DNA from: a virus
Virus record (IMG/VR): IMGVR_UViG_3300033143_002031
Location: 64,001-128,000 of that record
Strand: one strand, 5' to 3'
DNA length: 64,000 bases
In this document: piece by piece, positions 1 through 64,000 of the stretch
How the letters are laid out: the number at the start of each line of letters is the position of its first letter
How positions within the stretch are numbered: the stretch's first letter is position 1
Notes under the pieces: model-generated
What the model was told of the DNA's origin: nothing
Database searches by the model: none
The model's input: only the letters and a program-made list of their open reading frames with translations
Made by a program: the position numbers and the translations under genes

Positions 1-318
1 TCAGCCCCGACGAATGCACGCGCTACACGTCCGAAGAGGCAGTGGTCAACATGTTGCGGTCCAAGCACTTCGGACCGTGGGGAGAAGAGGAGAAATCTTC
101 GTGAGCCGCAAGCGAAAGAAGCCGCTGCCGAACCTTCACCTTGTGACGATCCCGTGCAGCACGGGGGACGAGGTGCTCGAACTGGTCCGCGACCCCGATG
201 TGTACGGCGAGCCTGGGGTCCGCGTCTACCAGCCTGGCAGCCCTGCGCCAGACGCGGCATGGATTCCCGTCGAGAAGTTCCTGGAGGCCGCTGACAGGAT
301 CAGAGAGGAGAAATCTTC

Positions 319-810
319 ATGACCACGGAGAAGACAGAGCAGCCAAGGCCGACGATCCTGCTCATGTTCGTGAGCCGCTGCGTCCTGGACGACGGTAAGG
401 AAGGGCGCATCTACTACCGCATCACCGACGAGCAACTGGAGGATAGCGACCTCGGCGACGACGCCCCCATGCAGTTCACTCTCGGTGGCAGATCATCCTC
501 GAAGTACATGGGAGGTGCTGCTGGCATCGTCTACCGCGTGGAGCAGCCGCCGGACAACCCGGATCAGATCTACACCGCGACGGCCCGGTACGAGGGAACA
601 TGGCCTGATCGGGAGCAGCGTGCTGCCTGGCAGGTGACGGACCAGACCAAGGGGCAGGAGATCGCCCTGAAGAAAGAGGCGAAGAAGGCCAAGCGCGACG
701 ACGCTGTGTTAGAGTGCCTGGCACCCATTCGCGAAGCGTACCAGCGAGCACGTGGCATGCAGCGGAACCTGCTCCTCGCCCGAGCCGTGCAGTACATCAC
801 CAGAGGGTAG
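319..810 (+). CDS. hypothetical phage protein
   Basis: 163 aa ORF overlapping the upstream stop (ATGA), preceded by GAGGAG; no recognised motif. Confidence 0.6.
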   Translation: MTTEKTEQPRPTILLMFVSRCVLDDGKEGRIYYRITDEQLEDSDLGDDAPMQFTLGGRSSSKYMGGAAGIVYRVEQPPDNPDQIYTATARYEGTWPDREQRAAWQVTDQTKGQEIALKKEAKKAKRDDAVLECLAPIREAYQRARGMQRNLLLARAVQYITRG

Positions 811-1410
811 GGGGGAAAGCTCCATGGGGGACATCCTACATCGCCAGTGCTCATGGTGCCGCCGCGTCTACCGCGACGGTCAGTGGGTCGAGGCTACCCT
901 GGACGAGCCCTCGTCGAGCATCACGCACGGGCTTTGCCCAGAGTGCGCGGACCGTTACTACCCGGAGCCCGAGACCGCCGGGACTCCAGTGCCAGCACGA
1001 GCCCCAACGTTCAAGGCCTAGACCCCCTCAGAACGTCCCCCAGATGGCCCATAGGCGCCTCGTAGCCTCTGGTAGGTCTCTGTGCCCCCACGCCCCGTTC
1101 GAGGGCTCTCGGAGGCTCTCAGGAGCCGTGTGGTAGGCTGGAGGCATGAGAACCCGCCGCCACGCCCCCTTCTAGGCCCCTGAGACGCTCTCCAGAGGGC
1201 CTGGGAGGCACGATGTCCAGGACCAAGAGGAAGGAGCCCTACGGATCCCCGTGGGGCAAGGAATCGCCCGGCGTCAAGCGGTCGTTCCGAAGGCAGTTCC
1301 GCGCTCGGTGCAAGGCTGCGCTCCGAAGGCGTCGATACGACCGCATGCCGAGGTGGCGAGGCACGTGTGGGTGGATCACATGGTAGCGATCGAGGGGAGG
1401 GAGTTTGCTA

Positions 1411-1439
1411 TTGACCCACCCCTAGCTATGTGGTACGAC
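1411..1439 (+). promoter_or_regulatory. sigma70-like promoter (class I)
   Basis: TTGACC-N17-TACGAC with CTATGTGG in the spacer; ATG 6 nt downstream at 1446. Confidence 0.65.
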
Positions 1440-1445
1440 CGACCT

Positions 1446-1853
1446 ATGAAGCATCGTAGAACGAAGCTGGAGTGCATCGACATGCGGCGATTCTTCCCGG
1501 AGACATACGGGGAGACGGTAGAGGGACGGGACCCCGAGACGGGGCGCGAGAAGTGTGCGCCCGGGTGCTGTTGCTTCCAGTTCTGTGACGTCGAGTTCGA
1601 GAAGGCGACGACCGAGGAGGGTGAGACCGTCGAGGTCCACCACACGTGCGTGGACTACAGCCCCCGTTACTACTTGCCGCCGGCCGAGGTCTGGACGCTA
1701 GAGGACGCCAAGGCGAAGCGAGACGCGGACCCCGAGCGGTACCGCATCCTTGTCTCGAACATGGAGTGCAACGACATGACCCGTGTCGTCCAGACGTGCA
1801 CGGGCAACATCACCGAGTTCAACGACGGGGACGTGGTTCTCGACCCGAGGTAG
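1446..1853 (+). CDS. hypothetical protein, probably leaderless
   Basis: ORF starts right after the promoter; Cys-containing. Confidence 0.55.
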   Translation: MKHRRTKLECIDMRRFFPETYGETVEGRDPETGREKCAPGCCCFQFCDVEFEKATTEEGETVEVHHTCVDYSPRYYLPPAEVWTLEDAKAKRDADPERYRILVSNMECNDMTRVVQTCTGNITEFNDGDVVLDPR

Positions 1854-1875
1854 GCAAACTCTCATGGAGGCAGTG

Positions 1876-2628
1876 ATGGGGAGAACAGAGTGGACATTCG
1901 GAGAGCCCGAGTTCAAGCCAGACGAGCATGGCGTGAGCCACCTGACCTACACGTTCGCGCAGGGCGTGGAGCGCATCGTGCTTGGAGTCAAAGCAGCGGT
2001 CGTCCGGCTGGCCGACATGCGGCCGATGCTCATCCCGCACCCGTTCAAGATCGGCCACCGCAACCGGACGGAGTGGTGCCTCGCAGAGCACCACATCGGC
2101 AAGCGATACAACGACGTCACGGGCGAGGAGGAGGGCGGCTTCAGGGTCCGCGCTGAGTTGAGAGACTTTGGTTCGGAGTGCCCGCCGGCCATCGAGGGCG
2201 GCTCGACCCTTCCGGACCGTGTCCTCCACGTGCTCAACATCGTTGCGCCGTTGGAGCGCCTGGTGATGTTCTCGTGCTACACGCCCGAGGGCTACTACCT
2301 CGGTGACCTGGGGAGCGCGATGAGGATCTACGGCGCGTGGGGCCTGACAAATGTCATGCCCACGTCGGTCGCGGCAGGGGGTAGCACCTCCGAGGCCGTC
2401 ACCAACAAACTCTCGTGTGCCGTGGGCTACGACCCGAAGGAGGAGAAGTGGGTGGGCTGGTCCCATCGCGCGGCGTCCTCCTTCGGTGTCGGCTACGTGG
2501 CGCGGAAGGGCTACTGCGAGACGTCGGACTACCCGGACAGCGAGCGCGCCGTGCCGGTCGGCTTCGAGGTCAAGACCCTGAACGACGCGAAGCGGTGTGC
2601 CATCGCGTTCGCCGCGTCGGTCTCATGA
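1876..2628 (+). CDS. hypothetical phage protein
   Basis: GGAGG RBS; long ORF on the coding strand. Confidence 0.6.
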   Translation: MGRTEWTFGEPEFKPDEHGVSHLTYTFAQGVERIVLGVKAAVVRLADMRPMLIPHPFKIGHRNRTEWCLAEHHIGKRYNDVTGEEEGGFRVRAELRDFGSECPPAIEGGSTLPDRVLHVLNIVAPLERLVMFSCYTPEGYYLGDLGSAMRIYGAWGLTNVMPTSVAAGGSTSEAVTNKLSCAVGYDPKEEKWVGWSHRAASSFGVGYVARKGYCETSDYPDSERAVPVGFEVKTLNDAKRCAIAFAASVS

Positions 2629-2899
2629 CCAACAGGCGAAAGCGGGCTGGGCAGACCGTATATCTTGACGAGTCCGGGGAGGAGTACGTGCTTGACGGGG
2701 ACGGCAACCGTCAGCCTCCCATGCAATCTCGTGTCGTATCGAAGCCGGGCGAGTTCACGACCTTCGATGATAGCCAAGGTCACTGCGCTCTGTGCGGACG
2801 CTTGACGTGCCGAGGGGGGTGCTTCAAATGACCGAGGAGTGCAAGCACGGGAACCAGACCAAGAAACAGGACCCACACCCCGCCAAAGGAAGAGAGACC

Positions 2900-3193
2900 A
2901 TGTTCAAGCCACTGCACGATAGGATCGTGATCAAGCAAGCCGAGGGTGACGAGAAGGTCGGCAGTATCATCATTCCCGACGAGGCTCGTGAGAAGCCGCT
3001 GGAAGGCACCGTGGTCGCTGTAGGGCCTGGCCGCGTGCTGGACACTGGGGAGTGTATCGTGCCCAGCGTGAAGGCGGGGGATACGGTTCTCTTCGCCAAG
3101 TTCACGGGTTCGGAAATCCAGATCGAGGGGGAGACCCACCTCATCGTTCACGAGCCGGACATCCTCGGTATCGTTCACTCGGCAAACTCCTAA
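2900..3193 (+). CDS. groES: co-chaperonin GroES (Cpn10)
   Basis: FKPLHDRIVIK, mobile loop GSIIIPD, GTVVAVGPG, VKAGDTVLF, DILGIV. Confidence 0.95.
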   Translation: MFKPLHDRIVIKQAEGDEKVGSIIIPDEAREKPLEGTVVAVGPGRVLDTGECIVPSVKAGDTVLFAKFTGSEIQIEGETHLIVHEPDILGIVHSANS

Positions 3194-3254
3194 CCCCCTA
3201 CCTCAACTCTGATGTACAATGACGACCCCCGAGCGGGGTGAAAGTGAGGGCACC

Positions 3255-3820
3255 ATGGACAAGACTCTGACGGAGATCATCGTCATCTCGGACCGTAGCT
3301 CCTCAATGGCGACGGTGCGGGACGAGGCGATCAGTGGCTTCAACTCCTTCCTGAAGGAGCAGCAAGAGGCGGACATCGGCCGCTGTCTGCTCACCTACTG
3401 CCAGTTCAACACGGAGTACGAGATCGTTCACAACGGCATCCCGATCGAGGACATGAAGCCGCTGGACGCATCGACCAGGTGAAGGCACTGATCGAGCGCC
3501 AAGCCGACACCTACAAGTGGTCGTTCGTCTTCCTCGGCAAGGGTCTCGCTGCCTTTGACGGTGGCAGCCGCATGGTGGACATGGACCACAAGCAGATGTT
3601 CGTCGGGCTCGTCGGGGACGCCCCGCAGAGCCAGGCGCACGCCTACTACGCCGCGAGCCGCGCTGTCATCGGCACCCGGCGCAAGGCTGCGGGGGGCCAG
3701 TCGCTTGCGTTTTCGTCCGTGGAGAAGGATGCGTACACGAGCGTGCTCTCAGGTGACGTGGACGACGCCGAAGCCCTGAAGGACAGCGACGGCAGCACGC
3801 CGGACTCCTCGGGAGCGTGA
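3255..3820 (+). pseudogene. vWA-domain gene split by an internal deletion/frameshift
   Basis: MIDAS-like DRSSSM in 3255..3482; a C-terminal block (QVKALIERQ...WSFVFLG) follows in another frame; the central TALxD/ITDG part is absent. Confidence 0.6.
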
Positions 3821-4212
3821 TGGGCGACGGGCGACATGAGGAAGACCCCTCGGAATTGGATTGGTCGATCTCATTTCCTCCGTGGGGGGTCGTGTTCGTC
3901 ATAGCCACAGCGATCATCTGCTTCACGGTCTACGAGATCGTGAAGCTCGTCGTGGGATAGGAGAAGGACGATGGACAAACTCCACCCATCCATGAGCGGC
4001 ATGGAGGATACGATCCTCCACCTACCCGTGCTCAAGATGAGGGCCGAGGTGAACCGGGGCTGGTGGAAGGTCGAGGTCCAGGTGGCGCGGATGGGGCCGT
4101 ACTACAGCGGGAAGAAGAAGGACCGAAGCTACTTCTCGGCCCTGGCCAAGGCGCTCGACGCAGCGATCAAGGAAACGACGCGCTACGGACATGGGTGGGA
4201 CGGCCAGGACTA

Positions 4213-4227
4213 GCGACCAATGGTCGC
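4213..4227. promoter_or_regulatory. palindrome GCGACCAATGGTCGC
   Basis: perfect 7-1-7 inverted repeat; other copies at 7748, 8066, 49122, 59242 and variants at 9221, 31645. Confidence 0.7.
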
Positions 4228-4737
4228 AAGGGACGGACGATGGGCCGGTGGATTTCACTCGACGCTGTTGAGAGGGAGGGCTGGTACGTGGCGAGGTACG
4301 ACACGCCCGAACAGCCCTACCGCGTGATCCGTGCACGAGTCGGGAAGGCGAGGTCGAGACGCTACAGTCACCGGGCTCCGATCGAGGTGTGGTCGGTGCC
4401 GATAGACGAGATGGGAAGCGAGGGGGTGGACGATGGAAAACTCTGATCCGGTGGCTGATGCCAACGTCAGACACCTGGAAGGGTGGGTGAGAGCAATGGA
4501 CGATTCTGCTGAGTTCAAGGCCGCACGACGGACGATGGCGAAGCATCTGCGAGAGGATGAGGGTCTGAGGCAGACCTACGAGGCCAACGTCGCGATGCTG
4601 CTTCACGATCGGCACGGCATCACCGACCACGACAAGCGCAACGCGGCGGCCAAGGACATCTTGCATCTGGTCTTCGAGTCATGAGCAACAAAGACCACAT
4701 CCTTGTCACATCGAGAAGGCGGAAGCCATCTTGATTG

Positions 4738-4765
4738 GAAAACTCCCGTGACCTCGTGGTATTGT
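4738..4765 (+). promoter_or_regulatory. candidate class II promoter
   Basis: GAAAAC-N16-TATTGT; same geometry at 7768 and 8632. Confidence 0.55.
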
Positions 4766-4795
4766 GCCCGGTGACGATCGTCACCTGGAGGTCCC

Positions 4796-5326
4796 ATGCA
4801 GGGGTTCGACGCTATCAAGATCAAGACGACTCGCCGTGAAGGCAACCGAGTCACTCTGACCATCGGCGGGGAGATCCTCGGGGGCAGCATCCGGGACCTC
4901 GGAGAGTTCGTCCGCCGCATGAAGCACCTGCACCGCAAGACGATGGGAGCAGCCCCACCGGCCGAGTTCTCTGAGCACGCTTTGTTCACCGAGACCGAGA
5001 GGCAGTCCCTTCGAGAGGTCGCGAAGTACAGGCCGCCAGACCCGACCAAGTTCACGCTGTTGATGTCCGCGCGGTCTGGAAAGATGGTAAAGGATCGCCA
5101 GTACAAGACCTTCAAGGCTGCGGAAACGGCACTGAGGAAAGCGATCAAGCGCGACCTCATGACCAGCAAGAATGACCTCTACCGCGTCCAACTGTGGTCC
5201 CCCGAGAAGCCAGGTCCGCAGACCAGGGTCGCCTCGTACAGCACGGACTATCGGCCCACATCGAGCAGCGTGTGGTACAAGCGCGACGAGCACGGCCATA
5301 AGACGATGTTCAAGGTCTACTCGTGA
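4796..5326 (+). CDS. hypothetical protein with internal LFTxxxRxxLRE motif
   Basis: GGAGG RBS; contains ALFTETERQSLRE. Confidence 0.7.
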   Translation: MQGFDAIKIKTTRREGNRVTLTIGGEILGGSIRDLGEFVRRMKHLHRKTMGAAPPAEFSEHALFTETERQSLREVAKYRPPDPTKFTLLMSARSGKMVKDRQYKTFKAAETALRKAIKRDLMTSKNDLYRVQLWSPEKPGPQTRVASYSTDYRPTSSSVWYKRDEHGHKTMFKVYS

Positions 5327-5760
5327 AAACTCTCTTCACGGAAGGCGAGCGCCTCGGGCTTCGAGAGGCGAGGCAGACCAAGGTCTTTGGCAACGCCATG
5401 GGGCTCGTGGTCCGTAAGAGCAGCTATCCCGAGTCATTCGTGCGGCGCGGGCTCGACCTGAGAGAGCCGTTCACGGGCTACACCGTCAGCACACCAAAGC
5501 CTCACGACACCTTTCTCGGTGTCGTCGTGAAGAAGGGGAAGCAGTGGCACTATGCGGCGTCCCCTCGATACAAGACGGTGGCTAGGCGGGGTGCGATGCC
5601 GGCCCTCAAAGGGCTCGTCACGCGCTACATCACAGGCGTCATCGACAACGAGCTACGCATGAGCGATGGCACTCTGGACGGCGCGATCGAAGGGCTCGGC
5701 TGTCACATCCTCCAGCGACTTGCTCATGAGTGGGGCATCGTGAAGGAGTACGAACGATGA
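5323..5760 (+). CDS. hypothetical protein with shared N-terminal tag
   Basis: starts MKTLFTEGERLGLRE; GTGA overlap. Confidence 0.7.
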   Translation: MKTLFTEGERLGLREARQTKVFGNAMGLVVRKSSYPESFVRRGLDLREPFTGYTVSTPKPHDTFLGVVVKKGKQWHYAASPRYKTVARRGAMPALKGLVTRYITGVIDNELRMSDGTLDGAIEGLGCHILQRLAHEWGIVKEYER

Positions 5761-6785
5761 GGAAAACTCTCTTCACGAGGTCCAAGAGGCGAACCCTGAA
5801 GGAAGAGGCGGCCGGCGTCCCCCGTGCGATCGACATCATGGGGCAGTCCAAGGGGCTCTCCTACAAGGGGGCAACCATCGGCCGCATCCCGAACGCCTAC
5901 GTGGTCTACGCCACCAAGACGGACGGGGAGAAGACCGAGGTCGCCCGGTACTACTTCCAGGACGACAAGGCACGGGCGAAGCGCCACGCGAAGTGGGATG
6001 CCGAGAGCACCCTGAAGTCCCTGAAGCGCACTCTCGGTCTGTCCGAGGCGACCTATGAGGTGGATGCGAAAGCTCGGGCCGAGGCCAACCGTATCTGGGA
6101 CTCGATCATCTCCTACGTGAGGGGCCTCGACGGGGACTATGATTCGGTGGTCTGGACCCGCGACGGCATGATGACGATCTACCCGGTGCACACCAAGGTC
6201 CCCTACGGCATGAAGGTGTACCTTGGGCCACGGGGGATGACATCGGGCTACGGGACCGGCTCGCAGGGTAACGTCCTGGTCATCGGCAGCGTACTGTTGC
6301 ACCCGAAGGACACGACGTACCTCGACACTCGCATCACGTCCGCCTCGCTCAGGCATACGTTCGTCCACGAGTACGTTCACCACCTCGATCACATGCGTCG
6401 AGGAAAACTCCCGGACCGGCACGCCATGAGGGCTGCTCACGCTGGTGACATCGCGGGCTACCTCCGCACGCCCGAGGAGTTCAACGCCTGGTATCAGGAA
6501 ACGGCGCAGGCGGCAGAGGACAGCATCGCCGGAAAGATCAAGGTCATCGAGAGGTTCCGCTCGGTGGGCAAGGACGCGCTCGTCGTGAAGGTGGTGGCAG
6601 CCCTCCATCGGGACGTTGCCTCGTTCCCCGCGTTCCTGAAGTTCGTGGAGAAGCACAACGAGGCCGGGGACACCCTCGCGGTGCTGAAGGGCTCGAAGTG
6701 GGAGCGGAAGTGGCTCAAGCGGATGCACACGCTCTACCGGGGCCTGAAGCCGAAGGTGATGTCCATGTCGGCGGGGTCCAAGTGA
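5757..6785 (+). CDS. putative zincin-like metallopeptidase with shared N-terminal tag
   Basis: starts MRKTLFTRSKRRTLKE; HEYVH (HExxH) with a downstream EFNA. Confidence 0.6.
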   Translation: MRKTLFTRSKRRTLKEEAAGVPRAIDIMGQSKGLSYKGATIGRIPNAYVVYATKTDGEKTEVARYYFQDDKARAKRHAKWDAESTLKSLKRTLGLSEATYEVDAKARAEANRIWDSIISYVRGLDGDYDSVVWTRDGMMTIYPVHTKVPYGMKVYLGPRGMTSGYGTGSQGNVLVIGSVLLHPKDTTYLDTRITSASLRHTFVHEYVHHLDHMRRGKLPDRHAMRAAHAGDIAGYLRTPEEFNAWYQETAQAAEDSIAGKIKVIERFRSVGKDALVVKVVAALHRDVASFPAFLKFVEKHNEAGDTLAVLKGSKWERKWLKRMHTLYRGLKPKVMSMSAGSK

Positions 6786-7141
6786 AAACTCTCTTCACCG
6801 AGGCCGAGCGAGCCGCCCTCTTGGAGGGCACCATCTGGCATCCGAGTCGCTCTTCGAGAAAACGGATGCGGCGCGTGCCCGGCCCGATCACGGACCCGAA
6901 CGAGGAGCCGCTGGGGTACAAGGTCGTGGGTTCGACCCTCTATGGCCGCGCGAGAGTCGTGTTGGACGGCCGGCGTATGATCCGGATTTACGAGTGGATC
7001 GACACCATGGGCTCAGAGGGCGGCCACGGGTGGAGGAAGGTCAAGAGGAAGGCCGAGCGGAACGAGGTGAAGAAGGCCCCGGGCAAGTGGGTCGACTTCA
7101 AGCCTGCGCTGGCTGCCTATCGGAAGGTCTACGAGCCATGA
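6782..7141 (+). CDS. hypothetical protein with shared N-terminal tag
   Basis: starts MKTLFTEAERAALLE. Confidence 0.7.
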   Translation: MKTLFTEAERAALLEGTIWHPSRSSRKRMRRVPGPITDPNEEPLGYKVVGSTLYGRARVVLDGRRMIRIYEWIDTMGSEGGHGWRKVKRKAERNEVKKAPGKWVDFKPALAAYRKVYEP

Positions 7142-7737
7142 GGAAAACTCTCTTCACGGCGGCGCAGCGGGTGGCTCTGAGGGAGTCGGCAGGTGACCCG
7201 TTCGTTGGCCTATCGCCTGAGCTACAGGAAGCGATGCGTCGGTTCGCGGAGCACCTCGCCTTTTGGATGGGCAACACCAGCAAGTACAGCGTCAAGGAAC
7301 TGCTCAAGATCTGGAAGGACAGCCCCGAGTTGCGAGCGTGGCTCAAGCGCCACGTCAACCTGGCGTCCTACACGCTCTACTACGGCACCACGACCAACGA
7401 TCGAAAGCTCCACGTAGGGGCCGCATGGAAGGGACCATCGGGCACTCAGCACTGGAGCACCGACCCTCATCGGTCGAGAGGGTTCGCAGGGCTCAATGGC
7501 AGGGTTGGGGGCTGGCCCAAGCCAGGTGGTGTACTCGTGCAGGCCCATGCGGCAGCGGCAGCGGTGATCGTTGACGTGGACCGTTTCAGCCACGTCTGCG
7601 GTCTGCACCGCGCCTCGTTCTCGAAGCTCATGACCAAGAACGACCCGAAGGAGATGTTCAGCGGCGAAGCCTACGAGGCCGAGGTGATAACGACCTCTGC
7701 CGTCAAGGGGAAGGTCACCGAGGTCGAGTGGTTCTGA
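7138..7737 (+). CDS. hypothetical protein with shared N-terminal tag
   Basis: starts MRKTLFTAAQRVALRE. Confidence 0.7.
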   Translation: MRKTLFTAAQRVALRESAGDPFVGLSPELQEAMRRFAEHLAFWMGNTSKYSVKELLKIWKDSPELRAWLKRHVNLASYTLYYGTTTNDRKLHVGAAWKGPSGTQHWSTDPHRSRGFAGLNGRVGGWPKPGGVLVQAHAAAAAVIVDVDRFSHVCGLHRASFSKLMTKNDPKEMFSGEAYEAEVITTSAVKGKVTEVEWF

Positions 7738-7746
7738 TCAACCCCG

Positions 7747-8094
7747 TGCGACCAATGGTCGCACCTGGAAAACTCCCCGGCCCCCGTGGTACAGTCCCCC
7801 TCATGAAGACGATCTTCACCGAGGCAGCGCGCCAGGCGCTTTATGAGGCGGCCCCTGTGATGGTGACAGTACCTTCGTTGCTGCTCTACCTGAAGCGGGA
7901 AAAGCAGCGTCTAAACGTCGGAATTACAAGTCTAAAACCGACCCAGCGGAAACAAGTGGAGCACACCATTTCGGTCCTCGACAGGATGATCGAGACGGTC
8001 GAGAAGTACAGCAAAAGTGGTAACCACGGAAGCCTGACCTTTCACCGTCCGTGAGCAGCCCTCCTGCGACCAATGGTCGCACCTGGAAAACTCC
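7747..8094 (+). repeat. 30-bp direct repeat pair (7747..7776, 8065..8094)
   Basis: TGCGACCAATGGTCGCACCTGGAAAACTCC occurs twice, identical. Confidence 0.9.
7803..8054 (+). CDS. small protein with shared N-terminal tag
   Basis: starts MKTIFTEAARQALYE; 7 nt after a TACAGT -10 box. Confidence 0.7.
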   Translation: MKTIFTEAARQALYEAAPVMVTVPSLLLYLKREKQRLNVGITSLKPTQRKQVEHTISVLDRMIETVEKYSKSGNHGSLTFHRP

Positions 8095-8105
8095 TTCGTT
8101 TGCTA

Positions 8106-8135
8106 TTGACTTCTGGCCTAACTATGTGGTACGAC
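8106..8135 (+). promoter_or_regulatory. class I promoter
   Basis: TTGACT-N18-TACGAC with CTATGTGG; ATG at 8143. Confidence 0.6.
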
Positions 8136-8142
8136 GGCCCAC

Positions 8143-8619
8143 ATGGACGAGTTGCTTGAAGAGGCTCGGGCTGTGACCCTGGACAGCCTGAAGGAGCGCA
8201 GGGCAGTCTTGCCTGGGAAGTGGTATCGCACCTGGCTCCTTCGAGTCACGGGCGGGAGCACAGCGGTCCTGGAGTTCACGTTCGAGGAGTGCGAGACTGT
8301 TCTGGACGCGGTGGGGCAGAGAAACACGGCGCTCCATTGGGAAGAGGTCGAGAGGGCTCACGAGAGGTGCGTCCGGAGAACGGCTCTAGGCGATGACGAT
8401 CTGTACCTCTGCGACAAAGCATTCTACGTCAACCCTATACGGTTCTATGAGGTGTCCCGTCGTGTGAAGGCTCGGACGCAATCGAGCGTGGAGCCCCCTG
8501 AGACCCGGGCTATGAGTCAGCGCTCAGAGTCCGGGCCGCCACGGTTGAGCGGTGAGAAGCTGTTGAAGTCCACGGGGCTACTCGACCAACTCGCTCGATT
8601 GAAGGGCGGGAGCCGTTGA
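8143..8619 (+). CDS. hypothetical protein
   Basis: ORF directly after the promoter. Confidence 0.55.
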   Translation: MDELLEEARAVTLDSLKERRAVLPGKWYRTWLLRVTGGSTAVLEFTFEECETVLDAVGQRNTALHWEEVERAHERCVRRTALGDDDLYLCDKAFYVNPIRFYEVSRRVKARTQSSVEPPETRAMSQRSESGPPRLSGEKLLKSTGLLDQLARLKGGSR

Positions 8620-8665
8620 CGACCTGACTTGGCAAACTCCCTACCCGGCGTGCTATTCTGAAGAC

Positions 8666-9157
8666 ATGGAGTTCGTGGCCTTCATACGGCCCAAAGGAGA
8701 GTCCGGCCCGGTGCATATCAGCGCCTCGCCTGACCCTCATCGTATGCTGGCAATCCTTCAGGTTGGCAACCCGGCCGAACTCGAACTGATCGGCACCGTG
8801 GATGCTGCCCTCTACCCCGAGTCGTGGTGGCACGACACCCTGAGCCCCTGGCGTCACAGGGACGCCTGGTACCAGCCCAAGGCTCAGGTGCTCTGCCGGG
8901 TCGAGGATGCCCTCACAGGCGCTCTGGAGGCCCCAGAGAGGTTCGACCCACTGGAGGACCCTCCCGAGCCCTCAGACGGCTCTCAGGCCCCTCCTGACCG
9001 TGTTCCTGCCGACCTTCGGACCAAGACCCGAGAGGAACTAGTGGCTGAGAAGTGGGCCTGGCCTGTGGTGGACCCTTACCCACCCGTGAAGACGACCTCG
9101 ATTCCCGTGACCCGTGTCCTACCGCTGATCCGAAAACTCCTGCACGCGGCAGCGTAG
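8666..9157 (+). CDS. T5orf172/GIY-YIG-like domain protein (degenerate)
   Basis: FVAFIRPKGESGPVHIS...LQVGNPAELELIG...AWYQP resembles the YFI..GPxKIG..LQTGNP..EWF pattern. Confidence 0.5.
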   Translation: MEFVAFIRPKGESGPVHISASPDPHRMLAILQVGNPAELELIGTVDAALYPESWWHDTLSPWRHRDAWYQPKAQVLCRVEDALTGALEAPERFDPLEDPPEPSDGSQAPPDRVPADLRTKTREELVAEKWAWPVVDPYPPVKTTSIPVTRVLPLIRKLLHAAA

Positions 9158-9159
9158 CC

Positions 9160-11030
9160 CCTCCAATCACGCCCCTTGCGAACCTCTCACAGAGGCCGCT
9201 TTTCGACCCTTTTCGGCCTTTGCGACTGATTGGTCGCACCCCCAATGATCGAGACCCCAAAGCTAGATCGTGCTGAATTGCCCCTCTCACGGCCCTTGTG
9301 GAGCCCTTCTGCCTGCCCCTGGGACGGACCGCCCTGAGAGTCCTGACGGCCTTTGGTGCGGCCCTCCTGAGCCCTCGAAGATCGGTCTCGCGGAACCCGT
9401 CCCTCGGCCGGCGGAGAAGACCTCCCTCTCTACTCGCGGGCGCAGGAGACCGGCGGGACAGAAGAACGAAGTTCCCCTAAGCACGACTGAGCTACCCCTG
9501 ATACTAGTCCCCCAAGAGAGACCTACGGAGGAGCCTGTGCAGTGGGCTGGCGTTCTGGCCCTTGCGACCTCGTGCGACCTCATGGTCGGCCCGATTTCAC
9601 CAGGTTCCGGGGAGTTTTCATACACTTACGGCCCGGAGTGTCTGAAAACTACCCCTTTTTGGGGGGCCTGAGATCGCGCCTCGCGACGGCCACCCCCGGT
9701 CCTGAAAACTCCCCCATTCCGGGGGGTTCCACGACACGACCGCCAATAGGGGGAGTTTTCAGTGACGCCGCCGCCCTTCGCAGGGAAGCGGGTTCCGATC
9801 TTCCATCCGCCGGCCCTGCGACCTGCCCCTCCTATGGGAGGCACGGGCAGTCGTTGTCGGGTCAGGGGGCGGGGGCTCGCGGGGGCGGCCCCGGGGGCAG
9901 AAGGGTTCTTCCGCTGGCAGAAGGATTCTTCTGATCGGGTGATAGCCCAATGGTATCGGGCACTTAGGTGCTAGCGTTCGGGGACCCGGGACCCTACGAT
10001 GATCGGTCTGGCCCTGGGGCAGGTAGTTTGCTCCTCCGCCCCTACCCCTGGTACTATGCCCTTTGACCCGCTAGCCACGCAGCTAACGGGTCAGACCAGG
10101 GAGGTAGATCGTGGCTAGAGGGACATCACGGAGAGTCCATCTCACGGGCCGAGTGCCGAGGGAGGGTAGGCCACTGCTCTGGGCCTTCGGCTACGCGGAC
10201 TACGGGGACCTGTTCGAGGTCGAGCCCGAGAGCGCCCGGCAGATGGTGAAGCGCGGGCAGTTCGACCCGAGCGACCTGGCGTCGGTGTGCCGGCTCTGGT
10301 GCAAGCGCCACGGACACGAGGCCGAGCGATGAGGTTGAAAACTCCAGGCAACCCGCCTACGATCCCCGGGCCGGCGGTGCCTCCTTCCCGAACCCCCCTG
10401 GGAGGTGGGGTGTCGCCGGCATCTGGCACCCACTGCGTGTGCGGTCGACGAAAACTCAAGGGTTCCGGGCACCTACCCCGCGACCCCGTCACGGTGGCCA
10501 TCACGCAACGCCTTGAAACCATTAGAGAATCGCGCATCACGATCACCACCACGCCCCCGATCGACCTGCCTGCCCTCGCGGCCCTGCACCAAGAGGAGCA
10601 GGAGCTACGCGCGAAGCTGGTTCACATCGCGCACGCGAAGTAGGTTTGCCCGGCCCCCGATCTCGGGGCCGCACCCCCGTCGACCTCGACCCTCGATCTC
10701 TCCTCTCGATCTCCGCCCCCGTGCCAGGGAGTTTTCACCAATGGGGGGTACCCCCCGCCTGCCGCCCACAAAAACTACCACTCCGGTTCGTCGGTCTAGT
10801 GGGAGTTTTCGGTGCGCCCGACCCCCGTGCGTCTTGAGGAGGACCCTGTCAATAGCATAGATGAATGCCATTGACCTCCCGACCTGCTCTGCCCGAGAGC
10901 CCCCGGGGCGCCCAAGACCAGAGAGCCCACCCCCCGCGCATACCGCGCCCTCTAAGTCAAGAGCATCCATGATTGCCCTTGACACTGCCCTCCCTTTGGG
11001 GTAGGCTGGGTCCTCGCATGCGAGTTTGAG
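9160..11030. other. largely non-coding region with clustered TGAAAACT(C/A)C motifs and G/C tracts
   Basis: motif at 9611(-), 9643(+), 9703(+), 9752(-), 10336(+), 10728(-), 10802(-); only two short plausible ORFs (10111..10332, 10329..10643). Confidence 0.6.
10979..11007 (+). promoter_or_regulatory. class I promoter
   Basis: TTGACA-N17-TAGGCT upstream of ORF 11040. Confidence 0.6.
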
Positions 11031-11039
11031 GCAGACCAT

Positions 11040-13795
11040 ATGAATCCGGACAGGCGAGTCGAGGATCGGTACGACTACGACGGGTCGTGCAGACCTGGGG
11101 CGTGGACATGGGCCAGTCAGAAAAAGTTCTCCGTGGCCATATTCCAGTGGAGGAAGAAGGTCGGAGGCGGACTGAAGCGCGGCAAGGCTGTCTACCGCGT
11201 CCACGGTTGGGTGAGCGATCCGAAGAGCGTGTACCGACGGGCCGAAGAAGTCTGCGTTCTCCTGGAGAGTGGTGGCGCTCTGGAGAAGAAAGGCGAGAGC
11301 GTGCCATGAGTAAGATTGAGATCGTCCTGCTGGTCCTCGCCGGGGCCTTCGTGGTCTACATGGCCGTCCTCTCGGTGGTGGGGGACGAGGCCCATGCCGA
11401 GGGGGCGGACGGTGAGCAGGCGTGCTGGGACTACCACAGGGACATCACGGGACGGCTCCGGCAGACCGAGAGCCCCTACGTCGATGAGACAGGAGCACCA
11501 TGAGCGATGAGAAGGACATCAGCCTTGGGTGGGGCTCGGTACCAATCGGCCACAACGAGGGCAGAGCGCTCGACACAGGAGAAATTCACAGGGCTCCGTT
11601 GCTGCGCCGCATCGAGGGGCTTGAAGCCGAGGTGGAACGGCTGAAGGTCGCAGCGAAGAAGCCGCGAGAACCCAGTGCGTGCGACAATGCCATCGACAAG
11701 ATCGCTGTCATCTGCGGCTGCCCCGAGTGGGAGTACGCCGCCCAAGTGATACGCGATGTCAAAGCCCTTCGCGCCGAGCTTACCGAGCGCACCACCGACC
11801 GCGATGTTACGGCCCGCGCCGCTGCCGCCCTCCGTGCCGAGGTGAAGCGGCTGACGGGGCTGTGCATCGACGCGGCCCGTATCGGGTATGAGGCCGGGCA
11901 CCATGACACGGTCGAGAGCCGGTATGCCGATCCGCGTGAGATTGCCGAGGACATCGTTGGAGACCTGATCACCGACGCCCGCGCCGCGCCGTCCGAGGGA
12001 GGCAACGATGATCAAGCGTGAGACTGATGAGGCCAAGCGGACAGCGTGCGCTACAGCCGCGCGTGTTCTTGGGCTGGTAAAACCGAGGCATCTCTCCATA
12101 ACTGACGACGGGGAAGTGACGCCTGTACCGAGCACAAAGGCCGAATCACGGAGGGAGGCGTGGAAAGAGTTGCTCGGTGAACTGGCTCAGAGAGGGGGCG
12201 GCGATGGGTGAACAAAAACAGATAGACAGTGAACGTTTGCAGTGGCAGGTCGCGGCCGAGGAGGCGGGCCGAACGGTGCAGTCCCTTCAAGCTCAGATCA
12301 GCCGGCTGAAGAAGGAGCATGCTGGGGCCATGGCTGTGCTGCGGAGAGAGCAAGAGATTCGTACAGGCATGGTGGACACTATTGTTACTCTCCGCGCCGA
12401 GGTGAAGAGGCTACAGGCGTTGCCTGACCGGATGCGTGAGATGGCTCGTAATGAGGCCCTCCGCGCCGCAGCGGCTCACGACTGCGCCGACTATGACAGC
12501 GAGTCCCACCACCTTGGGAGGGCGTCGATTCTCCGCGCCGCGCTGTCTGACGACGAGAGCAGTGATGCCTTATGACGCCGAGCGACTGAGCCGACTCCTG
12601 GAGGTGCGGTTCGTCTCTCCGACCGAGGCCCTGAAGACCGCGCTCGCTGTCAAGTACCCGCACGAGGAGATTGTGGTCGAGTACGTCGGCGACCTCACCT
12701 ACCACGTCACGGTCCCCCTGTGCTTGGACCCGCACGAGGTCTGGCTCAAGGTCAAGGACGTGATGCCCGTGACCATTCGAGTCGAGGTCAGGCACCCGTG
12801 AACCAGGGAACGAGCTACCGGAACGACGACACGGGAAACTGGTTCGATGATCCCCGAGTGGGCGTCGACCGTGGCGTGACCGCGATGGGGGACGAGCGGT
12901 TGACTTGGGACGCGGCGCTGTTCGCCAAGCACGGCTTCGCGACGTGGGCGGTGTGGGTCGACGGGGAGGACAGCGGCATCCAGGTGTGTGGCAGTTCGGC
13001 GACGGGTACACGGAGGCGCCTCAAGCTCCAGTGGGAGAACCAGACGAGCGAGCCGTTCCCGGGGCACCGCGTGTGCGTGCTGCGCTACCTGGAGACGGAA
13101 GGGTAGCCGGGCTGCCCGTGCCGGAGGGGGAATGATCGAAGAGGAACGGTGCCCGCGTTGTGGCCGCGCTGCCATTGTCGTGGTGGGGGCACACTGGGCC
13201 TGCCTGTGGTGCGGCTTGATCGTGGCGATGTCTCGGCCTCCCGTGCCGGAGGTGGAGTGATGGTGAAGAAGGTGTGGTGCGTGGAGTCTTGTGTGCGGGA
13301 CCGGCGCGGGGTGCCTGCCGAGCATCGGAAGTGCGCCCTCGCTACGCAGCCCAAGGGGCCGCCAATCTACAGAGACCCCGTCAAGGTCCGCTGCGGTTTG
13401 TGGGTCGTCCTGCCGGGGCCATTCCTACGCGATACCTCTGATTGCCAGGACTGCCCTGACGATCCCGACGTGAGGCACCCATGACCAAAGAGGAAAAGCT
13501 CATTCTCACGGCCGTCAACCTGGCGCTCGAAGCGCACGACAGGCCCGAGCGGTTCGAGCCCCACCCTTACTTCCAGATGGTCCACTGCTTCCATGTTCGC
13601 CTGCCCCTCATGCGAGTTGCTCGCATCTGGATTGACCGAGGGTTTCGGCGGCTCGACGTCTTCGAGGAGCGGCCCCCAGGCCCCCATCAGGGCAACACCA
13701 AGACCATCGGGACCTACCGAGGCACCGGCTGGCTCCCCCAGCTATGCCAGGACGCGGTGGACGCCGTGACCTCTCCGCCCCCCGTTCCGAAGTAG
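11040..13795 (+). other. run of small coupled hypothetical ORFs (11040..11309, 11306..11503, 11500..12021, 12204..12575, 12565..12801, 12798..13106, 13260..13484, 13481..13795)
   Basis: head-to-tail ORFs with stop/start overlaps and GGAG-type RBS. Confidence 0.6.
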
Positions 13796-13829
13796 CCTGC
13801 CCGTCCGACCCCCACCCTCCCGCGAAACG

Positions 13830-15982
13830 CAAGTCCCTTTTTTGGGACCCTCACCCAACTAGTAGCGCCTTGCGAGTTTGCCATTGACTACACTCTAGCT
13901 ATGTGGTAGACCTGGTAGATCGCCCCGCCGGGGGCGCGGCAAAGGAGCACCATGGGGAAGGGTATGACCTTCGGGGTGAAGGACGCTCAACTCTACGTTG
14001 ACCGTGAATTCATGGACGCGCCCCCGCATCAGTTCCTTCGGGAGCTACTGAAAAACGCCATCGAAGCGGAAGCCGATCGAGTCGAGTTCACACCTGAATG
14101 GGGGGCGGTGCGGACGGACGGTGTGTATCGACTGAAGGTGGCCGACAACGGGCGGGGTATGACCCTGGAGGAGTTGGACACGTACATGGCCTCCTTCGGA
14201 GCGAGCGCGAGAGGTGTGGATATTCGAGGAAACTTTGGGATCGGTGCGAGGATGACCCTGCTCCCGTGGAACCATGCCGGCGTCCTAGTTCTGTCCTGGT
14301 CGAAGGAGCACCCGGACGGCCTCGGCATGGTCATGAACCTCGGCAAGGAAGGGTACGAGCTACAGACTCTTGAACAATCGATCATCGGGCACGACGTGGT
14401 GTCCCTGAAAAAGCCTCGGCGCGGGGAGTGGCTGTACGAGAAATGGGCTGCCATGAAGCCGGGCCTCATCAGCAACCATGGGACAGTGGTCGTCTGCTAC
14501 GGGAACACGGGCCACGAGGACACGTTCTTTGGGCCAGCAGGGTACACGTCGGCGAAAGGTCACGGTCTGAAGTACATCGTGAAGCAGTTGAACGAGCGCT
14601 TCTTCGACATGCCCGTCAGGGTGTACGCCTCGTGTTTCTTTTTCTCGGACCGGAGCTTTTGGCCGAAGAAAAATTCTGAGGTACTGACGGCCGATACGGA
14701 AGAAGAGGAGGAAGCGCTGCGAAACCGTATCCGTCGCAGTGACGTGAAGCACACGGATAAGATCCGAGGATACCAGTTCAAGCAGGTCTACGGAGCGAAG
14801 TACTACCTCTACGAGTCACAATCGAAGGCCGAAGAGGACAAGAGCCAGACCGTGAACGGGACCGTGACGCTTTCGGACAGGACCGAAGTGACGTGGGCCT
14901 ACAAGATGGGCAACCTTCCGGACAATCACGCTTACGCGCCGGAGAGAGGGTATATCGCAGCCCTCTTCGACGGGGAGTTGTACGAGAAGAGCTACAAGCT
15001 CTCGATGTTCCGCAGCTTCGGTGTCCACCTGAAGAGTGTCGCAGAGCGCACGTACCTGATCCTGAAGCCCCCACCGAGCGCTTTCCCGGGGAGTTCCAGA
15101 AGCCGACTCGCACTGGAAAACGAGGACGGGTATGGGTCGGAGTCGCTTCCGTGGTCCCAATGGGCAGAGGAGTTCTACAACAACTTGCCGGACTTCCTCT
15201 CCGATCAACTCGCAAACCAGGCCACCATGGAGTACGACGAGAACCTGGAGAGGTGGAAGCAGAAGGTGGAAGAGATCGCGAGCGAGAAGTGCCGGCGCTA
15301 CGTTCTTCACCTGGCCAACCACGGGCCTCACTCGGCTGGAGGGGAGGAGCACGACTCGAAACCGACGGAGAGAGATGGGGTAGGTCCGACAACCGGCCTA
15401 CGATCGAATCCGAATCGTAAGTCGGTGGGTGGGGACCAGGAGCGCACGGAGGAGGTCGAGAAAGGTAAGGCAGCCCGACGTGTGATGCGGCGTGGGGAGC
15501 TACCAGATTACTCGTGGATCTTGCTCGAAGAGATGGCAGACGAGGGCAGTCGATTCCCTGCGTGCTACTTGCCCCGAAGCAAGCGGCATCCGAAGGGTCT
15601 GCTCGTCATGGCCAAAGACCATCCCATGATCGTGGCCTTCCAGAATGAGTTGCTTGAACAAGCTCGCCCTTCAGCCCAGAACGAAGTGGTCGCTATGACG
15701 CGAACGTACTTCTACCTGAAAGCTGGCTACTACATCGCCTACACCTACGGCTTGGCGCACCACCCAGGTTGGAGCCAGGGGCGGATCAAGCAAGAACTGT
15801 GGACGGAATCTGCGCTTCTGTTTGCCTTCATTCCTGATCCCGAGGCCGACCGAATCCTGAAACGGAAGCTACAGCACAAGGCCATGAAGCAGCCTGCCAA
15901 GCCTGACCTATCTGTAGTCGACCCCGATGTCAGTCCCGGCACAAGTCCCTTTTTTGAGGACCCTTCCCCAACTAGTAGCGCC
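13830..15982 (+). repeat. imperfect 40-bp direct repeat pair (13830..13869, 15942..15982)
   Basis: CAAGTCCCTTTTTTG(A)GGACCCT(CA/TC)CCCAACTAGTAGCGCC. Confidence 0.85.
13884..13912 (+). promoter_or_regulatory. class I promoter
   Basis: TTGACT-N17-TAGACC with CTATGTGG. Confidence 0.6.
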
Positions 15983-15997
15983 CCGAATCACAGATGA
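13952..15997 (+). CDS. GHKL (HATPase_c, Hsp90/MORC-like) ATPase
   Basis: Bergerat motifs ELLKNAIEA, DNGRGM, GNFGIG; AAGGAG RBS. Confidence 0.8.
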   Translation: MGKGMTFGVKDAQLYVDREFMDAPPHQFLRELLKNAIEAEADRVEFTPEWGAVRTDGVYRLKVADNGRGMTLEELDTYMASFGASARGVDIRGNFGIGARMTLLPWNHAGVLVLSWSKEHPDGLGMVMNLGKEGYELQTLEQSIIGHDVVSLKKPRRGEWLYEKWAAMKPGLISNHGTVVVCYGNTGHEDTFFGPAGYTSAKGHGLKYIVKQLNERFFDMPVRVYASCFFFSDRSFWPKKNSEVLTADTEEEEEALRNRIRRSDVKHTDKIRGYQFKQVYGAKYYLYESQSKAEEDKSQTVNGTVTLSDRTEVTWAYKMGNLPDNHAYAPERGYIAALFDGELYEKSYKLSMFRSFGVHLKSVAERTYLILKPPPSAFPGSSRSRLALENEDGYGSESLPWSQWAEEFYNNLPDFLSDQLANQATMEYDENLERWKQKVEEIASEKCRRYVLHLANHGPHSAGGEEHDSKPTERDGVGPTTGLRSNPNRKSVGGDQERTEEVEKGKAARRVMRRGELPDYSWILLEEMADEGSRFPACYLPRSKRHPKGLLVMAKDHPMIVAFQNELLEQARPSAQNEVVAMTRTYFYLKAGYYIAYTYGLAHHPGWSQGRIKQELWTESALLFAFIPDPEADRILKRKLQHKAMKQPAKPDLSVVDPDVSPGTSPFFEDPSPTSSAPNHR

Positions 15998-16198
15998 CCC
16001 CTACCCTCGTTTGCGGTGAAAACGATCACACAGCAGAAGCCCACAAAGCAGAACCGCGAACTTCTGCTTGAGTCAATAGCAAAGTTGTGCTATATGGTAG
16101 GGACGAGTCAGGGATGTGTCCCTGAAGGAGACCGAGATGAGTGGAAACGCCCCCGAGGACCGCAAGCCGCTGCACGTGCCTCTGCGAGGTGAGGAGTC

Positions 16199-19100
16199 AT
16201 GAGCGGAAGGAAATTCCGCATCTGGGTCGAGGTCTGCAAGGTCGACTCGGACAAGTTCCAGCGCCGGCAGTACACGGTCGAAGCTGAGACGCGCGCGAGC
16301 GCGGAGCGCCAAGCTCTCGTCATAGCCAAGGACGAGTGGGACGACGCCGTTCTCCCGCCGGAAAGGGCGCTCTGATGTTCTACTGCGAGAAGTGCCGGAA
16401 TCGACACGGGTTGCTCAAGGGTGTGTCCGGATCGCGCGGCCGGTGTGAGCTATGCGGCAAGACCGCCGACTGCCACGACGTCCCCTCGTCGGCGCTGCCG
16501 CCGAAGAAGCCGCCGAAGAAGCCGCCGAAGAAGCCCGTGAGCAAGGCCGAGTCGCACGCAAGGCCGAAGCCCGAGGAGAAGCCCAAGACGACCCCTGCCG
16601 ATCCTAAGCGGTGCCAGTGCGAGCGCCCCAAGGGCAACAACTTCATGACGCTCGGAGGGACGGTGGGCCTGGCCCGCTGCCGGAATAAGCCGATCGTCAT
16701 CGCGCGCGAAAAGGCTGCCACGCACGAGGACGGGGAGGTCGGCGAGATGAGCCTCTGTCCCCACTGCATGAACAAGATGACCGAGCAGATGGGGTCGGAC
16801 TTCGCCGCCTTCCGCGCGATCGAACGCGAGGGGGAGGACAAGGGAGTCCGGCGATGAAGGTCTTCAAGTACACCCTGGTCCCCGAGAGCCGGCAGGTCGT
16901 GGAGCTACCCCGAGGGGCTACGATCCTCCGCGTCGGGGCTGATGTGGTCGTGGACGACAATCTCTGCCTCTGGGCTCTCGTGGACCCTGACGAGCGCCCC
17001 GAGATGCGGATCGTTCACATCTACGGCACCGGGCACGAGGTTGTGACCCCCGAACGCCTGCGCTACATCGGGACCGCCTTCATGAGGGCGCACTCCCTCG
17101 TGTGGCACGTCTTCGAGGAGGTCTGAGATGGACGACACCGTGGAGAAGCGGCTGGTGAGAGTACGGAAGCTCATCCAAGAGGCCCACGACGCGGCAGCCG
17201 GGATACCGATCGACGCCGCGCATGAGCACAGCAAGATCACAGCGAGCGCGCTCCGGACCGCGATTCTCCCGGGTCTCGATCTGCTATCGCTGACGATCGG
17301 CGGTCTGCTCAAAGACGGGCAGCCGAAGCCGTTCGGAGACGGGCTGGTGTGACCTGTCCATTCTGCCATCGCCTTCGAGGGCACAGCGTCGGCTGCCGTA
17401 TCGACGGGGCCAAGAGCTACGAGTTGGTTGACCTCATCCACGAGATGGCGGGGCTATTGGAGCGGTGGTTCCAAGCGGAAGAGTCCGGCAACACCACGGC
17501 CATGCTCGACGTGGCCGTCGCGACCCGGAAACTTCTCTACCCCCGACCCGAGGACGAGATGAAGGGCTCGCTGGCCGACGCCTGCAAGGCCCTCGACAGC
17601 GCCATCGAAGAGAGTGGCGGGGACATCACCGTGGAGGGCGCCCTGTCGGTGATGAAGGGCACGATGCAGCACGGTCCCGCGCGCGAGCGCAAGGACGTCA
17701 ACTGCGGCGACGGCTCGACGGAGGACGACGACCGATGAAAGACCTGACGATGAAGCCGGACACCTCCTACGCCGTGGTGGAACTCACCGTGGAGGTCGAG
17801 GCGCATAGCTGGGGGCCGGACTACACGATCGAGCAGGCCGTGGATCAGGCCACGCGCGAGGCCACCGACAAGCTCCGGAAGGCCCTGTCCCCGAACGGCG
17901 GCTTTCGGGTGCTCAAGGCCACAGCCGTCCGGGTCGTCTGCAACGCGAAGGGGGCACCGTGACCAAGCAAGCCTTCAACAGCCAGAAGTTCGTTCGCGAG
18001 TTCATGTGTCGGCAGGTGCGCGTAGATCGTCTCTTCTCTCGGGCCTTCGAGGGTGACAGCAAGCGGGGTTGGGCCTCGCACGAGGTCACACCGTTCGTCG
18101 GTTGGGTCGTCGGTGTGACCTGGCTTCAGACGGGCTGGTACGTGAGTGGGAGCTACGACGAACAGCCGCGCCTTCAGGAGAGCGGACCCCGGATGCTTGC
18201 CTACCTCGTCACCCGGTGGCCTACCATCTCACCTCACCGGGTGCCTCCGGAGGCCGTGACGGTGCTCTCAGAGCCCGTAGAGCCCTCGTTCCTGAGCGAA
18301 CCCGCGCGCAAGGCTATGGCGCGAGACTCCGCACACTTCCCGCGAGACGAGAAGGGCCAGTTCGTCAAGGGGCCGATGCTCCCGAAGGAGGGCTGAGATG
18401 GGTACTTCGACAGACGGGCAGATCTGCTACGGCGTCCACGTCGGCGACACGCTACCGTGGGATGACGGCGAGGACGAGGACCCCTACGACGTGGAGGGGT
18501 GGTGGCGCAAGTTCTGGGGCTTCAAGCCCTCCTTCGAGCTATTCACCCCCGAGGGCGATTGGATCGACGGCGTGGCGGCCCCGCAGGAGCAGCGCGATGC
18601 CTACAACGAGGAGACGCGGGACTGGGACAAAGCTCACCCGTTGCCCTTCGAGTTGGTCAACGCCTGCTCCGGTGATTGTCCGGAGTGGATCATCGCCCTG
18701 CCCGGCACGCTCAAGAGCGCGAGCCGAGGCTACCCCGAAAAGATCTCCGAGGGGACGATCTCGCTCGTGCACAAGGACGCTGCGCTCGAACGGTACAGGG
18801 TGTTCCTGGCAGAGTTTGAGGTCGAGGGCGAGCCGTCCTGGTACCTGTCGAGCTACTGGGGGTGAATCGTGAGTGAGTACCCGGAACACGCGAAGCTGAG
18901 AGACGTCAAGTACCAATCGCAGAAGATCGGCGAGTTCATCGAATGGCTTGGAGAGCAGAGCATGGCTGTCTGCCACTTCGACGGCAGCCTCAACCACTCC
19001 AACTACTGGCCAGCGAACGAGCCGATCAACAAGCTCCTCGCCCGCTTCTTCGGGATCGACCTGGACAAGCTGGAGGACGAGAAGACAGCGATGCTCGACG

Positions 19101-22100
19101 CACAGCGAGTCCTCAACGTGAAGGCGGCGAAGGGGCGATGAAGTACCTCGTCCAACGCGCCGAAGGTCTCTGCCCGGACTGCGATCGGCCGATCTACCAT
19201 CTCTTCGAGAGGTCGGCGGACTGGCCCGCACCTCAGTTCTACATCTGCTTCCGCTGCCGGTACGTCGGGCACATTGGCCACGAGCGCCTGGAGGTGCCCG
19301 AGCCTGACGTGATCGCACGCAACCCGAAGCAGGTAGACCAGGGGGGTAGCTGATGCCGACCTCGACTGATGTCCTCCTCGTGTGCCCGACCCACGGGAGC
19401 GACCCAGTGCCCTTCGAGATCGACGGAACCAAGTTCTGCTCTCGCTGCCTGGCGCACTACCTCAAGCGGTTTCTCTGGGGCAAGGTTCACGTCATGGAGA
19501 TGAGGCAGGTCGAGAAGACCTACGGCGGGGAGCCTACTGAGGTGCCTCCGGCTGGGACGAAAAAAGTCTGAAATGGTCTACCGAACGCCAGGGAGACAGC
19601 CCGTGTTGAAGGAGTACGAGTTCAAGCTCACCCGCGAGGAAGCGATCGAGGCGATTTCTTTCTGGCTCCGAGAGGAGCGAGGGGCGGCGGTCACCCCAGA
19701 TGACGCTACAGACGCGCGACACACTCGCGTCGTGGTGGACAGTCGCCTCGTCGTAAAGGACCAGCCGCTTCGCATCACGTGGAGCGTGCTCGAAGGAAAG
19801 GAGCCGTAGCCATGGGGTTTGACGCGAACGTAGAGATCCGAGGCATCCGACCGCCGGACGCGGAGTGGAAGCAAATGAAGGCCGTGTGGGACTCCTGCGT
19901 GGATGCCGGCATCGAGGTGCCAGAGCCGGTCGCAAACTACTTCGGGGACGACGGCCCGCACGAGGAGGGGCTCTGTGTCGAGGTCGAACCTGAGATCTGC
20001 CACAACGACGATGAGTGCATGACCCTCAACATTCGTCGCCAGGTGGGCAGCTACATGCTCATCGACATGGCGAACCTGCCGGCGAACATCACGCACTTGA
20101 AGGTGTGGTTGGCGACGAGCTACTGATGGCTGACATGCCTCCCAGCCTCTTCGCACTGGTAGACACCGAGTGCATGGACCCGGAGCGTCGGAAGGAACTT
20201 CTGACGAGCGCGCTCTACCACGTCTGGTCCAATCTCCCGGCCCCTCATGTCGATGGCAGCGTGGACGTCGAGAAGATCAGGCGGTTCCTGGCCGACATGG
20301 TGGAGACGCGCCGCTTCTGGCTACAGGTCTACGAGGCCGTCCTGAAGCACTACGGAACGGATGCGACCTTCCAAAGCATCGCAGACGAGGTGAACAACGC
20401 AGCCCCGCCGAAGAAGAAGGCACGGCGGCCTGTCGAAGAGCGAGAGGAGCCGGAGGAAGCACCAGCGGAGGAAGCAACGTCAGAGGGCGCGACGTGCTGG
20501 CTCTGCCGAGGGGCTGGATTCGAGGCCACCTCAGAGGGCGCGACGATCGTATGCTGCGAGTGCGGCGGCTCTGGGAGGTCGTGATGAGCACCAGCGCTAC
20601 TCACGTATGGGACGAGTTTTCGTTCATGTTCCAGTGGGGCGAGTGCAGCGACGGCACCAAGATCAACGCCGGGTGCTGCGGGCTCTGCGGCAACACAGGC
20701 ATGATCGACACCCGTGGACACCTGCGGACACCGGACGGCGCCGATGCGGGGGGTGTCCGGGCCTACTGCATCTGCCCCAACGGGCGCTATGCGAAGCGGA
20801 GGGCGGGCCTGAAGAAGTGGGACTCGACCAAGATTGGCCACTCGATCGTGGACGCACCGGAGGCAGTGGAATGACCGACGTGAGCCCCCCGGAAATGGCC
20901 CGGGACGAAATCTTCAACGTGAACGCGAGGCGGCTGGCCCACAAGGCTCGGCGCGCTGTCGTGATGCTCGGGAAGGACCCCTCCGAAGTCGTCACCGTGG
21001 CGATCTCTGTGGACGACCCGGCCTGGACGGACCTCGCCGAGGCGCTCATGCCGGACGAGGACTGGCAACCCTACCGAGACCGGGGTGAGCTACCCCTTGC
21101 GCGGGGAACCGCCAACAAAGCGGTGCTGGAGTACGTCGCGTCCGTCGTGCCGTCGCTCGCAAAGGCCCTGTCGAATCCCGCTCCCGAGGGGCACGTCTAC
21201 GCGCTCGTGATGGCGGGCGGCGGGGCATCGGCCTACGTGGTGCCCTGGAACAAGCCGCTCAGGTGAGCCCCGCGCGGTGGTGGAACTGGGTAGAGAGACT
21301 GATCGACTGGATCAAAGGGGACTGACGCATGTACCGACACTCAGAGGCTCTGACGGGCGTGGCGAACGCGCTCTCAGAGATTGCCAAGAAGACCGAGGAC
21401 GAGGGTCCGGCCGAGGAATTGAAGATGCTCGCCCAGCAGGTCGGCGAACTGCAAGGCTACTGGCACAATGACGAGGACGCCGCCGAGTTAGGGCGCCACG
21501 GGAAGCGAGTTCCCCAGAAGACGGAGCACAGGCTCGCGCTCTTCGGCACTGGCCGAGAAAATGTGACCGACGAGGCGCAGATGGCCGAGGCGCTCGACGG
21601 GCTCGCCATCGAAGGGTGGACGATCAAGCACGTCCACTGTGACCTCATGGGTAAGCCGTCGTGGCGAGTGTTACTCACGCGGCAGGTGCCAGCATGACCG
21701 ATCTCGGCTGTGCGTGCGTGTGCTCGATGGACCACGAGGGGGCTGATGTCTCGGGAACGATGATCATCACTGCCCGGAAGAAGCACACATGCTGCGAGTG
21801 CGGGGAGGCAATCTCCCCAGGCGAACGCTACGAGGTGATCTCCGGGCTCTGGGAGGGCTCTTGGGATCGCTACAAGACCTGCCTGCCGTGCCAACGCATC
21901 CGAGACGACCTCTGCTCGTGCGGCTACCTCTTCGGAGGGCTGCGAGAGGCGATCTGGGAGGCGCTGGGGTTCGATTACGTGTCCGGGGAGTTTGCCACCA
22001 AGGGGCTGTGGAAGGACGAGGGCACATGAGCGGTCGAGATGAGGGGGTTGTCCGCATGGATGCCCAGATGTGGGCACTCGTGGCCGAGTTGGAGGCACTG

Positions 22101-24090
22101 AAGACGGAGCGCGCCGGCATGGAGGCCCTGAATCAGGGCAACGGTGGCCCCGGGTACGACGAAGAGGCGTTCTACGACGTCGCCAAGCGCATGAGTGATG
22201 TCGCGAGACGGCTCCGAGAGGTGTGAAATGTCGGACAGCGGTGGGAGCACAGGTGGGGTAGGACTGGCCACGGTTCTGACGATCGTTTTCGTGGTGCTCA
22301 AACTCACGGACGTGATCGACTGGTCGTGGTGGTGGGTGCTGTCCCCCACACTGATCGATGTTGGTCTCCTGGTCTTTCTGCTCCTCAGTGCCCTGCTCGC
22401 GAAGGCATCGGACAGGACGTGGACAGACGACCCAGACGCCGGGGAAGACCCCTGGACGTGGCCGGAGGGGGAGTGAGATGGACCCTGACGCGGCGATTCG
22501 AGAGCTACGCAAGCTCCACGCGAGCGGAGGACCGGGCGACTTCGAGCGCGTGATGGAACTGATCTGCGAACTGGACACCTGGCTACTGCGTGGTGGGTGT
22601 CCTCCCAAGGACTGGCAGGCTGCCTTCGGACCCTCCGAGGTGCGCGGCCGGCTGATAGACAGGAGGACGTGATGGGTGAACCGAGCCTGGTAGTTATCAC
22701 GGAGGGCTTCGGCCCTTACATGCTGCGACCGCAGCGACCGATCACTGTCATCGTTGAGCACTCTCCCTGCTTCGTCATGGGGAGACCAAACGATGACCTA
22801 CTCGATCGCATCTCCACCACGCCGACCATCAGCGATACCGTCGAGGAGGTGGTCAATCGGTTCACTATGCGCGGGGACACGGCACAGCCTGCCGGTGTCC
22901 CGATCCGACTTCACCTTATGGGGACGGTGGCCTGGGAGATTGCGAAGGCGCTTCTCGACGTGAACGACAAGAATATCATTCGGCCTGGGAGGGACCGGAT
23001 CTTCGAGGCGCTTCATGCAGTCAAGGTCGTGGATGTCAACGGCCTCACGATCGAGGTCCAGCCGTAACGACACTGCAAGAGGAGATACAGACGATGGGCG
23101 AGCGAGTGGAATGTGTGATCGAGCACGACGTACTGCTGGAGGCCGACGACGGGCGGCGCGTGGTCGGTGTGACGGCGACCTGCACGTGCTGTGACACCGT
23201 GACGCAGGCGTTCGGGACGTCCTCGGCGTCGGTCCGGAGGTGCCTGGCACAGATGCGAGAGGAGTGCCCCGGGGGCGAGAACAGCTTCTACTACGCCGAC
23301 GACGGGTCGGACGATGGGTGAGCGGCACCGCAGCGAGGACCCCTACAACTGGGGCATGACCAACGCCATGCAGGACGACTGCGAAAACTGCCACTTCGCC
23401 TCGGCAGGCGGTCCGGACAAGCGCACCGCCATGGAGGCCCCGAGCTACGTGCCCGAGGACCAGGCCGAAGAGTTCCTGCGAGGCTACCGGGCCTACTGCG
23501 ACGAGCACTACGGTGAGGGCTGGCAGACCATGAAGTGGGGCTGGCACCCTGCGCTCGTGATCGGCGGGGAGAAGGGGCCAACAGACGAGTCGAAGATCGT
23601 GAACACGCCCGAAGAGGCCGCCAAGGTGTTCGGAGGAGACGAGATGGTGGACAAGACGGATGAGGGAATAAGCCTGGACGAGGCGATCGACCATGCGATG
23701 GCGAAGGCGGATGAGTGCGAGAAGTCCGGCGAAGAGGAGTGCGAGTTCGAGCACAGGAAGCTGGTTCGGTGGCTTACCGAGCTAGATGCGCTCCGTTACC
23801 GGGTGAAGCAACAGGCCAAGGACTTGGACACCACGCACGAGAAGCTGCGCGAACTGCATCGGGACGTCAGCGTCTCTCTGGACGAAGAGGTGCATGTGCG
23901 AGTCGAAATCTCCCAGTTCGACAAGCGCTGGCGCCACGCGAACAGTATCTCTCGCGATGCGTTTGCGGCACCGTTGCGCGGAGGTCTTCAGGGGGGCGAG
24001 GGTGAGCACAAGGCCGAGGTGCTACGGGACGTGATCGAGAGGGTCGCCTACGAGGCCGCGATCGGCTTCTTCGGGGAGACGCGACGGTGA
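16199..24090 (+). other. long run of about 25 small coupled hypothetical ORFs, several with CxxC Zn-binding motifs
   Basis: contiguous + strand ORFs with ATGA/GTGA overlaps, e.g. 16375..16857, 16854..17126, 18398..18865, 19812..20126, 21694..22029, 23314..24090. Confidence 0.65.
22228..22476 (+). CDS. small phage membrane protein
   Basis: two hydrophobic segments joined by LKLTDVIDWSWWWVLSP, a motif common in small phage membrane proteins. Confidence 0.7.
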   Translation: MSDSGGSTGGVGLATVLTIVFVVLKLTDVIDWSWWWVLSPTLIDVGLLVFLLLSALLAKASDRTWTDDPDAGEDPWTWPEGE

Positions 24091-24983
24091 CACCAGATGT
24101 GACGATCATCCTGACCAGCTTCGAGCAGGAGCTACTTCTCGAACAGGCCGTTCGGATGCTGCTCACCTCGGAGTTTGTGCCCCATATGGAGCTACTCGTG
24201 GTGGACGATGCGTCGGGCAAGGGCCTCACGATGATCAAGGGGCTCTGCCATCGCGCTCGCGAGGGTGGCTTCGGTCAAGTGCGCCTGATCCGCATGGACA
24301 GTAACTATGGCCCCTCGATCGCTCGCAACGTCGGTATCGAGGAGGCGGCCGGGCGCTACCTGCACTTCCACGACGGTGACGACCTGTGGATGCCTGAAGG
24401 ATGGGCAGAAGGTGTCGAGCGCATGGACCGGGACAGACTCACGTTGTCTGTGACTGGGCTCCGAACAATTTCCGGAGTGATGTACCCCAAGAAGATCGGA
24501 CCTCCGGTACCCGAGCACGTCCACCCCATGTTCCACTTCCCTCTCGACAGCCTGCCCTACGCCACGACATTCCTCGTGCGCCGGGACGTGAAAACTCGCT
24601 ACCGCGCTGCCCTGACGTTTCCGACGAAGTTCTGGGCCGTGCCGACCTCCGGAGAGGACAATTTCTTCAAGGTGGAGGTCGCTGCCGAGGGTGACTACGC
24701 CCGCTTCGGGGAATACCGTGTCTTCCGGGGCAACCACTGGGGGACCAAGTACAACCCACCGCAGTGGCACATGCCCACCTACGCGGAGATTGCCGTGGCG
24801 GCCTTCTTCGTCCTCCGTGCTGACCTCGTAGATGCCGGTCTCGTCGTCAAGTCCTACAACTGGCTCGAAGACCAAGGTTTCGACCCTTCCGAGGTGGCTG
24901 CCGAACTGGACCGTCCGGCCGAGGACTTCCTTGAAGGGCCTCCGAGCTACCACGAGATGGACTTCGGTCCTGTTTGCTCTTGA
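24087..24983 (+). CDS. glycosyltransferase family 2 (GT-A)
   Basis: IILTSF, LLVVDDAS, GPSIARNVGI, YLHFHDGDD. Confidence 0.85.
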   Translation: MTPDVTIILTSFEQELLLEQAVRMLLTSEFVPHMELLVVDDASGKGLTMIKGLCHRAREGGFGQVRLIRMDSNYGPSIARNVGIEEAAGRYLHFHDGDDLWMPEGWAEGVERMDRDRLTLSVTGLRTISGVMYPKKIGPPVPEHVHPMFHFPLDSLPYATTFLVRRDVKTRYRAALTFPTKFWAVPTSGEDNFFKVEVAAEGDYARFGEYRVFRGNHWGTKYNPPQWHMPTYAEIAVAAFFVLRADLVDAGLVVKSYNWLEDQGFDPSEVAAELDRPAEDFLEGPPSYHEMDFGPVCS

Positions 24984-25050
24984 CATCCCCCTCTGGCTGT
25001 GCGATGCTGGGATTATCAAGTCGTGGATGGTTTCCGCGAAGGAGGACAGA

Positions 25051-25386
25051 ATGGCCCAGAAGAAGACCCCCGCAGACGCCCATGCCCAGCGTGTCCTGAA
25101 GACGATCGAAAAGAACGTCTTCGGCAAGAACCTCCGCCAGGTCGATCGGATCGAGGCCGAGTGGTACCTCATGTTCTTGTACCCCAAGGGTGCAGGGCCA
25201 AGAGACTGCGTGCAGATCGAGACGGGCGGTGCGGGCTCGACCACGATCTTCTGGAGTACCCAGGGCCACCTGCGCGAGAAGGGCGAGGTGCCGTTCTCCG
25301 AGGCCACCAAGAAAGCGTTCGCAGCGAAGCTGAAAGGCATCGCCGGCAAGATGGCCCGCTCGTGGGCCTCGAAGGCCGCCGCGTAG
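25051..25386 (+). CDS. hypothetical basic protein
   Basis: AAGGAGG RBS; TTGACA at 24980. Confidence 0.65.
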   Translation: MAQKKTPADAHAQRVLKTIEKNVFGKNLRQVDRIEAEWYLMFLYPKGAGPRDCVQIETGGAGSTTIFWSTQGHLREKGEVPFSEATKKAFAAKLKGIAGKMARSWASKAAA

Positions 25387-25441
25387 CACCCGCCTGAGCC
25401 CCCAGACGCCCTCAGACACCCCCTAAGCCCCCAGACATGAC

Positions 25442-25479
25442 AAGGCCCCCGCGTGCGCGCGAGCGCTCACAGGGGCCTT
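25442..25479. terminator. hairpin between convergent transcription units
   Basis: AAGGCCCC...GGGGCCTT inverted repeat just after the 3' end of the tRNA array. Confidence 0.45.
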
Positions 25480-25488
25480 CTGGGCTCA

Positions 25489-25563
25489 TGGTGACCTGGA
25501 CGGGACTCGAACCCGCGTTTCCCGGCTTGAAAGGCCGGAGTCCTTCCTGTAGACGACCAGGCC
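25489..25563 (-). tRNA. tRNA-Glu(TTC)
   Basis: anticodon arm CCGGC CTTTCAA GCCGG; TTCGA T-loop; CCA. Confidence 0.92.
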
Positions 25564-25565
25564 GA

Positions 25566-25640
25566 GGGAGCCCCCGGGCGGAATCGAACCGCCTCCTCCG
25601 GAGTACGAAACCGGCACGCCACCTTTTGCGCCTCGGGGGC
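25566..25640 (-). tRNA. tRNA-Thr(CGT)
   Basis: acceptor GCCCCCG/CGGGGGC, U73; loop TTCGTAC. Confidence 0.75.
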
Positions 25641-25641
25641 C

Positions 25642-25717
25642 TGGAGCCCACGTCGGGAGTCGAACCCAAAAACTCCTGCTTACAAGGCAGGCGCTCCGCC
25701 ACCGGAGCCACGCGGGC
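25642..25717 (-). tRNA. tRNA-Thr(TGT)
   Basis: CCTGC CTTGTAA GCAGG; CCA. Confidence 0.92.
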
Positions 25718-25742
25718 AGGCTGCGACGATCGAGCATCTTCG

Positions 25743-25816
25743 TAGTGACTCTGAGGGGAATCGAACCCCCATTGCCGGATTGAGAGTCCGGTCTCCTACC
25801 GTTAGAGGACAGAGCC
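25743..25816 (-). tRNA. tRNA-Glu(CTC)
   Basis: CCGGA CTCTCAA TCCGG. Confidence 0.9.
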
Positions 25817-25936
25817 GAGCGGCATCCCCCTTGTACCTAGCAAAGGGGGCGTGCCCACACCCCGAAAGGGGCTCGGTCCAACGACCGATGAGACGCAGCT
25901 AGGAGCGCCGTGCGCGCACGAGAGGCCGAAGCCCCA

Positions 25937-26011
25937 CGGTGCCGATCACGGGAGTCGAACCCGTCTCTCCAGGATGGCGACCTGGCGTCTTCCCACGTAG
26001 ACTTGATCGGC
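25937..26011 (-). tRNA. tRNA-Gly(GCC)
   Basis: CCAGG TCGCCAT CCTGG (C33). Confidence 0.8.
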
Positions 26012-26012
26012 A

Positions 26013-26100
26013 TGGCGGCGAGCGGAGGTCTTGATCCCCACGCCTTGTGAGCGCGCACCGATTAGCAGCCGGGCTCGGGCTCCTGCCCAATTCACTCGCC
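26013..26100 (-). tRNA. tRNA-Ser(GCT), atypical D and T arms
   Basis: loop CTGCTAA; long variable arm; G73; CCA. Confidence 0.85.
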
Positions 26101-26106
26101 AAACTC

Positions 26107-26193
26107 TGGCGGCAGACGGAGGTCTTGATCCCCACTCCTCTCAGAGCGCACCGCTTTCGAGGCGGGCTCGGGCTCCTGCCCAATTCATCTGCC
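26107..26193 (-). tRNA. tRNA-Ser(CGA), atypical D and T arms
   Basis: loop CTCGAAA; long variable arm; CCA. Confidence 0.85.
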
Positions 26194-26277
26194 AGGTGCC
26201 CGCATGGCTGCACGGGCGACACCGCACCCCCACACGGGCGCGCTCCGGCCCCTCATACGGGATAATAGGGAGCGCAA

Positions 26278-26363
26278 CAGCGGCAGACGGGTGACTCGAA
26301 CGCCACGCCTCTCAGCGCGCACCGCCTTCCAAGCGGGCCTGGTCCCTGACCAGTTCGTCTGCC
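26278..26363 (-). tRNA. tRNA-Ser(GGA)
   Basis: loop TTGGAAG; long variable arm. Confidence 0.8.
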
Positions 26364-26365
26364 AG

Positions 26366-26451
26366 TGGCGGAGGGCGGAGGTCACGATCCCCACACCTCT
26401 CGGTGCCTGTCGCTTTCAAGACGATGGCGAGCCCTGCTCGCTTCGCCCTCC
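26366..26451 (-). tRNA. tRNA-Ser(TGA), atypical D and T arms
   Basis: loop CTTGAAA; CCA. Confidence 0.82.
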
Positions 26452-26620
26452 TCGCTTCAAGCTCCTCGATCCATCTCGCGAGGACGTGAACCCCAGCCAA
26501 GGCATGGTCTGGAGGGATACGTGTGTCGCGATTCCAGTTACGGCAGATGGATTCGAGAGCGATCTTGGCTCGTCTGATGTCGTCTATCTCAGGAGGCATC
26601 CTGAGACCGGCAGTATATCA

Positions 26621-26694
26621 CGGTCGGGCACCGGGGAGTCGAACCCCGCGCCTCCGGTCCCCCAGACCGGCGTCTCACCCCGAGACTAGTGCCC
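26621..26694 (-). tRNA. tRNA-Pro(GGG)-like, 6-nt anticodon loop
   Basis: acceptor CGGGCAC/GTGCCCG, A73; CCGGT CTGGGG ACCGG. Confidence 0.7.
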
Positions 26695-26731
26695 GGTGTG
26701 CCCCCTCCGAAGAGGGGACGAGAAAACTCGA

Positions 26732-27295
26732 TCAGTCGGACTCCAGAGCCCCGTGCCAGTAGACCCACGAAGCCCACTGGTCTGGCAAGGAATCACTCGC
26801 GTCGATGTGGAGAGCGACGACCGGCAGCGAGCGCGGCTTCACGGGCGTCCTCTTCAGGCGCATCCCCGCTTGCTGCGGCGTCCGGTCCCGCTTCCGATCA
26901 TTGCATGGGTAGCAGGCGGTGACGATGTTCTCCCAGACCGTCTTGCCGCCCCTCGACCTCGGTGTTACATGGTCGTAGTTGAGCTTACGGGTGGACAGCC
27001 TCTTCCCGCAGTACTGGCAGGTCCAGTTGTCCCGCGTCAGCACGTTCATGCGCGAGAACCGAACCGCCTTCTTGCGCGCGACCGCCCGCAGGAGCCGGAT
27101 GACGGCCGGCATCTTCAGCACGAACGTCCAGCCGTACTCCTTCGCCCGATCTGCCTGATCGGGGGTCATGAGGGCCTCATCGTAGCTCTCTACGACTTCG
27201 GCCTTGTGTTGGAAGAGCAACGAGACGGCCCGTTGCCAGGACACGATGCGGTGGGGTTGGTACCCCAGGTCCAGGACCAAGCATTGGCTAGACAT
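26732..27295 (-). CDS. HNH endonuclease (McrA-like)
   Basis: RDNWTCQYCG, DHVTPRSRGG, NIVTACYPCNDRK; AAGGAGG RBS. Confidence 0.92.
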   Translation of the reverse strand: MSSQCLVLDLGYQPHRIVSWQRAVSLLFQHKAEVVESYDEALMTPDQADRAKEYGWTFVLKMPAVIRLLRAVARKKAVRFSRMNVLTRDNWTCQYCGKRLSTRKLNYDHVTPRSRGGKTVWENIVTACYPCNDRKRDRTPQQAGMRLKRTPVKPRSLPVVALHIDASDSLPDQWASWVYWHGALESD

Positions 27296-27330
27296 GACCG
27301 CCTCCTTTCTTGGTGCGAAAACTCTACCAG

Positions 27331-27413
27331 TGCGAGCGGGGGGAGTCGAACCCCCATGACCTCGCGGCCGGCGGGTTTTGAACCCGCTGCGTCTACCATT
27401 TCACCACGCTCGC
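27331..27413 (-). tRNA. tRNA-Leu(CAA)
   Basis: GCGGG TTCAAAA CCCGC; long variable arm. Confidence 0.92.
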
Positions 27414-27419
27414 GCGGAG

Positions 27420-27503
27420 TGCCCGCTGCGGGACTCGAACCCGCACGCCCGCACGGGGCGCCCGGGTTTAGGCCGGGTGCGTCTACCGTTTCACCAAGCG
27501 GGC
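27420..27503 (-). tRNA. tRNA-Leu(TAA)
   Basis: CCCGG CCTAAAC CCGGG (C33). Confidence 0.85.
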
Positions 27504-27505
27504 AA

Positions 27506-27592
27506 CGGTGCTGCGGACAGGAGTCGAACCTGCACGACCTCTCGGCCACTGGCCCCTCAAGCCAGCGCGTCTACCAATTTCACCACCGCAGC
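27506..27592 (-). tRNA. tRNA-Leu(GAG)
   Basis: CTGGC TTGAGGG GCCAG. Confidence 0.92.
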
Positions 27593-27630
27593 AGGCACAA
27601 AACACAACTTTCAAAGTTATGTTTTGACAT

Positions 27631-27716
27631 CGGTGCCAGGGAGAGGAGTCGAACCTCCACGACCTTTCGGCCACTCGGGTCTGAGCCGAGCGCGTCTACC
27701 ATTTCACCACCCTGGC
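27631..27716 (-). tRNA. tRNA-Leu(CAG)
   Basis: CTCGG CTCAGAC CCGAG. Confidence 0.92.
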
Positions 27717-27717
27717 A

Positions 27718-27791
27718 TGGTGGGCGATGAGGGAGTTGAACCCCCGACTCTGGTGTGTGGGACCAGCATCTTTCCGTTCGACCAATCGCCC
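27718..27791 (-). tRNA. tRNA-Val(CAC)
   Basis: CTGGT CCCACAC ACCAG (C33); A73; CCA. Confidence 0.8.
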
Positions 27792-27800
27792 AGAAATCTC

Positions 27801-27877
27801 TGGTCGGGCAGAAGGGATTTGAACCCCCGACCTCCGCGTCCCGAACGCGGCGCGCTACCAGGCTGCGCTACTGCCCG
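27801..27877 (-). tRNA. tRNA-Pro(CGG)
   Basis: CCGCG TTCGGGA CGCGG; CCA. Confidence 0.93.
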
Positions 27878-27960
27878 AATGAGGGGCCGACCGCACACTC
27901 GCTTTGCCCAGGCCGTGAAGCCTCCATCCTCCTACCGGGTCAGGCCAGCCCGACGCCCCT

Positions 27961-28032
27961 CGGTCGCACGGGAGAGACTTGAACTCTCGCGGTCACGGAT
28001 ATGAGCCGTGCCTCCCACCTTGGGACCGTGCG
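27961..28032 (-). tRNA. tRNA-Met(CAT), elongator-type (or Ile2)
   Basis: CACGG CTCATAT CCGTG; fully paired acceptor stem. Confidence 0.75.
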
Positions 28033-28109
28033 GAAGCGGGGGGAGGATTTGAACCTCCGATCTTTTGGTTATGAGCCAAATGGGGACGACCAGACTCCCC
28101 TACCCCGCA
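28033..28109 (-). tRNA. tRNA-Met(CAT), initiator-like
   Basis: 1:72 mismatch, GCGGGG/CCCCGC acceptor, TTCAAAT T-loop; only two G-C pairs next to the anticodon loop. Confidence 0.75.
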
Positions 28110-28185
28110 GGAGCCCTTGGCGAGACTCGAACTCGCAACTCCCACCTTCGGAGGGTGGTGCCCGTTCCAATCGGGCCGCAAGGGC
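28110..28185 (-). tRNA. tRNA-Arg(CCG)
   Basis: CCACC CTCCGAA GGTGG. Confidence 0.88.
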
Positions 28186-28201
28186 ATGGTAAACTCTGGG
28201 T

Positions 28202-28348
28202 ATGGCAAAACGTCAGTACGAGAAGCCGACCTTCAAGCACGTCAAGGGGTTCGCCTTCATCATGCGCTGCACCCCGTGCCCTGATTGCAGGAACGGTGTG
28301 ACCTGCCATCGCTGTAGTTGCTGCCACGGCTGCCACGGCTGCCACTAG
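28202..28348 (+). CDS. 48-aa Cys/His-rich peptide
   Basis: MAKRQYEKPTFKHVKGFAFIMRCTPCPDCRNGVTCHRCSCCHGCHGCH*; fills the spacer between two tRNA-Arg genes; below the ORF-track cutoff; no clear SD. Confidence 0.6.
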   Translation: MAKRQYEKPTFKHVKGFAFIMRCTPCPDCRNGVTCHRCSCCHGCHGCH

Positions 28349-28420
28349 CCTCCCCACGAGGACTCGAACCTCGATCTCAAGATCCGTAATCTTGCGTGAT
28401 GTCCATTTCACTATGGGGAG
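28349..28420 (-). tRNA. tRNA-Arg(ACG)
   Basis: CAAGA TTACGGA TCTTG. Confidence 0.88.
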
Positions 28421-28422
28421 AG

Positions 28423-28494
28423 ACCAGCCGGCGGGACTCGAACCCGCGATGCACGGGAGTAGAAGTCCCGCTCCCCTCCAGTGGGGTCGGCTGG
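28423..28494 (-). tRNA. tRNA-Arg(TCT)
   Basis: CGGGA CTTCTAC TCCCG. Confidence 0.82.
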
Positions 28495-28495
28495 A

Positions 28496-28570
28496 CGGAG
28501 GCCCCGGGGGGAGTCGGACCCACCGATTCCTGGTTTGCAGCCAGGCGTCTTTCCGTTTGACTACGGGGCC
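28496..28570 (-). tRNA. tRNA-Cys(GCA)
   Basis: CCTGG CTGCAAA CCAGG; U73. Confidence 0.88.
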
Positions 28571-28626
28571 AGTAGCTCGTCCGGCTTCACCGGCACAGAG
28601 CGGACGGCGGGACTCGAACCCGCCTC

Positions 28627-28700
28627 TGGTGCAGGTAGGGGGAGTCGAACCCCCGATTCGAGGGTGGAAACCTCGCGTCTTTCCGTTAGACCACACCTGC
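28627..28700 (-). tRNA. tRNA-Gly(TCC)
   Basis: CGAGG TTTCCAC CCTCG; CCA. Confidence 0.9.
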
Positions 28701-28706
28701 GAAACA

Positions 28707-28779
28707 GCGATCTGTGCGGGACTCGGACCCGCTTCTCCGGGCTCGGCCCGGTGTTCGTCCTATGAACTACATCGACCGC
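28707..28779 (-). ncRNA. tRNA-like RNA with a 5-nt anticodon loop
   Basis: T-arm GCGGG TCCGAGT CCCGC; stem CCGGG CCGAG CCCGG; GCGGTC/GATCGC closing stem. Confidence 0.5.
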
Positions 28780-28845
28780 TGCCTACTCGCGCCCGCTCTT
28801 CTCAGGGTACTGGTCGACGCTTCCCCTGAGCCTCCTGGGAGCTTT

Positions 28846-28921
28846 CGGAGCCCCGAGCGGGGATCGAACCCGCCATCTCCGCCATACCAAGGCGGCGAAT
28901 CACCACTGATTCTTTCGGGGC
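28846..28921 (-). tRNA. tRNA-Thr(GGT)
   Basis: CCGCC TTGGTAT GGCGG; U73. Confidence 0.88.
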
Positions 28922-28975
28922 AAGCGCCCCCTACCCGCTGCAAGGCTAGGAGGGAATCGAACCCTCGTAGGGGAC

Positions 28976-29049
28976 TGTTGGACACGGAGGGAATCGAACC
29001 CTCATCTCCGGCTTGCAAGGCCGGCGTCTTCCCGTTTGACGACGCGCCC
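28976..29049 (-). tRNA. tRNA-Ala(TGC)
   Basis: CCGGC CTTGCAA GCCGG; G3:U70. Confidence 0.9.
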
Positions 29050-29124
29050 GTGTCCAGGTGAGGCAAGCTCGGGAATCAGGTTGCGCTACCCTCGTCCCAA
29101 CGCAAGGCGCGTCCTCACCCAGAG

Positions 29125-29197
29125 TGGATCGTGCGAGAGTTGAACTCGCGACCTCCTGCATGCGAAGCAGGTGCTCTCCCAACTGAGCTAACGACCC
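29125..29197 (-). tRNA. tRNA-Ala(CGC)
   Basis: CCTGC TTCGCAT GCAGG; G3:U70. Confidence 0.92.
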
Positions 29198-29200
29198 AAA

Positions 29201-29310
29201 CTGCCGGCGCTCTTACCACTTGAGCTACGAAGGCCGTTTTAGGGCCTCCGACAGGACTCGAACCTGCATCTCCGGACTCGCCGACGCTCTACCACTTGAG
29301 CTACGGACAC
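29201..29310 (-). ncRNA. tRNA-and-a-half (pseudo-tRNA plus a duplicated 5' half)
   Basis: two near-identical D-arms, one T-arm, no intact anticodon loop. Confidence 0.55.
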
Positions 29311-29352
29311 CAATTGGCGACCGACGGGACTCGAACCCGCACCTTCGGCTAG

Positions 29353-29425
29353 TGGAACACCGGGGAATCGAACCCCGAACCTCCTGGCTGCCAGCCAGAC
29401 GCTCTCCCAGTTGAGCTAGTGCCCC
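29353..29425 (-). tRNA. tRNA-Ala(GGC)
   Basis: TCTGG CTGGCAG CCAGG; G3:U70. Confidence 0.92.
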
Positions 29426-29426
29426 A

Positions 29427-29501
29427 TGGTGGGCGTGGAGGGATTTGAACCCCCGATCTTCTGCGCGTCGAGCAGACGTCTTGCCACTTGACCACACGCC
29501 C
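29427..29501 (-). tRNA. tRNA-Val(GAC)
   Basis: TCTGC TCGACGC GCAGA (C33, G37); CCA. Confidence 0.85.
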
Positions 29502-29510
29502 GAAAACTTC

Positions 29511-29585
29511 TGGTACCCCGAGTGGGAATCGAACCCACGACCTGAGCCTTATAAGGACCCGTCTCTGCCACTGAGTTACCGGGGC
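29511..29585 (-). tRNA. tRNA-Ile(TAT)
   Basis: GGGTC CTTATAA GGCTC; A73; CCA. Confidence 0.85.
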
Positions 29586-29630
29586 TCCGACTGCTCGGAG
29601 CCATGTATTCGTTCCATCGGAACCTCCTTC

Positions 29631-29705
29631 TGGTGGGGCGAGAGGGACTCGAACCCCCGTCAACCGATTCATCAGACCGGCGCTCTGCCACTGAACTACC
29701 GCCCC
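29631..29705 (-). tRNA. tRNA-Ile(GAT)
   Basis: CCGGT CTGATGA ATCGG; CCA. Confidence 0.88.
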
Positions 29706-29706
29706 A

Positions 29707-29782
29707 TGGAGCCCTCGGCGGGAGTCGAACCCGCAACCTCCGGAGTAGGAATCCGACGCACGTCCAGCCGTGCTACGAGGGC
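29707..29782 (-). tRNA. tRNA-Arg(CCT)
   Basis: TCGGA TTCCTAC TCCGG; CCA. Confidence 0.9.
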
Positions 29783-29783
29783 A

Positions 29784-29861
29784 TGGGGTGATCGACGGGA
29801 CTCGAACCCGCTAGGGCCGGGATCACAACCCGGTGCCGCGACCGCTTTGGCTTCGACCACC
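29784..29861 (-). tRNA. tRNA-His(GTG)
   Basis: CCGGG TTGTGAT CCCGG; G-1:C73; CCA. Confidence 0.9.
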
Positions 29862-29868
29862 ATACTTC

Positions 29869-30017
29869 TGGCGACTCTCCCAGGAATCGAACCCGGGCCT
29901 CCGAGACAAGGCTCCTCTCATGTACCCGCTTTGCCCGGCGGTGCGAGGATCGTTGCTTGGAATCGCAGGGGACAACCCACGACCCGCTCGGTGTTCTGCC
30001 ACTACCACTATCGAGCC
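29869..30017 (-). ncRNA. tRNA-like RNA with an 81-nt structured insert replacing the anticodon loop
   Basis: D-arm-like 5' part, CCGAG/CTCGG stem, canonical T-arm, G73, CCA. Confidence 0.6.
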
Positions 30018-30020
30018 GTA

Positions 30021-30105
30021 TGGCTCCCCAGGGAATCGAACCCCTTGCGCGCCACCACACATAATAGCGCGATCGGGTTACAGCCGATCGTGTGGAAAGG
30101 GAGCC
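30021..30105 (-). tRNA. D-armless tRNA-Tyr(GTA)-like RNA
   Basis: GATCGG CTGTAAC CCGATC; long variable arm; TTCGATT T-loop; 9-nt linker instead of a D-arm. Confidence 0.65.
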
Positions 30106-30112
30106 AAACTCA

Positions 30113-30190
30113 AGGTCCGCGTGGACGGATTTGAACCGCCGTTATGCCGGCTCCCAAAGCCGGTGTCTGACCAGACTAGACGACACGCGG
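30113..30190 (-). tRNA. tRNA-Pro(TGG)
   Basis: CCGGC TTTGGGA GCCGG. Confidence 0.9.
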
Positions 30191-30191
30191 A

Positions 30192-30267
30192 TGGTGGGGA
30201 GCCTCGGAATTGAACCGAGATTCGTGGATCTTCACTCCACTGTCCTACCGGGTTAGACGAACTCCCC
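30192..30267 (-). tRNA. tRNA-Phe(GAA)
   Basis: GTGGA GTGAAGA TCCAC; CCA. Confidence 0.88.
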
Positions 30268-30268
30268 A

Positions 30269-30342
30269 TGGCGGGACCGACCGGACTCGAACCGGCTTTA
30301 CCAGCGTGACAGGCTGGCGCCTTTCCTAATGGCTACGATCCC
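30269..30342 (-). tRNA. tRNA-Asp(GTC)
   Basis: CCAGC CTGTCAC GCTGG; G73; CCA. Confidence 0.92.
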
Positions 30343-30345
30343 AAT

Positions 30346-30541
30346 GCACCTCCGGCCAGGGCGTATCGTGGCGCGGGACGCTTCATGCGTCCCTCGGAGG
30401 CGCGGCGGGCGACCTGAGAATCGAACTCAGCGGACAGCCGGTTTTGGAGACCAGCCCGCGTACCCTGCGCGTCACCCAAAGGACACCTCCGGCCAGGGCG
30501 TATCGTGGCGCGGGAAACTCTCTCGTCTCCCTCGGAGATGC
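30346..30541 (-). repeat. two copies of a ~58-nt three-way-junction element (30346..30403, 30483..30541)
   Basis: 32 identical nt (30347..30378 = 30484..30515); the variable hairpin is paired in both copies. Confidence 0.8.
30403..30477 (-). tRNA. tRNA-Trp(CCA)
   Basis: CTGGT CTCCAAA ACCGG; G73. Confidence 0.85.
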
Positions 30542-30615
30542 AGCACCGACCCTTTCGGGATAGTGCTCCGCCCGTTGACGTTGCTCCCTTTCGGGTCTGA
30601 CGCCTCGGTCTCGGT

Positions 30616-30688
30616 TGGTACGGCAGGAGGGAATCGAACCCTCACACATCGGCTTCAAAGGCCGAGTGGCTACCCTGAGCACCACCGT
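30616..30688 (-). tRNA. tRNA-Gln(TTG)
   Basis: TCGGC CTTTGAA GCCGA; CCA. Confidence 0.85.
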
Positions 30689-30689
30689 A

Positions 30690-30768
30690 TGGCTGGGGTG
30701 GAGGGAATCGAACCCCCACGATGACCCGGAGTCAGAGTCCGGCGCTCTACCAGTTGAGCTACACCCCA
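30690..30768 (-). tRNA. tRNA-Gln(CTG)
   Basis: CCGGA CTCTGAC TCCGG; G73; CCA. Confidence 0.92.
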
Positions 30769-30787
30769 ATAGCGAGGAGATTGACAA

Positions 30788-30862
30788 TGGGGGGTCCGGG
30801 GGGACTCGAACCCCCACCTGACAGAGTAAGAATCTGCTACGCTCCCATTACGCCACGGACCC
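30788..30862 (-). tRNA. tRNA-Lys(CTT)
   Basis: GCAGA TTCTTAC TCTGT; CCA. Confidence 0.88.
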
Positions 30863-30865
30863 ACA

Positions 30866-30942
30866 GGGCTGGCCAGGCTGGAGTCGAACCAGCAACCTTC
30901 CGGGTAACAGCCGGATGCTTCTTCCTACTGAGCTTCTGACCA
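30866..30942 (-). tRNA. tRNA-Asn(GTT)
   Basis: TCCGG CTGTTAC CCGGA. Confidence 0.9.
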
Positions 30943-30943
30943 A

Positions 30944-31019
30944 TGGCGGGCCAGGTTGGAGTCGAACCAACAACCATCGGACTAACAATCCGCCGCTCTT
31001 CCATTAGAGCTACTGACCC
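30944..31019 (-). tRNA. tRNA-Asn(GTT), second copy
   Basis: GCGGA TTGTTAG TCCGA; CCA. Confidence 0.88.
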
Positions 31020-31121
31020 ATGATGACCCCGGAGCCTGGGTGAGCCCCGAGGTCGAAGATGCTCGATTGTCACAGACCGAACAGCCGTCGCTGGGAGGTT
31101 CGCGAGAGAACCTCCTTCCAT

Positions 31122-31197
31122 CGGTGGGGGCAACAGGACTTGAACCTGCTCAATCCGGGGTAAAAGCCCGGGACCCGTCCAGTCGGGCGCTACCCCC
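31122..31197 (-). tRNA. tRNA-Lys(TTT)
   Basis: CCGGG CTTTTAC CCCGG; first tRNA of the array. Confidence 0.88.
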
Positions 31198-31266
31198 TGA
31201 GTTTGCGGTCTCAGGGTCACCGTTTCAGTCGTTGTCTCACCCTCCCCTCCTTCTTCTTCGAGCCCA

Positions 31267-31305
31267 GAAACGAGAAAAGCCGCCTCGGTTTCCCGGGGCG
31301 GCTCT
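31267..31305 (-). terminator. intrinsic terminator upstream of the tRNA array
   Basis: AGAGCCGCCCCGG-GAAA-CCGAGGCGGCTTTT then TCTCGTTTCT. Confidence 0.75.
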
Positions 31306-31380
31306 CGCGTGGTGCGTGTGGTGCGAGAGCCTTACCCGGGGCTACCCTCCTGGAGCGCGATGGCAGCATAAAACACGGTA

Positions 31381-31410
31381 TTACCGCCATCGGAGGGTAG
31401 ACACGTCCAT
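31381..31410 (-). promoter_or_regulatory. leader peptide uORF MDVSTLRWR*
   Basis: ATG GAC GTG TCT ACC CTC CGA TGG CGG TAA; its coding sequence pairs with the downstream leader RNA. Confidence 0.6.
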
Positions 31411-31752
31411 GAGGACGGTCGTTTGACCTCCGTGCGCTTCAACCGGGTATGTTCGATATGCCGTTGCATCGTGCTTCTCGGTAGCTCCCGGAAGGTGATG
31501 GACCTCCCGCTCGCATCTCTCACTGTGTCAAGCGCAAACCTCAGAGTCAAGCGGAAAAAGCGCACCGCTGTCACTTTTTCCTGGCTCTTTGGTACGTACT
31601 GCTCTTGTACTTCTGTGGGAGAGGTGATCCCGGCTCCAAGACCGGCGACCAATGGTTGCGAAATGGGCCGTGACGATTGCTCTTGACGCCGTTGGCAATC
31701 TCCTGCTATGTGGTATAGGTGAGTCGGGGATGAGTCCCCGAAGGAGGCGCTC

Positions 31753-32262
31753 GTGAGGAAGCACCTGAGCTACCTGTCTTATGTTGTCAGGCACCGCTGG
31801 TTCGTGCTCGTGGAGTGCGTGCGCCTCGGAATCATCTGGCGTGGACTCGTCCACGACCTGTCGAAGTTCCTGCCGAGCGAGTGGTTCCCCTACGTGAACT
31901 ATTTCAACGGCGAGTGGCAGGGCAAAGCGTCGGTCCCGGACGGGTACAAGTGCCCGAAGCCGGTCAAGGCAGCCTTCGATCTCGCGTGGCTCCTGCACCA
32001 GCACCGGAACAAACATCACTGGCAGTTCTGGCGTCTCAGGGAAGACGACGGCGGGACGAAGCTGATCCCCATGCCGCCGAAGTACGTGAAGGAGATGCTC
32101 GCCGACTGGCGCGGGGCCGGTCGCGCGCAGGGCTTCGACAAACTCGGCCCCTGGTACGCGAAGAACCACCTCAAGATCGAGCTACACGCGGAGACGCGCG
32201 ACCTCCTGCACTCCCTCATGGAGCCCGACGAGCTACCACCGAAGGTGCGGGAGAAGTCATGA
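31753..32262 (+). CDS. HD-like conserved phage protein (DUF5662-like)
   Basis: HRWFV, HDLSKF, HQHRNKHHWQFW, EMLADW. Confidence 0.65.
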   Translation: MRKHLSYLSYVVRHRWFVLVECVRLGIIWRGLVHDLSKFLPSEWFPYVNYFNGEWQGKASVPDGYKCPKPVKAAFDLAWLLHQHRNKHHWQFWRLREDDGGTKLIPMPPKYVKEMLADWRGAGRAQGFDKLGPWYAKNHLKIELHAETRDLLHSLMEPDELPPKVREKS

Positions 32263-35200
32263 GCACCCCTGGCACCGCAACGTGGCTCCGCGCGCAGGCG
32301 CAGGACCACGAGGACTTGGCCGAAGGGCTCATGCGTGCGGCGAACCGTATCGACCGACTACAGGCCGAACTGGCGAAGCAGAAGACGGGTGTGGACCAGA
32401 CGCACTGCCCGGCTCCGGTCCCGCGCCGTCCGGCCTCATATTTCCCCCGGCCCACAGACAGGCCGCAGCTACCGATCTTCCGCATTCGGCTGCCCGAGGG
32501 GGAGCTTGCGTCGGACCGTGAGGCCCACGAGCGTGTCTTCGACTGGATCAACGGCTCGGAGCACCTCGGCATGGGCCTGCTCGACCCCTGCCAGGTGTTC
32601 GTTCTCGGAGAGCCCGACGCAGAGGGCGGAACGTGGGACTACGACACGGTGATCGGCATCTCCACGCTCCACACGGACGCGCACGACAAGGGGTTCGTTC
32701 GCATCACAGGGGTCAGCCGGAAGGGGCCACTTGGGCTCTTGCAGAAGCGCCTCGGGAGCATCGACCTGACAGGGTGCACCATCCTGGACGTAGAGTCGGA
32801 CAACGAGACGATCATCGAACTCGTGGCGCTGGGCGAAGAGGTCGTGAAGGCCGAGGAAGACGAGGCAGGCGATGAGTGAGACCATGATGAAGCTGACGGT
32901 GCATTGCGTCTGTGGCACGAGCTACGACATCACCCCGGACACCTCGTCAGAGGACGCTCCGGGCCTGTGCCCCGGCTGCGGCGGCGTGCCTCCGCGCCCG
33001 AGCCTAGACGAGCGCGCCCAAGAGGCCACAGAACTCGAAGAGAGGGCTCTCGCCGACTTCACTGGTGCTATGGAATCGGTCCGCAGCAAACTCGCAAGTG
33101 CGCTCAGTGTCGATCCGGACACGAAATGGGAGAGGCTGGTGCCAGCCGCTCAAGAACTCCACGGCGAGTGGCAGGAAGTCACGACCGAGATCGACTCGCT
33201 GCGCTTCGCCCTGCACATGGTCCGAGAGCAGGTCGTCAAGGCCGACAAGTTGGTCTGGGACACCATCGGGGGTCGGCCGCCGGGGGAGGCGGAGTACGCC
33301 AGCGACCTCGTGGAGAGCGTCGGGGCGCTCATCGGTAAGATGGAAGAGGGGAAGGAGGTCCGAGAGCGACTTCACACCGAGATCGAGTCTCTGGAGGAGG
33401 ACGTAGCGGTGCTTCGCGCGGGGGACGAGACGTCTGCCGGAACGTGGAAGGCTCACTTCCTGGACCTCGCCATGGCGGTTGGGGTCCCGCGCGTGGCCTA
33501 CGGCGTCGTCACGGCCCCGAACGTGGACGCCGTGATGACCTACGTGGGGCAAGTCATGCCCGCCTACAAACTCCTCCAGCGCGTGGACGAACTGGAGAAG
33601 CGGTTCAACACCACGGCCGCGCCGCAAGGGACCGAGACCGGAGGGCTGAACCGGGTGCGGTGCCCCCACTGCGGGACAGGCTACCCCGCAGGAGTCATGT
33701 TCTGCCCGCGCTGCGGAAAGGACCCCTCCCCAGCGACCCCAGAGGGCTGCGAGACGTGCGAAGACGCCCCGGACGACTGCTACCCCGACCCGCCCGGCGC
33801 GGGCTCCTGTGAGCACCACAAGCCCAAGGGAGGTGCATCATGAGCCACACCTACAAGGACGAGACGGGGATCATCTTCCACTACAACTCGGACCTGTCCG
33901 GCGGCGTGGAGATTGTTGTCCCGCCCAACAACCCGCACGGTGATGGTACTTCGATCTCGATCGAGGCCGACGTCCTGAGCCGGTTCGTCTTTCACGCCAT
34001 GATGGACCCCGAAGAGACGCTGACGTGGCTCGAAAACATCCGGGACTGGATCAACCGGCACACGAATGCTGTGACGCAGTACCGCGAGGAGCGCACCCTG
34101 GGGCTGACCACCCCTAACACCGACCCGAGCCGGTACAAGTTCGCGCCCGGTGACAAGGTGTTCCTGACCTTCGCCGAGGCGAACGGGGAGACGGGCATGG
34201 TCACGAACGTTGGGCACCACTCCTCCGGGGGCGGGAGCTACGAGTACGCCGACGTGAACCTGGACAAGGACGGCACGCAGACAGGGCCGTTGCCGGTCAC
34301 GTGCGTGCGGATGAGGCGGCCGGAGGACCAGCTATGTACATCGTGATCGAGATGACCGCGAACAGGACAGACCCGCAGGGCTACGGAGGGTTCGTGAAGA
34401 TCCATTCCGACCTGACTTCCGGCAGCCTGCACGAGCAGGAATTCGCGGATGTCTACCATGAGGTCTGCAAACTCCTCGGGGTCGAGCAGGCGAAGATGAT
34501 CCACACCATGGGTGTGTACGGGGCGAGCAATGCGGGGATGGCCTATGAGGACGTGAAGTCGGACGGGGAGGTCCAGCTATTCACTGAATTTCAAGACCGA
34601 AGGCGAGTGTGGATCTTCGAGGTGCCGGCGGAGTAGGATCGTCAACATGGGGAGTATCACAGTTATCAGGTATGAGAAGCTCATCATGGCCGATGTCAGG
34701 TGGGCGGACGACGTGGCGGTCGAGTGGGCCGGAAACGATGGAGTTTACATCGTCCGGGCTGCTCTCGATTACACTGGCGCGGACGCAAGGATCATTCTGC
34801 GCCATGGCCCTAATGAGACGATCCTGGCTTCTGGGCTTGGGAGAGAGATGAGTTACTTCGGCAAGCATGCGGTTGCCGAGGGGGATGAGGTCGTGCTTCA
34901 GTGGCGCGCTCTTGTTCCATCGAGGCCGGCAGTGTCGGAGGTGGCAGAACTGCTCCTCGAAACCACTTCGGGTCGGTCCGATGACGAGACCAGACCGTAG
35001 GACACAGGGTGCGGGATGAGGACGGTGTGGGATGGTGATGGCGGTGCTGGGTGTTGTCGTGGCCCTGACGGTTCACGACGTGGTGGTGTGGCTCAAGAAC
35101 CAGGACGATGGAGGAGCTTGTGGGTTGGAGCCTTTGCGGGAAGAACGACCACGGGCAGGAGATAGGCTACAGCGTGGAGGCGGTCTGCGACGAGCCCGGC

Positions 35201-35383
35201 TGCGAGGTCGCGATAAATAGGGGCCTCGCATACCTCTGTGGACGGATGCACGAGGACTCCGAGACCTGCCACAAGTACTACTGCCAGGAGCACTTGTACC
35301 ACGCCGACGTGGGGCCAGGAGGCGGGCTCTGTGCGAGGTGCTTGGAGGAGCGGGAACGGCGAGAGGGGCTGGAGGACGAATGA
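32259..35383 (+). other. coupled hypothetical ORFs (32259..32879, 32872..33843, 33840..34346, 34334..34636, 34647..35000, 35108..35383)
   Basis: overlapping ORFs; Zn-ribbon motifs in 32872 and 35108. Confidence 0.6.
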
Positions 35384-36027
35384 AGGTACCTAGCAAAGCG
35401 CAGATCGAGGAGATGGGGGCTCATATGGAGGAGATGGCCCGAGAGACGCAGGGGCTCGGGCCGCCGGACCCTGAGCATCTGAGTGACTGCGGGGACGGCG
35501 AGGTCAGGCCGGTCCTGGTCTATCCGAGCCCTCGACTGCGGGACGAAACAGCCGAAGTCCCGGAGTTCGATGACCGGCTCCGCAAACTCGTGGCTGACCT
35601 GGCGACGACGATGTACACGTTCAACGGCATCGGGCTCGCTGCCACGCAGATCGGCGAGCCGGACCGGGTGTTCGTCGTGGACGTCTTGAACGGTGCCCCG
35701 CCCCAGAAGGGGCGACCGACGAACCAGCTTCTCGTCGCTGTCAACCCGATCGTGTGGCCCGTACCCGGCAAGACCAAGCGAGACGCGGAGCGATGCCTCT
35801 CGTTTCCAGATGCCGTGGAAGTGGTGGAGCGACCGGCGAGTGTCATCATGAAGGCGTTCGACCACCATGGGAAGCCCTACGCCCTCGGCTGTAGCGCCGA
35901 CCTCGGCCGCGCGATCCAGCACGAGTACGACCACCTCGAAGGCCGGCTGCTCATCGACTACATGGCGAAGAAGAAGGCCCGCGACCTGCGGCGTCGGATT
36001 CACTCCAACGGGCGGCGAAGGTGGTGA
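35380..36027 (+). CDS. def: peptide deformylase
   Basis: GIGLAATQIG, ERCLS, HEYDHLEG. Confidence 0.95.
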   Translation: MKVPSKAQIEEMGAHMEEMARETQGLGPPDPEHLSDCGDGEVRPVLVYPSPRLRDETAEVPEFDDRLRKLVADLATTMYTFNGIGLAATQIGEPDRVFVVDVLNGAPPQKGRPTNQLLVAVNPIVWPVPGKTKRDAERCLSFPDAVEVVERPASVIMKAFDHHGKPYALGCSADLGRAIQHEYDHLEGRLLIDYMAKKKARDLRRRIHSNGRRRW

Positions 36028-36466
36028 GCGACTACTCGGATCGAAAACTCCCTCGGGAGGGGGACGAGCCAGAGAGAGTCGTCCATGTCCTCGACAGTGG
36101 AGTCGCTCTCTGCGGGCTGGGTAAAGGGCAGTTCCCGGGCGAGTGGCCTCCGGGGCATGTCTGGACCTACGCGCACGACCTCGACAACGTGACCTGCGAG
36201 AGGTGTCTTGCCGAAGCGAAGAAGGTGCGTTGAGCCCGCGCAGTACCGATGCCTCACCTGCGCCTACGAGTGGCACAGGACCCCGGACAGCGGCCACCCG
36301 AGCGGGGTGACGCCCCCGACCTGCCCGAAGTGCGGCGCGCTCTACCTGGAGTGGATCGACTTTGAGGGCTGGCGCGAGCGCAACCCACTTTCAACTTGAC
36401 TTTCTCGCGTCAATAGCATACGTTAGGTGGGACGAGTGGGACGTGTCCCGCTAGGAGAGGAAGCAC

Positions 36467-37171
36467 ATGAACCCAGCGACCTACAACCTGTTGGAAGGCA
36501 TCGTCCGCGCGATCACCACGGTTGCCGAAGCCTCACTTCCGAAAGAGGCCATTGCAGAGTCCCGCAGCGACCTCCACGGAAAGCTCATGTCCGTCAAGAA
36601 CGAGATGAGGCGAGAGGACGGTGAGGATATCGTGCAGGCTACTGCGAAAGCAGCGCTCGCCTTGGCTCGATACACACTCAGCTTCAAGGTGGATATGGAC
36701 AGCGAGCGCGTGCAGAAGAAGCACCTTCTCTCCGTTGTCAAAGAACTCACCAATCGCTCCGAGCGCCGACACGCACTGACCGAGGCCACGTTGCACCCGA
36801 CCGGGCACTGCACGTGCGAAGGGCAACTCACGAACGGCCAGCCTGAAGGCGAGTGCGAGTGGTGCCGGGAGCACTGCGTGGAGTGCGGCATGGAACTCGA
36901 TATGGATAGGCACTGCCCCAACTGCTACGAGGACGGCAAGGCGCTGGCCGAAGAGGTGCTTCCGGACCTGGGGGATGAGCAAGCTCCCGAGGAGCCCGTC
37001 ATCGACGAGTACGTTGACGCAGGTCTCGACTCGACCAAGTGGCGGCTGATCAACGACACCGCTGGCAACCCGGTGGCAGCGCTCTGGTTCAACGGCCAGA
37101 AGGACTCGCTCACGCAGGAACAGGTCGAAGATCTGGAAGAGGCGATCAGCGAGGTCGTTAGGCAATGGTGA
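36467..37171 (+). CDS. hypothetical Zn-binding protein
   Basis: TAGGAG RBS; HCxC and CxxC clusters. Confidence 0.65.
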   Translation: MNPATYNLLEGIVRAITTVAEASLPKEAIAESRSDLHGKLMSVKNEMRREDGEDIVQATAKAALALARYTLSFKVDMDSERVQKKHLLSVVKELTNRSERRHALTEATLHPTGHCTCEGQLTNGQPEGECEWCREHCVECGMELDMDRHCPNCYEDGKALAEEVLPDLGDEQAPEEPVIDEYVDAGLDSTKWRLINDTAGNPVAALWFNGQKDSLTQEQVEDLEEAISEVVRQW

Positions 37172-37290
37172 GGTACGACAAGAGGCCGTGGGATTGGATG
37201 CTGGACGGGGTGGCGCCCTTCATGGGCGTCTTGATCGGCCTGAGTATCTTCCTAGCGGTCATGGACTGCCTTGGGTAGGCAGATTGTGGC

Positions 37291-37319
37291 TTGACAATCG
37301 CCGGGCTATGTGGTACGAC
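37291..37319 (+). promoter_or_regulatory. class I promoter
   Basis: TTGACA-N17-TACGAC with CTATGTGG. Confidence 0.7.
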
Positions 37320-37362
37320 TGAGGGAGATCGAAAGTGGGATGACTTCCCGCTAGGAGAGACG

Positions 37363-38691
37363 ATGAAGAAGAAACGCCCGCCAGTCCCCGATAACGATTG
37401 GCTCCGTCACGGGGCCTCTGGACCCGTTCCGATAGGCACGCCTTCGGGCGACCGCAGGACGTTTCGTCAGACGGCTGATCCAGTGGGCAAGGAACTGAAG
37501 CGTCACGCGGAAGCGACGTGGAACACATGGAAGCGCGGAGAGCCCGTCTTCCGCCTCGTCACCGCGCTCCGAACGATGGTGACGCTCGCCATGTTCGAGG
37601 GCAAGGTGCCGACCGACCTCCAGTGGATCAGCGACTTCTTCGATCCAGAGGCATGGTTCTACGAGCCCTTTCTGGGCGTGAACCAGATCAATGCAGGCGA
37701 GGACAACAGTGCTTCACTGAACGCGACGCTCGCGTTCACGGCCATGCAAGCTCTCCAGGTGAGCGACACGCCGGCCTGGTTCGAGCTACGGGACGGGCTC
37801 GCTCACTCGCTCCTCGCGACGCGCTTGACCGGCGTGCGGCCGAGCGACGTCAAGATGCCGCTTCCGGGCTTCTACATCGAGCTACCGCCTGACCTCATGT
37901 ACCTCACGAACAACCTGACGGGACGCCACGAGGTCCGTGCGCTGTGCGTGGCCGAGGGCTGCCCGACCAAGGCTGCCAGCGATATTGTGGCGTCGTTCCC
38001 GATCGACGACTCACCGTTCCGCGAGTCCGAGGATGTGGGCTATGGACGCCGCCTCCTGATCGTCGTGTTCTGCGAGCCAAACGAGAACAGCATCACGCCA
38101 GAGGATGACAACATCCTCTATTTCTCTCTGCCGCTGTACGACGACGAGAGGACCGTAGGGGAGTTGATCGAGTACGATCACACGGTCACTGGTGACGACT
38201 GGAGAGACGACAAGATCGGCGGAGCGTTTGCAGGGGTGGGCCGCACCAATCTCCAGCTACGAAACCTGCTCCGCTCGTTCGTCGTCAACTTCCTGCTCTA
38301 CCTGAATGCACCTGAGTCGGACATCTGCCACAAGCACGCCGACCACGTGTCGAAGCTACGCAAGGGCAAAACGACGCGGCGAGTGCGGGAGCAGATCAAG
38401 CGTCTCCGGCGGAAGCCCTTCTGGGTCGTCGGGAGCCGTGTCGTGGTGGACCCGAGCATCCGGGAGGCCGTCCGGCACGCAGGGACGAAGAGAGGCCCTC
38501 AGAAGGCCGTCAACGTCCTCGTGATGGGGTACTGGCGCAAGCAGTGGAGCGGGCCAAAGTCGGAAGAGTGCCCGAAAGGGACCAAGTGCCGTCCGAAAGA
38601 GATCAAGCCCTACGTCCGGAACAAGGTCGAGGGCTCGCCCGTGTTCGCTCACGAGTACAAGGTCAAGAATGGCAACGGGAGCCGGAAGTAG
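37363..38691 (+). CDS. conserved hypothetical phage protein
   Basis: basic C-terminal VMGYWRKQW...IKPYVR motif typical of a widespread phage family. Confidence 0.65.
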   Translation: MKKKRPPVPDNDWLRHGASGPVPIGTPSGDRRTFRQTADPVGKELKRHAEATWNTWKRGEPVFRLVTALRTMVTLAMFEGKVPTDLQWISDFFDPEAWFYEPFLGVNQINAGEDNSASLNATLAFTAMQALQVSDTPAWFELRDGLAHSLLATRLTGVRPSDVKMPLPGFYIELPPDLMYLTNNLTGRHEVRALCVAEGCPTKAASDIVASFPIDDSPFRESEDVGYGRRLLIVVFCEPNENSITPEDDNILYFSLPLYDDERTVGELIEYDHTVTGDDWRDDKIGGAFAGVGRTNLQLRNLLRSFVVNFLLYLNAPESDICHKHADHVSKLRKGKTTRRVREQIKRLRRKPFWVVGSRVVVDPSIREAVRHAGTKRGPQKAVNVLVMGYWRKQWSGPKSEECPKGTKCRPKEIKPYVRNKVEGSPVFAHEYKVKNGNGSRK

Positions 38692-38711
38692 ATTCTGGCT
38701 AGGAGGGCAGC

Positions 38712-40040
38712 ATGTTCATACTACCGATCAAGAGCACCTACGTCTCTCACTGGGGGACATGGGAGTGTGTGCGCGAAATCGTCCAGAACGCTAAGGACGA
38801 GGAGGAGGAGAACGGTCACAAGATGACCGTGAAGTACGAGCGCGGGTGGCTGCGCCTTTCCAACATCGGGGCCGACCTCGCGCGCAACGCGCTGCTCCTC
38901 GGGCAGACCAGCAAGGCGTCACGAGACGACCTGCGAGGTGAGTTCGGCGAGGGCCTGGACCTGGCGCTCCTCGCAGGTGTTCGAGCCGGCTACGAGATGC
39001 GCGTCTACACCAAGACGGAGGTCTGGACGCCGACGATCGAGTTCGTGAAGAAGTTCGGCGACCTCGTGCTGGTCGTCCGCACCCGCGCGAGAGAGATCGA
39101 GGGACCGGGCGTTGAGGTCCGGATCAAGATGCCGCTCGACGACTGGAAGGAGGCGCGCAAGCTCTTTCGTTTCCTCGTGGACGACGAGCCTCAGTTCAAT
39201 ATCAAAGTCGATGAGGGGGTCATCCTCACGCACCCCGATCGCAAGGGGCAGATCTACGTCAAAGGGATCTACTGCACGACGATGCCGCAGATGGAGTACG
39301 GCTACGACCTGAAGAAGGCGAAGATGGACCGCGACCGTCGCATGGTGGAGGTGTGGGACCTCCGCTGGCGGCTCTCAGCCATGTTGAAGGAAGGCGTGGC
39401 GAAGGACCCCGGAAAGCTCGCCCCGGCCGTCTACAAGATGCTCAAGGACAAGGCCGAGGAGGTTCAGTCCATGGGCTACAACAACTCGGACGAGTTCGCC
39501 GAGGCGATGGCTACGCAGTTCAAGTCCGAGCACGGCGAGGGGGCTATCCCTGTCGAGGGCATGGCCGAGAGCAAGCAACTCGATCACCTCGGAGCCCAGG
39601 GCGTCGTCGTCAGTGACACCCTGAAGAAGGTGCTGGAGAGGAAGGTCAGGAGTGCCTCTGAGGTGAGGCAGGAACTCGCCACGGCGGCCGAGGCGGAGTA
39701 CTCCTGGCAAGATCTCGAAGAGGAGGAGAGGACCGTTCTGGGCGAGGTGACGACCCTTGTGCACGAGGCCACAGCCGAGTGGCGAGGGCGTTGGGGCCTG
39801 AGCCCGCTTCTCGACCGGCTGCACGTCGTGGACTTCAAGCAAGAGGCGCTGCTCGGGACCTGCGATCGCAAGACCCGGCTCGTGAAGATTTCGCGCCGAC
39901 TGCTCGTGGATGCGGAGGAGGCCCTGACCACGCTCATCCACGAGGAGGCTCACGCGCTGTCAGCCGCCTCGGACGGAGAGAAGCAGCACATCGACATGGT
40001 GGAGCGCATCTGGGCGCGGCTCTTCTTCTCCCGGTCTTGA
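38712..40040 (+). CDS. GHKL-type ATP-binding protein with C-terminal HExxH
   Basis: VREIVQNAKD, GEFGEGL; LIHEEAH. Confidence 0.75.
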   Translation: MFILPIKSTYVSHWGTWECVREIVQNAKDEEEENGHKMTVKYERGWLRLSNIGADLARNALLLGQTSKASRDDLRGEFGEGLDLALLAGVRAGYEMRVYTKTEVWTPTIEFVKKFGDLVLVVRTRAREIEGPGVEVRIKMPLDDWKEARKLFRFLVDDEPQFNIKVDEGVILTHPDRKGQIYVKGIYCTTMPQMEYGYDLKKAKMDRDRRMVEVWDLRWRLSAMLKEGVAKDPGKLAPAVYKMLKDKAEEVQSMGYNNSDEFAEAMATQFKSEHGEGAIPVEGMAESKQLDHLGAQGVVVSDTLKKVLERKVRSASEVRQELATAAEAEYSWQDLEEEERTVLGEVTTLVHEATAEWRGRWGLSPLLDRLHVVDFKQEALLGTCDRKTRLVKISRRLLVDAEEALTTLIHEEAHALSAASDGEKQHIDMVERIWARLFFSRS

Positions 40041-40074
40041 CTATCGCGGGGCTTTGTAGGATAGGAGAAATAGC

Positions 40075-41910
40075 ATGGGAACGAATTTCTATCTGACGCG
40101 ACACACCTTCGAGTTCGAGCCCGAAGACGCGGACTTCTACACCGAGAGGGACCAAGATGAGTCTCTCGACTCGGACGACCCTCGGTTTCACATCGGCAAG
40201 CGTTCGGCGGCAGGCCCCTATTGCTGGGACTGCGGTGTGACGCTCTGCAAGGACGGGGAGGCGCGTGTTCACCACGACTCGAAGTGGCACGACGAGTGCC
40301 CTGTCTGCGGCAAAGCCCCTGTGCCTGTGGACGGGCTCAAAGAAGGAGCAGGAGCGGTCGAACTAGGCTTCGCGAAGCCTGCCAGTGTGCGTCCGGAGGA
40401 GGTGCGATCGTGTGCCTCGTTTACGTGGGCGCAACCGCTAGGCCACTTCCAAGTGTTCGCGCGGGAGCACCTGGACGAGGAGATTGTCGTGGACGAGTAC
40501 GAGCGGTCTATGACAGGACGGGCATTCCTGAAGATGCTGGAGATGAACTGCCCGATCCAACTCAAGAACTCGATCGGGGGGTGGTTCTGCTGAGAGGTAC
40601 AATGCCGGAGTCGCAGGGTGTGGTGATCGAGAGGAAGGACTGGGACTGGTAATGGTCAACGACAAGACGCTGCAAGACGAGATCACGGAACCGACCACCT
40701 CGCAGAGCATGAAGTCTCTGAAGCTCATTCGGCTCATGAAGGGCGATGTCGCGACGGCCTTGCAGGACGAGGTGCCGCTGGTTGTCGAAGGCGAAGGGCC
40801 GCTGACGGCTCTCATGACCGTGATCCAGGTCGCCGAGCACGCGACCCTGAAGGCGATGGCTCCAATCCTCGGGGCTGACGGGAAGATGGTGTCGTGATGG
40901 GTGACGTCGTGGAGATGAAGCGCAAGGTGGAGGCCGAGGTACATCGCTTCGGCCACCACTTCTGCGTGGAGTACAGCACGGGCAGGCACCCGGCCACGGC
41001 GGACCCACAGGCAGCCCTGTACGTGGACGGAGCTTTCTTCACCTGGCTCGCGGTGGGCTTCCGCGTGCTCGACTGGAAGGCGCTCTACCTCGATCTCGAC
41101 AACGACCACGTGCTCATCCGGCCCGAAATGGTTGGCATGAGCCCAACGACTGAGGGCACCAAGGACCATCGGTTCCTGCTCGAAACGGAGGAGTACATCC
41201 TAGCCCTACTCACGGAGGGGCTCGTGCGGGCGCTAGGAGCGTCCGAGGAGAGCGAACCCGAGCCCAAAGAGGTTCCCGACCCTCGGAACCTTCACCCGCG
41301 CGAGAGGGCGCTGAGAGCCGTTGCAGCGTGGCATGACCACGGCAAGGACGAGAAGCGGCTGCCCGACCTCATCGCCATCGAAATCTACGACGCCCTGGAC
41401 GGTATGGGTATGACCGTCGCCGACTCCCTGGACGAGGACGAAGACGTGCCACGTGAGGAGTGTGGGGACGCGGTGCGGAACCTGATCGAAGAGACACTCC
41501 AGACGTGGCGAGGAGGTGCGGAATGAGACCGAAGCAGGTTCTCCTGATCATGGTAGCGACGGCGCTCATGTCGATCGCACTATTCAGTGCGGCTCGGAAG
41601 CAACTGCTCCCCGAGGCCCACGCGCAGGTGGGACAGACCATCGAGGAGCGCCAGGTCATCGCGCTGGAGAGGATGGCCAGCGAGATGGGAAGGATGCGAC
41701 GTGACGGAATCAAGTGCCGGTAGGACGGTCGTGATGGAGGTGGTGCGGCAGATCGCGCCGCAGTTCTTTGCCGAGGGCCACGAGCGCGTGTACGTGACGA
41801 CGTGCTGCGGCCGGCTCCTCGTGACGACCCGAGAGGTGCTGAAGTGCCGCACGTGTGGCGGCAAACCGCGCGGCCTATGGGTGACCAAGGATGAAGTCGG
41901 AGCCTGAGCT
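40075..41910 (+). other. hypothetical ORFs (40075..40593, 40652..40897, 40894..41526, 41523..41723)
   Basis: RBS-preceded ORFs; 41523 has a signal-peptide-like N-terminus. Confidence 0.55.
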
Positions 41911-41978
41911 TCCCCGCGACCCTCGGGTGTAACTGTGGCAAGTCCTACTCTGCTATTCTGAGAAACTTAGGAGGCGCC

Positions 41979-42848
41979 ATGTATGACCTGAACGACACCA
42001 GCCTCGGGCTCTGGATTGACCTCTCCAAGCGGATGGTCCTGACGCCGGACTTCTTCCGATGGTTTGCGGAGACCCTCAAGTTCGACCTCATGTCGATCAT
42101 GATCGACGACGCTGACCCGGCTGTAGAGTTTTCCTGGTCGGCCAAGGACGTCGAGAAGGCCCTGAAGCTGGCCGACAAGTACGCCATCGAGATCGCTCTC
42201 ACGACATGGCCCTACCCGGACGTGAACCAGCTTCGCGTCATGGAGCAGAAGATGGACGCGCTCCTCGGGGTCGGCCCCATAGGGGAGTGGGAGACGGATG
42301 AGGAGTTCAACTGGCAAGAGGACGACGTGGCCGGCTTCGCCAACCTCGACAAGGCTGGCGACGCCCTGGTTGATATCAAGGGCCGGTTGTGCTCGAAGCA
42401 CGAGGTCCGCAACACGATCACGACCTTCACCTATCACCGCGAGAACAGCGCACGCGCGGACACGGCGCAGCACATGGACCGCGTGATGGTGCAAGCGTAT
42501 GCGGTGGACGAGCGCGGCGGTAAAGAGGTCACGTGGGACCACCGTTTCGGCCCGGGTCGGATGCAAACTCTGACCCTGAATCGCACTCTGAAGATCCCCG
42601 GTGTCGCACAAGGCAAGCCGGAACTCGCTGTCGGTCACGCAGCGTGGAACCAGGACCACTTTAGGCGCAAGATGGACGGCCGCTGGGCCACCATGTCGGC
42701 CAACGACGCGATGAAGGCGTCCTTCGAGGCATCGCTCCACTACAAGCCCGTTGCGCACAACTGGTGGAGCGCGAAGTATGCCTACCCGTCGAGTCCGAGA
42801 CACCATCCCTACGCCGAGACCTTTCTCAAGAGCCTGCGCGCTGACTGA
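41979..42848 (+). CDS. hypothetical protein
   Basis: AGGAGG RBS; 289 aa; no recognised motif. Confidence 0.7.
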   Translation: MYDLNDTSLGLWIDLSKRMVLTPDFFRWFAETLKFDLMSIMIDDADPAVEFSWSAKDVEKALKLADKYAIEIALTTWPYPDVNQLRVMEQKMDALLGVGPIGEWETDEEFNWQEDDVAGFANLDKAGDALVDIKGRLCSKHEVRNTITTFTYHRENSARADTAQHMDRVMVQAYAVDERGGKEVTWDHRFGPGRMQTLTLNRTLKIPGVAQGKPELAVGHAAWNQDHFRRKMDGRWATMSANDAMKASFEASLHYKPVAHNWWSAKYAYPSSPRHHPYAETFLKSLRAD

Positions 42849-42931
42849 CCCTTTGCTCTTGACGTTTCGTCCTCTCTCTGGTACGTTCTAGGCAGATGCG
42901 AGAAGTTTTCTCGCAAGAAGGTGAAAGGTAA

Positions 42932-43483
42932 ATGAGCGACCCTCCGAACTTCAGCGGACCAGCGTACAGCCAGCCGCTCGACCAGGATCGGTTAGCTGGC
43001 CAACACGAACGCATCCGTGACCTCATGTCGGACGGAGAGTGGCGGACGCTCCAAGAGATCAAGTCCGTGACGCACGACCCGGAGTCGTCCGTCTCGGCAC
43101 AGCTTCGCCACCTACGGAAGCCGCGTTTCGGCAGCCATGATGTCGACAAGCGCCGTCGCGGGGGAAGCGGGTCGTGGGAGTACAAGGTCTACCCGGCCGG
43201 GACGAACACGAGGACAGGCCAGCCTGGAGCAGCTACCGGGGAGGGGCTCACTCGCGCGGAAGCGAGGAGGGTTAGGGAAGATTTATTCGCGGCCCTGTCA
43301 GTGGCAAACGCTCACAATTTCACGTATCGCTATCGCCCGGCCGTCGAGACGCTCCTGAAGTACCTGGAGGATCTCGCAGGCGACAGCGGCAAGGTGTGCT
43401 CGGTCTGTTCTGGAAGGGTCGCTCGAACATACGACGGGATGTGGTGCCCAGAGCACGGGCTTGTCGAGGTCAAGTACCTATGA
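42932..43483 (+). CDS. winged-HTH DNA-binding protein
   Basis: MSDGEWRTLQEI...ESSVSAQLRHLRK...DKRRR. Confidence 0.7.
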   Translation: MSDPPNFSGPAYSQPLDQDRLAGQHERIRDLMSDGEWRTLQEIKSVTHDPESSVSAQLRHLRKPRFGSHDVDKRRRGGSGSWEYKVYPAGTNTRTGQPGAATGEGLTRAEARRVREDLFAALSVANAHNFTYRYRPAVETLLKYLEDLAGDSGKVCSVCSGRVARTYDGMWCPEHGLVEVKYL

Positions 43484-44160
43484 GGTGGGGTCACATCTGG
43501 GAGTGCCCCTACGACGACGAGGGATGGAAGGCGTGGATGGAAGAGAACATCGGCAAGGTCTCACTCCAGACGGTGTGGGAGAAACAGGTCAAGGACTGCA
43601 CCCGCTGCCGTCTCCACGAGGGCCGGGACAAGATCGTCTACGGCATGGGCAACACGGAGTCGCCTGACTTCCTTTTCATCGGTGAAGGCCCCGGGGCGAA
43701 GGAGAACGTGACGGGGGAGCCGTTCGTGGGTCCCGCTGGCAAACTCCTGGACTCGATCCTCGGCCACATGGGCTACAAGCGGGAGGACATCTACATCTGC
43801 AACGCTGTGGCTTGTCATCCACCTGGCAACCGGGACCCGAAGCCCGACGAACTTGAAGCCTGCATGCCGATCTGGACCTCTCAGGTCGTCGCGGTTCGGC
43901 CCAAGATGATCATCGCGCTCGGCAAGGTCTCCGGGAACGTGCTTCTGGGGACCAAAGGGCAGGCTGTCGGCCAGATGCGGAAGAAGATCCACACCTGGGA
44001 CAAGCTCCCTCTCCAGGTGACGTATCACCCGTCTGGGATGCTCCGGAACGAGGAGTACAAGCAGCCGGCATGGGACGATCTGAAGAAGGCCATGCGCCAC
44101 CTGAAGGCCATGGAGGTGCGCTCGCGGGACGCGGGACCGCTGTTCGGGGGCGAGGCATGA
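43480..44160 (+). CDS. uracil-DNA glycosylase family 4 (4Fe-4S)
   Basis: CTRCRL, IGEGPG, PFVGPAG, CHPPGNRDP, YHPS. Confidence 0.93.
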   Translation: MRWGHIWECPYDDEGWKAWMEENIGKVSLQTVWEKQVKDCTRCRLHEGRDKIVYGMGNTESPDFLFIGEGPGAKENVTGEPFVGPAGKLLDSILGHMGYKREDIYICNAVACHPPGNRDPKPDELEACMPIWTSQVVAVRPKMIIALGKVSGNVLLGTKGQAVGQMRKKIHTWDKLPLQVTYHPSGMLRNEEYKQPAWDDLKKAMRHLKAMEVRSRDAGPLFGGEA

Positions 44161-44866
44161 ACGACTCGGTACGAAGGAAACGCAAGCGGGCGCGTTTCAC
44201 GCACGACCCCGCGCTTGTCCAACTGGCGGAGGACGCGCAGGTCATCACTCGCGAGCAGGTGGAAGGCGTCGTGCATGTCATCGGGAAGGACTCTGCGGCG
44301 GCCGACGCTTTGGAGCGAGCAGACGAACACAGAGGCCCTGTGCGCTTCTGGTACTCGAAGTCGCGGGGCATGTTGAGCGTGGAGTTGATCAAGGACACGA
44401 GGCACTAGTTGTGGCTACCAGCAAACTCCCCTATAGTCAGGCCCGTGGGTGCAAGGAAACAAGACCGTTGTGTGGTCTGTGGCAAGCCTGTCACGACAAA
44501 GGCCATCCGTATCGCAAAGGGCACGATCAAGAGCGGAGAGTGGAAGGAGCGGTCCCTCTTCGGGGTCGCGCACGAGTCGTGCTTCGCGTCAGCAGTCGAG
44601 TCCCCCGACATGGTGGTAGACGAACTGCGGCGGGTGTCTCGTGAGCCGCTTGCTGGACAACCTACACGCTGAACTCGAAGCCGCCGGCCTGAAGCCTGGC
44701 TCGGAGCCCTTTGAGAGGGAACTCCGGGATCGGAAGGTCCAACTCTGCAAAGAGGCCAAGGCTCTCTCCTCGTGTTGGGACTGTGACTACTTCGACCACT
44801 GCGATCTCGTGAAGGCGCACTTGCGCGACATGTACAAGGTCCAACAAGCGAAGAAGGGAGGTACGG

Positions 44867-45148
44867 GTGGAGGCTCGACCCCAGCATCCTCTTGAAGACC
44901 GGGCGCTTCTGGCGGAGATTGCCAGGGCACTCGTAGACACCCCCGTGCACGTTCGAGTGGAAGAGGAGCAGGTCGGCCCGAAGCTGGTCCTGCACCTCTA
45001 CGTGCTCCCCCAAGACCGGGGCCGGATCATCGGCAAACGAGGCCGCACGATCCGAGCCCTACGGCAGGTGTTCTCCGCGATCGGCATGGCTGACGGCCGG
45101 CAGGTCGTGGTCGAAGTGGACGAGTCGGACGAGCCTCATTACGATTGA
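44867..45148 (+). CDS. khpA: single KH-domain RNA-binding protein (KhpA-like)
   Basis: IARALVDTP...DRGRIIGKRGRTIRALR (GxxG loop). Confidence 0.88.
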   Translation: MEARPQHPLEDRALLAEIARALVDTPVHVRVEEEQVGPKLVLHLYVLPQDRGRIIGKRGRTIRALRQVFSAIGMADGRQVVVEVDESDEPHYD

Positions 45149-45173
45149 CAATCGCCATTCTTTGTGGTACACA
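45145..45173 (+). promoter_or_regulatory. class I promoter
   Basis: TTGACA-N17-TACACA with TTTGTGG. Confidence 0.65.
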
Positions 45174-45243
45174 TGAAGAGTGAATCAGGCACTCTGGCCG
45201 GAGCACGGTTGCTCCCGCTGATTGCCGGAAGGAGAAGATCGAG

Positions 45244-45819
45244 ATGACATTCGAGGAAGCAGTAGAGAAGTACGTCGAGCCGATCTTGACGGGCGACATC
45301 ATGACCTCAGACGCCGAGGAGGCCAACGTGGCCAGCGTCGTCCAGTCGTGGGTCCTCCTGAAGCACACGAAGGAGCGCATCGAGGAGCGCATGAAGGGGC
45401 TCCGGAACGTGCTTCTGGGCCGCGCCGAGGAGTTCGGGAAGGAGACGGAGAAGGGCGGCAGCAAGCTCTCGGTGGAGGGCTCCCTCGTCCTGCGCGAGAG
45501 GCGTCAGGCCGCGCTCCCCGACGAGAAGAAGATGCGAGCGATCCTGGACGAGCACGGGGTCAAGCCCGACCAGGCGTTCACCAAGGTCTCCAAGGTCGTC
45601 CTGGACGCCTCGAAGGTCCAGGGGCTCGTGGACCTCGGGAAGATCCCGGAGAAGAAGGTCGACGACGCGAAGAAGGTCACCTGGGCGCTCCGCGTGAAGG
45701 AGAGCCACGAGTTGGCTGAGTCCCTCGACCGGATGGTCGGCGAGGCCGGGGAAGAGATCGTCGAGAAGGCTCCCAGGGCGAAGCGCGCCGAAGCCAACGG
45801 GAACCGGAAGGAGGGCTGA
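45244..45819 (+). CDS. hypothetical protein
   Basis: AAGGAG RBS; first gene of the AAA/vWA unit. Confidence 0.7.
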   Translation: MTFEEAVEKYVEPILTGDIMTSDAEEANVASVVQSWVLLKHTKERIEERMKGLRNVLLGRAEEFGKETEKGGSKLSVEGSLVLRERRQAALPDEKKMRAILDEHGVKPDQAFTKVSKVVLDASKVQGLVDLGKIPEKKVDDAKKVTWALRVKESHELAESLDRMVGEAGEEIVEKAPRAKRAEANGNRKEG

Positions 45820-45820
45820 C

Positions 45821-46660
45821 ATGGGGGACATGACCGTCGAGAGGCTTCCCAACGACGCCTTCACCCCGAAGGGCGACCTCATCTACGAGGACGTGGCGGA
45901 GCACCTCCCGCTGTTCGACAAGATCGGGTTCAACGCGAACCTCATCCTCGTCGGGCCGAAGGGGGTCGCCAAAACTCTCTCCATCGCGTCCTGGGCTCAC
46001 GAGAACGATCACCCGATCGTTACCTTCGATTGCAGTGAGGACATCCGCCGGGCGCACCTGCTCGGCATGTTCACGCTCAGGGGTGATGAGAGCCCGTTCA
46101 TCCTCGGTCCGCTCCCCACGGCTATCGAGGTCGCGAACGAGGTGGGCCGGTGCATCCTCTGCCTCGAAGAGATCAACGCCCTCACCCCTTCCGTCCAGAA
46201 GATGCTCAACGCCATCGGAGATTACCGGCGGCGGATCGAGGTCCCCGAGTGCAAGCGGGTCTTCGAGTTGAAGAATGGGGCGCAACTCTGGCTCTGCGGG
46301 ACCATGAACACCTCGGTCTACGGTGGCGTCTACGAGTTGAACGAGGACTTGAAGAGCCGCTTCCGCATGCTGCCGGTGGAGTACCCCTCGAAGGGCGAGG
46401 AGACGCGCATCCTGAAGAAGGTCGTCGGCGGCGGGGTGAAGAAGGAGACGATCAAGGACGTGCTCACGCTCGCGCACGAGACGCGCCAGAAGAGCCTCGC
46501 CTACTCGCTGTCCCCGCGCGACACGGTGCAGATCCTCGAAGACATCGGCTACTGCGGGCTGGAGGACGCGCTGCGCCTCGCTTCCGGGAAGTTCGAGGGC
46601 CAGGACCGAGACTATTTCCTCACGAGGGTGCAGTCGGTCTTCGGTATCACACTCAAGTAG
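45821..46660 (+). CDS. MoxR/CbbQ/CobS-like AAA+ ATPase
   Basis: Walker A GPKGVAKT, Walker B LCLEEIN, sensor TMN, LKSRF. Confidence 0.9.
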   Translation: MGDMTVERLPNDAFTPKGDLIYEDVAEHLPLFDKIGFNANLILVGPKGVAKTLSIASWAHENDHPIVTFDCSEDIRRAHLLGMFTLRGDESPFILGPLPTAIEVANEVGRCILCLEEINALTPSVQKMLNAIGDYRRRIEVPECKRVFELKNGAQLWLCGTMNTSVYGGVYELNEDLKSRFRMLPVEYPSKGEETRILKKVVGGGVKKETIKDVLTLAHETRQKSLAYSLSPRDTVQILEDIGYCGLEDALRLASGKFEGQDRDYFLTRVQSVFGITLK

Positions 46661-46670
46661 CGGGGGCGCC

Positions 46671-48638
46671 ATGTCTGACATCGACGTTGACGCCCTCCTG
46701 AAAGCGGGCGTGGATTCATCCCAGAAGGCGATGGCGTACAAGACGGTCGACGTCTTCGCCGGGATAGTGGAGCGAAAGCTCTGGCTCAAGGACGCTCGGG
46801 ACGGACAGCCGAAGACCAACGGCTACCTGATCGAGGTGCCCTTCATGCACCCCCGCGCGTACCAGTACACCGAGCACGAGATCAGCCACATCCTGTTTCA
46901 GAGCGACTTCCTGGCGAAGCAGAAGTTCGTGGAGGAGTACTCCGAAAAGATCGGGCAGGTCGCCAAGGGGGCCGGGACGCCGATCAACGAACGGATGCTC
47001 CGCGCGGGCCTGGACGGCATCATAGGCGTGCTGGACGACGAGCGGGTTATCTCGCTCTGGGGGCTCCTGTACAAGGGCTCCGAGGCCATCATGCGGCGTA
47101 TGAAGGCGGACGAGGTGAAGCCGTATCTGGGTATGGTGCACGAGGACTTCATCTCGCTTCTCATCTGTGTGGCGAGCGGCAACGATGTCCCACCGGGAAA
47201 GCTCGACCGATTCGTCCCGTACATGCGCGAGGCGCTCCGCAAGGTGCACCTCCGGGACTACTTCGGCTGCCTCGTGGCCGCGAAGTGGCTCATCGTGCAA
47301 CTGGTGAGCGAGATCATCCGGGAATCGAGGGGTGAGGAGCCCCCTCCAATGCCCTCATTCCAGCCCGGGGCCGGGCAGGACGGTCAGTTCGGGGCCAAGA
47401 ACGCCCCTGACGGCCTTCCAGACGACTCAGAACCCTCCGGGCCGCCATCCATGCCCTGGGAGGCCGGAGACGCTCAGGAGGGCTCTGAGACCCCTTCTGG
47501 GGGCCACGGAGGGGATGCTTGGGAGCCCCCGAAGGTCCAGGCCGGTCTGGAAGCCCGTTCCAAGGCCATGCAGGACACGATTGACAGGCTCGGGGTCGCC
47601 CCGAAAGACCTCACGAGCGAGGTCGGAGAGTCACGCTACAAGAAACGCGGCGAGGAGACCAAGGCCAACCGTCGGGCTCGGGCAGCGATCAACGCTGACG
47701 TGAAAGACGGCGACAAGTTGGAGACGGCCCTGGAGATTTCTTCGGAGCAAATGATCCAGATCGTGGAGAAGGCCCGCCACGCGACCAAGAATACCCCGAA
47801 CCACGACGATAAGATTCGGCAGGAGAGCTACGCCAAGGTGGTCTTCAAGGACGTGATGCCCTCCCCGCACAGCGACCCGCACGCCAGGATCGAGGACGAG
47901 GACGAGGACACGGTGCGGCGCCTGCGCGCGATGTTCCACCGGGTCATAGGGCGCCGCGTGAACACCTTGGAGGACTCTGGGTCGCAAGTCGACATTCCGG
48001 CTCTTATTGAGCGCCGGATGACCGGGGAGCCCCTTCCCGTCTTCCGCGTGGACAGCTTCGGCCGGGGCTTCAAGACCGTCGTCCTTGTGGACCGCTCCAT
48101 CTCCATGAAAGGGAAGCGAACGGCGCAGGCCGAGAGAGCTTGCAGGATCATCTCTCGGGCGCTGGACTTCCCGTTCGTCGCGCGCACCGTTTGGGGCTTC
48201 CAATCGTGGAAGGACGGCGAGGTAGACATCACACGATTCAAGGCCGGGCAGGAGGTCTTCGAGTCGGAGGCAGCGGCAGTGGGCGGCCACACGCCCTTGC
48301 ACACGGCTATCCGGGTCGCGCTCCGAGAGTTGGAGGACGGCACGGATAAGAAGCACCTGTTCGTCATCTCGGACGGCTTCCCTGTCTTCGCTCGGCGTGA
48401 CGGCGCGCACTTCGGGACCCAGACGCTCATGGCGTTCGTCCGGAGCAACGTCATGACTGCTCGCTCGAAGGGCATCGGGGTCACTGGGGTGATGATCGGC
48501 CACGACATCAAACCCAAGGGGATGTCGTTCATGTTCGGATCGTCGAAGTTCTGGCGGATCATGGGGGAGGACTCCTTCGGCAACGACCTGGTGCAACTCG
48601 TCACCGGGGCGTTTGTTGAGTACCTCCGGACGAGGTGA
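46671..48638 (+). CDS. vWA-domain partner (CobT/NorD-like)
   Basis: N-terminal HEISH; C-terminal MIDAS DRSISM, HTPL, ISDG. Confidence 0.85.
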   Translation: MSDIDVDALLKAGVDSSQKAMAYKTVDVFAGIVERKLWLKDARDGQPKTNGYLIEVPFMHPRAYQYTEHEISHILFQSDFLAKQKFVEEYSEKIGQVAKGAGTPINERMLRAGLDGIIGVLDDERVISLWGLLYKGSEAIMRRMKADEVKPYLGMVHEDFISLLICVASGNDVPPGKLDRFVPYMREALRKVHLRDYFGCLVAAKWLIVQLVSEIIRESRGEEPPPMPSFQPGAGQDGQFGAKNAPDGLPDDSEPSGPPSMPWEAGDAQEGSETPSGGHGGDAWEPPKVQAGLEARSKAMQDTIDRLGVAPKDLTSEVGESRYKKRGEETKANRRARAAINADVKDGDKLETALEISSEQMIQIVEKARHATKNTPNHDDKIRQESYAKVVFKDVMPSPHSDPHARIEDEDEDTVRRLRAMFHRVIGRRVNTLEDSGSQVDIPALIERRMTGEPLPVFRVDSFGRGFKTVVLVDRSISMKGKRTAQAERACRIISRALDFPFVARTVWGFQSWKDGEVDITRFKAGQEVFESEAAAVGGHTPLHTAIRVALRELEDGTDKKHLFVISDGFPVFARRDGAHFGTQTLMAFVRSNVMTARSKGIGVTGVMIGHDIKPKGMSFMFGSSKFWRIMGEDSFGNDLVQLVTGAFVEYLRTR

Positions 48639-49117
48639 ACGTGGCGAAGAGGAAGCAGAAAGCTCCTCCCAAGAGGCGCCTGGTCTACGAGGGGCCTGTG
48701 GGCCGCTGTCCGTGCTGCGACAAGCCGACGGAGGTGAGACTAGGCGGGACCCTCGGAGACCCTGAGACGACGGGCTGGACGGTGCCTACGGATGTTCTGG
48801 AGGTGCTCTACAGGCAGGTCGCGGTTCGCACCCAAGAGAAGGCCGGGAAGCTGTACGTGACCGACCCGAGCGAGTACGACGCGACGCGACGGTCGAAGCT
48901 GTTTTTCGTGGATGGTGACGATGGCATCGCTGGCCCCTTCGGTCAGTTGGGCCTGAAGGTCTTTCTCGGAACTCACTTCGGTGAGGACCACACTGAGGAC
49001 GTCCGCATTTATGTCGTCGCTACGACCCCCCGAGCCCTCGCCACCATCCGCGATTCCCCCTTCGCGCGGGAGCCCGACGAGCCCGACGACCTCGACGGGT
49101 CGGCTGACCTGTTCTAG
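48635..49117 (+). CDS. hypothetical protein
   Basis: coupled to the vWA gene; one CxxC. Confidence 0.6.
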   Translation: MNVAKRKQKAPPKRRLVYEGPVGRCPCCDKPTEVRLGGTLGDPETTGWTVPTDVLEVLYRQVAVRTQEKAGKLYVTDPSEYDATRRSKLFFVDGDDGIAGPFGQLGLKVFLGTHFGEDHTEDVRIYVVATTPRALATIRDSPFAREPDEPDDLDGSADLF

Positions 49118-49154
49118 GCTGGCGACCAATGGTCGCAAGAGAAGGAGGGGTAGG

Positions 49155-49862
49155 ATGTCATCCTGGTTCAAAAAGCCGCTCAACATCGGCATCACCATTG
49201 GCGCGGCGCTGCTCACCGCTGCCGCAATCTTCCTGATCGTCTGGGGTGTGACGCACCACACTGAAGGTGAGATGCTGGAAGTGTGCTGGGCCGCTGACGG
49301 CTCGGCGCGTTATGTGGAAGGCTCGGAGAGAGACCATGGGGCATGTGAGGGGGCTCAAGAACTACGTTGGCCGCAGGAACAGATACCGCTCACCCTCGCG
49401 CCCGTGTCGTCTGAAGGGCAACCACTGGCAGCAGACGCGCCTGAAGTCCGGGTTCTCGGCCAGGCCGTTTCCGACCTCAATCGCCAAGTCGGCTTCGAGC
49501 TTTTCCGGATGGGAACCGGACTACAGCCCTCCGACGCGGAAGTTCGCTTTGGTGGAGCGTTTCCTTGCGGCGAAGGGGCCGCCACCCCACCCCCGGGGTA
49601 CACCACCCACACGCGGTTGGGCGGCACCTCTACATACCGAGGTCACGTCTGGATACGGTCAGACGTGGGATCAGAGGACCGTCTACTATTTCTTGTCCTA
49701 GAGCACGAACTGCTACATCTCGCCGGGCTGGCCCACGACGACTTCACCATGTCGATCATGTTCCCTCTCACCCATGAGGAGTGGGAGACCGGCGTCATGA
49801 CCACGGCGCATGTAACAGACCGGGATATCAGCAATCTTCAAGCACGGTATCGTCGGCAGTAG
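49155..49862 (+). CDS. membrane-anchored M10/matrixin-like metallopeptidase
   Basis: N-terminal TM; HELLHLAGLAH (HExxHxxGxxH) and Met-turn SIMFP. Confidence 0.85.
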   Translation: MSSWFKKPLNIGITIGAALLTAAAIFLIVWGVTHHTEGEMLEVCWAADGSARYVEGSERDHGACEGAQELRWPQEQIPLTLAPVSSEGQPLAADAPEVRVLGQAVSDLNRQVGFELFRMGTGLQPSDAEVRFGGAFPCGEGAATPPPGYTTHTRLGGTSTYRGHVWIRSDVGSEDRLLFLVLEHELLHLAGLAHDDFTMSIMFPLTHEEWETGVMTTAHVTDRDISNLQARYRRQ

Positions 49863-49905
49863 GTGATCTTGACTATTCACCTGCTAGGTGGTAAGGAGAG
49901 GACGA

Positions 49906-50229
49906 ATGCAGGCTTTGAGAGGACTCAGCAAGGCGGACACCTTGCGGCTTGTGGGGATCGAGCAGTACGTCAAGACGGGCAAGCGCTCGGACGGTCTCCA
50001 GGTGACGGACGAGTGGGTGGACGAGTCGATGGCGTTCCTGGCCGGGAACATGCGACCGAAGCTGGAAGCGTGGGCCGAGATCGCAGACCAGTCCGACAAG
50101 GATGCTCTCGTCGCGCTAGCCGCTCGAAAGCTGTGCCGATTGTGGAAGCGAGGCGTGAACGGCGAGCAGCGTGAGGCCGCTTTCCGGGAGCTAAAGCAGC
50201 GCATCCTGGAGTCCGGCGAGCGCCTCTGA
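49906..50229 (+). CDS. hypothetical protein
   Basis: AAGGAG RBS; TTGACT at 49869. Confidence 0.6.
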   Translation: MQALRGLSKADTLRLVGIEQYVKTGKRSDGLQVTDEWVDESMAFLAGNMRPKLEAWAEIADQSDKDALVALAARKLCRLWKRGVNGEQREAAFRELKQRILESGERL

Positions 50230-50357
50230 GTGGCAAGATCGTGCCTCTCTGTGTTATGTTCTGCGGCCGTGAGCAACGCTCTGCACACCGATCTTTCCCT
50301 GCATGTTGAATAGCGACGACTGATCCCGGTGTGCCGGGCTCAGGAAGGAGGTAGCCG

Positions 50358-51425
50358 ATGGCTACGTGGCGAGGAGTGTCGAGCAAACTCAGGGGGGCGA
50401 TGGTCATAGGAGCAATCCTCGTGGCCATTGCGGCTGGGGCGTCCGTGACCCCTTTTCTCGTGTCTTGCGAGGATACTGCGGAGGCTGGTCCGGACCTAGC
50501 ACGACAGCGCCAACTGGCGAGGGAGGACCGGGTTCGGGAGGCGGCCGAGTTCCGCCAGCAATGGGAGCGACACGAGCAGGAGAGGGAGGCTTGTTGGGCT
50601 CAGGAGGAGGAGGAGTCACGCCAGCGGTCGGAAGCCCTGGAGGCGGAGTTTGCGAAGGCGCCCCCAAAGCGTGTCCGCCGTGTTCGCAGGTTCCGATGGG
50701 AGTCGCCCGCAGAGAGGCGGGGCGAGATCTGGAATGTACCTGTCGAGGAGAGTCACGAGGCCCTTCTGACAGCCCTGCTCCGAGTGTGCATAGCCGAGGC
50801 CGACGGCAACCCCCAGGACTGCACAGGCATCTGGCAGGTGGTCAAGAACAACCGCCGCCGGTCCTGCGACCGGGGGATGATCCGACGCATCACAGAGTGC
50901 GTAGAGGGCGAAGGGGAGACCTACCTCTCGGCCCTACGGCGGCACCAGCGTCACGTGCTCGGGATGATCAAGGCCCAGAACCAACGCGCGATCTGGGTCG
51001 GCAAACTCACCCCCAACTGTGAGATGCCCGAGGGGTACCCGAAATCCGGGAACCACTGGGATTCGCACTACGGCTCGAAAGCCTGCCCCCAAGCCGTGGC
51101 TGACGCTCGCCGGCTGCTTGCTGGGAAGTTGCCCGAGTCGAGGCCAGGTCACCGTGTCCAGTGGTTGCCGGGGCGGCCTATCACGTGGGGAGGTCGCTGT
51201 GAGAGCGGCAAGGCGGCCTGCGACGATCAAATCGCGTGTTCCCGGGGGCTGGTACGCCTCCAAGGGACCAACACCCTGAATGCGTTCTGGAGACGCCCCA
51301 CCAGCCCAGAAGAGATCGACCCTGTCTGCTCTGAGATGGGGTACAAGGCTCCCAGCCCTCCTTCAGAAGTAGCAGAAACCGTGACCTCGATCGCGCCAGA
51401 AGATCCCTCCGACGAAAACTCTTGA
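50358..51425 (+). CDS. membrane-anchored protein, possible cell-wall hydrolase
   Basis: TM/lipobox-like N-terminus, coiled coil, LLRVCIAEA...IWQVVKN weakly like SleB-type hydrolases. Confidence 0.35.
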   Translation: MATWRGVSSKLRGAMVIGAILVAIAAGASVTPFLVSCEDTAEAGPDLARQRQLAREDRVREAAEFRQQWERHEQEREACWAQEEEESRQRSEALEAEFAKAPPKRVRRVRRFRWESPAERRGEIWNVPVEESHEALLTALLRVCIAEADGNPQDCTGIWQVVKNNRRRSCDRGMIRRITECVEGEGETYLSALRRHQRHVLGMIKAQNQRAIWVGKLTPNCEMPEGYPKSGNHWDSHYGSKACPQAVADARRLLAGKLPESRPGHRVQWLPGRPITWGGRCESGKAACDDQIACSRGLVRLQGTNTLNAFWRRPTSPEEIDPVCSEMGYKAPSPPSEVAETVTSIAPEDPSDENS

Positions 51426-51496
51426 CCCTTCGCCCCTTGGAGGGCAGTATCGGTGGTCCTGATTCGGTGGCGGCCCAACTACCGGACGGGGATTTA

Positions 51497-51672
51497 GCAA
51501 TGACTATAAACTTTCTATGTGATAGAGTCCGTTTCAGCGCGAGCCCACTAGGAATTCGGGTTCGAGGATTGGCGTTGGCGTAAGCCACGCCCAAAGGCGC
51601 TCCACGCGCCGACGTCACATCGTCATTGCGTCCTCGTCTCCGTTGGGCCTCCTAGTGGGCTCGTGCTTTTTT
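51497..51672 (+). promoter_or_regulatory. structured leader upstream of the replication operon
   Basis: 18-bp stem 51536..51553/51650..51667 followed by T6; crossing 8-bp helix 51497..51504/51622..51629; uORF 51500..51583. Confidence 0.55.
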
Positions 51673-51846
51673 ATGCGCGGGCCATGAGGGGGAGGTGGTC
51701 CGTGCTCTCTGATTTCTACTCCGCGCTCTACACCCACCCGGCTGCGCTCGACGCACTGCCCGTGATCGGTGTTGGCCCGAAGGTCGTCCTGGAGATCCTT
51801 CTACGTCACTCTCAGCCGACTGAGTTTGAAGGGGAGGAGGTGGAAG

Positions 51847-53268
51847 ATGCGCGGGGGGTCTGAAAGCTACCTGATCAAGGACTCTGCCTTCTACCAGTCG
51901 AAGATGGCGGCGGCGCTCGGGGTAGACACCGTCGCCGTGTACGAAGAACTACGCGCTCACGTGTGGCGGTCGCGCTCCCGAGGCAACGGGAAGATGCGAG
52001 CCGAGGTCCGAAAGGGGCACCTCTCGGTCGGTATCCGTCGTCAGACCTTGGCCGACTCGACCGGCCTCTCTGTGAAGACCGTCCAGCGTCGCGTGAACCT
52101 GCTTCGAGAGATCGGTTGGGTTCGGTCTGAGAACGGTCAGCCCTTGGGTGGGGCTCTCGTCTACGAACTAGGCCACGTCATCCAAGGCGGCATGGAGGTC
52201 TTCTACGCGGATATGGACTGCCGGGAATTCTGTCTCTACTTGGAGGAGCTTGCAGACCGGACCGAAGAGCAGGTGTACAGCATCCCCGTGCTCGAACGGG
52301 TTCGGCTGGCGAAGGAGTGGGTCACGCGGAAGGACAGAGGTCTGTACCGAGCGAACGGGGGTGGGTCAGAGAGTCCCACCCCCTCGGTCACAGAGTCCCA
52401 CCTACCCCCGGGGGGTGGGTCAGAGAGTCCCTCTGTAATAGATAACCCTTCGGGAGAGAGAATAGATAAGTCCGAGGAATATGTAGGGCGCTGCGCGCCA
52501 ACACACTCGACCGGCCCCGAGCCAGAGCATTGGAATGACCCCGCCGGACAAGAACGTAGAAGAAGATCTCAAAAGAAGAAAAAAGATCAAGAAGGGAGTA
52601 GCGCTGAGTTTGCTATTGACTCTGCTCTTGACTCCAGGCAGGATGAGGATAGGTTCGCCCGCGCGGCGGAGGCGGGGACGATCGGCAAGACCAAGGCGGA
52701 CCATCAACAAGCGGCCAAGGTCGAGAAGGTGACGGAGCGATTGACAGCGAAGCGCACAGAGCAGGTCCAGAAGGGTGACGCCGATGAGCAGCGAGTCCGG
52801 AACCTGAAGGGTGGGACCAAGTTCACCCACGCCGTGCTCAAAGCCTCACGTTGCGCGTGGGACCTCTACACGACTCTGACCAAGGACAGCTACCCCATGC
52901 TGCCAGTGGTGCGATGGAACGCCGAGGGTAACGCGAAGGCGCGCGGGCAGATGTACCGTCTCGTGGATATGTATGGTGGCGATGCGGTGGAGCAGACGCT
53001 ACGCTTTGTGGTAGGCAATTGGGATTCGATCAATGTGCGCTTCTTCAAAAAGGGACCAGGAAGCGTCCCAAACTTCGCGCTGCTCCTCTCCATGCACGAG
53101 TCTCTGTTCCGAGAGGCCGCGATGTGGGGGGAGCATCGGGAGGTCATGGAGGAGTGGGAGGCGTGGCAGAGCGGTCACGAGGACGACGACGAGACGCCGC
53201 CCTCGGAGTTGCAGGGGCGGTATGAGACGGCGAGAACAGCGCTGGAGTCTCTTGGGCTCGGGAGTTGA
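51847..53268 (+). CDS. replication initiator / replisome organiser (wHTH)
   Basis: RRQTLADSTGLSVKTVQRRVNLLREIGWV HTH; internal DNA repeats; directly upstream of the loader and helicase. Confidence 0.7.
   Translation: MRGGSESYLIKDSAFYQSKMAAALGVDTVAVYEELRAHVWRSRSRGNGKMRAEVRKGHLSVGIRRQTLADSTGLSVKTVQRRVNLLREIGWVRSENGQPLGGALVYELGHVIQGGMEVFYADMDCREFCLYLEELADRTEEQVYSIPVLERVRLAKEWVTRKDRGLYRANGGGSESPTPSVTESHLPPGGGSESPSVIDNPSGERIDKSEEYVGRCAPTHSTGPEPEHWNDPAGQERRRRSQKKKKDQEGSSAEFAIDSALDSRQDEDRFARAAEAGTIGKTKADHQQAAKVEKVTERLTAKRTEQVQKGDADEQRVRNLKGGTKFTHAVLKASRCAWDLYTTLTKDSYPMLPVVRWNAEGNAKARGQMYRLVDMYGGDAVEQTLRFVVGNWDSINVRFFKKGPGSVPNFALLLSMHESLFREAAMWGEHREVMEEWEAWQSGHEDDDETPPSELQGRYETARTALESLGLGS
52357..52431 (+). 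repeat. iteron-like repeats
   Basis: GGGGGTGGGTCAGAGAGTCCC at 52357 and 52411; GGTCACAGAGTCCC at 52386. Confidence 0.75.
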
Positions 53269-53286
53269 CGATGCCTGGAGGTCGGG

Positions 53287-53895
53287 ATGATCGACACGGC
53301 GCAATTCAGGAGAAAGCTAGGTCGTGTGGACCTGGAGCGCATGAACCTGCCGGAAGACCTCTGGCTGGCGAAAGTGCAGAACGTCAGCGACGAGGCTCGC
53401 GAGAAGGTCGAGACCTACCTCCGCAACGTGGACGAAGCTATGGCTCACGGAGCCGGGCTTGTCATCCACGGGTCGACGGGTACAGGCAAGACAGCCATCG
53501 CCTCCCTCATTGCGAAGGAGGCCCGCTCGCGCGGGTATACGGCCCTGTTCGTTCGCCTCTGGGAGCTACGCGAGATGATCCGCTCCCGCATGAAGTACGA
53601 CGACGACTCGTCCATGGCGCAGCGTGCCCGAGAGGTCGAAGTGCTTGTCCTAGACGATCTGCGTCAAGAGGACGCTGGCGAGAAGTTTTTCACGTTCTCC
53701 GAGATCAACGAATTGGTCCGGTACCGAGCGTCTCGGCGCCGCGTGACGCTCCTCACGACACGGCTCGACAAGGGCGCGCTCACTGGCCCGCCGATGAACT
53801 CGCTGTTGGATGTTTTGCTCTTGTTCAAGGTGTCCGGTCCGAACCTGCACGACAGCCGGAAGCAAGCAGTAAAAGAAGCGGTCCTCGGGACCTGA
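53287..53895 (+). CDS. DnaC/IstB-like helicase loader ATPase
   Basis: GSTGTGKT, LVLDDL, RRVTLLTT. Confidence 0.88.
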   Translation: MIDTAQFRRKLGRVDLERMNLPEDLWLAKVQNVSDEAREKVETYLRNVDEAMAHGAGLVIHGSTGTGKTAIASLIAKEARSRGYTALFVRLWELREMIRSRMKYDDDSSMAQRAREVEVLVLDDLRQEDAGEKFFTFSEINELVRYRASRRRVTLLTTRLDKGALTGPPMNSLLDVLLLFKVSGPNLHDSRKQAVKEAVLGT

Positions 53896-53916
53896 GACGT
53901 TAGGTGGGGGTAGGGC

Positions 53917-55314
53917 GTGGACCTTGACACGATCTTTGTCGCTAGTGCGCTGAAAGCGGGGCACAGCACCGTTCGTCTCGCTATCGAGAAGGGCGTCGAT
54001 GAGGAGTGCCTTTCGGGGCAGGGTCTCACGGCCTGGAAGTGCGTTCTCGACTACCTGAAGCAGTACAGCGCCGTTCCGGACCCTGCGTTCGTGGAGGGCA
54101 AGACCGGCGTAAAACTCGACGATCCCCCACCCGGGACACCACCGGAGGTCTGGATAGACGAGGTTCTCAACCGCCGGCTCCACAACGCGATCGGGGACCA
54201 ACTGCTAGCCATCACCAAGCACTTCGAGGCGCGGGACCCCCAGGCGGCCTATGCGGAGTACGAGGACGGCATCCGGGAGCTACGGAAGCTGGGGGTCGCC
54301 ACGGCGAAGACCGTGAGCCTGCCGTCCCTCGGTCCGGAGTTCCTGGAGTACTACGACAAGATCAAGGCCGGCTACCGGGGCATCCTCACGCCGTGGCCGA
54401 CGATCAATGAGTCAACCCTCGGCTTCTGGCCGGAAGATTTCGTTCTGTACGTCGCCCGCCTCGGGGTCGGCAAGACATGGGCTCTGGCAATCATCGCCGA
54501 CCACGTATGGTCGGTCCAGAAGAAGCGAGTGCTCTTCGCCACGACCGAGATGTCCCAACTGTCGATCATTCGTCGCTGGCTCGCGATCCATTTCAGATAC
54601 CCGTACAACGACCTCCGGAAGGGCTTGCTGAGTGCGTTCGCCGAGCAGAGGATGCGCGACGAACTCGTCACCTTGGCACAAGAGGAGGGGCTCTACATCA
54701 TTGGAGGTGACTTCGACTTCAGGATCGAGAGCCTGGAAGCGGCGATCGAGGAGTGCGAGCCGGACGTGGTGTTCATGGACGGGGCATACCTTCTGAAGGT
54801 CAAGGGCGAGGGGCGTATCGAGAAGGCGGCCAACTCGTTCGACGAACTGAAGCGGGTGGCGAAGCGGAACCACCTTCCGCTCGTGGCCTCGACTCAGTTC
54901 AACCGCGAGGTGAAGGGGAACAATCTCTCGTCTGCCGGCCCTGAGAAGATCGCCCTGTCCGACGCGGCAGGCTGGAACGCCGACCTCATCTTCGGGCTCC
55001 TCCGGACGGACGACATGAAGCGGGACCGGAGGATGGTCCAGCTACCCCTGAAGTTCCGGGAGGGGGAAGGCGAGGAGATCGAGACCCACTGGGACTTCGA
55101 TACCATGTGCTTCGATGAGCTACCCAAGGGCGCACAGGCGGCCGTAGCGGGCGCGGGAGGGGCTGGAGGGGCCGGAGGGCCTGGAGGCGGTCAGGGAGGC
55201 GCAGGAGGCGGCTCAGGCGGCTCAGGCGGCGGTTCTGGGTCTGATCCCGACCCCTACGGTTCTGGGCTCCTGTTCAAGGACGACGACAACACGAAGGACC
55301 AGGTGCCTTTCTGA
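53917..55314 (+). CDS. dnaB: replicative helicase DnaB-like
   Basis: ARLGVGKT, TTEMS, FMDGAYL, STQFNRE, ADLIFGL. Confidence 0.9.
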   Translation: MDLDTIFVASALKAGHSTVRLAIEKGVDEECLSGQGLTAWKCVLDYLKQYSAVPDPAFVEGKTGVKLDDPPPGTPPEVWIDEVLNRRLHNAIGDQLLAITKHFEARDPQAAYAEYEDGIRELRKLGVATAKTVSLPSLGPEFLEYYDKIKAGYRGILTPWPTINESTLGFWPEDFVLYVARLGVGKTWALAIIADHVWSVQKKRVLFATTEMSQLSIIRRWLAIHFRYPYNDLRKGLLSAFAEQRMRDELVTLAQEEGLYIIGGDFDFRIESLEAAIEECEPDVVFMDGAYLLKVKGEGRIEKAANSFDELKRVAKRNHLPLVASTQFNREVKGNNLSSAGPEKIALSDAAGWNADLIFGLLRTDDMKRDRRMVQLPLKFREGEGEEIETHWDFDTMCFDELPKGAQAAVAGAGGAGGAGGPGGGQGGAGGGSGGSGGGSGSDPDPYGSGLLFKDDDNTKDQVPF

Positions 55315-55315
55315 T

Positions 55316-55777
55316 ATGCCTGCGAAGCAGATACCAGTCCTGGTCAAGCACTGCGCGCTCGCGATCTACAAGAGCGGCTACTGCACCGGAACCAAGGTCG
55401 AGCGCGTACAGGAGTCGCTGGACATTGCTGTCAGCCGACTCATCGAATACGGATTTCTATGGAAGAATTCTGGGAAGGTCACCCCGGAGAAGATCAAACT
55501 CAAGACCAAGGGGCAGAAGGCCGAGAACCGCCACCGACGGGAGAAGGGCGGCAGCGTCAAGACGCAAGCGTGGAATGCCCTGTACGTGCTGATCAAGGAA
55601 GAGGTTGAGGAGCCCGAGGGTTCGGGCGCCACGTCAGAGGATGCGGAGCCTGTGACGGAAGAGCCTCACGAGAGCCGGAAGCTACAAAGACGACGACGCC
55701 TGGCAAAGGTGGCTCGCTCCTCGGCGCGCAGGCAGCCGAAGAGGGTGAAGCGAGCCAAGCGGGCCAAGCGAAGGTGA
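55316..55777 (+). CDS. hypothetical basic protein
   Basis: within the replication operon; Arg/Lys-rich C-terminus. Confidence 0.65.
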   Translation: MPAKQIPVLVKHCALAIYKSGYCTGTKVERVQESLDIAVSRLIEYGFLWKNSGKVTPEKIKLKTKGQKAENRHRREKGGSVKTQAWNALYVLIKEEVEEPEGSGATSEDAEPVTEEPHESRKLQRRRRLAKVARSSARRQPKRVKRAKRAKRR

Positions 55778-55781
55778 GGAC

Positions 55782-56945
55782 ATGGACGTTGGCGAGATCC
55801 GGTATTTCCTGAGCGCGCTCAGGTGCCAGAAGATTTCTGTCGGGGCGAAGTGGGTGCGCTCGACGTGCCCTATGACCCACCTCCATAGCGGGGGTAAGGA
55901 TCGGCAGCCGTCGTTTGCCATCTCGATCAACCCTGGGGACGAGAGCAATTGTCGGTGCCAGGCGTGTGGTATCTACGGAGGGCTCCTCCCGCTCGTGTGG
56001 CGCCTGAGCGTGGAGGGGCGACGACCCAAGCCCGACCTCTTCGACTATCTGGTCAAGCACAATAAGATCGACGTCGAGAAGTTCGATCTCGATCTCCCTG
56101 AGCCGGCCGCCAACGACCTCGAAGGACGGATACGCGCGGCTCGCAAGTACGCCGCCGGACCGACGCGCAAGAGTAAGTTCGTCCATCCGGACGACGAACC
56201 ACAGGCCGAGGTTCCCGAGCACGTCCTGAAGAAGATGATCGAGGACATGCCGGACTACGTGCGGGAGTACCTGACACGGCAGGACGACCCGCTCATGGGC
56301 GTCAAGGGCCGGAGGCTCTCGGACCTGACTGTCGTGGAGTGGGAACTCGGCTGGCACAGCTTCAAGCACCGCATCGCCATTCCGATTCGCGATGAAGATG
56401 GCAAACTCGTCTCGATCAGTGGGCGTACCTTCGATGACAGCGTGTGTTCTTTCTGTGGGGCCTCCGTCGTGAAGAAGGAATGCACGCGGTGCGGGAAGTC
56501 CCCTCCTCCGAAGTACTTGCACAGCCCGTTCAAGCGGGACCGCGTTCTGTTCGGGGGGCACAAGCACGATTCCAGCATCCGGACTGGCTACCTTTTTGAG
56601 GGCTTTTTCCAGACGATCTACACCTGGCAGTGCGGCTACCAGAACACCCTTGCGCGCATGGGTACGCACCTGAGCCGGCAGCAGTCGGAGAAGCTGGTGC
56701 GCTGGTTCGATCACCTGGTCATCGTTCCGGATGCGGACAAGGCTGGGACGGAGGCTGCCGAGCGCGACCGGCTCGCCCTTCGAGACTTGGAATTCCCTGG
56801 GCGGCCGTTCGACCCTCCAGGCAAGGGTGGGAACACCTTCCGAATCGAACAGATCGACATCGTTGACCTACCTGGCAAGGGGGACATCGACGCTCGAAAA
56901 CCCGAGGAAGTGCAGTCACTTCTAGGGCCACGAAATACCGCTTGA
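55782..56945 (+). CDS. DNA primase (Zn finger + TOPRIM)
   Basis: CPMTHLH..DRQPSF..CQAC; FEGFF; DADKAG. Confidence 0.85.
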   Translation: MDVGEIRYFLSALRCQKISVGAKWVRSTCPMTHLHSGGKDRQPSFAISINPGDESNCRCQACGIYGGLLPLVWRLSVEGRRPKPDLFDYLVKHNKIDVEKFDLDLPEPAANDLEGRIRAARKYAAGPTRKSKFVHPDDEPQAEVPEHVLKKMIEDMPDYVREYLTRQDDPLMGVKGRRLSDLTVVEWELGWHSFKHRIAIPIRDEDGKLVSISGRTFDDSVCSFCGASVVKKECTRCGKSPPPKYLHSPFKRDRVLFGGHKHDSSIRTGYLFEGFFQTIYTWQCGYQNTLARMGTHLSRQQSEKLVRWFDHLVIVPDADKAGTEAAERDRLALRDLEFPGRPFDPPGKGGNTFRIEQIDIVDLPGKGDIDARKPEEVQSLLGPRNTA

Positions 56946-57019
56946 CAATCGGATCGCTATTAGGTAGTTTTCGAGTTGCCGTGTAGGCAATTGATGGCCT
57001 TGGGCCAGGAGGAAGTAGC

Positions 57020-57718
57020 ATGACTGTCCGGACGAATTCGGTCCAAACCTGCGACCGATGTGAGAAGCCTTTCAACGAAAAGCACCTGAAAGCGGCCGAC
57101 GTCGTGCCGACTTTCAAACAGCATGGTCTCGTCGTCACGGAGACCAAGGGGACGAACAAGGACCCGGAGCCGAAGTTCACTGTGGTCATTTCCTTTGACG
57201 ACATGTGCCCCGACTGCCAGAAGGCGATCGACAACCTGATCGCGAAGATGCGTTTGGACGGGAAGAAGAAGCGCGGCCCGGCGAAGAAGCGCGGCGAGAA
57301 GAAGCCCGAGGAGAAGAAGCCTCCGAAGACCCCGGAGTACTCCGAGAACCCGGAGGACGACCCAGCGAAGGCCGAGGGCGAGACCGTGAAGGAGACGGCA
57401 GAGAAGGTCGAGAAGGCCGCCGAAAAGGCGACCGAGACCGGAGAGCCGCAGGTTACGGCGGTGCAGGGTGAGGAGGAGCCCGAGAACCCGGAGGAGCCCC
57501 CAGCCGATGCGCCCGCCGAAAACTCCGAGCCCGAGGAACCAGAACTCGCGAATGAGCCAGGCGAGACCTCGGATGGGGACAACGGTGCGGAAGCGACTTC
57601 CGAGACCGATGACGGGCTCGTGGAAGACCCCTTGACGGGCGACAGGTACGACCCAGAGACGGGGGAGGTCAAGGTGCGGGGGAACAAGGGACAGAACGGG
57701 GAGAAGCACCCCTTCTAG
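57020..57718 (+). CDS. hypothetical protein (Zn finger + acidic low-complexity tail)
   Basis: CDRC...CPDC; Glu/Pro-rich; ends in HPF. Confidence 0.7.
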   Translation: MTVRTNSVQTCDRCEKPFNEKHLKAADVVPTFKQHGLVVTETKGTNKDPEPKFTVVISFDDMCPDCQKAIDNLIAKMRLDGKKKRGPAKKRGEKKPEEKKPPKTPEYSENPEDDPAKAEGETVKETAEKVEKAAEKATETGEPQVTAVQGEEEPENPEEPPADAPAENSEPEEPELANEPGETSDGDNGAEATSETDDGLVEDPLTGDRYDPETGEVKVRGNKGQNGEKHPF

Positions 57719-57763
57719 GCCGGATGGCCACATAACGATCATGTAGATCGAGAGGAGAGAATC

Positions 57764-58564
57764 ATGGGCGACGGATCATGGTACGACACTGGGTTTGAGG
57801 GGATCAGCGGCGAAGAGGCCGCACTCGACGCCGCGCAGGGACCGCACCGCTTGTGGATTCCCGGTGGGGCATCCAAGGACACCGTGTGGGTTGATGACGA
57901 GCCGGTTTGCGTGCACGAGCACAACCCCAAGATGAACGGCAACTACCGCAACTGGCTCACCTGTCAGCAGGGAGTTTACGACGAGGTGGTGTGCTGCCAG
58001 AAGCTCGGTCCGAGGGGCCGCTACTACGTCGGGTACCTCACGGCGGTGGACTGCTCCGAGTGGACGGATCAGCGTGGGAACAAGCACCAGTACGAGATGC
58101 GGCTGGTGCCGATGAAGCTGCGCTCCCTGAAGAAGTTCCGCCGGAAGAAGGAAGACCGGGGCTCGATGGTCGGGACGATGTGGAAGATGAACCGCGAGGA
58201 CGACAACGCGGCGAGCATCGGCGACGACTGGGACTTCCAGCGCGATATCGACATGGAGAAGATGTTCGATTTCGTGAACTACCGTGGCACCAAGTTGTCC
58301 GAACTCTGGGAGCAGGCCGAGGCCGACCCGGAGGTCATGGCACGGGTCACGCGGACCTTCCAGGTCAAGCCGGATGAGGAGGGCAAACTCCCTCGTGTCG
58401 TCCCGGCGTTCAACTACATGGAGGTCTTGAAGCCGAAGACCCCGAAGGATCTGCGTCTGCTCCTCGGCGCCGTCCAAGAGGACGACGAAGACAACAAGCG
58501 AGGCGCGTCGGGTGGCGGGGGTGGCGGGGGTGGAGCCTCGAAGGAGGACAAGGTTCCGTTCTAA
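57764..58564 (+). CDS. single-stranded DNA-binding protein (gp32/gp2.5-like)
   Basis: aromatic-rich core, Gly linker, acidic tail ending EDKVPF; replication context. Confidence 0.65.
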   Translation: MGDGSWYDTGFEGISGEEAALDAAQGPHRLWIPGGASKDTVWVDDEPVCVHEHNPKMNGNYRNWLTCQQGVYDEVVCCQKLGPRGRYYVGYLTAVDCSEWTDQRGNKHQYEMRLVPMKLRSLKKFRRKKEDRGSMVGTMWKMNREDDNAASIGDDWDFQRDIDMEKMFDFVNYRGTKLSELWEQAEADPEVMARVTRTFQVKPDEEGKLPRVVPAFNYMEVLKPKTPKDLRLLLGAVQEDDEDNKRGASGGGGGGGGASKEDKVPF

Positions 58565-58607
58565 AAGGGTACTTGTAGTCTCGTCGGGAGGGCGCTAGTC
58601 TGGTTGC

Positions 58608-59039
58608 ATGGAAGAGCAGAAAACATGCTTCAAGTGCGGCCGGGCGAGGCCCCTCGACGAGTTCTACCAGCACCCGGAGACGGCCGACGGACGTCTCAAC
58701 AAGTGTAAGGAGTGCGCGAAGGCTGATGTTCGAGGCAACTACAGGAAGACTCGTAAGAAGCGGCAGGGGTACGAGCGGAAGCGCGAACAGTCCCCTGAGC
58801 GGCGAGCGAAGAAGCGGGAGTACGCCAGGAGAGCCCGGCAAGCTCACCCTGAGAAGTACAGGGCGAACACAGCCATCAACAATGCAATCCGAGACGGCAA
58901 GGTGGTGCGGGGGTCTTGTGAAGCGGAAGGGTGCGAACGACCGGCCGAGGCACATCATGAGGACTACTCGAAGCCCTTGGAGGTGCGGTGGCTTTGTCGG
59001 AAGCACCATCGAGCGGAGCATGGACAGGTAGCGGATTGA
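58608..59039 (+). CDS. HNH-like endonuclease
   Basis: CFKC...CKEC; EAHHEDYSKPLEVRWLCRKHH. Confidence 0.72.
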   Translation: MEEQKTCFKCGRARPLDEFYQHPETADGRLNKCKECAKADVRGNYRKTRKKRQGYERKREQSPERRAKKREYARRARQAHPEKYRANTAINNAIRDGKVVRGSCEAEGCERPAEAHHEDYSKPLEVRWLCRKHHRAEHGQVAD

Positions 59040-59508
59040 CGGGCCTACGCCCCCGGGCCTTCCTCGGTTCGACCATCCGAGGAGAAGCAGGATGCTGTAG
59101 GGGGCACTTGATCGGGTTGGAGTCGAGGGCAGGGAACAGTGGTGGGGCAACCGCGCCATGGAGCGGCCACTCGGCCCCCCTGCTAGCGGCGATCAGTGGG
59201 CGACTCCTGCTGCGGGTCCGGGTGGAGGCGCAGCACCCCTAGCGACCATTGGTCGCAGGAGAATGATGGACGACACGACCCCCAAACTCCGATTCGTCCG
59301 GCTCTATCTGGGCAAGAGCAAGATGGATGTTGCTCTGGACGACCCGCTCTCGGAGAAGCCTCGACTGGTGAAATACAACTGGAAAGCCCTGGAGGCCAAG
59401 GACGTGCCTCCGGACATCTGGCACGAGGCTGTGCTCCGGGAGGTCCAGCACCAGCGGGGGTTGGAGCACAGGCGGCGGACGGGGCGAGCGTTGCCCGGGG
59501 AGTAGACC

Positions 59509-61854
59509 GTGGATGTGACAGTCACAGGGTGGGCGTGGTTGCCCAAGGCGGACCTGACGCCAGACCAGATCGTGAACATGGAGCGCATGCTCACGGTTCA
59601 CCCGCAGAAGATCGGGGACTACCCGGGCGACGAGCCCCTGCCGATCCACCTGTATGCGAACGAGAGTGACCGCTTCGGCGTCCCCCGCGAGTTCTTTTTC
59701 AGCAATCGGCGTGCGACTCACAACATCGACCTCCAGGTCACAGAAGGATCTAAGGACTGGTGGCCGGCGGAGTTTGTCGGCCTCCTTCGGACGGAGCAGA
59801 AGACCGCTCTGAACGAGGTGGTGGCGATGTTCCGGGCCGGGCGGATGGGCGGGATCATCCAAGCCAAGCCGGGCTGGGGGAAGTGCCTGGGTATCGGAAC
59901 TCCCGTGCTCATGTTCGATGGAGCGATAAAGCCTGTCGAGGACATTCAAGATGGCGATCTTCTCATGGGGCCGGACAGCCGACCCCGCCGCGTTTTGTCT
60001 ACGACACGCGGCACCGGACCGCTATACGAGATCGTTCCGTTGCGTGGAGAGTCCTGGGTGTGCAACGACGCTCACATCTTGACTCTGGTTCACTCCCTGA
60101 CAGGAGAAGTACAGGATATTGAGGTGGGGGAGTACCTGAAGCTATCGAAGACGGAGCGGCATTACCTCAAGCAGTTTGCTCCGGAGCAAGGGGTCGACTT
60201 TCTCTCAGCCGAGCCACTTCTGCTGGACCCGTACTTTTTGGGGGTGTGGTTCGGGGACGGTACGAAGGGTGCGGACGAGGGGGTCTTGAGGAAGGTAGCG
60301 GTCACTAAGCGGGACGAAGAGATCAAGAAGCTGTGCGAGGATGTGGCGTCGAGGTACGGTCTCCATGTCCGCGTGGAAACTTCTGGAGGTACGCGGTGCC
60401 CTACCTACCATCTCACAACTGGCAGGACGGGAGGAGGCCGGAACGCGCTTCTCGATCTTTTGCGTCGTGTCGTGGGGGACGCATCTGAGGTCCCTCGTCA
60501 GTATCTCACCGCGTCCAGGTCGGATCGAAGGGCACTGCTCGCGGGTTTTTTGGACTCGGACGGCCACCTCAATAACGGTTATTTCGACATCGTGCAGAAG
60601 CGGCGCTCTTATGCGGAGGCCGTCATGTTCCTCGCCCGATCTCTTGGGTTTCGGGCGAGGGTGTCGGAGAAAATTGTACACGGGGAGGTCTACTGGCGCA
60701 TGGGTCTGTCCGGCGATTTCTCTACACTTCCCCTGCGTGTGTCCCGAAAGAAGGCCCCTCCCCGGCGACAGAAAAAGGTGCCTACTCGGACAGGGTTCGA
60801 TGTTCGTTTTGCGGGGACCGGGGCGTATGCGGGGTTTACGTTGGACGGGGACGGGCGGTTCCTCCTCGGAGATTTCACCGTGACTCACAACACGGTCGTG
60901 GCGCTGGCTATCGCTGCCGAGCTAGGTGTGCCTACCCTCGTCGTAGTCCACAAGGAATTTCTGATGGACCAGTGGACGGAGCGGATCGAGAAGTTCCTTC
61001 CGGCGGCGAAGATAGGTCGCGTCCAGCAAGACACCTGCGACTTCCGGGGCAAGACTGTGGTCATGGGCATGGTTCACTCCCTTGGAGGAGAGCAGCCCTA
61101 CCCTGAAGACCTGTGGGAGTGGCCGGGTTTGGTCATCGTGGACGAGGTGCACCGTATCGGAGCCCGCACGTGGGCTCCTGTTCCTCCGAGGTTCCAAGCC
61201 AAGTACCGCCTCGGATTCACGGCGACGCCCCGGCGCAAGGATGGCGCCGACGACGTGTTCTGGCAGCACATCGGTCCGATTATCTTCGCGGGGAAAGAGG
61301 AGCGATTGAAGCCCGTCGTCAAGCGAGTGTGGACCAAGTTCAAACTCGTGAAGACGGACCGCTTCAATCCGAATCTGGCCCCGAAGGCGCTCATCACTCG
61401 GTTCCTGGTCAAGAGCCGCTACCGCAACGATCTGATCGCGGAGCAACTCGTCTCAGCCTTGGAGGCGGGGAGGAAGATCCTTGTGCTGAGTGAGCGCTTG
61501 CAGCACCTACAGGACATGGAGTCGCAGCTTCGGAATATGTGGCCAGCGGTGGCCGGAGACGTTTCGATCGGTCAGTACGTCGGAGGTCGAACCAAGGTCC
61601 AACTCGAACGGTCGGCGCAGGCTAAGGTCATCTTCGCCACGTCTCAGTACGCGGCCGAGGGTCTGGACATCCCGGCGCTGGACACGCTGTTCCTGACCAC
61701 GCCAATGAGCGACGTGGAGCAGGCGGTGGGTCGTATTCAGAGGCCGCACCCGGACAAGAAAGATCCTATCGTGGTGGACTTCCGCGATGACTCGATTCCT
61801 ATGTTCGAGGCGATGGGTAGGAAACGAGAGAAGTTCTACACGAGGATAGCTTGA
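59509..61854 (+). CDS. SF2 helicase (Res III/UvsW-like) with intein
   Basis: PGWGK|T, DEVH, FTATP, FATSQ, QAVGRIQR. Confidence 0.92.
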   Translation: MDVTVTGWAWLPKADLTPDQIVNMERMLTVHPQKIGDYPGDEPLPIHLYANESDRFGVPREFFFSNRRATHNIDLQVTEGSKDWWPAEFVGLLRTEQKTALNEVVAMFRAGRMGGIIQAKPGWGKCLGIGTPVLMFDGAIKPVEDIQDGDLLMGPDSRPRRVLSTTRGTGPLYEIVPLRGESWVCNDAHILTLVHSLTGEVQDIEVGEYLKLSKTERHYLKQFAPEQGVDFLSAEPLLLDPYFLGVWFGDGTKGADEGVLRKVAVTKRDEEIKKLCEDVASRYGLHVRVETSGGTRCPTYHLTTGRTGGGRNALLDLLRRVVGDASEVPRQYLTASRSDRRALLAGFLDSDGHLNNGYFDIVQKRRSYAEAVMFLARSLGFRARVSEKIVHGEVYWRMGLSGDFSTLPLRVSRKKAPPRRQKKVPTRTGFDVRFAGTGAYAGFTLDGDGRFLLGDFTVTHNTVVALAIAAELGVPTLVVVHKEFLMDQWTERIEKFLPAAKIGRVQQDTCDFRGKTVVMGMVHSLGGEQPYPEDLWEWPGLVIVDEVHRIGARTWAPVPPRFQAKYRLGFTATPRRKDGADDVFWQHIGPIIFAGKEERLKPVVKRVWTKFKLVKTDRFNPNLAPKALITRFLVKSRYRNDLIAEQLVSALEAGRKILVLSERLQHLQDMESQLRNMWPAVAGDVSIGQYVGGRTKVQLERSAQAKVIFATSQYAAEGLDIPALDTLFLTTPMSDVEQAVGRIQRPHPDKKDPIVVDFRDDSIPMFEAMGRKREKFYTRIA
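59884..60891 (+). mobile_element. intein with LAGLIDADG homing endonuclease (336 aa)
   Basis: starts CLGIGTPV, ends FTVTHN before T; blocks YFLGVWFGDG and LLAGFLDSDG; inserted in Walker A. Confidence 0.95.
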
Positions 61855-61878
61855 CAATCGGGGCCTATTTGGTAGAGG
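61851..61878 (+). promoter_or_regulatory. class I promoter
   Basis: TTGACA-N16-TAGAGG; ATG 7 nt later. Confidence 0.55.
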
Positions 61879-61885
61879 TAGGGGG

Positions 61886-62686
61886 ATGCCCAGAGCCCCG
61901 AAAGCTCAGGACTACTTCCAGAAGTGGTATGACGACAATCGAGACGATCTGAATGAGCGTCGGCGTGAGAAGTACGCTAGTGACCCTATGTACCGAGCGA
62001 AGGTGCAGAAGTGGAACCGGGACGCCAGGGCACGCCGCCGGAAGGACGTCGAGAAAGAGGGGCTCCGAGCGAAGCGGGCTGTGAAGATGCAGACATCCGG
62101 GGCATGGAAGACGGTGCAGGTCGAGGTGGATGGCGTCATGGTACGCATGTTCACCATTGGGGCTCTTGCTCGTGCTATCGGAAAAGGCATCTCTACCATC
62201 CGCGTCTGGGAGCGCAACGGCACGCTCCCCCAGACCCCCTACAGGTCAAAGAAGGGGGACAGGCTCTACACCCTGGAGATGGTTGAGTCGATTCAGGTTG
62301 CGCTTCGCAAGGCAGGAAAACTCGAAATCGGTGCGCTGAAAGAGAAGAAGCGTCCGACCTACGTGGAGAAGGATGTCCGGTTCAAACGGCTAAAGACGCC
62401 GATCCGGATGAGGCTCTACAAGATCGGAACGCTCGCCAAGGCTGTGAACAGGACGGTGGTGGCTCTCACGCAGATGGAGAAGCGTGAGGTGCTGCCCAAA
62501 ACACCGCTCGTGTCGTCCTCCCTGTCGTACCGACTCTATACGCTCGACATGATCGAGGTCGTGCAAGGGGCGTTCGACAGGAGGGGAGGAGCGATCCGAG
62601 GGCAGTCCGAGTGGGAAGATTTCTACGACGAGATCGTGGATGGATGGACGAGGTTAGGAGTCATGGACGCGAGGTTGGAAGAATGA
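61886..62686 (+). CDS. tandem MerR-like HTH protein
   Basis: FTIGALARAIGKGISTIRVWERNGTLP and YKIGTLAKAVNRTVVALTQMEKREVLP, each followed by RLYT. Confidence 0.8.
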   Translation: MPRAPKAQDYFQKWYDDNRDDLNERRREKYASDPMYRAKVQKWNRDARARRRKDVEKEGLRAKRAVKMQTSGAWKTVQVEVDGVMVRMFTIGALARAIGKGISTIRVWERNGTLPQTPYRSKKGDRLYTLEMVESIQVALRKAGKLEIGALKEKKRPTYVEKDVRFKRLKTPIRMRLYKIGTLAKAVNRTVVALTQMEKREVLPKTPLVSSSLSYRLYTLDMIEVVQGAFDRRGGAIRGQSEWEDFYDEIVDGWTRLGVMDARLEE

Positions 62687-63138
62687 AAACGAGTCCAGTC
62701 GAGGATGCTCACCCGACCCTTGAAAAGCAGGTCGAGGCGGACATGGAGCAGGTCGAGGAGGCCCTGACGGAGACGGTGGAGCCGGGAGGCATCGTCGCCA
62801 TGAAGCCCATCGTGATGCGAGTGCGCCGGCAGTACAAGGAGAGCGGTGACCTCGTGATCGACCCTGAAGAGGCGGTGGAGGAGATCCTGGTGCAGGACTT
62901 CCACACGGACCCCGCTCACGCGGGTCTGCGTGTGAACCACACGCTCAACCTCGGCAACTTCTGGTCTCTGTCGGTGCAGGTCTCGCTCGACGTACCGTGC
63001 TACCGCGAGGAGTACGCCGAGGCTCTGGAGTTTGTGGCCAAGACGGTCGGTGAGCGACTGGCCACGGAGATCGAGACCGGCCAGGAACGTGCTGCCGAGC
63101 TACGCAAATCCAAGGGCTCCGGGAAGCATCTGTTTTAG
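62683..63138 (+). CDS. hypothetical protein
   Basis: coupled ORF between the MerR-like gene and recA. Confidence 0.6.
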   Translation: MKTSPVEDAHPTLEKQVEADMEQVEEALTETVEPGGIVAMKPIVMRVRRQYKESGDLVIDPEEAVEEILVQDFHTDPAHAGLRVNHTLNLGNFWSLSVQVSLDVPCYREEYAEALEFVAKTVGERLATEIETGQERAAELRKSKGSGKHLF

Positions 63139-63146
63139 GGGGACTC

Positions 63147-64000
63147 ATGGCGAAGTCGAAAGAGGACCGATTCAAAGCGCTTATGGCGAGCGAGTTGATC
63201 GCCAAGATCAAGAAGAAGCACGGCAAGAACATCCTCACGCCGGCCGACGAGTTCCGGATCAAGAAGATCCCGCGCATCCCCACTGGCATCTTTTTCTATG
63301 ACTACGCCCTCGGGGGCGGGGGTTTCCCCGGGGGGCGGACGAACATCGTCTGGGGGCACAAGAGCACCGGCAAGACGGTTATCTGCCTGCGAGCCATGGG
63401 CAATGCTCAGAAGCTATGTGCCAATTGCTACACGTTCCCGGACGAGGAGACGGGGGAGTGCCAGTGCGGGAAGTTCCGCGAGACCATCTGTTGCTTCCTC
63501 GATGTCGAGGGTTCGTGGGATCACGAGTGGGCCAGGCTACACGGGGTGAACCCTGACCGGGTGCTTCTGTCCGTTCCCGAGTACGCAGAGCAAACTCTGG
63601 ACATCGCCGAGGCGCTGCTTCGGTCGGGTGACGTGGACTTTCTTGTCATCGACTCGTTGGCTTTCCTCACGCCCGCGAAGGAGATCGAGGAGAGTGCCGG
63701 CAAGGCTCTCCAGGCGGAGCAGGCGCGTGTTCTCGGCCGAGGCATCCGCAAGTTCGGCGCGGCTCTAAACCACATGGGCAACGTCACCGGGCGCCGACCC
63801 ACCTTGCTCTTCACGAACCAGATTCGGATGAAGGTCGGGCTGCTCTTTGGCAATCCAGAGACGCAACCGGGCGGCTACGCTCCGGGCTTCTCTGCGACGA
63901 CCGAGACCAAGACCTACGGCGGCAAGTACGTGATGGACGAGGTGACCGGGCGACCCCTTCACGTGGATATGTCGTTCCGGGTCGAGAAGAACAAGTCGTC
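63147..64000 (+). CDS. recA: RecA-family recombinase (3' truncated by the window end)
   Basis: IPTG..DYALGGGG, GHKSTGKT, FLDVEG, VIDSLA, QAR, FTNQIRMKVG.LFGNPETQPGG. Confidence 0.93.
   Translation, partial: MAKSKEDRFKALMASELIAKIKKKHGKNILTPADEFRIKKIPRIPTGIFFYDYALGGGGFPGGRTNIVWGHKSTGKTVICLRAMGNAQKLCANCYTFPDEETGECQCGKFRETICCFLDVEGSWDHEWARLHGVNPDRVLLSVPEYAEQTLDIAEALLRSGDVDFLVIDSLAFLTPAKEIEESAGKALQAEQARVLGRGIRKFGAALNHMGNVTGRRPTLLFTNQIRMKVGLLFGNPETQPGGYAPGFSATTETKTYGGKYVMDEVTGRPLHVDMSFRVEKNKS

Follow-up and report, generated by a model that had tools for sequence, protein, structure and literature searches.

Six genes in the window, the 64,000 nt stretch that we analysed (positions 64,001 to 128,000 of IMG/VR record IMGVR_UViG_3300033143_002031), encode proteins that have a short leader in common. 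As this leader is shared by unrelated basic proteins and ends in a predicted protease site, the six proteins are most likely to be loaded into the capsid in the way that T4 loads its internal proteins. The genome is that of an uncultured T4-like phage (184.7 kb, 62.5% GC). Taken together, the motif, the T4-type head, the capsid site, the basic unrelated bodies, their modularity and the swapping of leaders make a lineage-specific equivalent of the T4 capsid-targeting sequence (CTS) the best reading, and we consider it probable that the leader has this role, tagging head cargo for cleavage by an S77 protease.

Leader peptide and tagged genes

The leader core, [LI]FT-x3-R-x2-L-x-E, occurs six times on the plus strand between positions 4796 and 8054, five times at the start of an open reading frame and once internally; the full consensus, (M)(R)KT[LI]FT-x3-R-x2-L-x-E, is 15–16 residues long. 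The leaders as a set span 15–18 residues and end in LRE, LKE, LLE, LRE, LYE, and LAE or LSE. The preliminary description had listed six tagged copies, and all are present, although 4796, the position given for the internal one, marks where gene A begins; the motif itself lies at 4979–5017 (residues 62–74). In the scan of the remaining genome that it had proposed, a six-frame translation of the 184,744 bp sequence has the strict motif in frame at these six places only, and the one additional regular-expression match is off-pattern and on the minus strand. A profile built from the six leaders scores them at 20.7–26.5 bits, with noise from about 7 bits. Its next-best matches are the exact N-termini of g034 (12.6 bits) and g040 (9.4 bits), which lie outside the window, adjoin a cargo-like polyprotein and carry a looser form of the leader. 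An [LI]xE site by itself is weak evidence, as about 18% of the other proteins of the genome have one somewhere in residues 6–20. A secretion signal peptide was ruled out, the leader being charged and not hydrophobic.

Genes A–E form one translationally coupled operon in which starts overlap the preceding stops; the start codon is GTG in B and D and ATG in C, E and F. Gene A (4796–5326, on the plus strand like the other five; 176 residues) encodes a 61-residue N-terminal module, the internal leader ALFTETERQSLRE, which ends in L-R-E and scores 24.8 bits, and a basic body; its in-frame GC3 is 0.82 and 0.83 for the two halves. Gene B (5323–5760; 145 residues), the GTG start of which overlaps the gene A stop (GTGA), has the leader MKTLFTEGERLGLRE at 5323–5367 and a body with a pI of 9.9. 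Gene C (5757–6785; 342 residues) has the leader MRKTLFTRSKRRTLKE at 5757–5804, a first module that extends to about residue 94, with an L-S-E junction at 6039–6047, and a second module that is an HExxH domain (HEYVH at 6366–6380). The GTG start of gene D (6782–7141; 119 residues; leader MKTLFTEAERAALLE at 6782–6826; body pI of 10.5) overlaps the gene C stop, and the ATG of gene E (7138–7737; 199 residues; leader MRKTLFTAAQRVALRE at 7138–7185) overlaps that of gene D. Gene F lies at 7803–8054 (83 residues), with the leader MKTIFTEAARQALYE at 7803–7847.

Searches of Pfam and PHROGs with the six proteins and their neighbours returned no significant family, the region had no blastn match among GenBank phages and an IMG/VR search for loci related to gene E found no relative. 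AlphaFold2 modelling of the full-length gene E product from a two-sequence alignment gave an unusable model (pLDDT of 34), and an atlas search with gene E matched unnamed viral clusters only.

Head module and predicted protease specificity

The phage has a T4-type head module comprising a Gp20 portal (Portal_T4, 244 bits), a Gp23 capsid protein (246 bits) and an S77 protease (Peptidase_S77, PF03420, 69.7 and 67 bits). The prohead protease also matches phrog_207 (E value of 7e-47), and its His and Ser motifs, LGELDHP and GISSRGFGS, align to T4 gp21; no S78 protease was found in the phage genome. In the capsid protein, QSLTE/E aligns with FLTE/AEIGG of T4 gp23, with L-T-E retained at the maturation site, and the propeptide block upstream is likewise conserved. 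The putative core proteins g223–g225, of which g225 holds the S77 protease domain and a coiled-coil half, contain 2.4–3.6 [LI]xE sites per 100 residues, compared with 1.06 for the proteome, a 2–3.5-fold enrichment. From the one aligned capsid site and this enrichment in the core proteins, we infer that the protease would cut after (L/I)-x-E.

Bodies of the tagged proteins and their relatives

All eight bodies (A–F, g034 and g040) are basic, with pI values of 9.35–10.66, in a proteome with a median pI of 5.7 and 20% of predicted proteins above 9.3; the bodies of T4 IPII and IPIII have a pI of 9.6. As had been noted at the outset, the bodies are dissimilar: BLASTP matches between the tagged proteins are restricted to the leader, and hhalign gives a probability of at most 12.6% between leaderless bodies, which rules out plain paralogy.

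A comparison of cargo among relatives, also proposed in the preliminary description, showed that both cargo content and fusion state differ. The body of gene A, its second module, is orthologous to the stand-alone protein P0010, which begins MKTLFTEEKRQALLE, and the first module of gene C likewise exists as stand-alone genes in relatives: it is found alone in P0005 (encoded by a 169 kb relative) and P0042 and is joined to another body in P0028. The fusion junction is GLSE/ATY in gene C and GLTE/SSV in P0028. P0013, the orthologue of gene E, has the leader MKTLFTETAREWLRE, and P0014, the orthologue of gene F, has MRTIFTESERAELGE. Orthologues from other phages retain the leader peptide with its [LI]xE, while the variable positions of the leader diverge more than the body does. 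The relative G001 has a homologous array with a different leader, located between its capsid and tail-sheath genes. Elsewhere in the present genome a 1,023-residue polyprotein contains DVDDL-x-E linkers.

The HExxH family of gene C

The second module of gene C (the C body) is a putative HExxH (zincin-type) metallopeptidase: the His, Glu and His of the motif, together with Glu147, Asn149 and Arg228, are invariant among 76 sequences, in keeping with the zincin pattern of HExxH and a third ligand further downstream, and its AlphaFold2 model has a pLDDT of 95.7. The family is absent from Pfam and PHROGs. Foldseek gave no match to the model at E ≤ 1e-3, its weak rows including BlaR1, SPRTN, DPP III and MATCAP, and a wide VIA search gave helical-bundle matches only (Z < 7). 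A tblastn search of cultured phages with the C body and P0055 matched nothing beyond a Salicola phage SCTP-2 protein annotated as hypothetical and a 484 kb uncultured phage. Proteins of 600–2,200 residues also contain the domain, alongside ART-PolyVal, SprT-like, C39 peptidase and PARP-like domains. No Pfam model of polyvalent proteins matches it.

Among stand-alone members of the family, 85 of 94 have a hydrophobic-x-E site 3–14 residues before an anchor arginine, compared with eight of the same 94 for a control window; in 69 it is exactly 9–10 residues from the arginine. In 84% of these sites Leu or Ile occupies P3; Ala and Ser predominate at P1', and the leaders have a median length of nine residues. 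The leaders include MKSFREFIFE/G, which is close to MKTYQEFIAE/A of T4. Leader type varies by lineage, with the fixed-position hydrophobic-x-E end being kept, and in the C-body tree the leader types are interleaved, with at least two changes forced by well supported branches. On this tree, leaders are shown to have been swapped on C bodies between lineages.

The same family bears on an account in which the leader is a cleavable pro-peptide only, whether of the zymogen type or for protease recognition, and any entry into the prohead is by other means, such as charge or DNA binding. The fixed-position hydrophobic-x-E site is indeed the sole feature common to all C-body leader dialects, and two of the tagged proteins are putative HExxH peptidases that might need latency. 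A bare cut site, however, does not call for KT-L-F-T...R, yet this part is conserved over unrelated bodies and between phages of the lineage. In T4, moreover, one short leader serves both purposes, residues 4 and 7 acting in targeting and residues 8 and 10 in processing (PMC9026906). We regard a pro-peptide without a targeting function as unlikely and prefer the capsid-targeting reading.

Genomic setting and promoter-like units

The array is surrounded by small early-looking genes, away from the structural cluster, and sigma70-like promoters occur near it; the T4 ip genes also lie outside the T4 head cluster. A plus-strand unit at 4736–4769, 5' of gene A, is promoter-like as judged by its motifs: a GGAAAACTCC box is followed after 9 nt by GTGGTATTGT, an extended -10-like element without a TTGAC -35 element. 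A second such unit of the same repeat family (D2), consisting of GGAAAACTCC, 9 nt and GTGGTACAGT, lies at 7766–7799 on the plus strand, 5' of gene F. When GTGGTA (-10-like) sites were classified, those of A and F fell into a class without a -35 element that is also present before g221, g240, g254 and g207, the first three of which are structural genes. That A and F appear to share a promoter class with some structural genes is suggestive only. The T4-type late promoter TATAAATA has no copy in the whole genome.

The early-type neighbourhood with its sigma70-like promoters would suit a leader that is an interaction or regulatory peptide on early host-takeover proteins, bound for instance by a chaperone, a degradation system or some factor of the host or phage, with no relation to the capsid and with L-x-E as a coincidence. 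Such a peptide leaves several observations unexplained: the L-x-E at the fusion junctions, the strong basicity of every body, the array of the relative between capsid and sheath genes, and the presence, across more than 80 clusters, of other leaders with a site at the same position on a homologous body. We find this alternative quite unlikely.

Shared 5' DNA and repeats

Four of the genes had been described as sharing identical DNA, and the 15-mer GAAAACTCTCTTCAC is indeed the same in B, C, D and E, its Lys and Thr codons being the rare AAA (11% of Lys) and ACT (10% of Thr). It includes GAAAACTC, the most over-represented 8-mer of the genome, with 37 copies on the plus strand and 16 on the minus strand against about one expected per strand; the word occurs in all reading frames and is enriched in intergenic DNA. 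Since it contains this genome-wide word, the shared 5' DNA is not specific to the tag. Exact matches to the 15-mer in IMG/VR came to 39 single hits, on unrelated contigs of other GC content; none encodes the peptide, and they were put down to chance.

These features, together with a 62 nt junction unit common to C and E that includes the upstream Shine–Dalgarno sequence, would be expected if the repeat were primarily a DNA or RNA element (for instance a recombination site, another instance of GAAAACTC, or a junction for translation initiation or coupling) and the peptide a by-product. This is very unlikely, because the DNA word is missing from the peptide-coding sequences of genes A and F, g034 and g040 (the gene F leader uses the common codons AAG, ACG and ATC), the invariant Arg, Leu and Glu are written with differing synonymous codons, the peptide itself has been kept among orthologues and homologues from other phages, and the DNA identity spans just 15 nt of a 45 nt conserved coding unit. 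An extra DNA-level layer on B–E is likely, in addition to the conserved peptide, for which it does not account.

The earlier suggestion that the shared 5' DNA allows cassettes to be shuffled gains little from the 15-mer, which holds the genome-wide word and sits in the translational-coupling junction. The 62 nt unit of C and E and a 35 nt repeat that brackets gene F appear to be clearer signatures of shuffling. The left copy of this repeat (7742–7776, plus strand; family D5, 94% identity) consists of the palindrome GCGACCAATGGTCGC and GGAAAACTCC, and the right copy (8060–8094, plus strand) is followed by the sigma70-like promoter of the next gene; the palindrome recurs at nine gene ends.

Proposed route and significance

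If the leader is a CTS equivalent, the KT-L-F-T...R segment at its N-terminal end would hold the protein on the scaffold core of the assembling prohead, and the S77 protease would remove it at the terminal L-x-E after closure of the shell. The small basic bodies would then be free amid the packaged DNA and would probably exit together with it when the phage infects. Genes A–E would represent one coupled operon of cargo cassettes; gene F, which has a promoter-like unit to itself, would be a further, separate cassette. Cassettes are found singly and as fusions; since the fusions retain L-x-E where the modules meet, the protease could cut them apart, and it probably also cuts the DVDDL-x-E linkers of the 1,023-residue polyprotein. 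The preliminary description had proposed interchangeable cargo that is packaged into the head, processed and injected, possibly with an anti-defence or host-takeover role. This proposal is supported in part: each of its central points that sequence analysis can address held (the S77 protease, the capsid L-T-E, the unrelated basic bodies, the varying cargo and the swapped leaders), while core binding, cleavage, virion residence, ejection and effector function, anti-defence included, are steps that we infer. A bolder reading, which we hold to be less likely than not, is that in T4-like phages throughout the biosphere lineage-specific leader dialects co-evolve with the scaffold core, and that cargo cassettes such as the HExxH enzyme pass from phage to phage and are re-tagged, fused or strung together with a protease site at each joint.

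The three internal proteins of T4 and Alt are the textbook examples of proteins shipped in a capsid, and one of these, IPI*, serves specifically to counter restriction. If the present leader works like the T4 CTS, at least eight proteins of this phage would be marked as virion cargo, with many more in its relatives, and it would offer a sequence-only handle on the first-strike effectors of uncultured phages. It would also single out the widespread and confidently folded HExxH family as candidates for enzymes that are injected. Should the dialect reading be true, the sequence of any uncultured T4-like phage would be enough to list the proteins that it injects, and the HExxH body would be a new and widespread virion-delivered metallopeptidase acting on a host target, possibly a defence protein. 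Comparative studies of how cargo docks to the scaffold core would gain, too, from a second targeting leader of unrelated sequence.

Comparison with known systems

In T4 the CTS is present on IPI, IPII, IPIII and Alt and is removed by gp21 (Mullaney and Black 1996; PMC9026906, PMC3012670), which cleaves after L/I-X-E; ten residues of CTS are enough for packaging, propeptides have 10–20 residues, and the T-even internal proteins are diverse with the CTS alone conserved (PMC9026906, PMC5694885, PMC3012670). The present leader resembles the T4 CTS in its MKT start, its hydrophobic or aromatic residues at positions 4–5 and its L/I-x-E end followed mostly by a small residue, and in its placement on otherwise unrelated small basic proteins in a phage that has gp20-, gp21- and gp23-type head genes, with the cargo genes outside the head cluster. 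It differs in length, having 15–16 residues rather than ten (19 in IPI) and exceeding the 9–10 residues typical of T4 and the C-body family. It also has a conserved core of its own (F-T...R), with no demonstrable homology to MKTYQEFIAE, the peptides being too short for a test. In contrast to the scattered T4 genes, the six genes here are in tandem and translationally coupled, and the putative targeting leader also occurs internally within a fusion.

The T-even internal-protein loci are polymorphic (Repoila et al. 1994, as cited in PMC3012670). They reportedly resemble the present array in having variable sets of unrelated proteins with only the leader in common and cargo that differs among related phages. 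The array differs in belonging to a distant, uncultured T4-like lineage of 62.5% GC, in having cassettes fused together and strung into a polyprotein, and in leader dialects that vary by lineage on one cargo family.

Ejection and inner-body proteins of phiKZ, 201phi2-1 and SPN3US are processed by a gp21-related protease at S/A-x-E sites, and the N-terminal propeptides of phiKZ-like phages, mostly of more than 100 residues, are believed to direct cargo to the prohead interior (PMC9026906, PMC5694885, PMC7411985). The phage described here likewise has a gp21-family protease, predicted to cut after Glu, and many cargo species, but its leaders are short, with the Leu at P3 that is seen in T4, whereas the P3 residue in the phiKZ-like phages is small (Ser or Ala).

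PeSL (promoter-early stem-loop) cassettes mediate modular shuffling in T4-type genomes (PMC2839356, PMC4122927). Gene F is similarly flanked by two copies of a 35 nt repeat, a perfect palindrome plus a promoter-like box, although the sequence is different and the promoter class is putative; the analysis revealed no instance of shuffling across the two copies. The C-body domain, finally, invites comparison with the polyvalent proteins of phages and conjugative elements, which Iyer and co-workers reportedly described in 2017 as multidomain proteins with ART-PolyVal, metallopeptidase and other effector domains. The domain is likewise found beside ART-PolyVal domains in large proteins, but in the present array it forms a small leader-tagged cassette rather than part of a giant protein.

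The leader array

The window covers bases 64,001–128,000 of a single virus record of 184,744 bp in IMG/VR with 62.5% GC. Six neighbouring genes on the + strand share a peptide of 15–16 residues ending in L-x-E (the leader): gene B (5323–5760), gene C (5757–6785), gene D (6782–7141), gene E (7138–7737) and gene F (7803–8054) begin with it, in the form (M)(R)KT[LI]FT-x3-R-x2-L-x-E, and gene A (4796–5326) has an internal copy. The preliminary description had counted six tagged proteins, and the peptide is present in all of them, with the copy in gene A lying at 4979–5017 rather than at 4796. F, T, R and L are invariant in the leader alignment. The start codons of B, C, D and E overlap the stop codon of the preceding gene (GTGA or ATGA), and A–E thus look like one translationally coupled operon. 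The C-terminal ends of A (FKVYS; 5300–5326), B (VKEYER; 5740–5760) and D (RKVYEP; 7120–7141) are alike because the Shine–Dalgarno sequence of the next gene (GAAGG) is embedded in their last codons; the conserved junction unit thus extends over both of them.

The genome-wide motif scan proposed with the original claim was run in six frames, and the strict motif gave these six sites and one off-pattern match on the minus strand. A profile built from the six leaders scores them at 20.7–26.5 bits, with noise from near 7 bits, and its next two matches (12.6 and 9.4 bits) coincide exactly with the N-terminal ends of two proteins encoded outside the window, g034 (MIFTEAQRVNLRALAE) and g040 (MAAVFTEAQRAGLHALSE), whose genes both adjoin that of a 1,023-residue polyprotein.

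Judged from the sequences, the leader is conserved at two layers, protein and DNA. Four leaders were said to have identical DNA, and B, C, D and E do have a 15-mer, GAAAACTCTCTTCAC, in common; two of its codons are rare in the genome, AAA making up 11% of Lys codons and ACT 10% of Thr codons. Synonymous codons differ at the invariant R, L and E of the leaders, K-T-I of the gene F leader is in common codons and the DNA word is absent from the leaders of A, g034 and g040. The peptide is kept in orthologues from other metagenomic phages and is therefore itself a target of selection.

The most over-represented 8-mer of the genome is GAAAACTC, with 37 copies on the + strand and 16 on the − strand where ∼1 per strand is expected (an excess of roughly 43-fold under a second-order Markov model). 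This word and its variant GCAAACTC occur in the window at, for example, 4437, 4739, 6404, 7769, 8087, 9133, 9705, 10338 and 10451. GAAAACTC falls in each of the three reading frames and is enriched between genes, where 27% of the + copies lie. Nine copies precede a start codon by 9–73 nt, and 20 kb of the related contig G001 contain none. Its genome-wide excess, in all frames and between genes, argues that it is a DNA or RNA signal of the whole genome and no property of the tag, overlapping four leaders by happenstance. Possible roles are those of a promoter box, an activator box or some other DNA signal with a strand bias.

Basic and dissimilar bodies

The bodies had been described as dissimilar, and BLASTP similarity between the tagged proteins does end at the leader, with one weak exception: the second module of A matches g034 with 35% identity over 68 residues (E of about 0.03–0.07). 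With hhalign, the leaderless bodies gave 12.6% at best against each other. Plain paralogy of the bodies, named with the original claim as a finding that would refute it, is not what these comparisons show. After L-x-E all eight tagged proteins have a pI of 9.35–10.66, while only 20% of the 259 predicted proteins exceed 9.3 (median 5.7); the chance of eight basic bodies is 0.2^8, or ∼3e-6. The bodies of T4 IPII and IPIII have a pI of 9.6. The g040 product also is a tagged HExxH protein; its Peptidase_Mx and ATLF matches are weak and fall below the curated cut-offs.

Modules and leaders among relatives

A leader-profile search of a collection of 5.8 billion proteins returned orthologues with their own leaders: MKTLFTETAREWLRE for E, MRTIFTESERAELGE for F, MIFTEVQRADLRALAE and MIFTEESRAYLRAITE for g034 and MSDVFTEAQRAKLQALSE for g040. 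The second module of A exists as a stand-alone phage protein (P0010; 113 residues) with a genuine N-terminal MKTLFTEEKRQALLE. The two halves of gene A have GC3 values of 0.82 and 0.83 and are both coding, which marks A as a true fusion that carries the leader internally. Module 1 of C (its first ∼95 residues) occurs alone in two phage proteins (P0005 and P0042) and is fused to a different body in a third (P0028), and L-x-E is kept at the joint of both fusions (GLSE↓ATY in gene C and GLTE↓SSV in P0028). The comparison of cargo among relatives that had been suggested finds the second module of A stand-alone elsewhere, and module 1 of C stand-alone or otherwise fused. In the 1,023-residue polyprotein, eight of the 11 [LI]xE sites fall in a repeated DVDDL-x-E linker.

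The second module of C (the C body; 6039–6782, + strand; residues ∼95–335, including HEYVH) is an HExxH family domain that matches 172 representative clusters at E ≤ 1e-3, mostly stand-alone proteins of 230–270 residues and some within proteins of 600–2,200 residues. HExxH and an E, an N and an R are invariant in the family, which was not found in Pfam or PHROGs. The AF2 model is of very high confidence (pLDDT 95.7, pTM 0.92); neither Foldseek nor VIA wide gave a clear relative of solved structure: the weak rows of Foldseek include BlaR1, SPRTN, DPP III and MATCAP, and VIA wide gave helical bundles only. The domain recurs in giant proteins beside ART-PolyVal, SprT-like, C39 and PARP-like domains.

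The leader site was scored in 94 stand-alone members, with a conserved Arg as the anchor: hydrophobic-x-E lies 3–14 residues upstream in 85, at exactly 9–10 residues in 69 of these, and a control window of equal width has it in 8/94. In 84% the P3 residue is Leu or Ile, Ala (39) and Ser (13) prevail at P1′ and the median leader length is nine residues. Hydrophobic-x-E also stands just before the domain in 9/13 fused or giant members. The body start is constant (ATY..D..R.EA) but the leader differs by lineage, the types being KTLFT, MRLSxQLxE, MK..ELFE and MKSFREFIFE (nearly that of T4 itself). In a maximum-likelihood tree of the bodies the KTLFT and MRLSxQLxE leaders are interleaved inside a clade with 99/97 support, and the leader type must have changed at least twice to fit the well supported branches. 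Leaders thus vary on one and the same body and one leader recurs on several bodies, the gp21-type boundary site being the one invariant feature.

G001, an IMG/VR contig of 49.8 kb, has genes for an S77 protease and a Gp23 capsid protein as well as a C body 43% identical to that of gene C. Its array of at least six genes (31020–36084; 5985–11049 of the stretch L002) codes for MRLSxQLxE-tagged proteins, most of them basic, and is situated inside the structural cluster, with the capsid gene on one side and the tail-sheath gene on the other. The leaders differ from those of A–F: MRLSEQL..AIAE, MRLSEEL..ALTE, MSLARQLYE, MSLAKQLHE, MTLSGKLEE and MRLSAQLSE.

Head module and putative maturation site

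The head module of the genome is of T4 type: Portal_T4 at 244 bits, a Gp23 major capsid protein at 246 bits and a 567-residue protein that joins a Peptidase_S77 protease to a coiled-coil, scaffold-like tail; no S78 protease was found in the genome. The protease gene is outside the window, at 154019–155722 of the genome; its tail (∼350 residues) is acidic, coiled-coil and rich in [LI]xE. The fusion resembles T4 gp21 and gp22 as a single gene, an arrangement that G001 shares. LGELDHP and GISSRGFGS, two motifs of the protease, align with T4 gp21, and QSLTE↓E of the capsid protein aligns with the known maturation site of T4 gp23, FLTE↓AEIGG; the upstream propeptide block is conserved too. The density of [LI]xE is 2.4–3.6 per 100 residues in the putative core proteins g223–g225 (g225 being the protease) against 1.06 in the proteome. 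Two genes downstream of the capsid gene and outside the window lies the small gene g228 (157628–158038 of the genome). Its product starts with MRAFEGLREALTRLRE, has L-R-E twice among the first 16 residues and may carry another leader type.

Regulatory DNA

A 34 nt unit (GGAAAACTCC, 9 nt, GTGGTAYNGT) stands upstream of A and F, with a looser copy upstream of the second gene after F. A 35 nt palindrome-plus-box repeat flanks F on both sides (copies 94% identical). All nine copies of the perfect 15 nt palindrome GCGACCA(A/T)TGGTCGC in the genome sit at a gene end or directly behind one (4213, 7748, 8066, 49122 and 59242 in the window and four sites outside it), and one of them follows the major capsid gene; the palindrome is a candidate for a terminator or a regulatory hairpin. 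The F-bracketing repeat and the palindrome are reminiscent of the PeSL cassettes of T4-type phages (PMC2839356, PMC4122927). It had been suggested that the shared 5′ DNA of the leaders could allow cassette shuffling; the repeat around F is a better candidate substrate than the 15 nt leader identity.

The T4 late promoter TATAAATA has zero copies in the genome. A strongly conserved σ70-like promoter class, (C/A)GTTTGC(T/C)(C/A)TTGAC – 17 nt – T(A/G)GG(C/T)T or GTGGTA, stands upstream of many small genes that look early, among them the one after F (8094–8140), and in many intergenic gaps. Elsewhere in the window (59509–61854), a 781-residue ResIII/Helicase_C helicase is split by a Hint and LAGLIDADG homing-endonuclease intein.

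Comparison with T4

In T4, gp21 cleaves after L/I-X-E, the first ten residues of IPIII are enough for packaging, and leader residues 4 and 7 govern targeting and residues 8 and 10 processing (PMC9026906); the propeptides are 10–20 residues long (PMC5694885). The T4 leaders in AF158101 are MKTYQEFIAE↓A and MKTFKEF...ITE↓A. The T4-type head module, the basic and unrelated bodies and the boundary sites favour the capsid-targeting and cleavage role first proposed for the array, and in its most likely reading, which we consider probable, an operon of cassettes for internal or ejected cargo carries a capsid-targeting and cleavage leader specific to the lineage. The system would be of the same kind as the T4 capsid-targeting sequence and the polymorphic internal-protein loci of the T-even phages (PMC3012670). 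The leader here is different from that of T4 and longer, is used internally in fusions and is swapped across a large cargo family.

Follow-up and report, generated by a model that had tools for sequence, protein, structure and literature searches.

The spacer between two tRNA-Arg genes of a tRNA-rich phage very probably contains a genuine protein-coding gene, as judged from homology. The 48-aa open reading frame (ORF) that occupies this spacer was recognised as a member of a family of small Cys-rich peptides with an N-terminal Y-x-K-P leader and a C-terminal CRQCSxCHGCR motif. In bacterial and archaeal genomes, peptides of this family are encoded next to a PqqD protein and a radical SAM/SPASM (rSAM/SPASM) protein, and many unrelated phages carry the peptide gene alone. 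The window, that is, the whole stretch of 64,000 nucleotides that was analysed, comprises bases 64,001-128,000 of a 184,744-bp IMG/VR virus record with an estimated completeness of 88%, and has a GC content of 63%. The features of the locus and the components of the cellular cluster are listed in Table 1.

Table 1. Features at the ORF locus (positions in the window) and genes of the cellular cluster that encodes the related peptides
Feature	Positions	Strand	Remarks
tRNA-Arg(ccg)	28110-28185	−	Left border of the gap; ARAGORN and Rfam
Candidate extended -10 element TGgTAAACT	28187-28195	+	Ends 6 nt before the ATG; inference only
48-aa ORF	28202-28348	+	ATG at 28202, TAG stop at 28346-28348; by homology an orphan and divergent representative of the Y-x-K-P ... 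CRQCSxCHGCR precursor-peptide family
Leader motif Y6-E-K-P9-T-F11	28217-28234	+	From alignment A2; presumed PqqD/RRE docking strand (RRE binding inferred from adjacent PqqD genes)
Extra linker triplet C23-x2-C26-x2-C29	28268-28288	+	Absent from canonical members; partly in P0001
Core C35-x2-C38-x-C40-C41-H-G-C44-H-G-C47-H48	28304-28345	+	Family CxxCSxCHGC motif with one extra HGC unit and a terminal H replacing R
9-nt tandem repeat GCTGCCACG, 2.9 copies	28320-28345	+	Slippage-type duplication adding one HGC unit to the Cys ladder
tRNA-Arg(acg)	28348-28420	−	Right border of the gap; ARAGORN; Rfam end at 28349
tRNA missed by ARAGORN	29243-29310	−	Rfam RF00005, 40.7 bits
Cluster radical SAM/SPASM protein			About 350 aa
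Cluster PqqD (RRE) protein			About 100 aa; gene end overlaps the peptide start
Cluster peptide gene			Directly after PqqD; two copies in some loci
Cluster MBL-fold protein			About 1,035-1,200 aa
Cluster prenyltransferase/squalene-cyclase (SQHop)-like toroid			About 270 aa
Cluster AsnB-type asparagine synthase			Glutamine-dependent
Cluster GT4 glycosyltransferase			
Second rSAM gene			In some cluster loci only

The ORF fills a 162-nt gap (28186-28347) between the two tRNA-Arg genes. Its ATG is preceded by 16 nt and is the first possible start, since an in-frame TAA lies three codons upstream, and its stop codon abuts tRNA-Arg(acg) or overlaps it by at most 1 nt. The encoded peptide contains nine cysteines (positions 23, 26, 29, 35, 38, 40, 41, 44 and 47) and five histidines (13, 36, 42, 45 and 48), carries Y6-E-K-P9 in its leader and ends with CHG-CHG-CH. 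The GC content at the first, second and third codon position is 0.45, 0.53 and 0.82, respectively. A sequence-only reading of the locus had described the ORF with correct coordinates, length, YEKP leader, Cys and His counts, Cys positions (C40 completes the nine cysteines) and C-terminal end, and had rightly placed it in the spacer between two tRNA-Arg genes of the opposite strand. The same reading had called the peptide antisense. This is true relative to the tRNA array, but not for the phage as a whole, because the + strand holds at least 117 of its 126 confident protein genes and the overlap with a tRNA gene does not exceed 1 nt.

The tRNA array extends from 25,489 to 31,197 on the − strand and comprises 40 tRNA genes, 39 of which were called by ARAGORN and one more by Rfam. 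Most of them are separated by only 1-10 nt. In the gap at 28186-28347, ARAGORN and Rfam gave no tRNA or Rfam match on either strand, and the minus-strand RNA folded no better than shuffled sequences (z = 0.21), so that a tRNA or non-coding RNA in the gap was rejected. Many ORFs of 30-200 aa overlap the region. A minus-strand ORF of 198 aa (28100-28696) and the other overlapping ORFs cross tRNA genes and are unsupported. A gene for a 187-aa HNH endonuclease (HNH_5, 1e-16; 26732-27295, − strand) is located inside the array on the tRNA strand, 900 nt from the ORF, and suggests that mobile genes use the array as an insertion hotspot.

The array also includes two adjacent tRNA-Met(cat) genes (27962-28032 and 28032-28109, − strand) that have one base in common, a tRNA-Ile(tat) and two tRNA-Asn(gtt). 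Three further units, each about 90 nt long, begin at 26013, 26107 and 26366 (within 26013-26460, in the gaps 26012-26279 and 26364-26621). Their identity to the start of tRNA-Ser(gga) at 26280-26363 is 67-88%, and their first bases are TGGCGG, which corresponds to an encoded CCA end. These units were called by neither ARAGORN nor Rfam and are probably divergent or decayed type-II (Ser/Tyr-like) tRNA genes whose T-loop is odd; apart from them, the array lacks tRNA-Tyr and the remaining Ser isoacceptors. Elsewhere in the window, a ResIII-type helicase gene (59509-61854, + strand) is split by an intein with Hint and LAGLIDADG homing-endonuclease domains, and a gene pair at 45821-48638 (+ strand) encodes a CobS-like AAA_5 ATPase followed by a CobT-like VWA protein. 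The latter protein, of 655 aa, had no tblastn match in 50,697 phage records.

Taken alone, a 48-aa ORF proves nothing, because ORFs of that size are commonplace in DNA of 63% GC. When 1.84 billion cluster representatives were searched exhaustively with phmmer, five small homologues of 41-49 aa were found that aligned from end to end. The best match, P0001 (49 aa), was 55% identical over its full length with an E-value of 6.4e-8, whereas the sixth match, P0002, a 364-aa repeat protein, was discarded as spurious. A family HMM was then used that consisted of 35 members and excluded both the window ORF and P0001. Against the six-frame translation of the 184.7-kb phage record (3,904 segments), the ORF was the only significant match (E 6e-7, runner-up 0.69) and was aligned to model positions 1-41 of 42. 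The phmmer result and the independent profile together raise the ORF above chance. The family was reached solely through the exhaustive phmmer search: a word-indexed protein search and a viral scan with the single window peptide both remained without a match, and megablast and tblastn of the region and the peptide against the 50,697 phage records gave nothing useful. The exact window protein was absent from a collection of 15 billion proteins, which indicates that gene callers missed the ORF.

No Shine-Dalgarno sequence was found before the ORF, whereas most genes of the same phage have a strong one, and a two-hexamer sigma-70 promoter was not found upstream. The 21 nt upstream of the ORF include the 11-mer AGGGCATGGTA, which is present in identical form and at the same distance from the start in the otherwise unrelated locus L002, and both loci read TGGTAnnnT-N6-ATG. 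An extended -10 element in this position would place the transcription start on the A of the start codon and yield a leaderless mRNA, which is inferred without any RNA data. The pattern occurs four times in the window, compared to 0.23 expected occurrences. A general leaderless architecture of the phage based on TGnTAnnnT-N6-ATG was considered but is given little weight, since the pattern is enriched in the window but applies to only a handful of ORFs genome-wide.

A profile of the phmmer homologues retrieved 62 small proteins of 39-79 aa, and pattern scans with the C-terminal motif contributed a further 22 loci from GTDB genomes and 21 from IMG/VR contigs. The family comprises more than 60 members of 39-60 aa, which come from DNA of 29-67% GC with unchanged protein motifs. 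It is uncurated and was defined on an alignment of 37 sequences, termed A2. The N-terminal leader is basic and reads Y-x-K-P-x-[FLI], with Y6 and P9 invariant and K8 and F19 nearly so. The linker of about 20 residues is variable and occurs in two flavours, VKGxDF..., which is found in the window peptide, and KKExxMxFP.... The C-terminus CRQCSxCHGCR is nearly invariant and ends the protein. All 43 loci that were retrieved via the C-terminal motif alone also carry Y..P, and this leader motif is as invariant in orphan copies as in cluster copies, suggesting that a docking motif is under selection in the orphans too. Strong Shine-Dalgarno sites are present in many members of the family.

The window peptide keeps the conserved residues Y6, K8, P9, F11 and F19. 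In the core it keeps C35, C38, S39, C41, H42, G43 and C44, and these core residues except S39 are family-invariant. Its core deviates in having H-R in place of R36Q37, an extra C40, an extra HGC unit and a terminal H for R. In A2, the window peptide and P0001 are the outliers, with extra linker cysteines and an i,i+3 ladder of five rungs versus four. The additional rung of P0001 is an inserted Cxx unit, and that of the window peptide is the HGC unit from the GCTGCCACG repeat. In terms of the alignment, the window peptide is a divergent variant of the family, like P0001.

The family was not found in Pfam, NCBIfam, PHROGs or PADLOC, and the window peptide itself had no Pfam or NCBIfam match at E <= 10. 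When the 37 members were compared with curated models, only weak cytochrome-c-type matches appeared, which are due to the CxxCH motif; attachment of haem c through CxxCH was rejected, as there is no export signal or signal peptide. A search for fused or longer forms of the family produced only singletons of 87-166 aa without a recurrent extra domain, and these are most likely over-extended starts. Literature searches on the motif and on phage orphan RiPP precursors gave nothing specific to the family. AF2 modelling of the window peptide (mean pLDDT 66.6, pTM 0.27) predicted just two 3-residue strands and no confident autonomous fold, as would be expected for a precursor peptide.

All-against-all ORF clustering of the fetched loci revealed a conserved cluster of about seven genes around the peptide in 13-14 bacterial and archaeal loci. 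The genes follow each other in the sequence rSAM/SPASM, PqqD, peptide, large MBL-fold protein, prenyltransferase-like toroid, AsnB-type amidotransferase and GT4 (Table 1). The metagenome-assembled genomes (MAGs) that bear the cluster are labelled as Bacteroidales, Desulfobacterales and Deltaproteobacteria, Actinomycetota, Proteobacteria and Methanoperedens; an unclassified 10.6-Mb bacterium and a Woesearchaeote (fragment only) were also among them. The VKGxDF subtype, to which the window peptide is closest, also occurs inside such clusters (L013 and L015, whose PqqD genes were identified by eye). The best NCBIfam model for the cluster rSAM was TIGR04340, the enzyme of the ACGX system, with 204 and 193 bits against a cutoff of 400. 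A score of about half the cutoff argues that the cluster rSAM represents a new subfamily and not a member of the ACGX enzymes. Its nearest solved structures, MoaA and SkfB, matched at only about 4e-11, and the cluster PqqD gene showed a weak match to lasso PqqD chaperone models.

Genes of the defence type adjoin or interrupt several clusters: a MmeI/Eco57I type IIG enzyme, DUF1156 with HEPN_Swt1-DUF499, an NTP_transf_2/HEPN pair and an M78 peptidase. In two loci (L010 and L021), a gene for an N6_N4 DNA methylase is located inside the cluster between the peptide and the MBL gene. Neighbours of the restriction/modification and HEPN type were noted at L021:1082-4612 and L033:2327-8528. Other clusters adjoin genes for aconitase, RecJ or a tRNA methyltransferase. 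Of the GTDB species representatives to which the motif scan led, only about 13 had the cluster, and orphan copies are at least as numerous.

Outside the cellular clusters, the peptide occurs without a maturase in about 27 phage-like loci as well as in the phage of the window. When the six cluster proteins were searched with tblastn, no match was obtained at E < 1e-4 in the 27 phage-like loci (10 kb) or at E < 0.01 in the 184.7-kb record, and PF04055 was absent from that entire record. The sequence-only reading had noticed no maturase in the window, which now extends to the complete record. It had also read the ORF as a possible RiPP precursor carried by the phage, or as mimicking a host precursor, with a YxxP leader for RRE binding and a Cys core of the radical-SAM type, and suggested looking for homologues beside radical SAM/SPASM genes. 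What it had named as refuting this does not apply, and the microrepeat accounts for just one additional HGC unit. Such homologues were indeed found, directly after PqqD and rSAM/SPASM genes in cellular genomes, and this context supports the proposal, although neither modification nor expression has been demonstrated and the metal-binding alternative is not excluded.

The phage-like loci carry terminase, portal or endolysin genes and are unrelated to each other and to the phage of the window. Comparing the L002 phage contig with the phage of the window, the peptide locus alone matched. The orphan peptide gene adjoins or lies between terminase and portal genes in L036, L037, L040, L042, L046 and L011, and in one phage locus it is found directly 3' of the endolysin gene. 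In the viral contigs L040 (9998-10219) and L035 (4503-4783), the orphan gene is followed by a tRNA within 8-80 nt (Ser-tga and Trp-cca), which recalls the place of the ORF in the tRNA array of the window. A link between the family and tRNA genes was not upheld, since only a few orphans (L016, L035, L040 and L004) are beside tRNAs and most are not, and it was treated as an insertion-hotspot effect. The viral sequence L047:7600-7830 is about 95% identical at the nucleotide level to the cluster copy L021:6050-6285 over the peptide gene, its ribosome binding site (RBS) and about 40 nt of the 3' flank. The similarity begins inside the last codons of the PqqD gene, and the RBS of L021 is located within the PqqD end. 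This identity indicates that the precursor gene alone moved recently between a cell and a virus, in a direction that was not determined. We conclude that phages have repeatedly captured the peptide gene alone, and most phage copies retain the exact host core. The closest cultured relatives of the window's phage by DnaB are Pseudomonas phages with only 31% identity, too distant for a host call.

By analogy, the architecture of the cluster resembles the PQQ and mycofactocin systems more closely than antibiotic RiPP clusters. Like the PQQ pathway (PqqA, the RRE protein PqqD, the rSAM/SPASM enzyme PqqE and the MBL-fold protein PqqB), the family combines a tiny precursor with a near-invariant core and a leader containing K-P, and its cluster includes a PqqD-type protein, a SPASM radical SAM and an MBL-fold protein. 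In both cases phages carry the precursor gene alone; a lone PqqA precursor is encoded by viruses (Coutinho et al. 2020, PMC7678222). Unlike PqqA, however, the window peptide has no E-x3-Y core and does not match any PqqA model, its core being a Cys ladder, and the cluster adds an AsnB-type amidotransferase, a prenyltransferase-like toroid and GT4. Mycofactocin (MftA, MftB, MftC and MftF) provides a similar parallel with its short precursor of invariant extreme C-terminus, separate PqqD-like chaperone, SPASM rSAM and clustered glycosyltransferase, where modification of the family peptide is inferred. It differs in that the family peptide ends in CHGCR and not in GVY, the glycosyltransferase belongs to family 4, homologues of MftD and MftE are missing and the peptides are spread over many phyla and phages. 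The cluster rSAM matched TIGR03962 at 1e-29 to 1e-32, far below the cutoff.

The ACGX-repeat system (TIGR04340 rSAM/SPASM) shares with the cluster the best-matching rSAM model and a substrate with periodic cysteines. However, the period is 3 and not 4 in the family peptide, and the window peptide had no NCBIfam match at E <= 10, with 0 families from among the curated rSAM target peptides (ACGX, SCIFF and others). A basic N-terminal Y-x-x-P leader is likened to the leaders of ranthipeptides, sactipeptides, SCIFF and lasso peptides. Ranthipeptide, sactipeptide and SCIFF systems (PapA/PapB, CteA/CteB and SkfA/SkfB) also resemble the family in their Cys-rich cores and rSAM/SPASM maturases, but the cluster rSAM stays far below the PapB, StsB, SkfB and AlbA cutoffs. 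Lasso peptides differ in that the cluster has no lasso protease and the core no Asp or Glu acceptor. In contrast to antimicrobial RiPPs with hypervariable cores, the core of the family is invariant across phyla.

How the peptide may act was deduced from the cellular clusters, as there is no biochemical datum for any member of the family. Most likely, the cellular peptide would be bound by PqqD via its Y-x-K-P strand and the Cys ladder would be modified by the rSAM/SPASM protein; both steps are inferred. The docking of such a strand to an RRE rests on established knowledge of PqqD-type RREs. The phage ORF would then encode an orphan, divergent precursor consisting of a short basic Y-x-K-P leader, a variable linker and a C-terminal i,i+3 Cys ladder. 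Once produced in an infected cell equipped with the pathway, this peptide may dock on the PqqD/rSAM machinery of the host. That the window peptide engages the host pathway is an inference we favour with moderate confidence, while the host, the chemistry and the expression are unknown. The lack of a Shine-Dalgarno sequence counts against it, and the finding that orphans are at least as numerous as clusters is awkward for a strict dependence on a host pathway.

Engagement of the host machinery may have two outcomes. On the one hand, the phage peptide may supply substrate, in an auxiliary-gene logic as for viral pqqA. On the other hand, it may saturate or misdirect the pathway and so act as a decoy or in the manner of an antitoxin, an option made plausible by the restriction and HEPN genes that surround several clusters. 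Supply is favoured because most phage copies conserve the host core exactly, whereas titration or mimicry is favoured by the defence-island neighbours and the altered core of the window copy. We lean slightly towards supply over the decoy, and hold supply itself only as a tentative assignment. It remains possible that the window peptide may no longer be a substrate, because CRQ is changed to CHR and because of the extra Cys40, the extra HGC, the terminal H and the three extra linker cysteines. In its widest form the explanation would be that many unrelated phages, by carrying just the substrate peptide, take control in the infected cell of an rSAM/PqqD pathway that is widespread, uncharacterised and unvarying in its core, either by neutralising a defence or abortive-infection module through mimicry or by topping up a new peptide-derived cofactor or metallophore. 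The ladder of the window peptide, remodelled by repeat slippage, would then capture such a mimic while it evolves. This we regard as conceivable, yet doubtful.

As a sub-case of host-machinery engagement, the cluster could be a phage-defence or abortive-infection module that cannot fire when the phage peptide titrates PqqD/rSAM or replaces a labile host peptide. The defence-type genes around some clusters would agree with such a counter-defence decoy, as would the many unrelated phages with orphan copies, which is usual for anti-defence genes, and a non-productive binder would fit the altered core of the window peptide. However, the cluster components matched no PADLOC system beyond a generic rSAM similarity to pVip, and the housekeeping neighbours of other clusters do not point to defence. 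The exact host core in most phage copies, with L047 nearly identical to a cluster copy, is better explained by a true substrate, and phage copies are often located in late regions (terminase, portal, endolysin), whereas anti-defence genes are usually early. We therefore consider the decoy unlikely.

Alternatively, the peptide could be an autonomous small metal-binding protein that acts unmodified and without a maturase, holding Zn, Fe, Cu, Ni or Fe-S in its Cys/His ladder, for example as a metallochaperone, a redox buffer or a mini zinc-finger. The window peptide has nine Cys and five His in 48 aa, CxxCH occurs one to three times in the core, and such a composition does resemble metallothioneins and CxxCH haem motifs. 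In two phages the ladder has gained rungs through simple duplication of a unit, which is also how metallothionein-like repeats expand. The phage copies without a maturase within 10 kb, the abundance of orphans relative to clusters and the weak cytochrome-c matches drawn by the core CxxCH are also in line with a metal binder. The Y-x-K-P leader, however, is invariant in the orphans too and is hard to explain without an RRE-type partner, and the position of the cellular copies, immediately behind PqqD and rSAM, speaks for a peptide that is modified. No metallothionein or zinc-ribbon match was obtained in Pfam or NCBIfam, the only family matches being the weak CxxCH-driven cytochrome ones, and a signal peptide for haem c attachment is missing. 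The absence of a confident compact AF2 fold is a weak point against metal binding, since metals were not modelled. An unmodified metal binder is thus improbable. A non-functional chance ORF in a tRNA-operon spacer or decayed tRNA, with the Cys pattern as a by-product of the GCTGCCACG microrepeat, an origin of the pattern that the sequence-only reading had allowed for, can be given hardly any credence: its common size in 63% GC DNA, the missing Shine-Dalgarno sequence, the part of the Cys ladder within the 9-nt tandem repeat and the tRNA-like repeats in other array gaps are outweighed by the full-length homology in phmmer and family HMM, which largely refutes it, by an alignment that is not compositional, with a leader conserved though not Cys-rich, by the high GC3, the first ATG after an in-frame stop and the exact fit to the gap, by the absence of a tRNA/Rfam signal or unusual RNA structure, and by the fact that the repeat accounts for one extra HGC unit only, the CxxCxxCHGC ladder being the family motif.

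No description of the peptide family, of its cluster or of its broad distribution among phages was present in the curated libraries and the literature found, whereas a phage-borne lone precursor of an rSAM/PqqD pathway was already known with pqqA, the only documented parallel. For the phage of about 185 kb with its many tRNAs, our analysis adds a gene, real as far as homology can tell, that had not been annotated. It also exposes a peptide family and a radical-SAM/PqqD cluster of about seven genes that reach from Bacteroidales to archaea and are outside the curated libraries. Invariance of the core over such distances is what marks a cofactor-like or signalling molecule and not an antibiotic, and dozens of unrelated phages that keep the substrate gene alone say that the pathway matters during infection. 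Should the cluster prove to serve defence, the phage peptides would add substrate mimicry as a new type of counter-defence. If it makes a cofactor or a metal binder, they would represent a new auxiliary metabolic gene.

What the first reader, a model, noticed from the sequence alone, without database searches (positions are those of the whole stretch)
29869..30017. tRNA scaffold with an 81-nt structured insert in place of the anticodon loop
Seen: a 149-nt unit with a partial acceptor stem, D-like arm, perfect CCGAG/CTCGG stem, canonical T-arm, G73 and an encoded CCA. Between the stem strands are 81 nt containing a 7-bp helix (GGGTCGT/ACGATCC) and a CCGC/GCGG hairpin. It is too short for tmRNA or a group I intron and lacks G3:U70. 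Inference: a tRNA-scaffolded ncRNA (decoy, aptamer or guide released by RNase P and 3' processing) or an unusual intron-containing tRNA.
Basis: partly seen in the sequence, partly recalled or inferred. Interest (0 to 1): 0.7.

Follow-up and report, generated by a model that had tools for sequence, protein, structure and literature searches.

The report
Chimeric non-decoding tRNA-shaped RNA gene
A 149-base gene in a phage's tRNA cluster has real tRNA ends but 81 extra bases where the anticodon loop should be, so it cannot decode; it is a strain-lineage-specific patchwork in a recombination hotspot, possibly kept as a tRNA look-alike RNA and possibly just a scar.

Summary
On the minus strand of 29869-30017 there is a canonical T-arm, G73-CCA, a 5-bp acceptor stem followed by a tandem G·A/A·G, a D-like arm with G18G19, and a perfect CCGAG/CUCGG stem enclosing 81 nt. 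ARAGORN and Rfam do not call it. It cannot be a decoder. No 7-nt loop with U33 can be formed, and a 94%-identical variant from another metagenome changes the only candidate anticodon.

It is not tmRNA and not an intron-bearing tRNA. It also fails tests for the YrlA-type Y RNAs that fill relatives' arrays beside a Ro60-like gene; this phage has neither. Earlier scan notes describe tRNA-Y chimeras in other phages, but this unit is not one by my tests.

The Tyr-His slot it occupies is hypervariable, from 5-13 nt to 209 nt across nine related arrays, and the unit occurs only in the window's immediate lineage. The insert resembles tRNA fragments.

All nine listed substitutions in the variant fall in RNA 61-110. 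The scaffold is untouched, and one hairpin pair changed compensatorily.

Verdict: a young tRNA-derived chimera that is excised with its neighbours. About 45% that it is kept as a tRNA mimic, about 38% that it is a neutral scar. Modest interest.

The parts
29869..30017 (-). The whole 149-nt tRNA-shaped unit (RNA 1-149)
   Evidence: Identical copy in L018. A 94% variant on a contig of about 151 nt in run X1.
30011..30017 (-). Acceptor 5' strand GGCUCGA (RNA 1-7)
   Evidence: Pairs with 139-145: 5 terminal pairs plus a tandem G.A/A.G. Unchanged in X1.
29993..30008 (-). D-like arm (RNA 10-25), loop AGUGGCA with G18 G19 A21; stem only 2 of 4 pairs
   Evidence: Best match is the 5' half of the array's tRNA-Ile(GAU), about 3.6 sd above other tRNAs.
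29987..29991 (-). CCGAG, 5' strand of the anticodon-stem-like helix (RNA 27-31)
   Evidence: 5/5 Watson-Crick with CUCGG. The same helix is present in the L037 slot element.
29906..29986 (-). 81-nt insert in place of the anticodon loop (RNA 32-112)
   Evidence: Not repeated elsewhere in the 185-kb genome. Absent from relatives' slots.
29960..29985 (-). Proximal, conserved part of the insert (RNA 33-58). GGGUCGU can pair either with 65-71 (7 bp) or, as GGGUCGUGGG, with CCUGCGAUUC (49-58; 10 bp, 4 of them G.U)
   Evidence: constrained fold. RNA 34-59 equals the variable loop plus T-arm of tRNA-Ile(UAU) interrupted by 8 nt. GGGUCGU/ACGAUCC equals the acceptor stem of tRNA-Ala(CGC).
29908..29957 (-). 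Fast-changing part of the insert (RNA 61-110); holds all 9 listed differences in the X1 variant
29926..29941 (-). Hairpin CCGC-CGGGCAAA-GCGG (RNA 77-92)
   Evidence: G79-C90 becomes A79-U90 in X1. A possible counterpart, GCCGU-CGUGGAAA-ACGGU, exists in L037.
29901..29905 (-). CUCGG, 3' strand of the anticodon-stem-like helix (RNA 113-117)
29880..29896 (-). Canonical T-arm CCGGG UUCGAUU CCUGG (RNA 122-138)
   Evidence: The 3' half is most like a tRNA-Thr(GGU) 3' half, 27/34 identical.
29869..29879 (-). Acceptor 3' strand GAGAGUC, discriminator G73, encoded CCA (RNA 139-149)
30021..30105 (-). Upstream neighbour: D-armless tRNA-Tyr(GUA), 3 nt before the unit
   Evidence: conserved with covariation in relatives.
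29784..29860 (-). Downstream neighbour: tRNA-His(GUG), 8 nt after the unit

Best explanation
The unit is a young, lineage-specific tRNA-derived chimera. Recombination among tRNA-type modules in a hypervariable slot between tRNA-Tyr and tRNA-His joined a tRNA 5' half and a tRNA 3' half that still pair with each other. About 80 nt of tRNA-like debris sits where the anticodon loop was.

It is co-transcribed with the 39-tRNA array. Cutting its neighbours out, by RNase P at tRNA-His and 3' trimming at tRNA-Tyr, necessarily releases it as an RNA of about 149 nt. Its acceptor/T-arm minihelix probably also makes it an RNase P substrate in its own right. The released RNA has a tRNA elbow, an acceptor end and CCA, but no anticodon.

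It does not decode. I think it slightly more likely than not that the tRNA-shaped body is being kept by selection as a tRNA mimic. Such a mimic would be a decoy or sponge for a factor that reads the elbow or acceptor end and not the anticodon, or a processing 'punctuation' needed by its two neighbours.

Shown: the anatomy, the non-chance scaffold, the restricted distribution, the inability to decode, and the substitution pattern. Inferred: transcription, processing, stability, and any function.
For: - Anatomy confirmed.
- The scaffold complementarity is reached by only 0.44% of halves taken from different tRNAs.
- The unit is flush between two tRNAs in one strand-consistent array.
- In the X1 variant, from a different study, all 9 listed substitutions lie in RNA 61-110 and none lie in the 68 scaffold positions or in 32-60. 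The probability of all 9 falling in the insert is (81/149)^9 = 0.004. Neighbouring stretches differ by 2.5-13%.
- Within the variable part, G79-C90 became A79-U90, and G38-C66 became G38.U66, so both pairs are kept.
- The 9 substitutions show no third-codon-position bias in any frame, so the constraint is not protein-coding (positions).
- The CCGAG/CUCGG helix recurs in the same slot of the distant relative L037.
- This phage group demonstrably uses tRNA-mimic RNAs packed between tRNAs.
- From general knowledge: a tandem 5'-GA-3'/3'-AG-5' mismatch is a stable non-canonical motif, so the acceptor helix may be continuous.
Against: - The unit is found only in the window's immediate lineage: L018 is identical, and X1 is 94% identical.
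- The slot is empty or filled differently in G001, L019, L022, L035, L036, L037, L063 and L067.
- The D-stem has 2 of 4 pairs and the acceptor stem has two non-Watson-Crick pairs.
- The cloverleaf-type fold is 6 kcal/mol worse than the MFE, and the MFE is no better than shuffles.
- A recently formed pseudogene would inherit the CCA, the T-loop, G18G19 and matching halves without any selection.
- The X1 pattern rests on one contig and on a table that omits 463 rows, and a recombination patch of about 50 nt would mimic it.
- One compensatory pair among 9 substitutions has roughly a 4% chance expectation (my estimate).
- No expression data exist.
Confidence: 0.45

Rival explanations
1. It is a neutral recombination scar or pseudogene. 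Under this reading it is two partly deleted tandem tRNA genes (149 = about 72 + 77 nt), or one tRNA gene disrupted by inserted tRNA fragments. It is carried along because it sits inside an essential operon. Any RNA made is a by-product with no role.
For: - The slot is hypervariable, from 5-13 nt up to 209 nt across relatives.
- Homing-type HNH genes sit in and near these arrays. The T4 precedent of a homing endonuclease driving turnover in a tRNA cluster is in PMC2330249.
- The insert looks like tRNA parts in tRNA order. RNA 34-59 is the Ile(UAU) variable loop plus T-arm with an 8-nt interruption. ACGAUCC at 65-71 lies where a first tRNA's 3' acceptor strand would be and pairs 5/7 with RNA 1-7. 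CCGC/GCGG matches the Thr(GGU) anticodon stem.
- The D-stem and acceptor stem carry lesions.
- There is no thermodynamic signal.
- No tRNA finder or Rfam family accepts the unit.
Against: - There are zero listed changes in 99 nt (RNA 1-60 and 111-149) against 9 in the 50 nt between them, in a strain that differs by 2.5-13% elsewhere.
- Pairing is preserved at both helix positions that changed.
- The resemblances to tRNA fragments are individually near chance level (E about 1-20; nulls).
Confidence: 0.38
2. It is a relic or divergent member of the Ro60/Y-RNA system of this phage group. Under this reading the CCGAG/CUCGG helix with the flanking CCUUGU is a decayed Ro60-docking handle, left over after the lineage lost its Ro60 gene, or still used with a host Ro60.
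For: - Relatives carry a Ro60-like gene inside the array (vWA_Ro60, 50.5 and 29.5 bits against a cut-off of 27.7) and 4-6 YrlA-type RNAs of 113-153 nt between tRNAs.
- The closest relative with a filled slot, G001, has a Y unit there whose cargo is a tRNA-like module.
- The unit shares the handle's CCGA/UCGG core, CCUUGU before the 3' strand, GUGGG at the right spacing, and a GGGUACAU fragment.
Against: - A covariance model of 14 family members finds no handle in the window; the unit region scores 11.8 bits or less, on the T-arm only.
- Profile HMMs of each handle half give no hit at the unit even at E<=100.
- The defining GNCGAAN0-1G motif (PMC4201824) is absent: the unit has ACCGAG.
- X1 mutates CCUUGU to UCGAGU.
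- CTTGTC occurs at the chance rate in the array.
- The 185-kb record has no Ro60.
- Rfam YrlA gives no hit on the unit.
Confidence: 0.08
3. It is an intron-containing tRNA that is spliced to a decoder of about 76 nt.
For: The insert sits exactly at the anticodon-loop position, and a canonical-length tRNA remains if about 74 nt are removed.
Against: - Every way of leaving 7 nt gives G or C at position 33. The best option is CCCUUGU, with anticodon CUU, C33 and G37.
- X1 changes that to CUCGAGU, so no anticodon is conserved.
- 81 nt is far below group I intron size, and no ribozyme or intron family matches at E<=10.
- ARAGORN in intron mode finds nothing.
- All 20 amino acids are already covered by the array.
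Confidence: 0.03
4. It is a miniature tmRNA-like molecule, with a tRNA-like domain plus the short reading frame GCA...UGA.
For: It has a tRNA-like acceptor/T-arm with CCA, and an internal frame that starts with GCA and ends with UGA (read).
Against: - The terminal stem has no G3.U70.
- The peptide changes at 3 of 12 residues in X1 (T>M, P>Q, A>V), with 1 synonymous change.
- The start of the frame lies inside a helix.
- ARAGORN tmRNA mode and Rfam give no hit on the unit.
Confidence: 0.01

Closest known systems
YrlA-type bacterial and phage Y RNAs (Rfam RF02553; Chen et al. 2014, PMC4201824)
   Same: A non-decoding RNA of about 115-150 nt with a tRNA-mimicking T-arm, D-arm and acceptor module. 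In this phage group such RNAs are packed flush between tRNA genes. M. smegmatis YrlA is cut by RNase P and receives CCA.
   Different: YrlA is circularly permuted. Its acceptor-like stem is closed by a loop, and its free ends form the Ro60-binding handle carrying GNCGAAN0-1G. The unit has open acceptor ends with an encoded CCA, no handle by covariance-model or HMM tests, and no Ro60 gene in its genome.
tRNA gene fragments and pseudo-tRNAs created by recombination or mobile-element integration (van der Gulik et al. 2023, PMC9897764)
   Same: It is made of recognisable tRNA pieces, is rejected or scored low by tRNA finders, and lies at a site of genetic turnover.
   Different: Those cases are typically partial genes at integration sites or CRISPR spacers in cellular genomes. 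This unit keeps two mutually complementary halves, a CCA and a scaffold that is unchanged in a diverged strain.
Stable non-tRNA RNAs encoded in the phage T4 tRNA cluster ('species 1 and 2' RNAs); from my own knowledge, not retrieved in the library
   Same: Small stable RNAs of roughly 120-140 nt and unknown function, co-transcribed and processed with phage tRNAs.
   Different: There is no sequence relationship, the host group is different, and I could not check their structures here.
tmRNA
   Same: A tRNA-like acceptor/T-arm domain with extra RNA between the two halves.
   Different: The unit has no G3.U70, no conserved tag frame and no pseudoknots, and is about 200 nt shorter. It is not detected by ARAGORN or Rfam.

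Membership tests
Canonical tRNA (RF00005) | Score at or above the family threshold, or a call by a tRNA finder | tested here: not met
   No RF00005 hit on the unit even at E<=10. ARAGORN is negative with default, intron and -ps80 settings.
Canonical tRNA (RF00005) | 7-nt anticodon loop with U33 and a stable anticodon | tested here: not met
   81 nt lie between the stem strands, no U33 option exists, and the X1 variant alters the candidate anticodon.
Canonical tRNA (RF00005) | T-arm with a UUCRANY loop, G18G19 in the D-loop, a 7-bp acceptor stem, and a discriminator plus CCA | tested here: inconclusive
   The T-arm, G18G19, G73 and CCA are present. The acceptor stem has 5 standard pairs plus a tandem G.A, and the D-stem has 2 of 4 pairs.
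Intron-containing tRNA (bacterial group I type) | Group I catalytic core (about 200 nt or more) in the anticodon loop | tested here: not met
   The insert is 81 nt, and no intron or ribozyme family matches at E<=10.
Intron-containing tRNA (archaeal bulge-helix-bulge type) | Bulge-helix-bulge motif at both exon-intron junctions | not tested
   I did not search formally for this motif. The missing conserved anticodon argues against any splicing model.
tmRNA | G3.U70 in the terminal stem, a conserved tag reading frame, and detection by ARAGORN or RF00023 | tested here: not met
   The terminal stem has G2.U71 and C3-G70. The frame changes at 3 of 12 residues in X1. There are no hits on the unit.
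YrlA / Y RNA (RF02553) | Ro60-binding handle with the GNCGAAN0-1G motif (PMC4201824) | tested here: not met
   The unit has ACCGAG and GCCGGGCAAAG instead. nhmmer with 5' and 3' handle profiles from 15 related units gives no hit at E<=100. Covariance model R1 finds no handle match.
YrlA / Y RNA (RF02553) | Permuted tRNA-like module (T-arm, closed acceptor-like hairpin, D-arm) between the handle strands | tested here: not met
   The unit has native tRNA order with open acceptor ends. The relatives' units have the permuted order.
YrlA / Y RNA (RF02553) | A Ro60/Rsr gene in the same genome, usually adjacent | tested here: not met
   The 184.7-kb record has no TROVE match and no homologue of the relatives' Ro60-like protein. 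The record is estimated 88% complete, so absence is not absolute.

The most novel reading that the evidence does not exclude
A phage lineage that lost the Ro60/Y-RNA system of its relatives maintains a different kind of tRNA mimic. This would be a full-topology tRNA body (elbow, acceptor, CCA) whose anticodon arm is replaced by an extension of about 80 nt, with a conserved proximal hairpin and a fast-evolving distal module. It would be released by the tRNA-processing machinery and would act as a decoy or adaptor for a host or phage factor that reads tRNA shape and not the anticodon.
Probability: 0.25. Interest if true: 0.6.

Novelty: new variant of a known kind. Interest (0 to 1): 0.35.

Why it matters
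If the tRNA-shaped body is really under selection, this would be a natural example of a full tRNA scaffold displaying a foreign arm, made and trimmed by the ordinary tRNA machinery. That is the same design used in the laboratory to stabilise RNAs. It would add a second, Ro60-independent kind of tRNA mimic to large phages' tRNA arrays.

If it is a scar, it still documents how quickly one slot of a phage tRNA array is rebuilt from tRNA and Y-RNA modules. It also warns against reading every tRNA-like oddity as a new RNA class.

The context that emerged is of more general interest than the unit itself: Ro60-like genes and multiple Y RNAs inside the arrays of related phages, and a conserved D-armless tRNA-Tyr.

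Tried and rejected
- Searches for the unit or its surroundings in GenBank phages by megablast and blastn: no match.
- Exact insert pattern in IMG/VR: no match.
- Proteins flanking the array as anchors in IMG/VR: no relatives.
- A tRNA-His anchor in IMG/VR and JGI metagenomes found only G001 and an identical copy, WOR8.
- A gapped pattern built from the stretch shared with L037 gave 22 IMG/VR hits, all chance and none in a comparable array slot.
- Sequencing runs: no RNA holder is listed, so expression is untested.
- X2-X4 contigs skip the slot (joint 29867>30183, letters between not known). I later read the same phage directly as L019-L021, where Tyr and His are 13 nt apart.
- Insert as a genomic repeat or mobile-element footprint: only chance 9-13-mers match elsewhere.
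- Global alignment of the window slot with the G001 slot: not better than other array segments (17% of segments score as high).
- Local alignment of the unit with the L037 element: not significant against array nulls (30% and 5.6%). The homology therefore rests on the shared slot and the shared helix only.
- Search for a parent tRNA of the scaffold: no clear parent.
- The weak mascRNA hit (20.3 bits, E=0.1) reflects a generic T-arm.
- An ARAGORN 'permuted tmRNA' at -ps80 spans real tRNAs and is spurious.
- The literature search for T4 stable RNAs did not retrieve a source.
- One P0024 look-up returned no DNA.

Full report
**Context.** The window is part of a 184.7-kb IMG/VR viral contig with about 63% G+C. 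Window positions 25489-31197 hold 39 ARAGORN-called tRNA genes, all on the minus strand, interrupted by one HNH endonuclease gene at 26732-27295. The finding lies in a 253-nt stretch (29861-30113) between tRNA-Pro(UGG) and tRNA-His(GUG) that no tool annotates. This stretch holds a D-armless tRNA-Tyr(GUA) at 30021-30105, then 3 nt, then the 149-nt unit, then 8 nt, then tRNA-His.

RNA position p corresponds to window coordinate 30018-p.
- Acceptor stem: 1-7 with 139-145. There are five terminal pairs including G2.U71, followed by G6.A67 and A7.G66.
- U8 A9, and a D-like arm with G18 G19 A21 but only two of four stem pairs.
- A26, then CCGAG (27-31) paired perfectly with CUCGG (113-117).
- A 4-nt variable loop, a canonical T-arm (122-138), G73 and CCA.
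- An 81-nt insert (32-112) containing GGGUCGU/ACGAUCC (33-39/65-71) and CCGC/GCGG (77-80/89-92).

ARAGORN does not call the unit, even in intron mode and at 80% thresholds. Rfam does not call it at gathering scores or at E<=10. The fold energy is no better than shuffled sequence (z = +0.34), and forcing the scaffold costs about 6 kcal/mol.

The scaffold is nevertheless not a chance pairing. Among 23,542 ordered pairs of different real tRNAs from four related arrays, only 0.44% combine at least 5 terminal acceptor pairs with a 5/5 anticodon stem, and most of those pairs are orthologues of the same tRNA. The two ends therefore either come from one tRNA or have been kept matched.

**What it is not.**
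- *Not a decoder or intron-containing tRNA.* No choice of 7 retained nucleotides gives U33. The best option (CCCUUGU) is altered to CUCGAGU in a closely related strain. The insert is far too small for a group I intron, and no ribozyme or intron family matches.
- *Not tmRNA.* The terminal stem has no G3.U70. The short GCA...UGA frame changes at three of twelve residues in the variant. There is no ARAGORN or Rfam hit.
- *Not a repeat or mobile-element footprint.* Nothing beyond chance 9-13-mers matches elsewhere in the genome.

**Relatives and the slot.** A DnaB-like protein and the array's HNH protein led to related phages. Their arrays are collinear with the window's, but the Tyr-His slot is strikingly variable:

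| Relative | Slot content |
|---|---|
| L063, L022, L019 | 5, 6 and 13 nt |
| L035, L036 | 52-nt hairpin element |
| L067 | 119-nt tRNA-like with an 8-bp acceptor stem, a GUA loop and a 43-nt variable region |
| L037/L039 | 127-nt element |
| Window | 160 nt (the unit plus spacers) |
| G001 | 209 nt: a second tRNA-His plus a Y-RNA unit wrapped around a tRNA-like cargo |

The unit itself was found only in L018, which is 100% identical and so the same phage population, and on a contig of about 151 nt in sediment run X1 from another study. It is therefore young or narrowly distributed.

The L037 element shares the same slot, the CCGAG...CUCGGAG helix, a UCGA..UAG start, and a stretch matching at 19 positions with three indels. 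However, the local alignment is not significant against array-wide nulls. I treat that homology as suggestive only.

**The Ro60/Y-RNA lead.** Relatives carry a Ro60-like gene inside the array, with vWA_Ro60 scoring 50.5 and 29.5 bits against a cut-off of 27.7. They also carry four to six RNAs of 113-153 nt packed between tRNAs that match Rfam YrlA below threshold (28-49 bits). These share an invariant handle: CGAAUGC, GGGAnUAC and CUUGUCG. Earlier scan notes describe tRNA-Y chimeras in other phages, so I tested this reading directly.

By eye the unit has the handle's CCGA/UCGG core, CCUUGU before its 3' strand, and GUGGG at the right spacing. The formal tests do not support membership:
- A covariance model built from 14 family members finds no handle anywhere in the window.
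- Profile HMMs of the two handle halves give no hit at the unit even at E<=100.
- The GNCGAAN0-1G motif that defines the family (PMC4201824) is absent.
- CTTGTC occurs at the chance rate in the array.
- The X1 strain mutates CCUUGU.
- The genome has no Ro60 homologue and no Y unit.

Membership is therefore rejected. A decayed relic cannot be excluded, and I give it about 8%.

**What the insert is made of.** The pieces resemble tRNA parts:
- RNA 5-29 is most like the 5' half of the array's tRNA-Ile(GAU), with the same AGUGGCAGA D-loop.
- RNA 34-59 reproduces the variable loop and T-arm of tRNA-Ile(UAU), GGUCGUGGGUU...CGAUUCC, with an 8-nt interruption.
- GGGUCGU/ACGAUCC is identical to the acceptor stem of tRNA-Ala(CGC).
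- RNA 114-149 is most like a tRNA-Thr(GGU) 3' half (27/34 identical), and CCGC/GCGG matches that tRNA's anticodon stem.

ACGAUCC also lies where the 3' acceptor strand of a first 72-nt tRNA would be, and it pairs 5/7 with RNA 1-7. The unit can therefore also be read as two collapsed tandem tRNA genes (72 + 77 nt). Each resemblance is weak on its own. Together they favour an origin by illegitimate recombination among array modules over a foreign aptamer. HNH-type genes in and beside these arrays, and the T4 SegB precedent (PMC2330249), give a plausible driver.

**Evidence for ongoing constraint.** The X1 contig differs from the window at nine listed positions: RNA 61, 66, 79, 81, 90, 102, 107, 109 and 110.
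- None lies in the 68 scaffold positions or in RNA 32-60. The probability that all nine fall in the insert is 0.004.
- The 50-nt stretch holding them is 18% diverged, whereas other X1 pieces differ from the window by 2.5-13% (table 8).
- G79-C90 became A79-U90, and G38-C66 became G38.U66, so pairing is kept at both helix positions that changed.
- The substitutions show no codon-position bias in any frame.

There are four caveats. The pattern rests on one contig. The table omits 463 lower-ranked rows. A short recombination patch would give the same picture. One compensatory pair among nine substitutions has roughly a 4% chance expectation.

**Mechanism.** The unit is flush between two tRNAs in one operon. 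Maturation of tRNA-Tyr's 3' end and RNase P cleavage at tRNA-His must therefore free an RNA of about 149-160 nt (inference). Its own acceptor/T-arm minihelix with G73-CCA is the kind of substrate RNase P and the CCA enzyme accept, as shown for the tRNA-like module of M. smegmatis YrlA (PMC4201824). The tandem G.A may keep the acceptor helix stacked (general knowledge).

The product would be a tRNA-shaped, non-decoding RNA with an extended arm. On the X1 pattern I lean slightly towards selection keeping the body, making it a tRNA mimic acting as a decoy, sponge or processing punctuation (0.45). The alternative, an inert by-product of a recent recombination scar, gets 0.38.

**Novelty and score.** This is a new variant of a known kind, namely tRNA-derived and tRNA-mimicking elements in phage tRNA arrays. 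It is lineage-restricted and has no demonstrated function. Interest is 0.35. The surrounding discoveries are recorded separately: Ro60-like genes with Y-RNA sets inside related arrays, a conserved D-armless tRNA-Tyr, and other long tRNA-like units in the same slot.

Noticed in passing
L019:6862-8463, L022:5670-7415, L035:4485-6101; Y units e.g. L019:8585-8737, L022:7518-7805, L014:1349-1484 (minus strand): Related phages carry a Ro60-like gene (vWA_Ro60 above cut-off) inside the tRNA array, plus 4-6 YrlA-type Y RNAs of 113-153 nt packed flush between tRNAs. These share the invariant handle CGAAUGC / GGGAnUAC / CUUGUCG. The window's phage has neither.
   Followed up: partly
window 30021-30105 (minus strand); L035:1786-1880, L037:~4170-4254, L063:~6555-6640, L067:~1062-1147: The D-armless tRNA-Tyr(GUA) is conserved in at least six related arrays, and the pairing between its D-replacement linker and its variable loop covaries: CCACAC/GUGUGG, CCACCU/AGGGUGG, CCCUG/CAGGG. 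It therefore looks like a real, functional odd tRNA. G001, L019 and L022 have an ARAGORN-callable Tyr instead.
   Followed up: partly
L014 ~4925-5056 (minus strand; G001 slot): A Y-RNA handle (GAGCCGAAUGC...GGGAUUACAU / CUCAC...CCUUGUCGGCUC) wraps a native-order tRNA-like cargo with a 4-6-nt 'anticodon' loop, which ARAGORN calls tRNA-???. The leader and trailer of a tRNA-like molecule thus form the Ro60-type handle.
   Followed up: partly
L067:1148-1270: A 119-nt tRNA-like gene after the D-armless Tyr. It has an 8-bp acceptor stem (GGAGGAGC/GCUCCUCC), an anticodon loop UUGUAAG (GUA), and a 43-nt variable region containing CGAAUGC.
   Followed up: no
window 28186-28347 (minus strand); L019:8967-9131: The gap of about 162 nt between tRNA-Arg(ACG) and tRNA-Arg(CCG) is kept at similar length in relatives and carries CTTGTC but no T-loop. 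It may be another non-tRNA RNA unit.
   Followed up: no
window 59509-61854 (+): A ResIII-type helicase gene interrupted by an intein (Hint plus LAGLIDADG homing endonuclease domains).
   Followed up: no
window 26732-27295 (minus strand): The HNH endonuclease gene inside the tRNA array has more than 1,300 homologues at E<=1e-20. Every homologue whose contig I fetched lies in a similar tRNA array, so it is a useful marker for this group of large phages.
   Followed up: partly
L036:6476-7474, L062:5428-6480, L035:2044-2580: Extra ORFs of 332-350 aa with unknown function, and an HNH_3 gene, are inserted next to the Tyr/His genes in some relatives. This fits the region being an insertion hotspot.
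   Followed up: no

Follow-up and report, generated by a model that had tools for sequence, protein, structure and literature searches.

The sequence analysed here (the window, 64,000 nucleotides) corresponds to bases 64001-128000 of the 184,744-bp IMG/VR virus record IMGVR_UViG_3300033143_002031 (63% G+C). ARAGORN analysis identified an array of thirty-nine tRNA genes on the minus strand, headed by tRNA-Lys(ttt), namely tRNA-Lys(UUU), while the GC skew places nearly all else in the genome on the plus strand. Beyond the head of the array, third-position G+C (GC3) is flat from approximately 31200 to 31750 and then climbs for a plus-strand gene encoding a DUF5662 protein. Because of this GC3 profile, the skew and the positions of the tRNAs, the leader described below can be assigned to non-coding DNA of a divergent region, at the array's 5' end and on its strand (Table 1). 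Two plus-strand ORFs (31040-31426 and 31203-31400) were rejected, as GC3 gave no coding signal and indels of 1-6 nt break their frames. Large tRNA arrays of phages are usually discussed as constitutive cargo, used for codon adaptation or to replace host tRNAs cut by defence nucleases. A 22-nt inverted repeat was also identified, its copies (31054-31075, minus strand, and 25721-25742, plus strand) being located in spacers between tRNA genes, at a distance of 5.3 kb; 21 of the 22 positions pair on the minus-strand transcript, bracketing thirty-five tRNAs in the manner of an rRNA-operon processing stem, and the upstream copy is recognisable in the relative L090. Its position around most of the array hints at one long precursor.

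Table 1. Features of the leader, the head of the tRNA array and the neighbouring gene, in window coordinates
Feature	Position	Strand	Sequence and parts	Basis or support
tRNA array, 39 genes	25489-31197	minus		ARAGORN
tRNA-Lys(ttt), first array gene	31197-31123	minus		ARAGORN
Spacer from T to first tRNA	31195..31267	minus		no promoter-like site
T, intrinsic-terminator-like hairpin	31268..31302	minus	GCCGCCCCGG-GAAA-CCGAGGCGGC (31302-31279), then TTTTCTCGTTT (31278-31268)	98% paired in 11 sequences
H2, putative antiterminator	31292..31341	minus	CCCCGGG-TAA-GGCTCTCGC (31341-31323) with GCGAGAGCC-GC-CCCGGG (31308-31292)	95% paired; compensatory changes in inner stem
H1	31342..31400	minus	CTACCCTCC-GATGGCGG(T) (31400-31383) with (G)CTGCCATC...GGAGGGTAG (31367-31342)	base stem 99% paired; compensatory changes in upper stem
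uORF MDVSTLRWR*	31410..31381	minus	ATG GAC GTG TCT ACC CTC CGA TGG CGG TAA	
H3 hairpin	31417-31404	minus	CGTCC tcat GGACG; holds uORF start codon (31410-31408)	93% paired
Hs, small hairpin	31428-31417	minus	GGTC aaac GACC	
SD-like GGAGG with Hs and H3	31404..31431	minus	GGAGG at 31431-31427	
Conserved single-stranded linker	31436..31472	minus	ACGATGCAACGGCA (31472-31459) and GGTTGAAGC (31444-31436)	invariant alignment columns
H0 hairpin	31489..31509	minus	CGGGAGG, loop tccatca, CCTTCCG	compensatory change
Probable promoter of leader and array	31522..31550	minus	-35 TTGACT (31550-31545), 17-nt spacer, -10 CACAGT (31527-31522)	sequence match
DUF5662 gene	31753-32262	plus		third-position G+C rises

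The leader is approximately 250 nt long and reaches further 5' than the element noted in a preliminary description of this DNA, to the hairpin H0 and a probable promoter. The promoter spacer contains a second box, TTGCGCTTGAC (31537-31527), of the type seen in a promoter family of this phage (TTGC[TC]CTTGAC-N17-TAGGCT-like). Thirteen copies of this family were identified, all on the plus strand, at 10973, 24974, 31677 and 42853 of the window and at nine further places in the genome outside it. The TTGC[TG]CTTGAC motif of the leader is common to these thirteen promoters; the leader is the sole minus-strand carrier of the family box, which its TTGACT-17-CACAGT promoter overlaps. Transcription would be expected to start near 31515. 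Most relatives retain TTGAC[GT]-17-CA(GGC/GGA/CAG/CTC)T, with only the second TTGAC box retained in L140 and L141. A scan of the minus strand from 25000 to 32000 for TTGAC-N17-19-[TCG]AnnnT returned the leader promoter as its only match, neither the stretch from T to the tRNAs nor the array itself holding a TTGAC-type promoter; the scan reaches TTGAC-type motifs, promoters of an unrecognised type lying beyond it. Just upstream of the leader promoter (31553-31581, minus strand) is an A-run/T-run inverted repeat, GGAAAAAG..CTTTTTCC, whose base runs are kept in relatives while its pairing is not clearly kept. Most copies of the plus-strand promoter family are followed by a 5'UTR hairpin with the loop ATGA(C/G)TT (for example, GGCGGATGACTTCCGCC) and, directly after it, an AGGGAGG ribosome binding site (RBS). 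The stems of these hairpins covary between copies, and they may serve as an operator for an RNA-binding protein of the phage.

The same leader recurs immediately upstream of tRNA-Lys(ttt), which again heads the array, in thirteen related metagenomic loci belonging to about nine lineages with 72-93% identity; these phages occur in marine-sediment samples. These relatives were found by a scan with the neighbouring DUF5662 protein, by a DNA pattern scan and by look-ups of close DUF5662 homologues; the 16-mer pattern scan of metagenomes gave mostly chance matches, with five true relatives recovered by blastn. Exact 25-30-mers found only one contig among viral contigs, and DNA contigs from the sequencing runs, when aligned to the leader, yielded only strain variants. 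Searches of a cultured-phage collection by megablast, blastn and tblastn gave nothing for the leader or for a neighbouring 466-aa protein, and a neighbouring 442-aa protein found only relatives of <34% identity there; with no close match in this collection, the phage therefore has no cultured relative and no host to which it can be assigned. A search for units of an upstream ORF (uORF) ending in R-W-R and a terminator before other phage tRNA arrays had been suggested. The leader does recur, in the thirteen loci, but the R-W-R codons are confined to the window and a small number of near-identical strains.

Conservation is much higher from the promoter through the T-run of hairpin T than in the flanks. 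In an alignment of eleven sequences, 88% of the cells assigned to H0, Hs, H3, H1 and H2 are paired, versus 40-46% when the partners are slid by 1-3 columns, and nine pairs have changed on both sides, a count reached by 0/500 shuffles. Compensatory changes back five helices (H0, H3, H1, H2 and T) and the G-U pairs fit the minus strand only. The fold z-score of the leader (-2.84) is modest when taken alone. A covariance model built from the leader (R1) gives every member 134-211 bits on the forward strand and finds one copy only in the genome, with nothing in twenty-two unrelated or distantly related loci and no copy in five more distant contigs carrying DUF5662. When the 4227 families of Rfam 15 were scanned at E <= 10, only tRNA passed its gathering threshold. 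The best hit to the leader was RcsR1 (24.6 bits against a threshold of 60), covering a hairpin and terminator only; the remaining hits (E 0.01-8) are far below threshold, and those on the leader strand likewise cover hairpin and terminator only.

The uORF and helices H1, H2 and T named in the preliminary description all lie on the minus strand where it had placed them. At the 5' end of the leader, H0 takes the compensatory form CGAGAGG/CCTCTCG in the group of L130, L090 and L138, while different local hairpins are located at its place in L089, L136 and L140. In the linker that follows, GGTTGAAGC is nearly invariant, only L089 differing; in a different fold the linker has a possible pairing partner in the 3' arm of upper H1 (CGATG/CATCG and CGGCA/TGCYG). 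H3 carries a compensatory change in L136 (CGACC/GGTTG), and the uORF offers the SD-like GGAGG a further partner, CCTCC, in a helix that is 86% paired. H1 has an asymmetric internal loop of 8 nt (gcgctcca) on its 3' side only. Its base stem, CTACCCTCC/GGAGGGTAG, is almost invariant and its upper stem is formed by GATGGCGGT/GCTGCCATC: here GATGGCGG/CTGCCATC becomes GATAGCGT/ACGCTATC in L089, a compensation, and G-U pairs change to G-C or A-U in L001 and in strains of run X1.

H2 consists of an outer stem, CCC(C)GGGT/GCCC(C)GGG, and an inner stem, GGCTCTCGC/GCGAGAGCC, the latter compensated as GGCTTTTGC/GCAAAAGCC in L089 and as GCGGCTTTCGC/GCGAAAGCCGC in L136. The outer stem is the real competitor of T and is invariant, so covariation cannot confirm it. 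T itself is a G+C-rich stem of ten pairs with one mismatch and a GAAA loop, followed by a U-run, as is typical of intrinsic terminators predicted from sequence. At -18.1 kcal/mol it ranks fifth among the twenty-three features across the whole 185-kb genome that combine a hairpin with a T-run. One compensatory change was found in its stem (GCCGCC/GGCGGC to GCCTCC/GGAGGC in L140), and the run holds only three U before an interruption in L130, L090 and L140. T ends 70 nt before tRNA-Lys(ttt) in the window, in agreement with the distance of about 70 nt first reported, and approximately 19 nt before it in L090, L138 and L139. A further hairpin, CCCTGAG/CTCAGGG (31195-31216, minus strand), has the first three nucleotides of tRNA-Lys(ttt) in its 3' arm; it is compensated as CCCGGAG/CTCCGGG in L001 and L134 and is absent in the relatives with the short spacer.

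H2 and T exclude each other because both use 31302-31292, and the terminator and antiterminator helices proposed earlier are thus borne out: a conserved alternative helix sequesters one arm of T. A separate promoter between T and tRNA-Lys(ttt) had been named as decisive against an attenuator; the motif scan found no promoter-like site in this spacer. Since there is no other promoter-like site, T is strong and the spacers shrink to approximately 19 nt, the array is probably reached through T. Taken together, an attenuator-type leader in front of the array is well supported by the sequence comparisons, and the leader would act as a structured transcription-attenuation switch setting the run-on of RNA polymerase into the tRNA array, a reading to which we give a probability of roughly one half. 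The leader RNA would be transcribed from a sigma-70-like phage promoter and end in the strong intrinsic-terminator hairpin T, the 5' arm of which could alternatively be locked into H2.

The main rival to this attenuation switch is a stand-alone small RNA gene, in which an RNA ending at T would either function in trans or be no more than a stable by-product, leaky read-through would supply the tRNAs and H2 would overlap T incidentally. The parts for such a gene are complete (a promoter, a conserved folded body of approximately 240 nt and a strong terminator), and a stable RNA ending at T would give the same pattern of conservation. Its invariant stems and the single-stranded motifs GGTTGAAGC and GGAGGGTAGCCCCGGGT suggest sequence-specific recognition, and the segment GCCGCCATC is complementary to GATGGCGG in some of the phage 5'UTR hairpins. 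However, in every locus the element is joined to the start of the tRNA array and shares its strand, with only some 19 nt before the tRNA in three relatives, and H2 is more stable than T and supported by covariation. As the array has no other promoter-like site, T would therefore not be an efficient terminator, which also counts against a stand-alone gene; we regard it as rather unlikely.

Processive antitermination, of the kind directed by put, nut or rRNA-operon (rrn) leaders, would have the leader protect RNA polymerase from termination at T and by Rho over the 5.7-kb untranslated array. A long untranslated operon behind a single promoter, the conserved hairpins just downstream of that promoter and upstream of a terminator, and the 22-nt repeat, suggestive of one long precursor, are all in keeping with it. 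The leader resembles HK022 put RNA and the rrn leader in being a promoter-proximal structured RNA ahead of terminators and a long untranslated transcript, but there is no sequence or family match. No boxA-like sequence was seen by eye, no Rfam family matched, and the overlap of H2 with T is not explained by this model, which is judged very unlikely.

For the attenuation switch, the choice between H2 and T could be made by refolding between two global conformations. In state A, H0, H3, H1 and H2 would form and lead to read-through. In state B, the 5' arm of H2 would be taken up by a 5' segment, the 3' arm of upper H1 by the linker and CCTCC by the upstream GGAGG, allowing T to form and terminate transcription. 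The local stability of H2 exceeds that of the T state by 3.5-8.6 kcal/mol in every lineage (the value for L136 being for a shifted register). H2 is thus always the more stable locally, and is made first, so that termination would need a helper. Over the whole leader, folds forced to contain H2 or T are within 1-9 kcal/mol of each other (L136 excluded, its H2 columns being misaligned). The state B fold is 83% paired across the eleven sequences, its helices being kept mainly in the closely related main clade and poorly in L089, L136 and L140. The balance might be tipped by a protein, by a small ligand or by a 30S subunit or ribosome bound where the SD-like motif and the uORF lie. Four other pairings were considered and rejected. 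Closure of the junction by TACCCGG/CCGGGTA fails in L095, L136, L089 and L133, where ACCCGG is deleted or changed; a TGAAGCGC/GCGCTTCA pseudoknot has uncompensated changes on its 3' side in L133, L090 and L089; the pairs of a GAAGC/GCTTT closing helix are invariant and uninformative, with one compensatory pair of L095 in a diverged stretch; and the first partner of TTGCGCTTGAC/GGTTGAAGCGCA probably lies in the promoter spacer and not in the RNA.

The preliminary description read the locus as a leader-peptide attenuator, in which uORF MDVSTLRWR would be translated and a ribosome stalled at CGA-TGG-CGG (for example, after cleavage of host tRNAs) would open H1 and favour the antiterminator, so that the phage would produce its tRNAs only when translation is under stress. 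The uORF is present, and the 5' arm of H1 is built from its codons 4-10. Its start codon is ATG or GTG in 14/14 sequences, through several independent changes that are all A/G. The distance from the start to a TAG just before H2 is 69, 72 or 75 nt, a multiple of three in every sequence, although these lengths derive from only about two independent indels. In L130, L136/L137 and L140/L141 the frame runs to this TAG, at the 5' arm of H2, where a terminating ribosome would cover that arm. The frame is open in all relatives but neither its length (7, 9, 16 or 22-24 codons) nor its codons are conserved: codon 8 is TAG in seven relatives (L133, L001, L134, L090, L138, L139 and L089), and in the near-identical metagenome strains the TAA of the window is CAA (in four of the four compared) and TGG is often TAG. 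Stops interrupt the span from the start to the TAG before H2 in the uORF frame of 9/14 sequences, compared with 0/14 in frame +1. A longer reading of the ORF (22-24 codons) was rejected, as a frame of this size is open about half the time by chance at this G+C and is interrupted in those 9/14. Conservation of codons 1-6 extends to all three codon positions; of the amino-acid codon changes found in codons 1-7, 6/6 are non-synonymous (0/6 synonymous), and several changes are compensatory at the RNA level, such as GGACG to GGTTG in L136, which offsets CGTCC to CGACC.

Initiation of the uORF also finds little in its favour. A caveat attached to the original proposal, that no GGAGG lies closer to the ATG than 16 nt, was confirmed; the long ORFs of the genome peak at 4-9 nt and a spacing of 16 is not enriched among them (four long versus eight short ORFs). 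In relatives the spacing is 11-16 nt, with L140 carrying GGCGGG in place of the motif. The ATG lies in the loop and stem of the conserved hairpin H3. The uORF thus has no RBS at a working distance, no conserved regulatory codons and no conserved stop position, and shows no sign in these alignments of being a conserved sensor peptide with sensor codons. A trp-type attenuator also needs RNA pairing that links the uORF helix to the choice between H2 and T, but H1 ends with its 3' arm next to the 5' arm of H2, without overlap, so stalling in a frame of 7-9 codons would have no direct route to that choice; alternative partners exist for CCTCC and likewise for the H1 3' arm, kept mainly in the main clade. 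Stalling at CGA-TGG-CGG as the trigger is judged very unlikely, and a link to anticodon nucleases is purely conjectural. Of the earlier proposal, the terminator/antiterminator leader on the array strand, conserved and covarying, stands, while the peptide sensor does not.

A looser coupling to translation would depend on occupancy of the segment by 30S or ribosome, whatever the codons, which would determine the GGAGG, upstream or downstream, that CCTCC pairs with and so select state A or B. Every lineage offers CCCTCC a choice of two GGAGG partners (for L136, GGAGGGTAT/ATACCCTCC upstream and GGAGGGTAG downstream), and the start codon, kept in 14/14, is also compatible with this idea. The objections from the SD spacing and the hairpin around the start codon nevertheless apply here too, and many alternative pairings are expected in an RNA of 62% G+C rich in GGAGG and CCTCC. 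We consider this coupling improbable.

Like the leader-peptide attenuators of trp, his and leu and the uORF-controlled genes of whiB7/ABC-F type, the phage leader shares the 5' arm of its terminator with an upstream antiterminator hairpin and has a short ORF overlapping the 5' arm of the preceding helix. In contrast to these, it has no conserved regulatory codons, its stop positions vary, it has no SD at a working distance and its start codon is in a hairpin; moreover, its helix 1:2 does not overlap the antiterminator and the operon encodes tRNAs rather than enzymes. With riboswitches and protein-controlled platforms (T-box, PyrR, TRAP) it has in common a structured and conserved 5' leader, the exclusive pair H2/T and invariant nucleotides in junctions and single strands. 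Unlike a T-box, however, it contains no T-box sequence or UGGN bulge, and it matched none of the 4227 Rfam families. The tRNA region of phage T4 shows delayed-early expression by read-through, with co-transcribed stable RNAs, and carries two small stable RNAs, a parallel to the stand-alone small RNA gene considered above. It thus resembles this locus in that a tRNA cluster is expressed by passing an upstream terminator and that extra structured RNAs belong to the unit, but there is no sequence relation and here a dedicated, conserved leader of some 250 nt with an antiterminator directly abuts the array.

The kind of device proposed, a terminator/antiterminator leader, is well known, whereas neither the RNA family nor its placement ahead of an array of phage tRNAs was found in Rfam or in a full-text literature search for a leader or attenuator before such an array. 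Should the attenuation switch be confirmed, the phage would control when its tRNA set is made, or how much of it. More tentatively, the leader might represent a new class of phage riboregulator, a bistable switch metering a nearly complete tRNA set in response to the state of the infected cell, the signal for which may be occupancy of the SD-like/uORF segment by 30S or ribosome, a protein of the phage or the host, or a metabolite; in that case the array would be expressed conditionally and not constitutively. The leader family is small and compact with a clear read-out (a 3' end at T versus read-through), and the finding that the sensor peptide is not conserved avoids its misleading annotation as a ribosome-stall sensor.

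Outside the window, a second terminator abutting tRNA genes was identified: a strong terminator-like hairpin (genome 46242-46407, plus strand; -19.5 kcal/mol, then TTTTTT) immediately precedes a separate tRNA-Gln(ttg)/tRNA-Ile(aat) pair. The phage possesses further translation-related genes, namely a tmRNA identified by ARAGORN (genome 61279-61687, plus strand, also outside the window) with the tag ANSDSYPEVRAAA, and a peptide deformylase (PF01327, E 9e-41; window 35338-36027, plus strand) encoded a few genes from the tRNA array.
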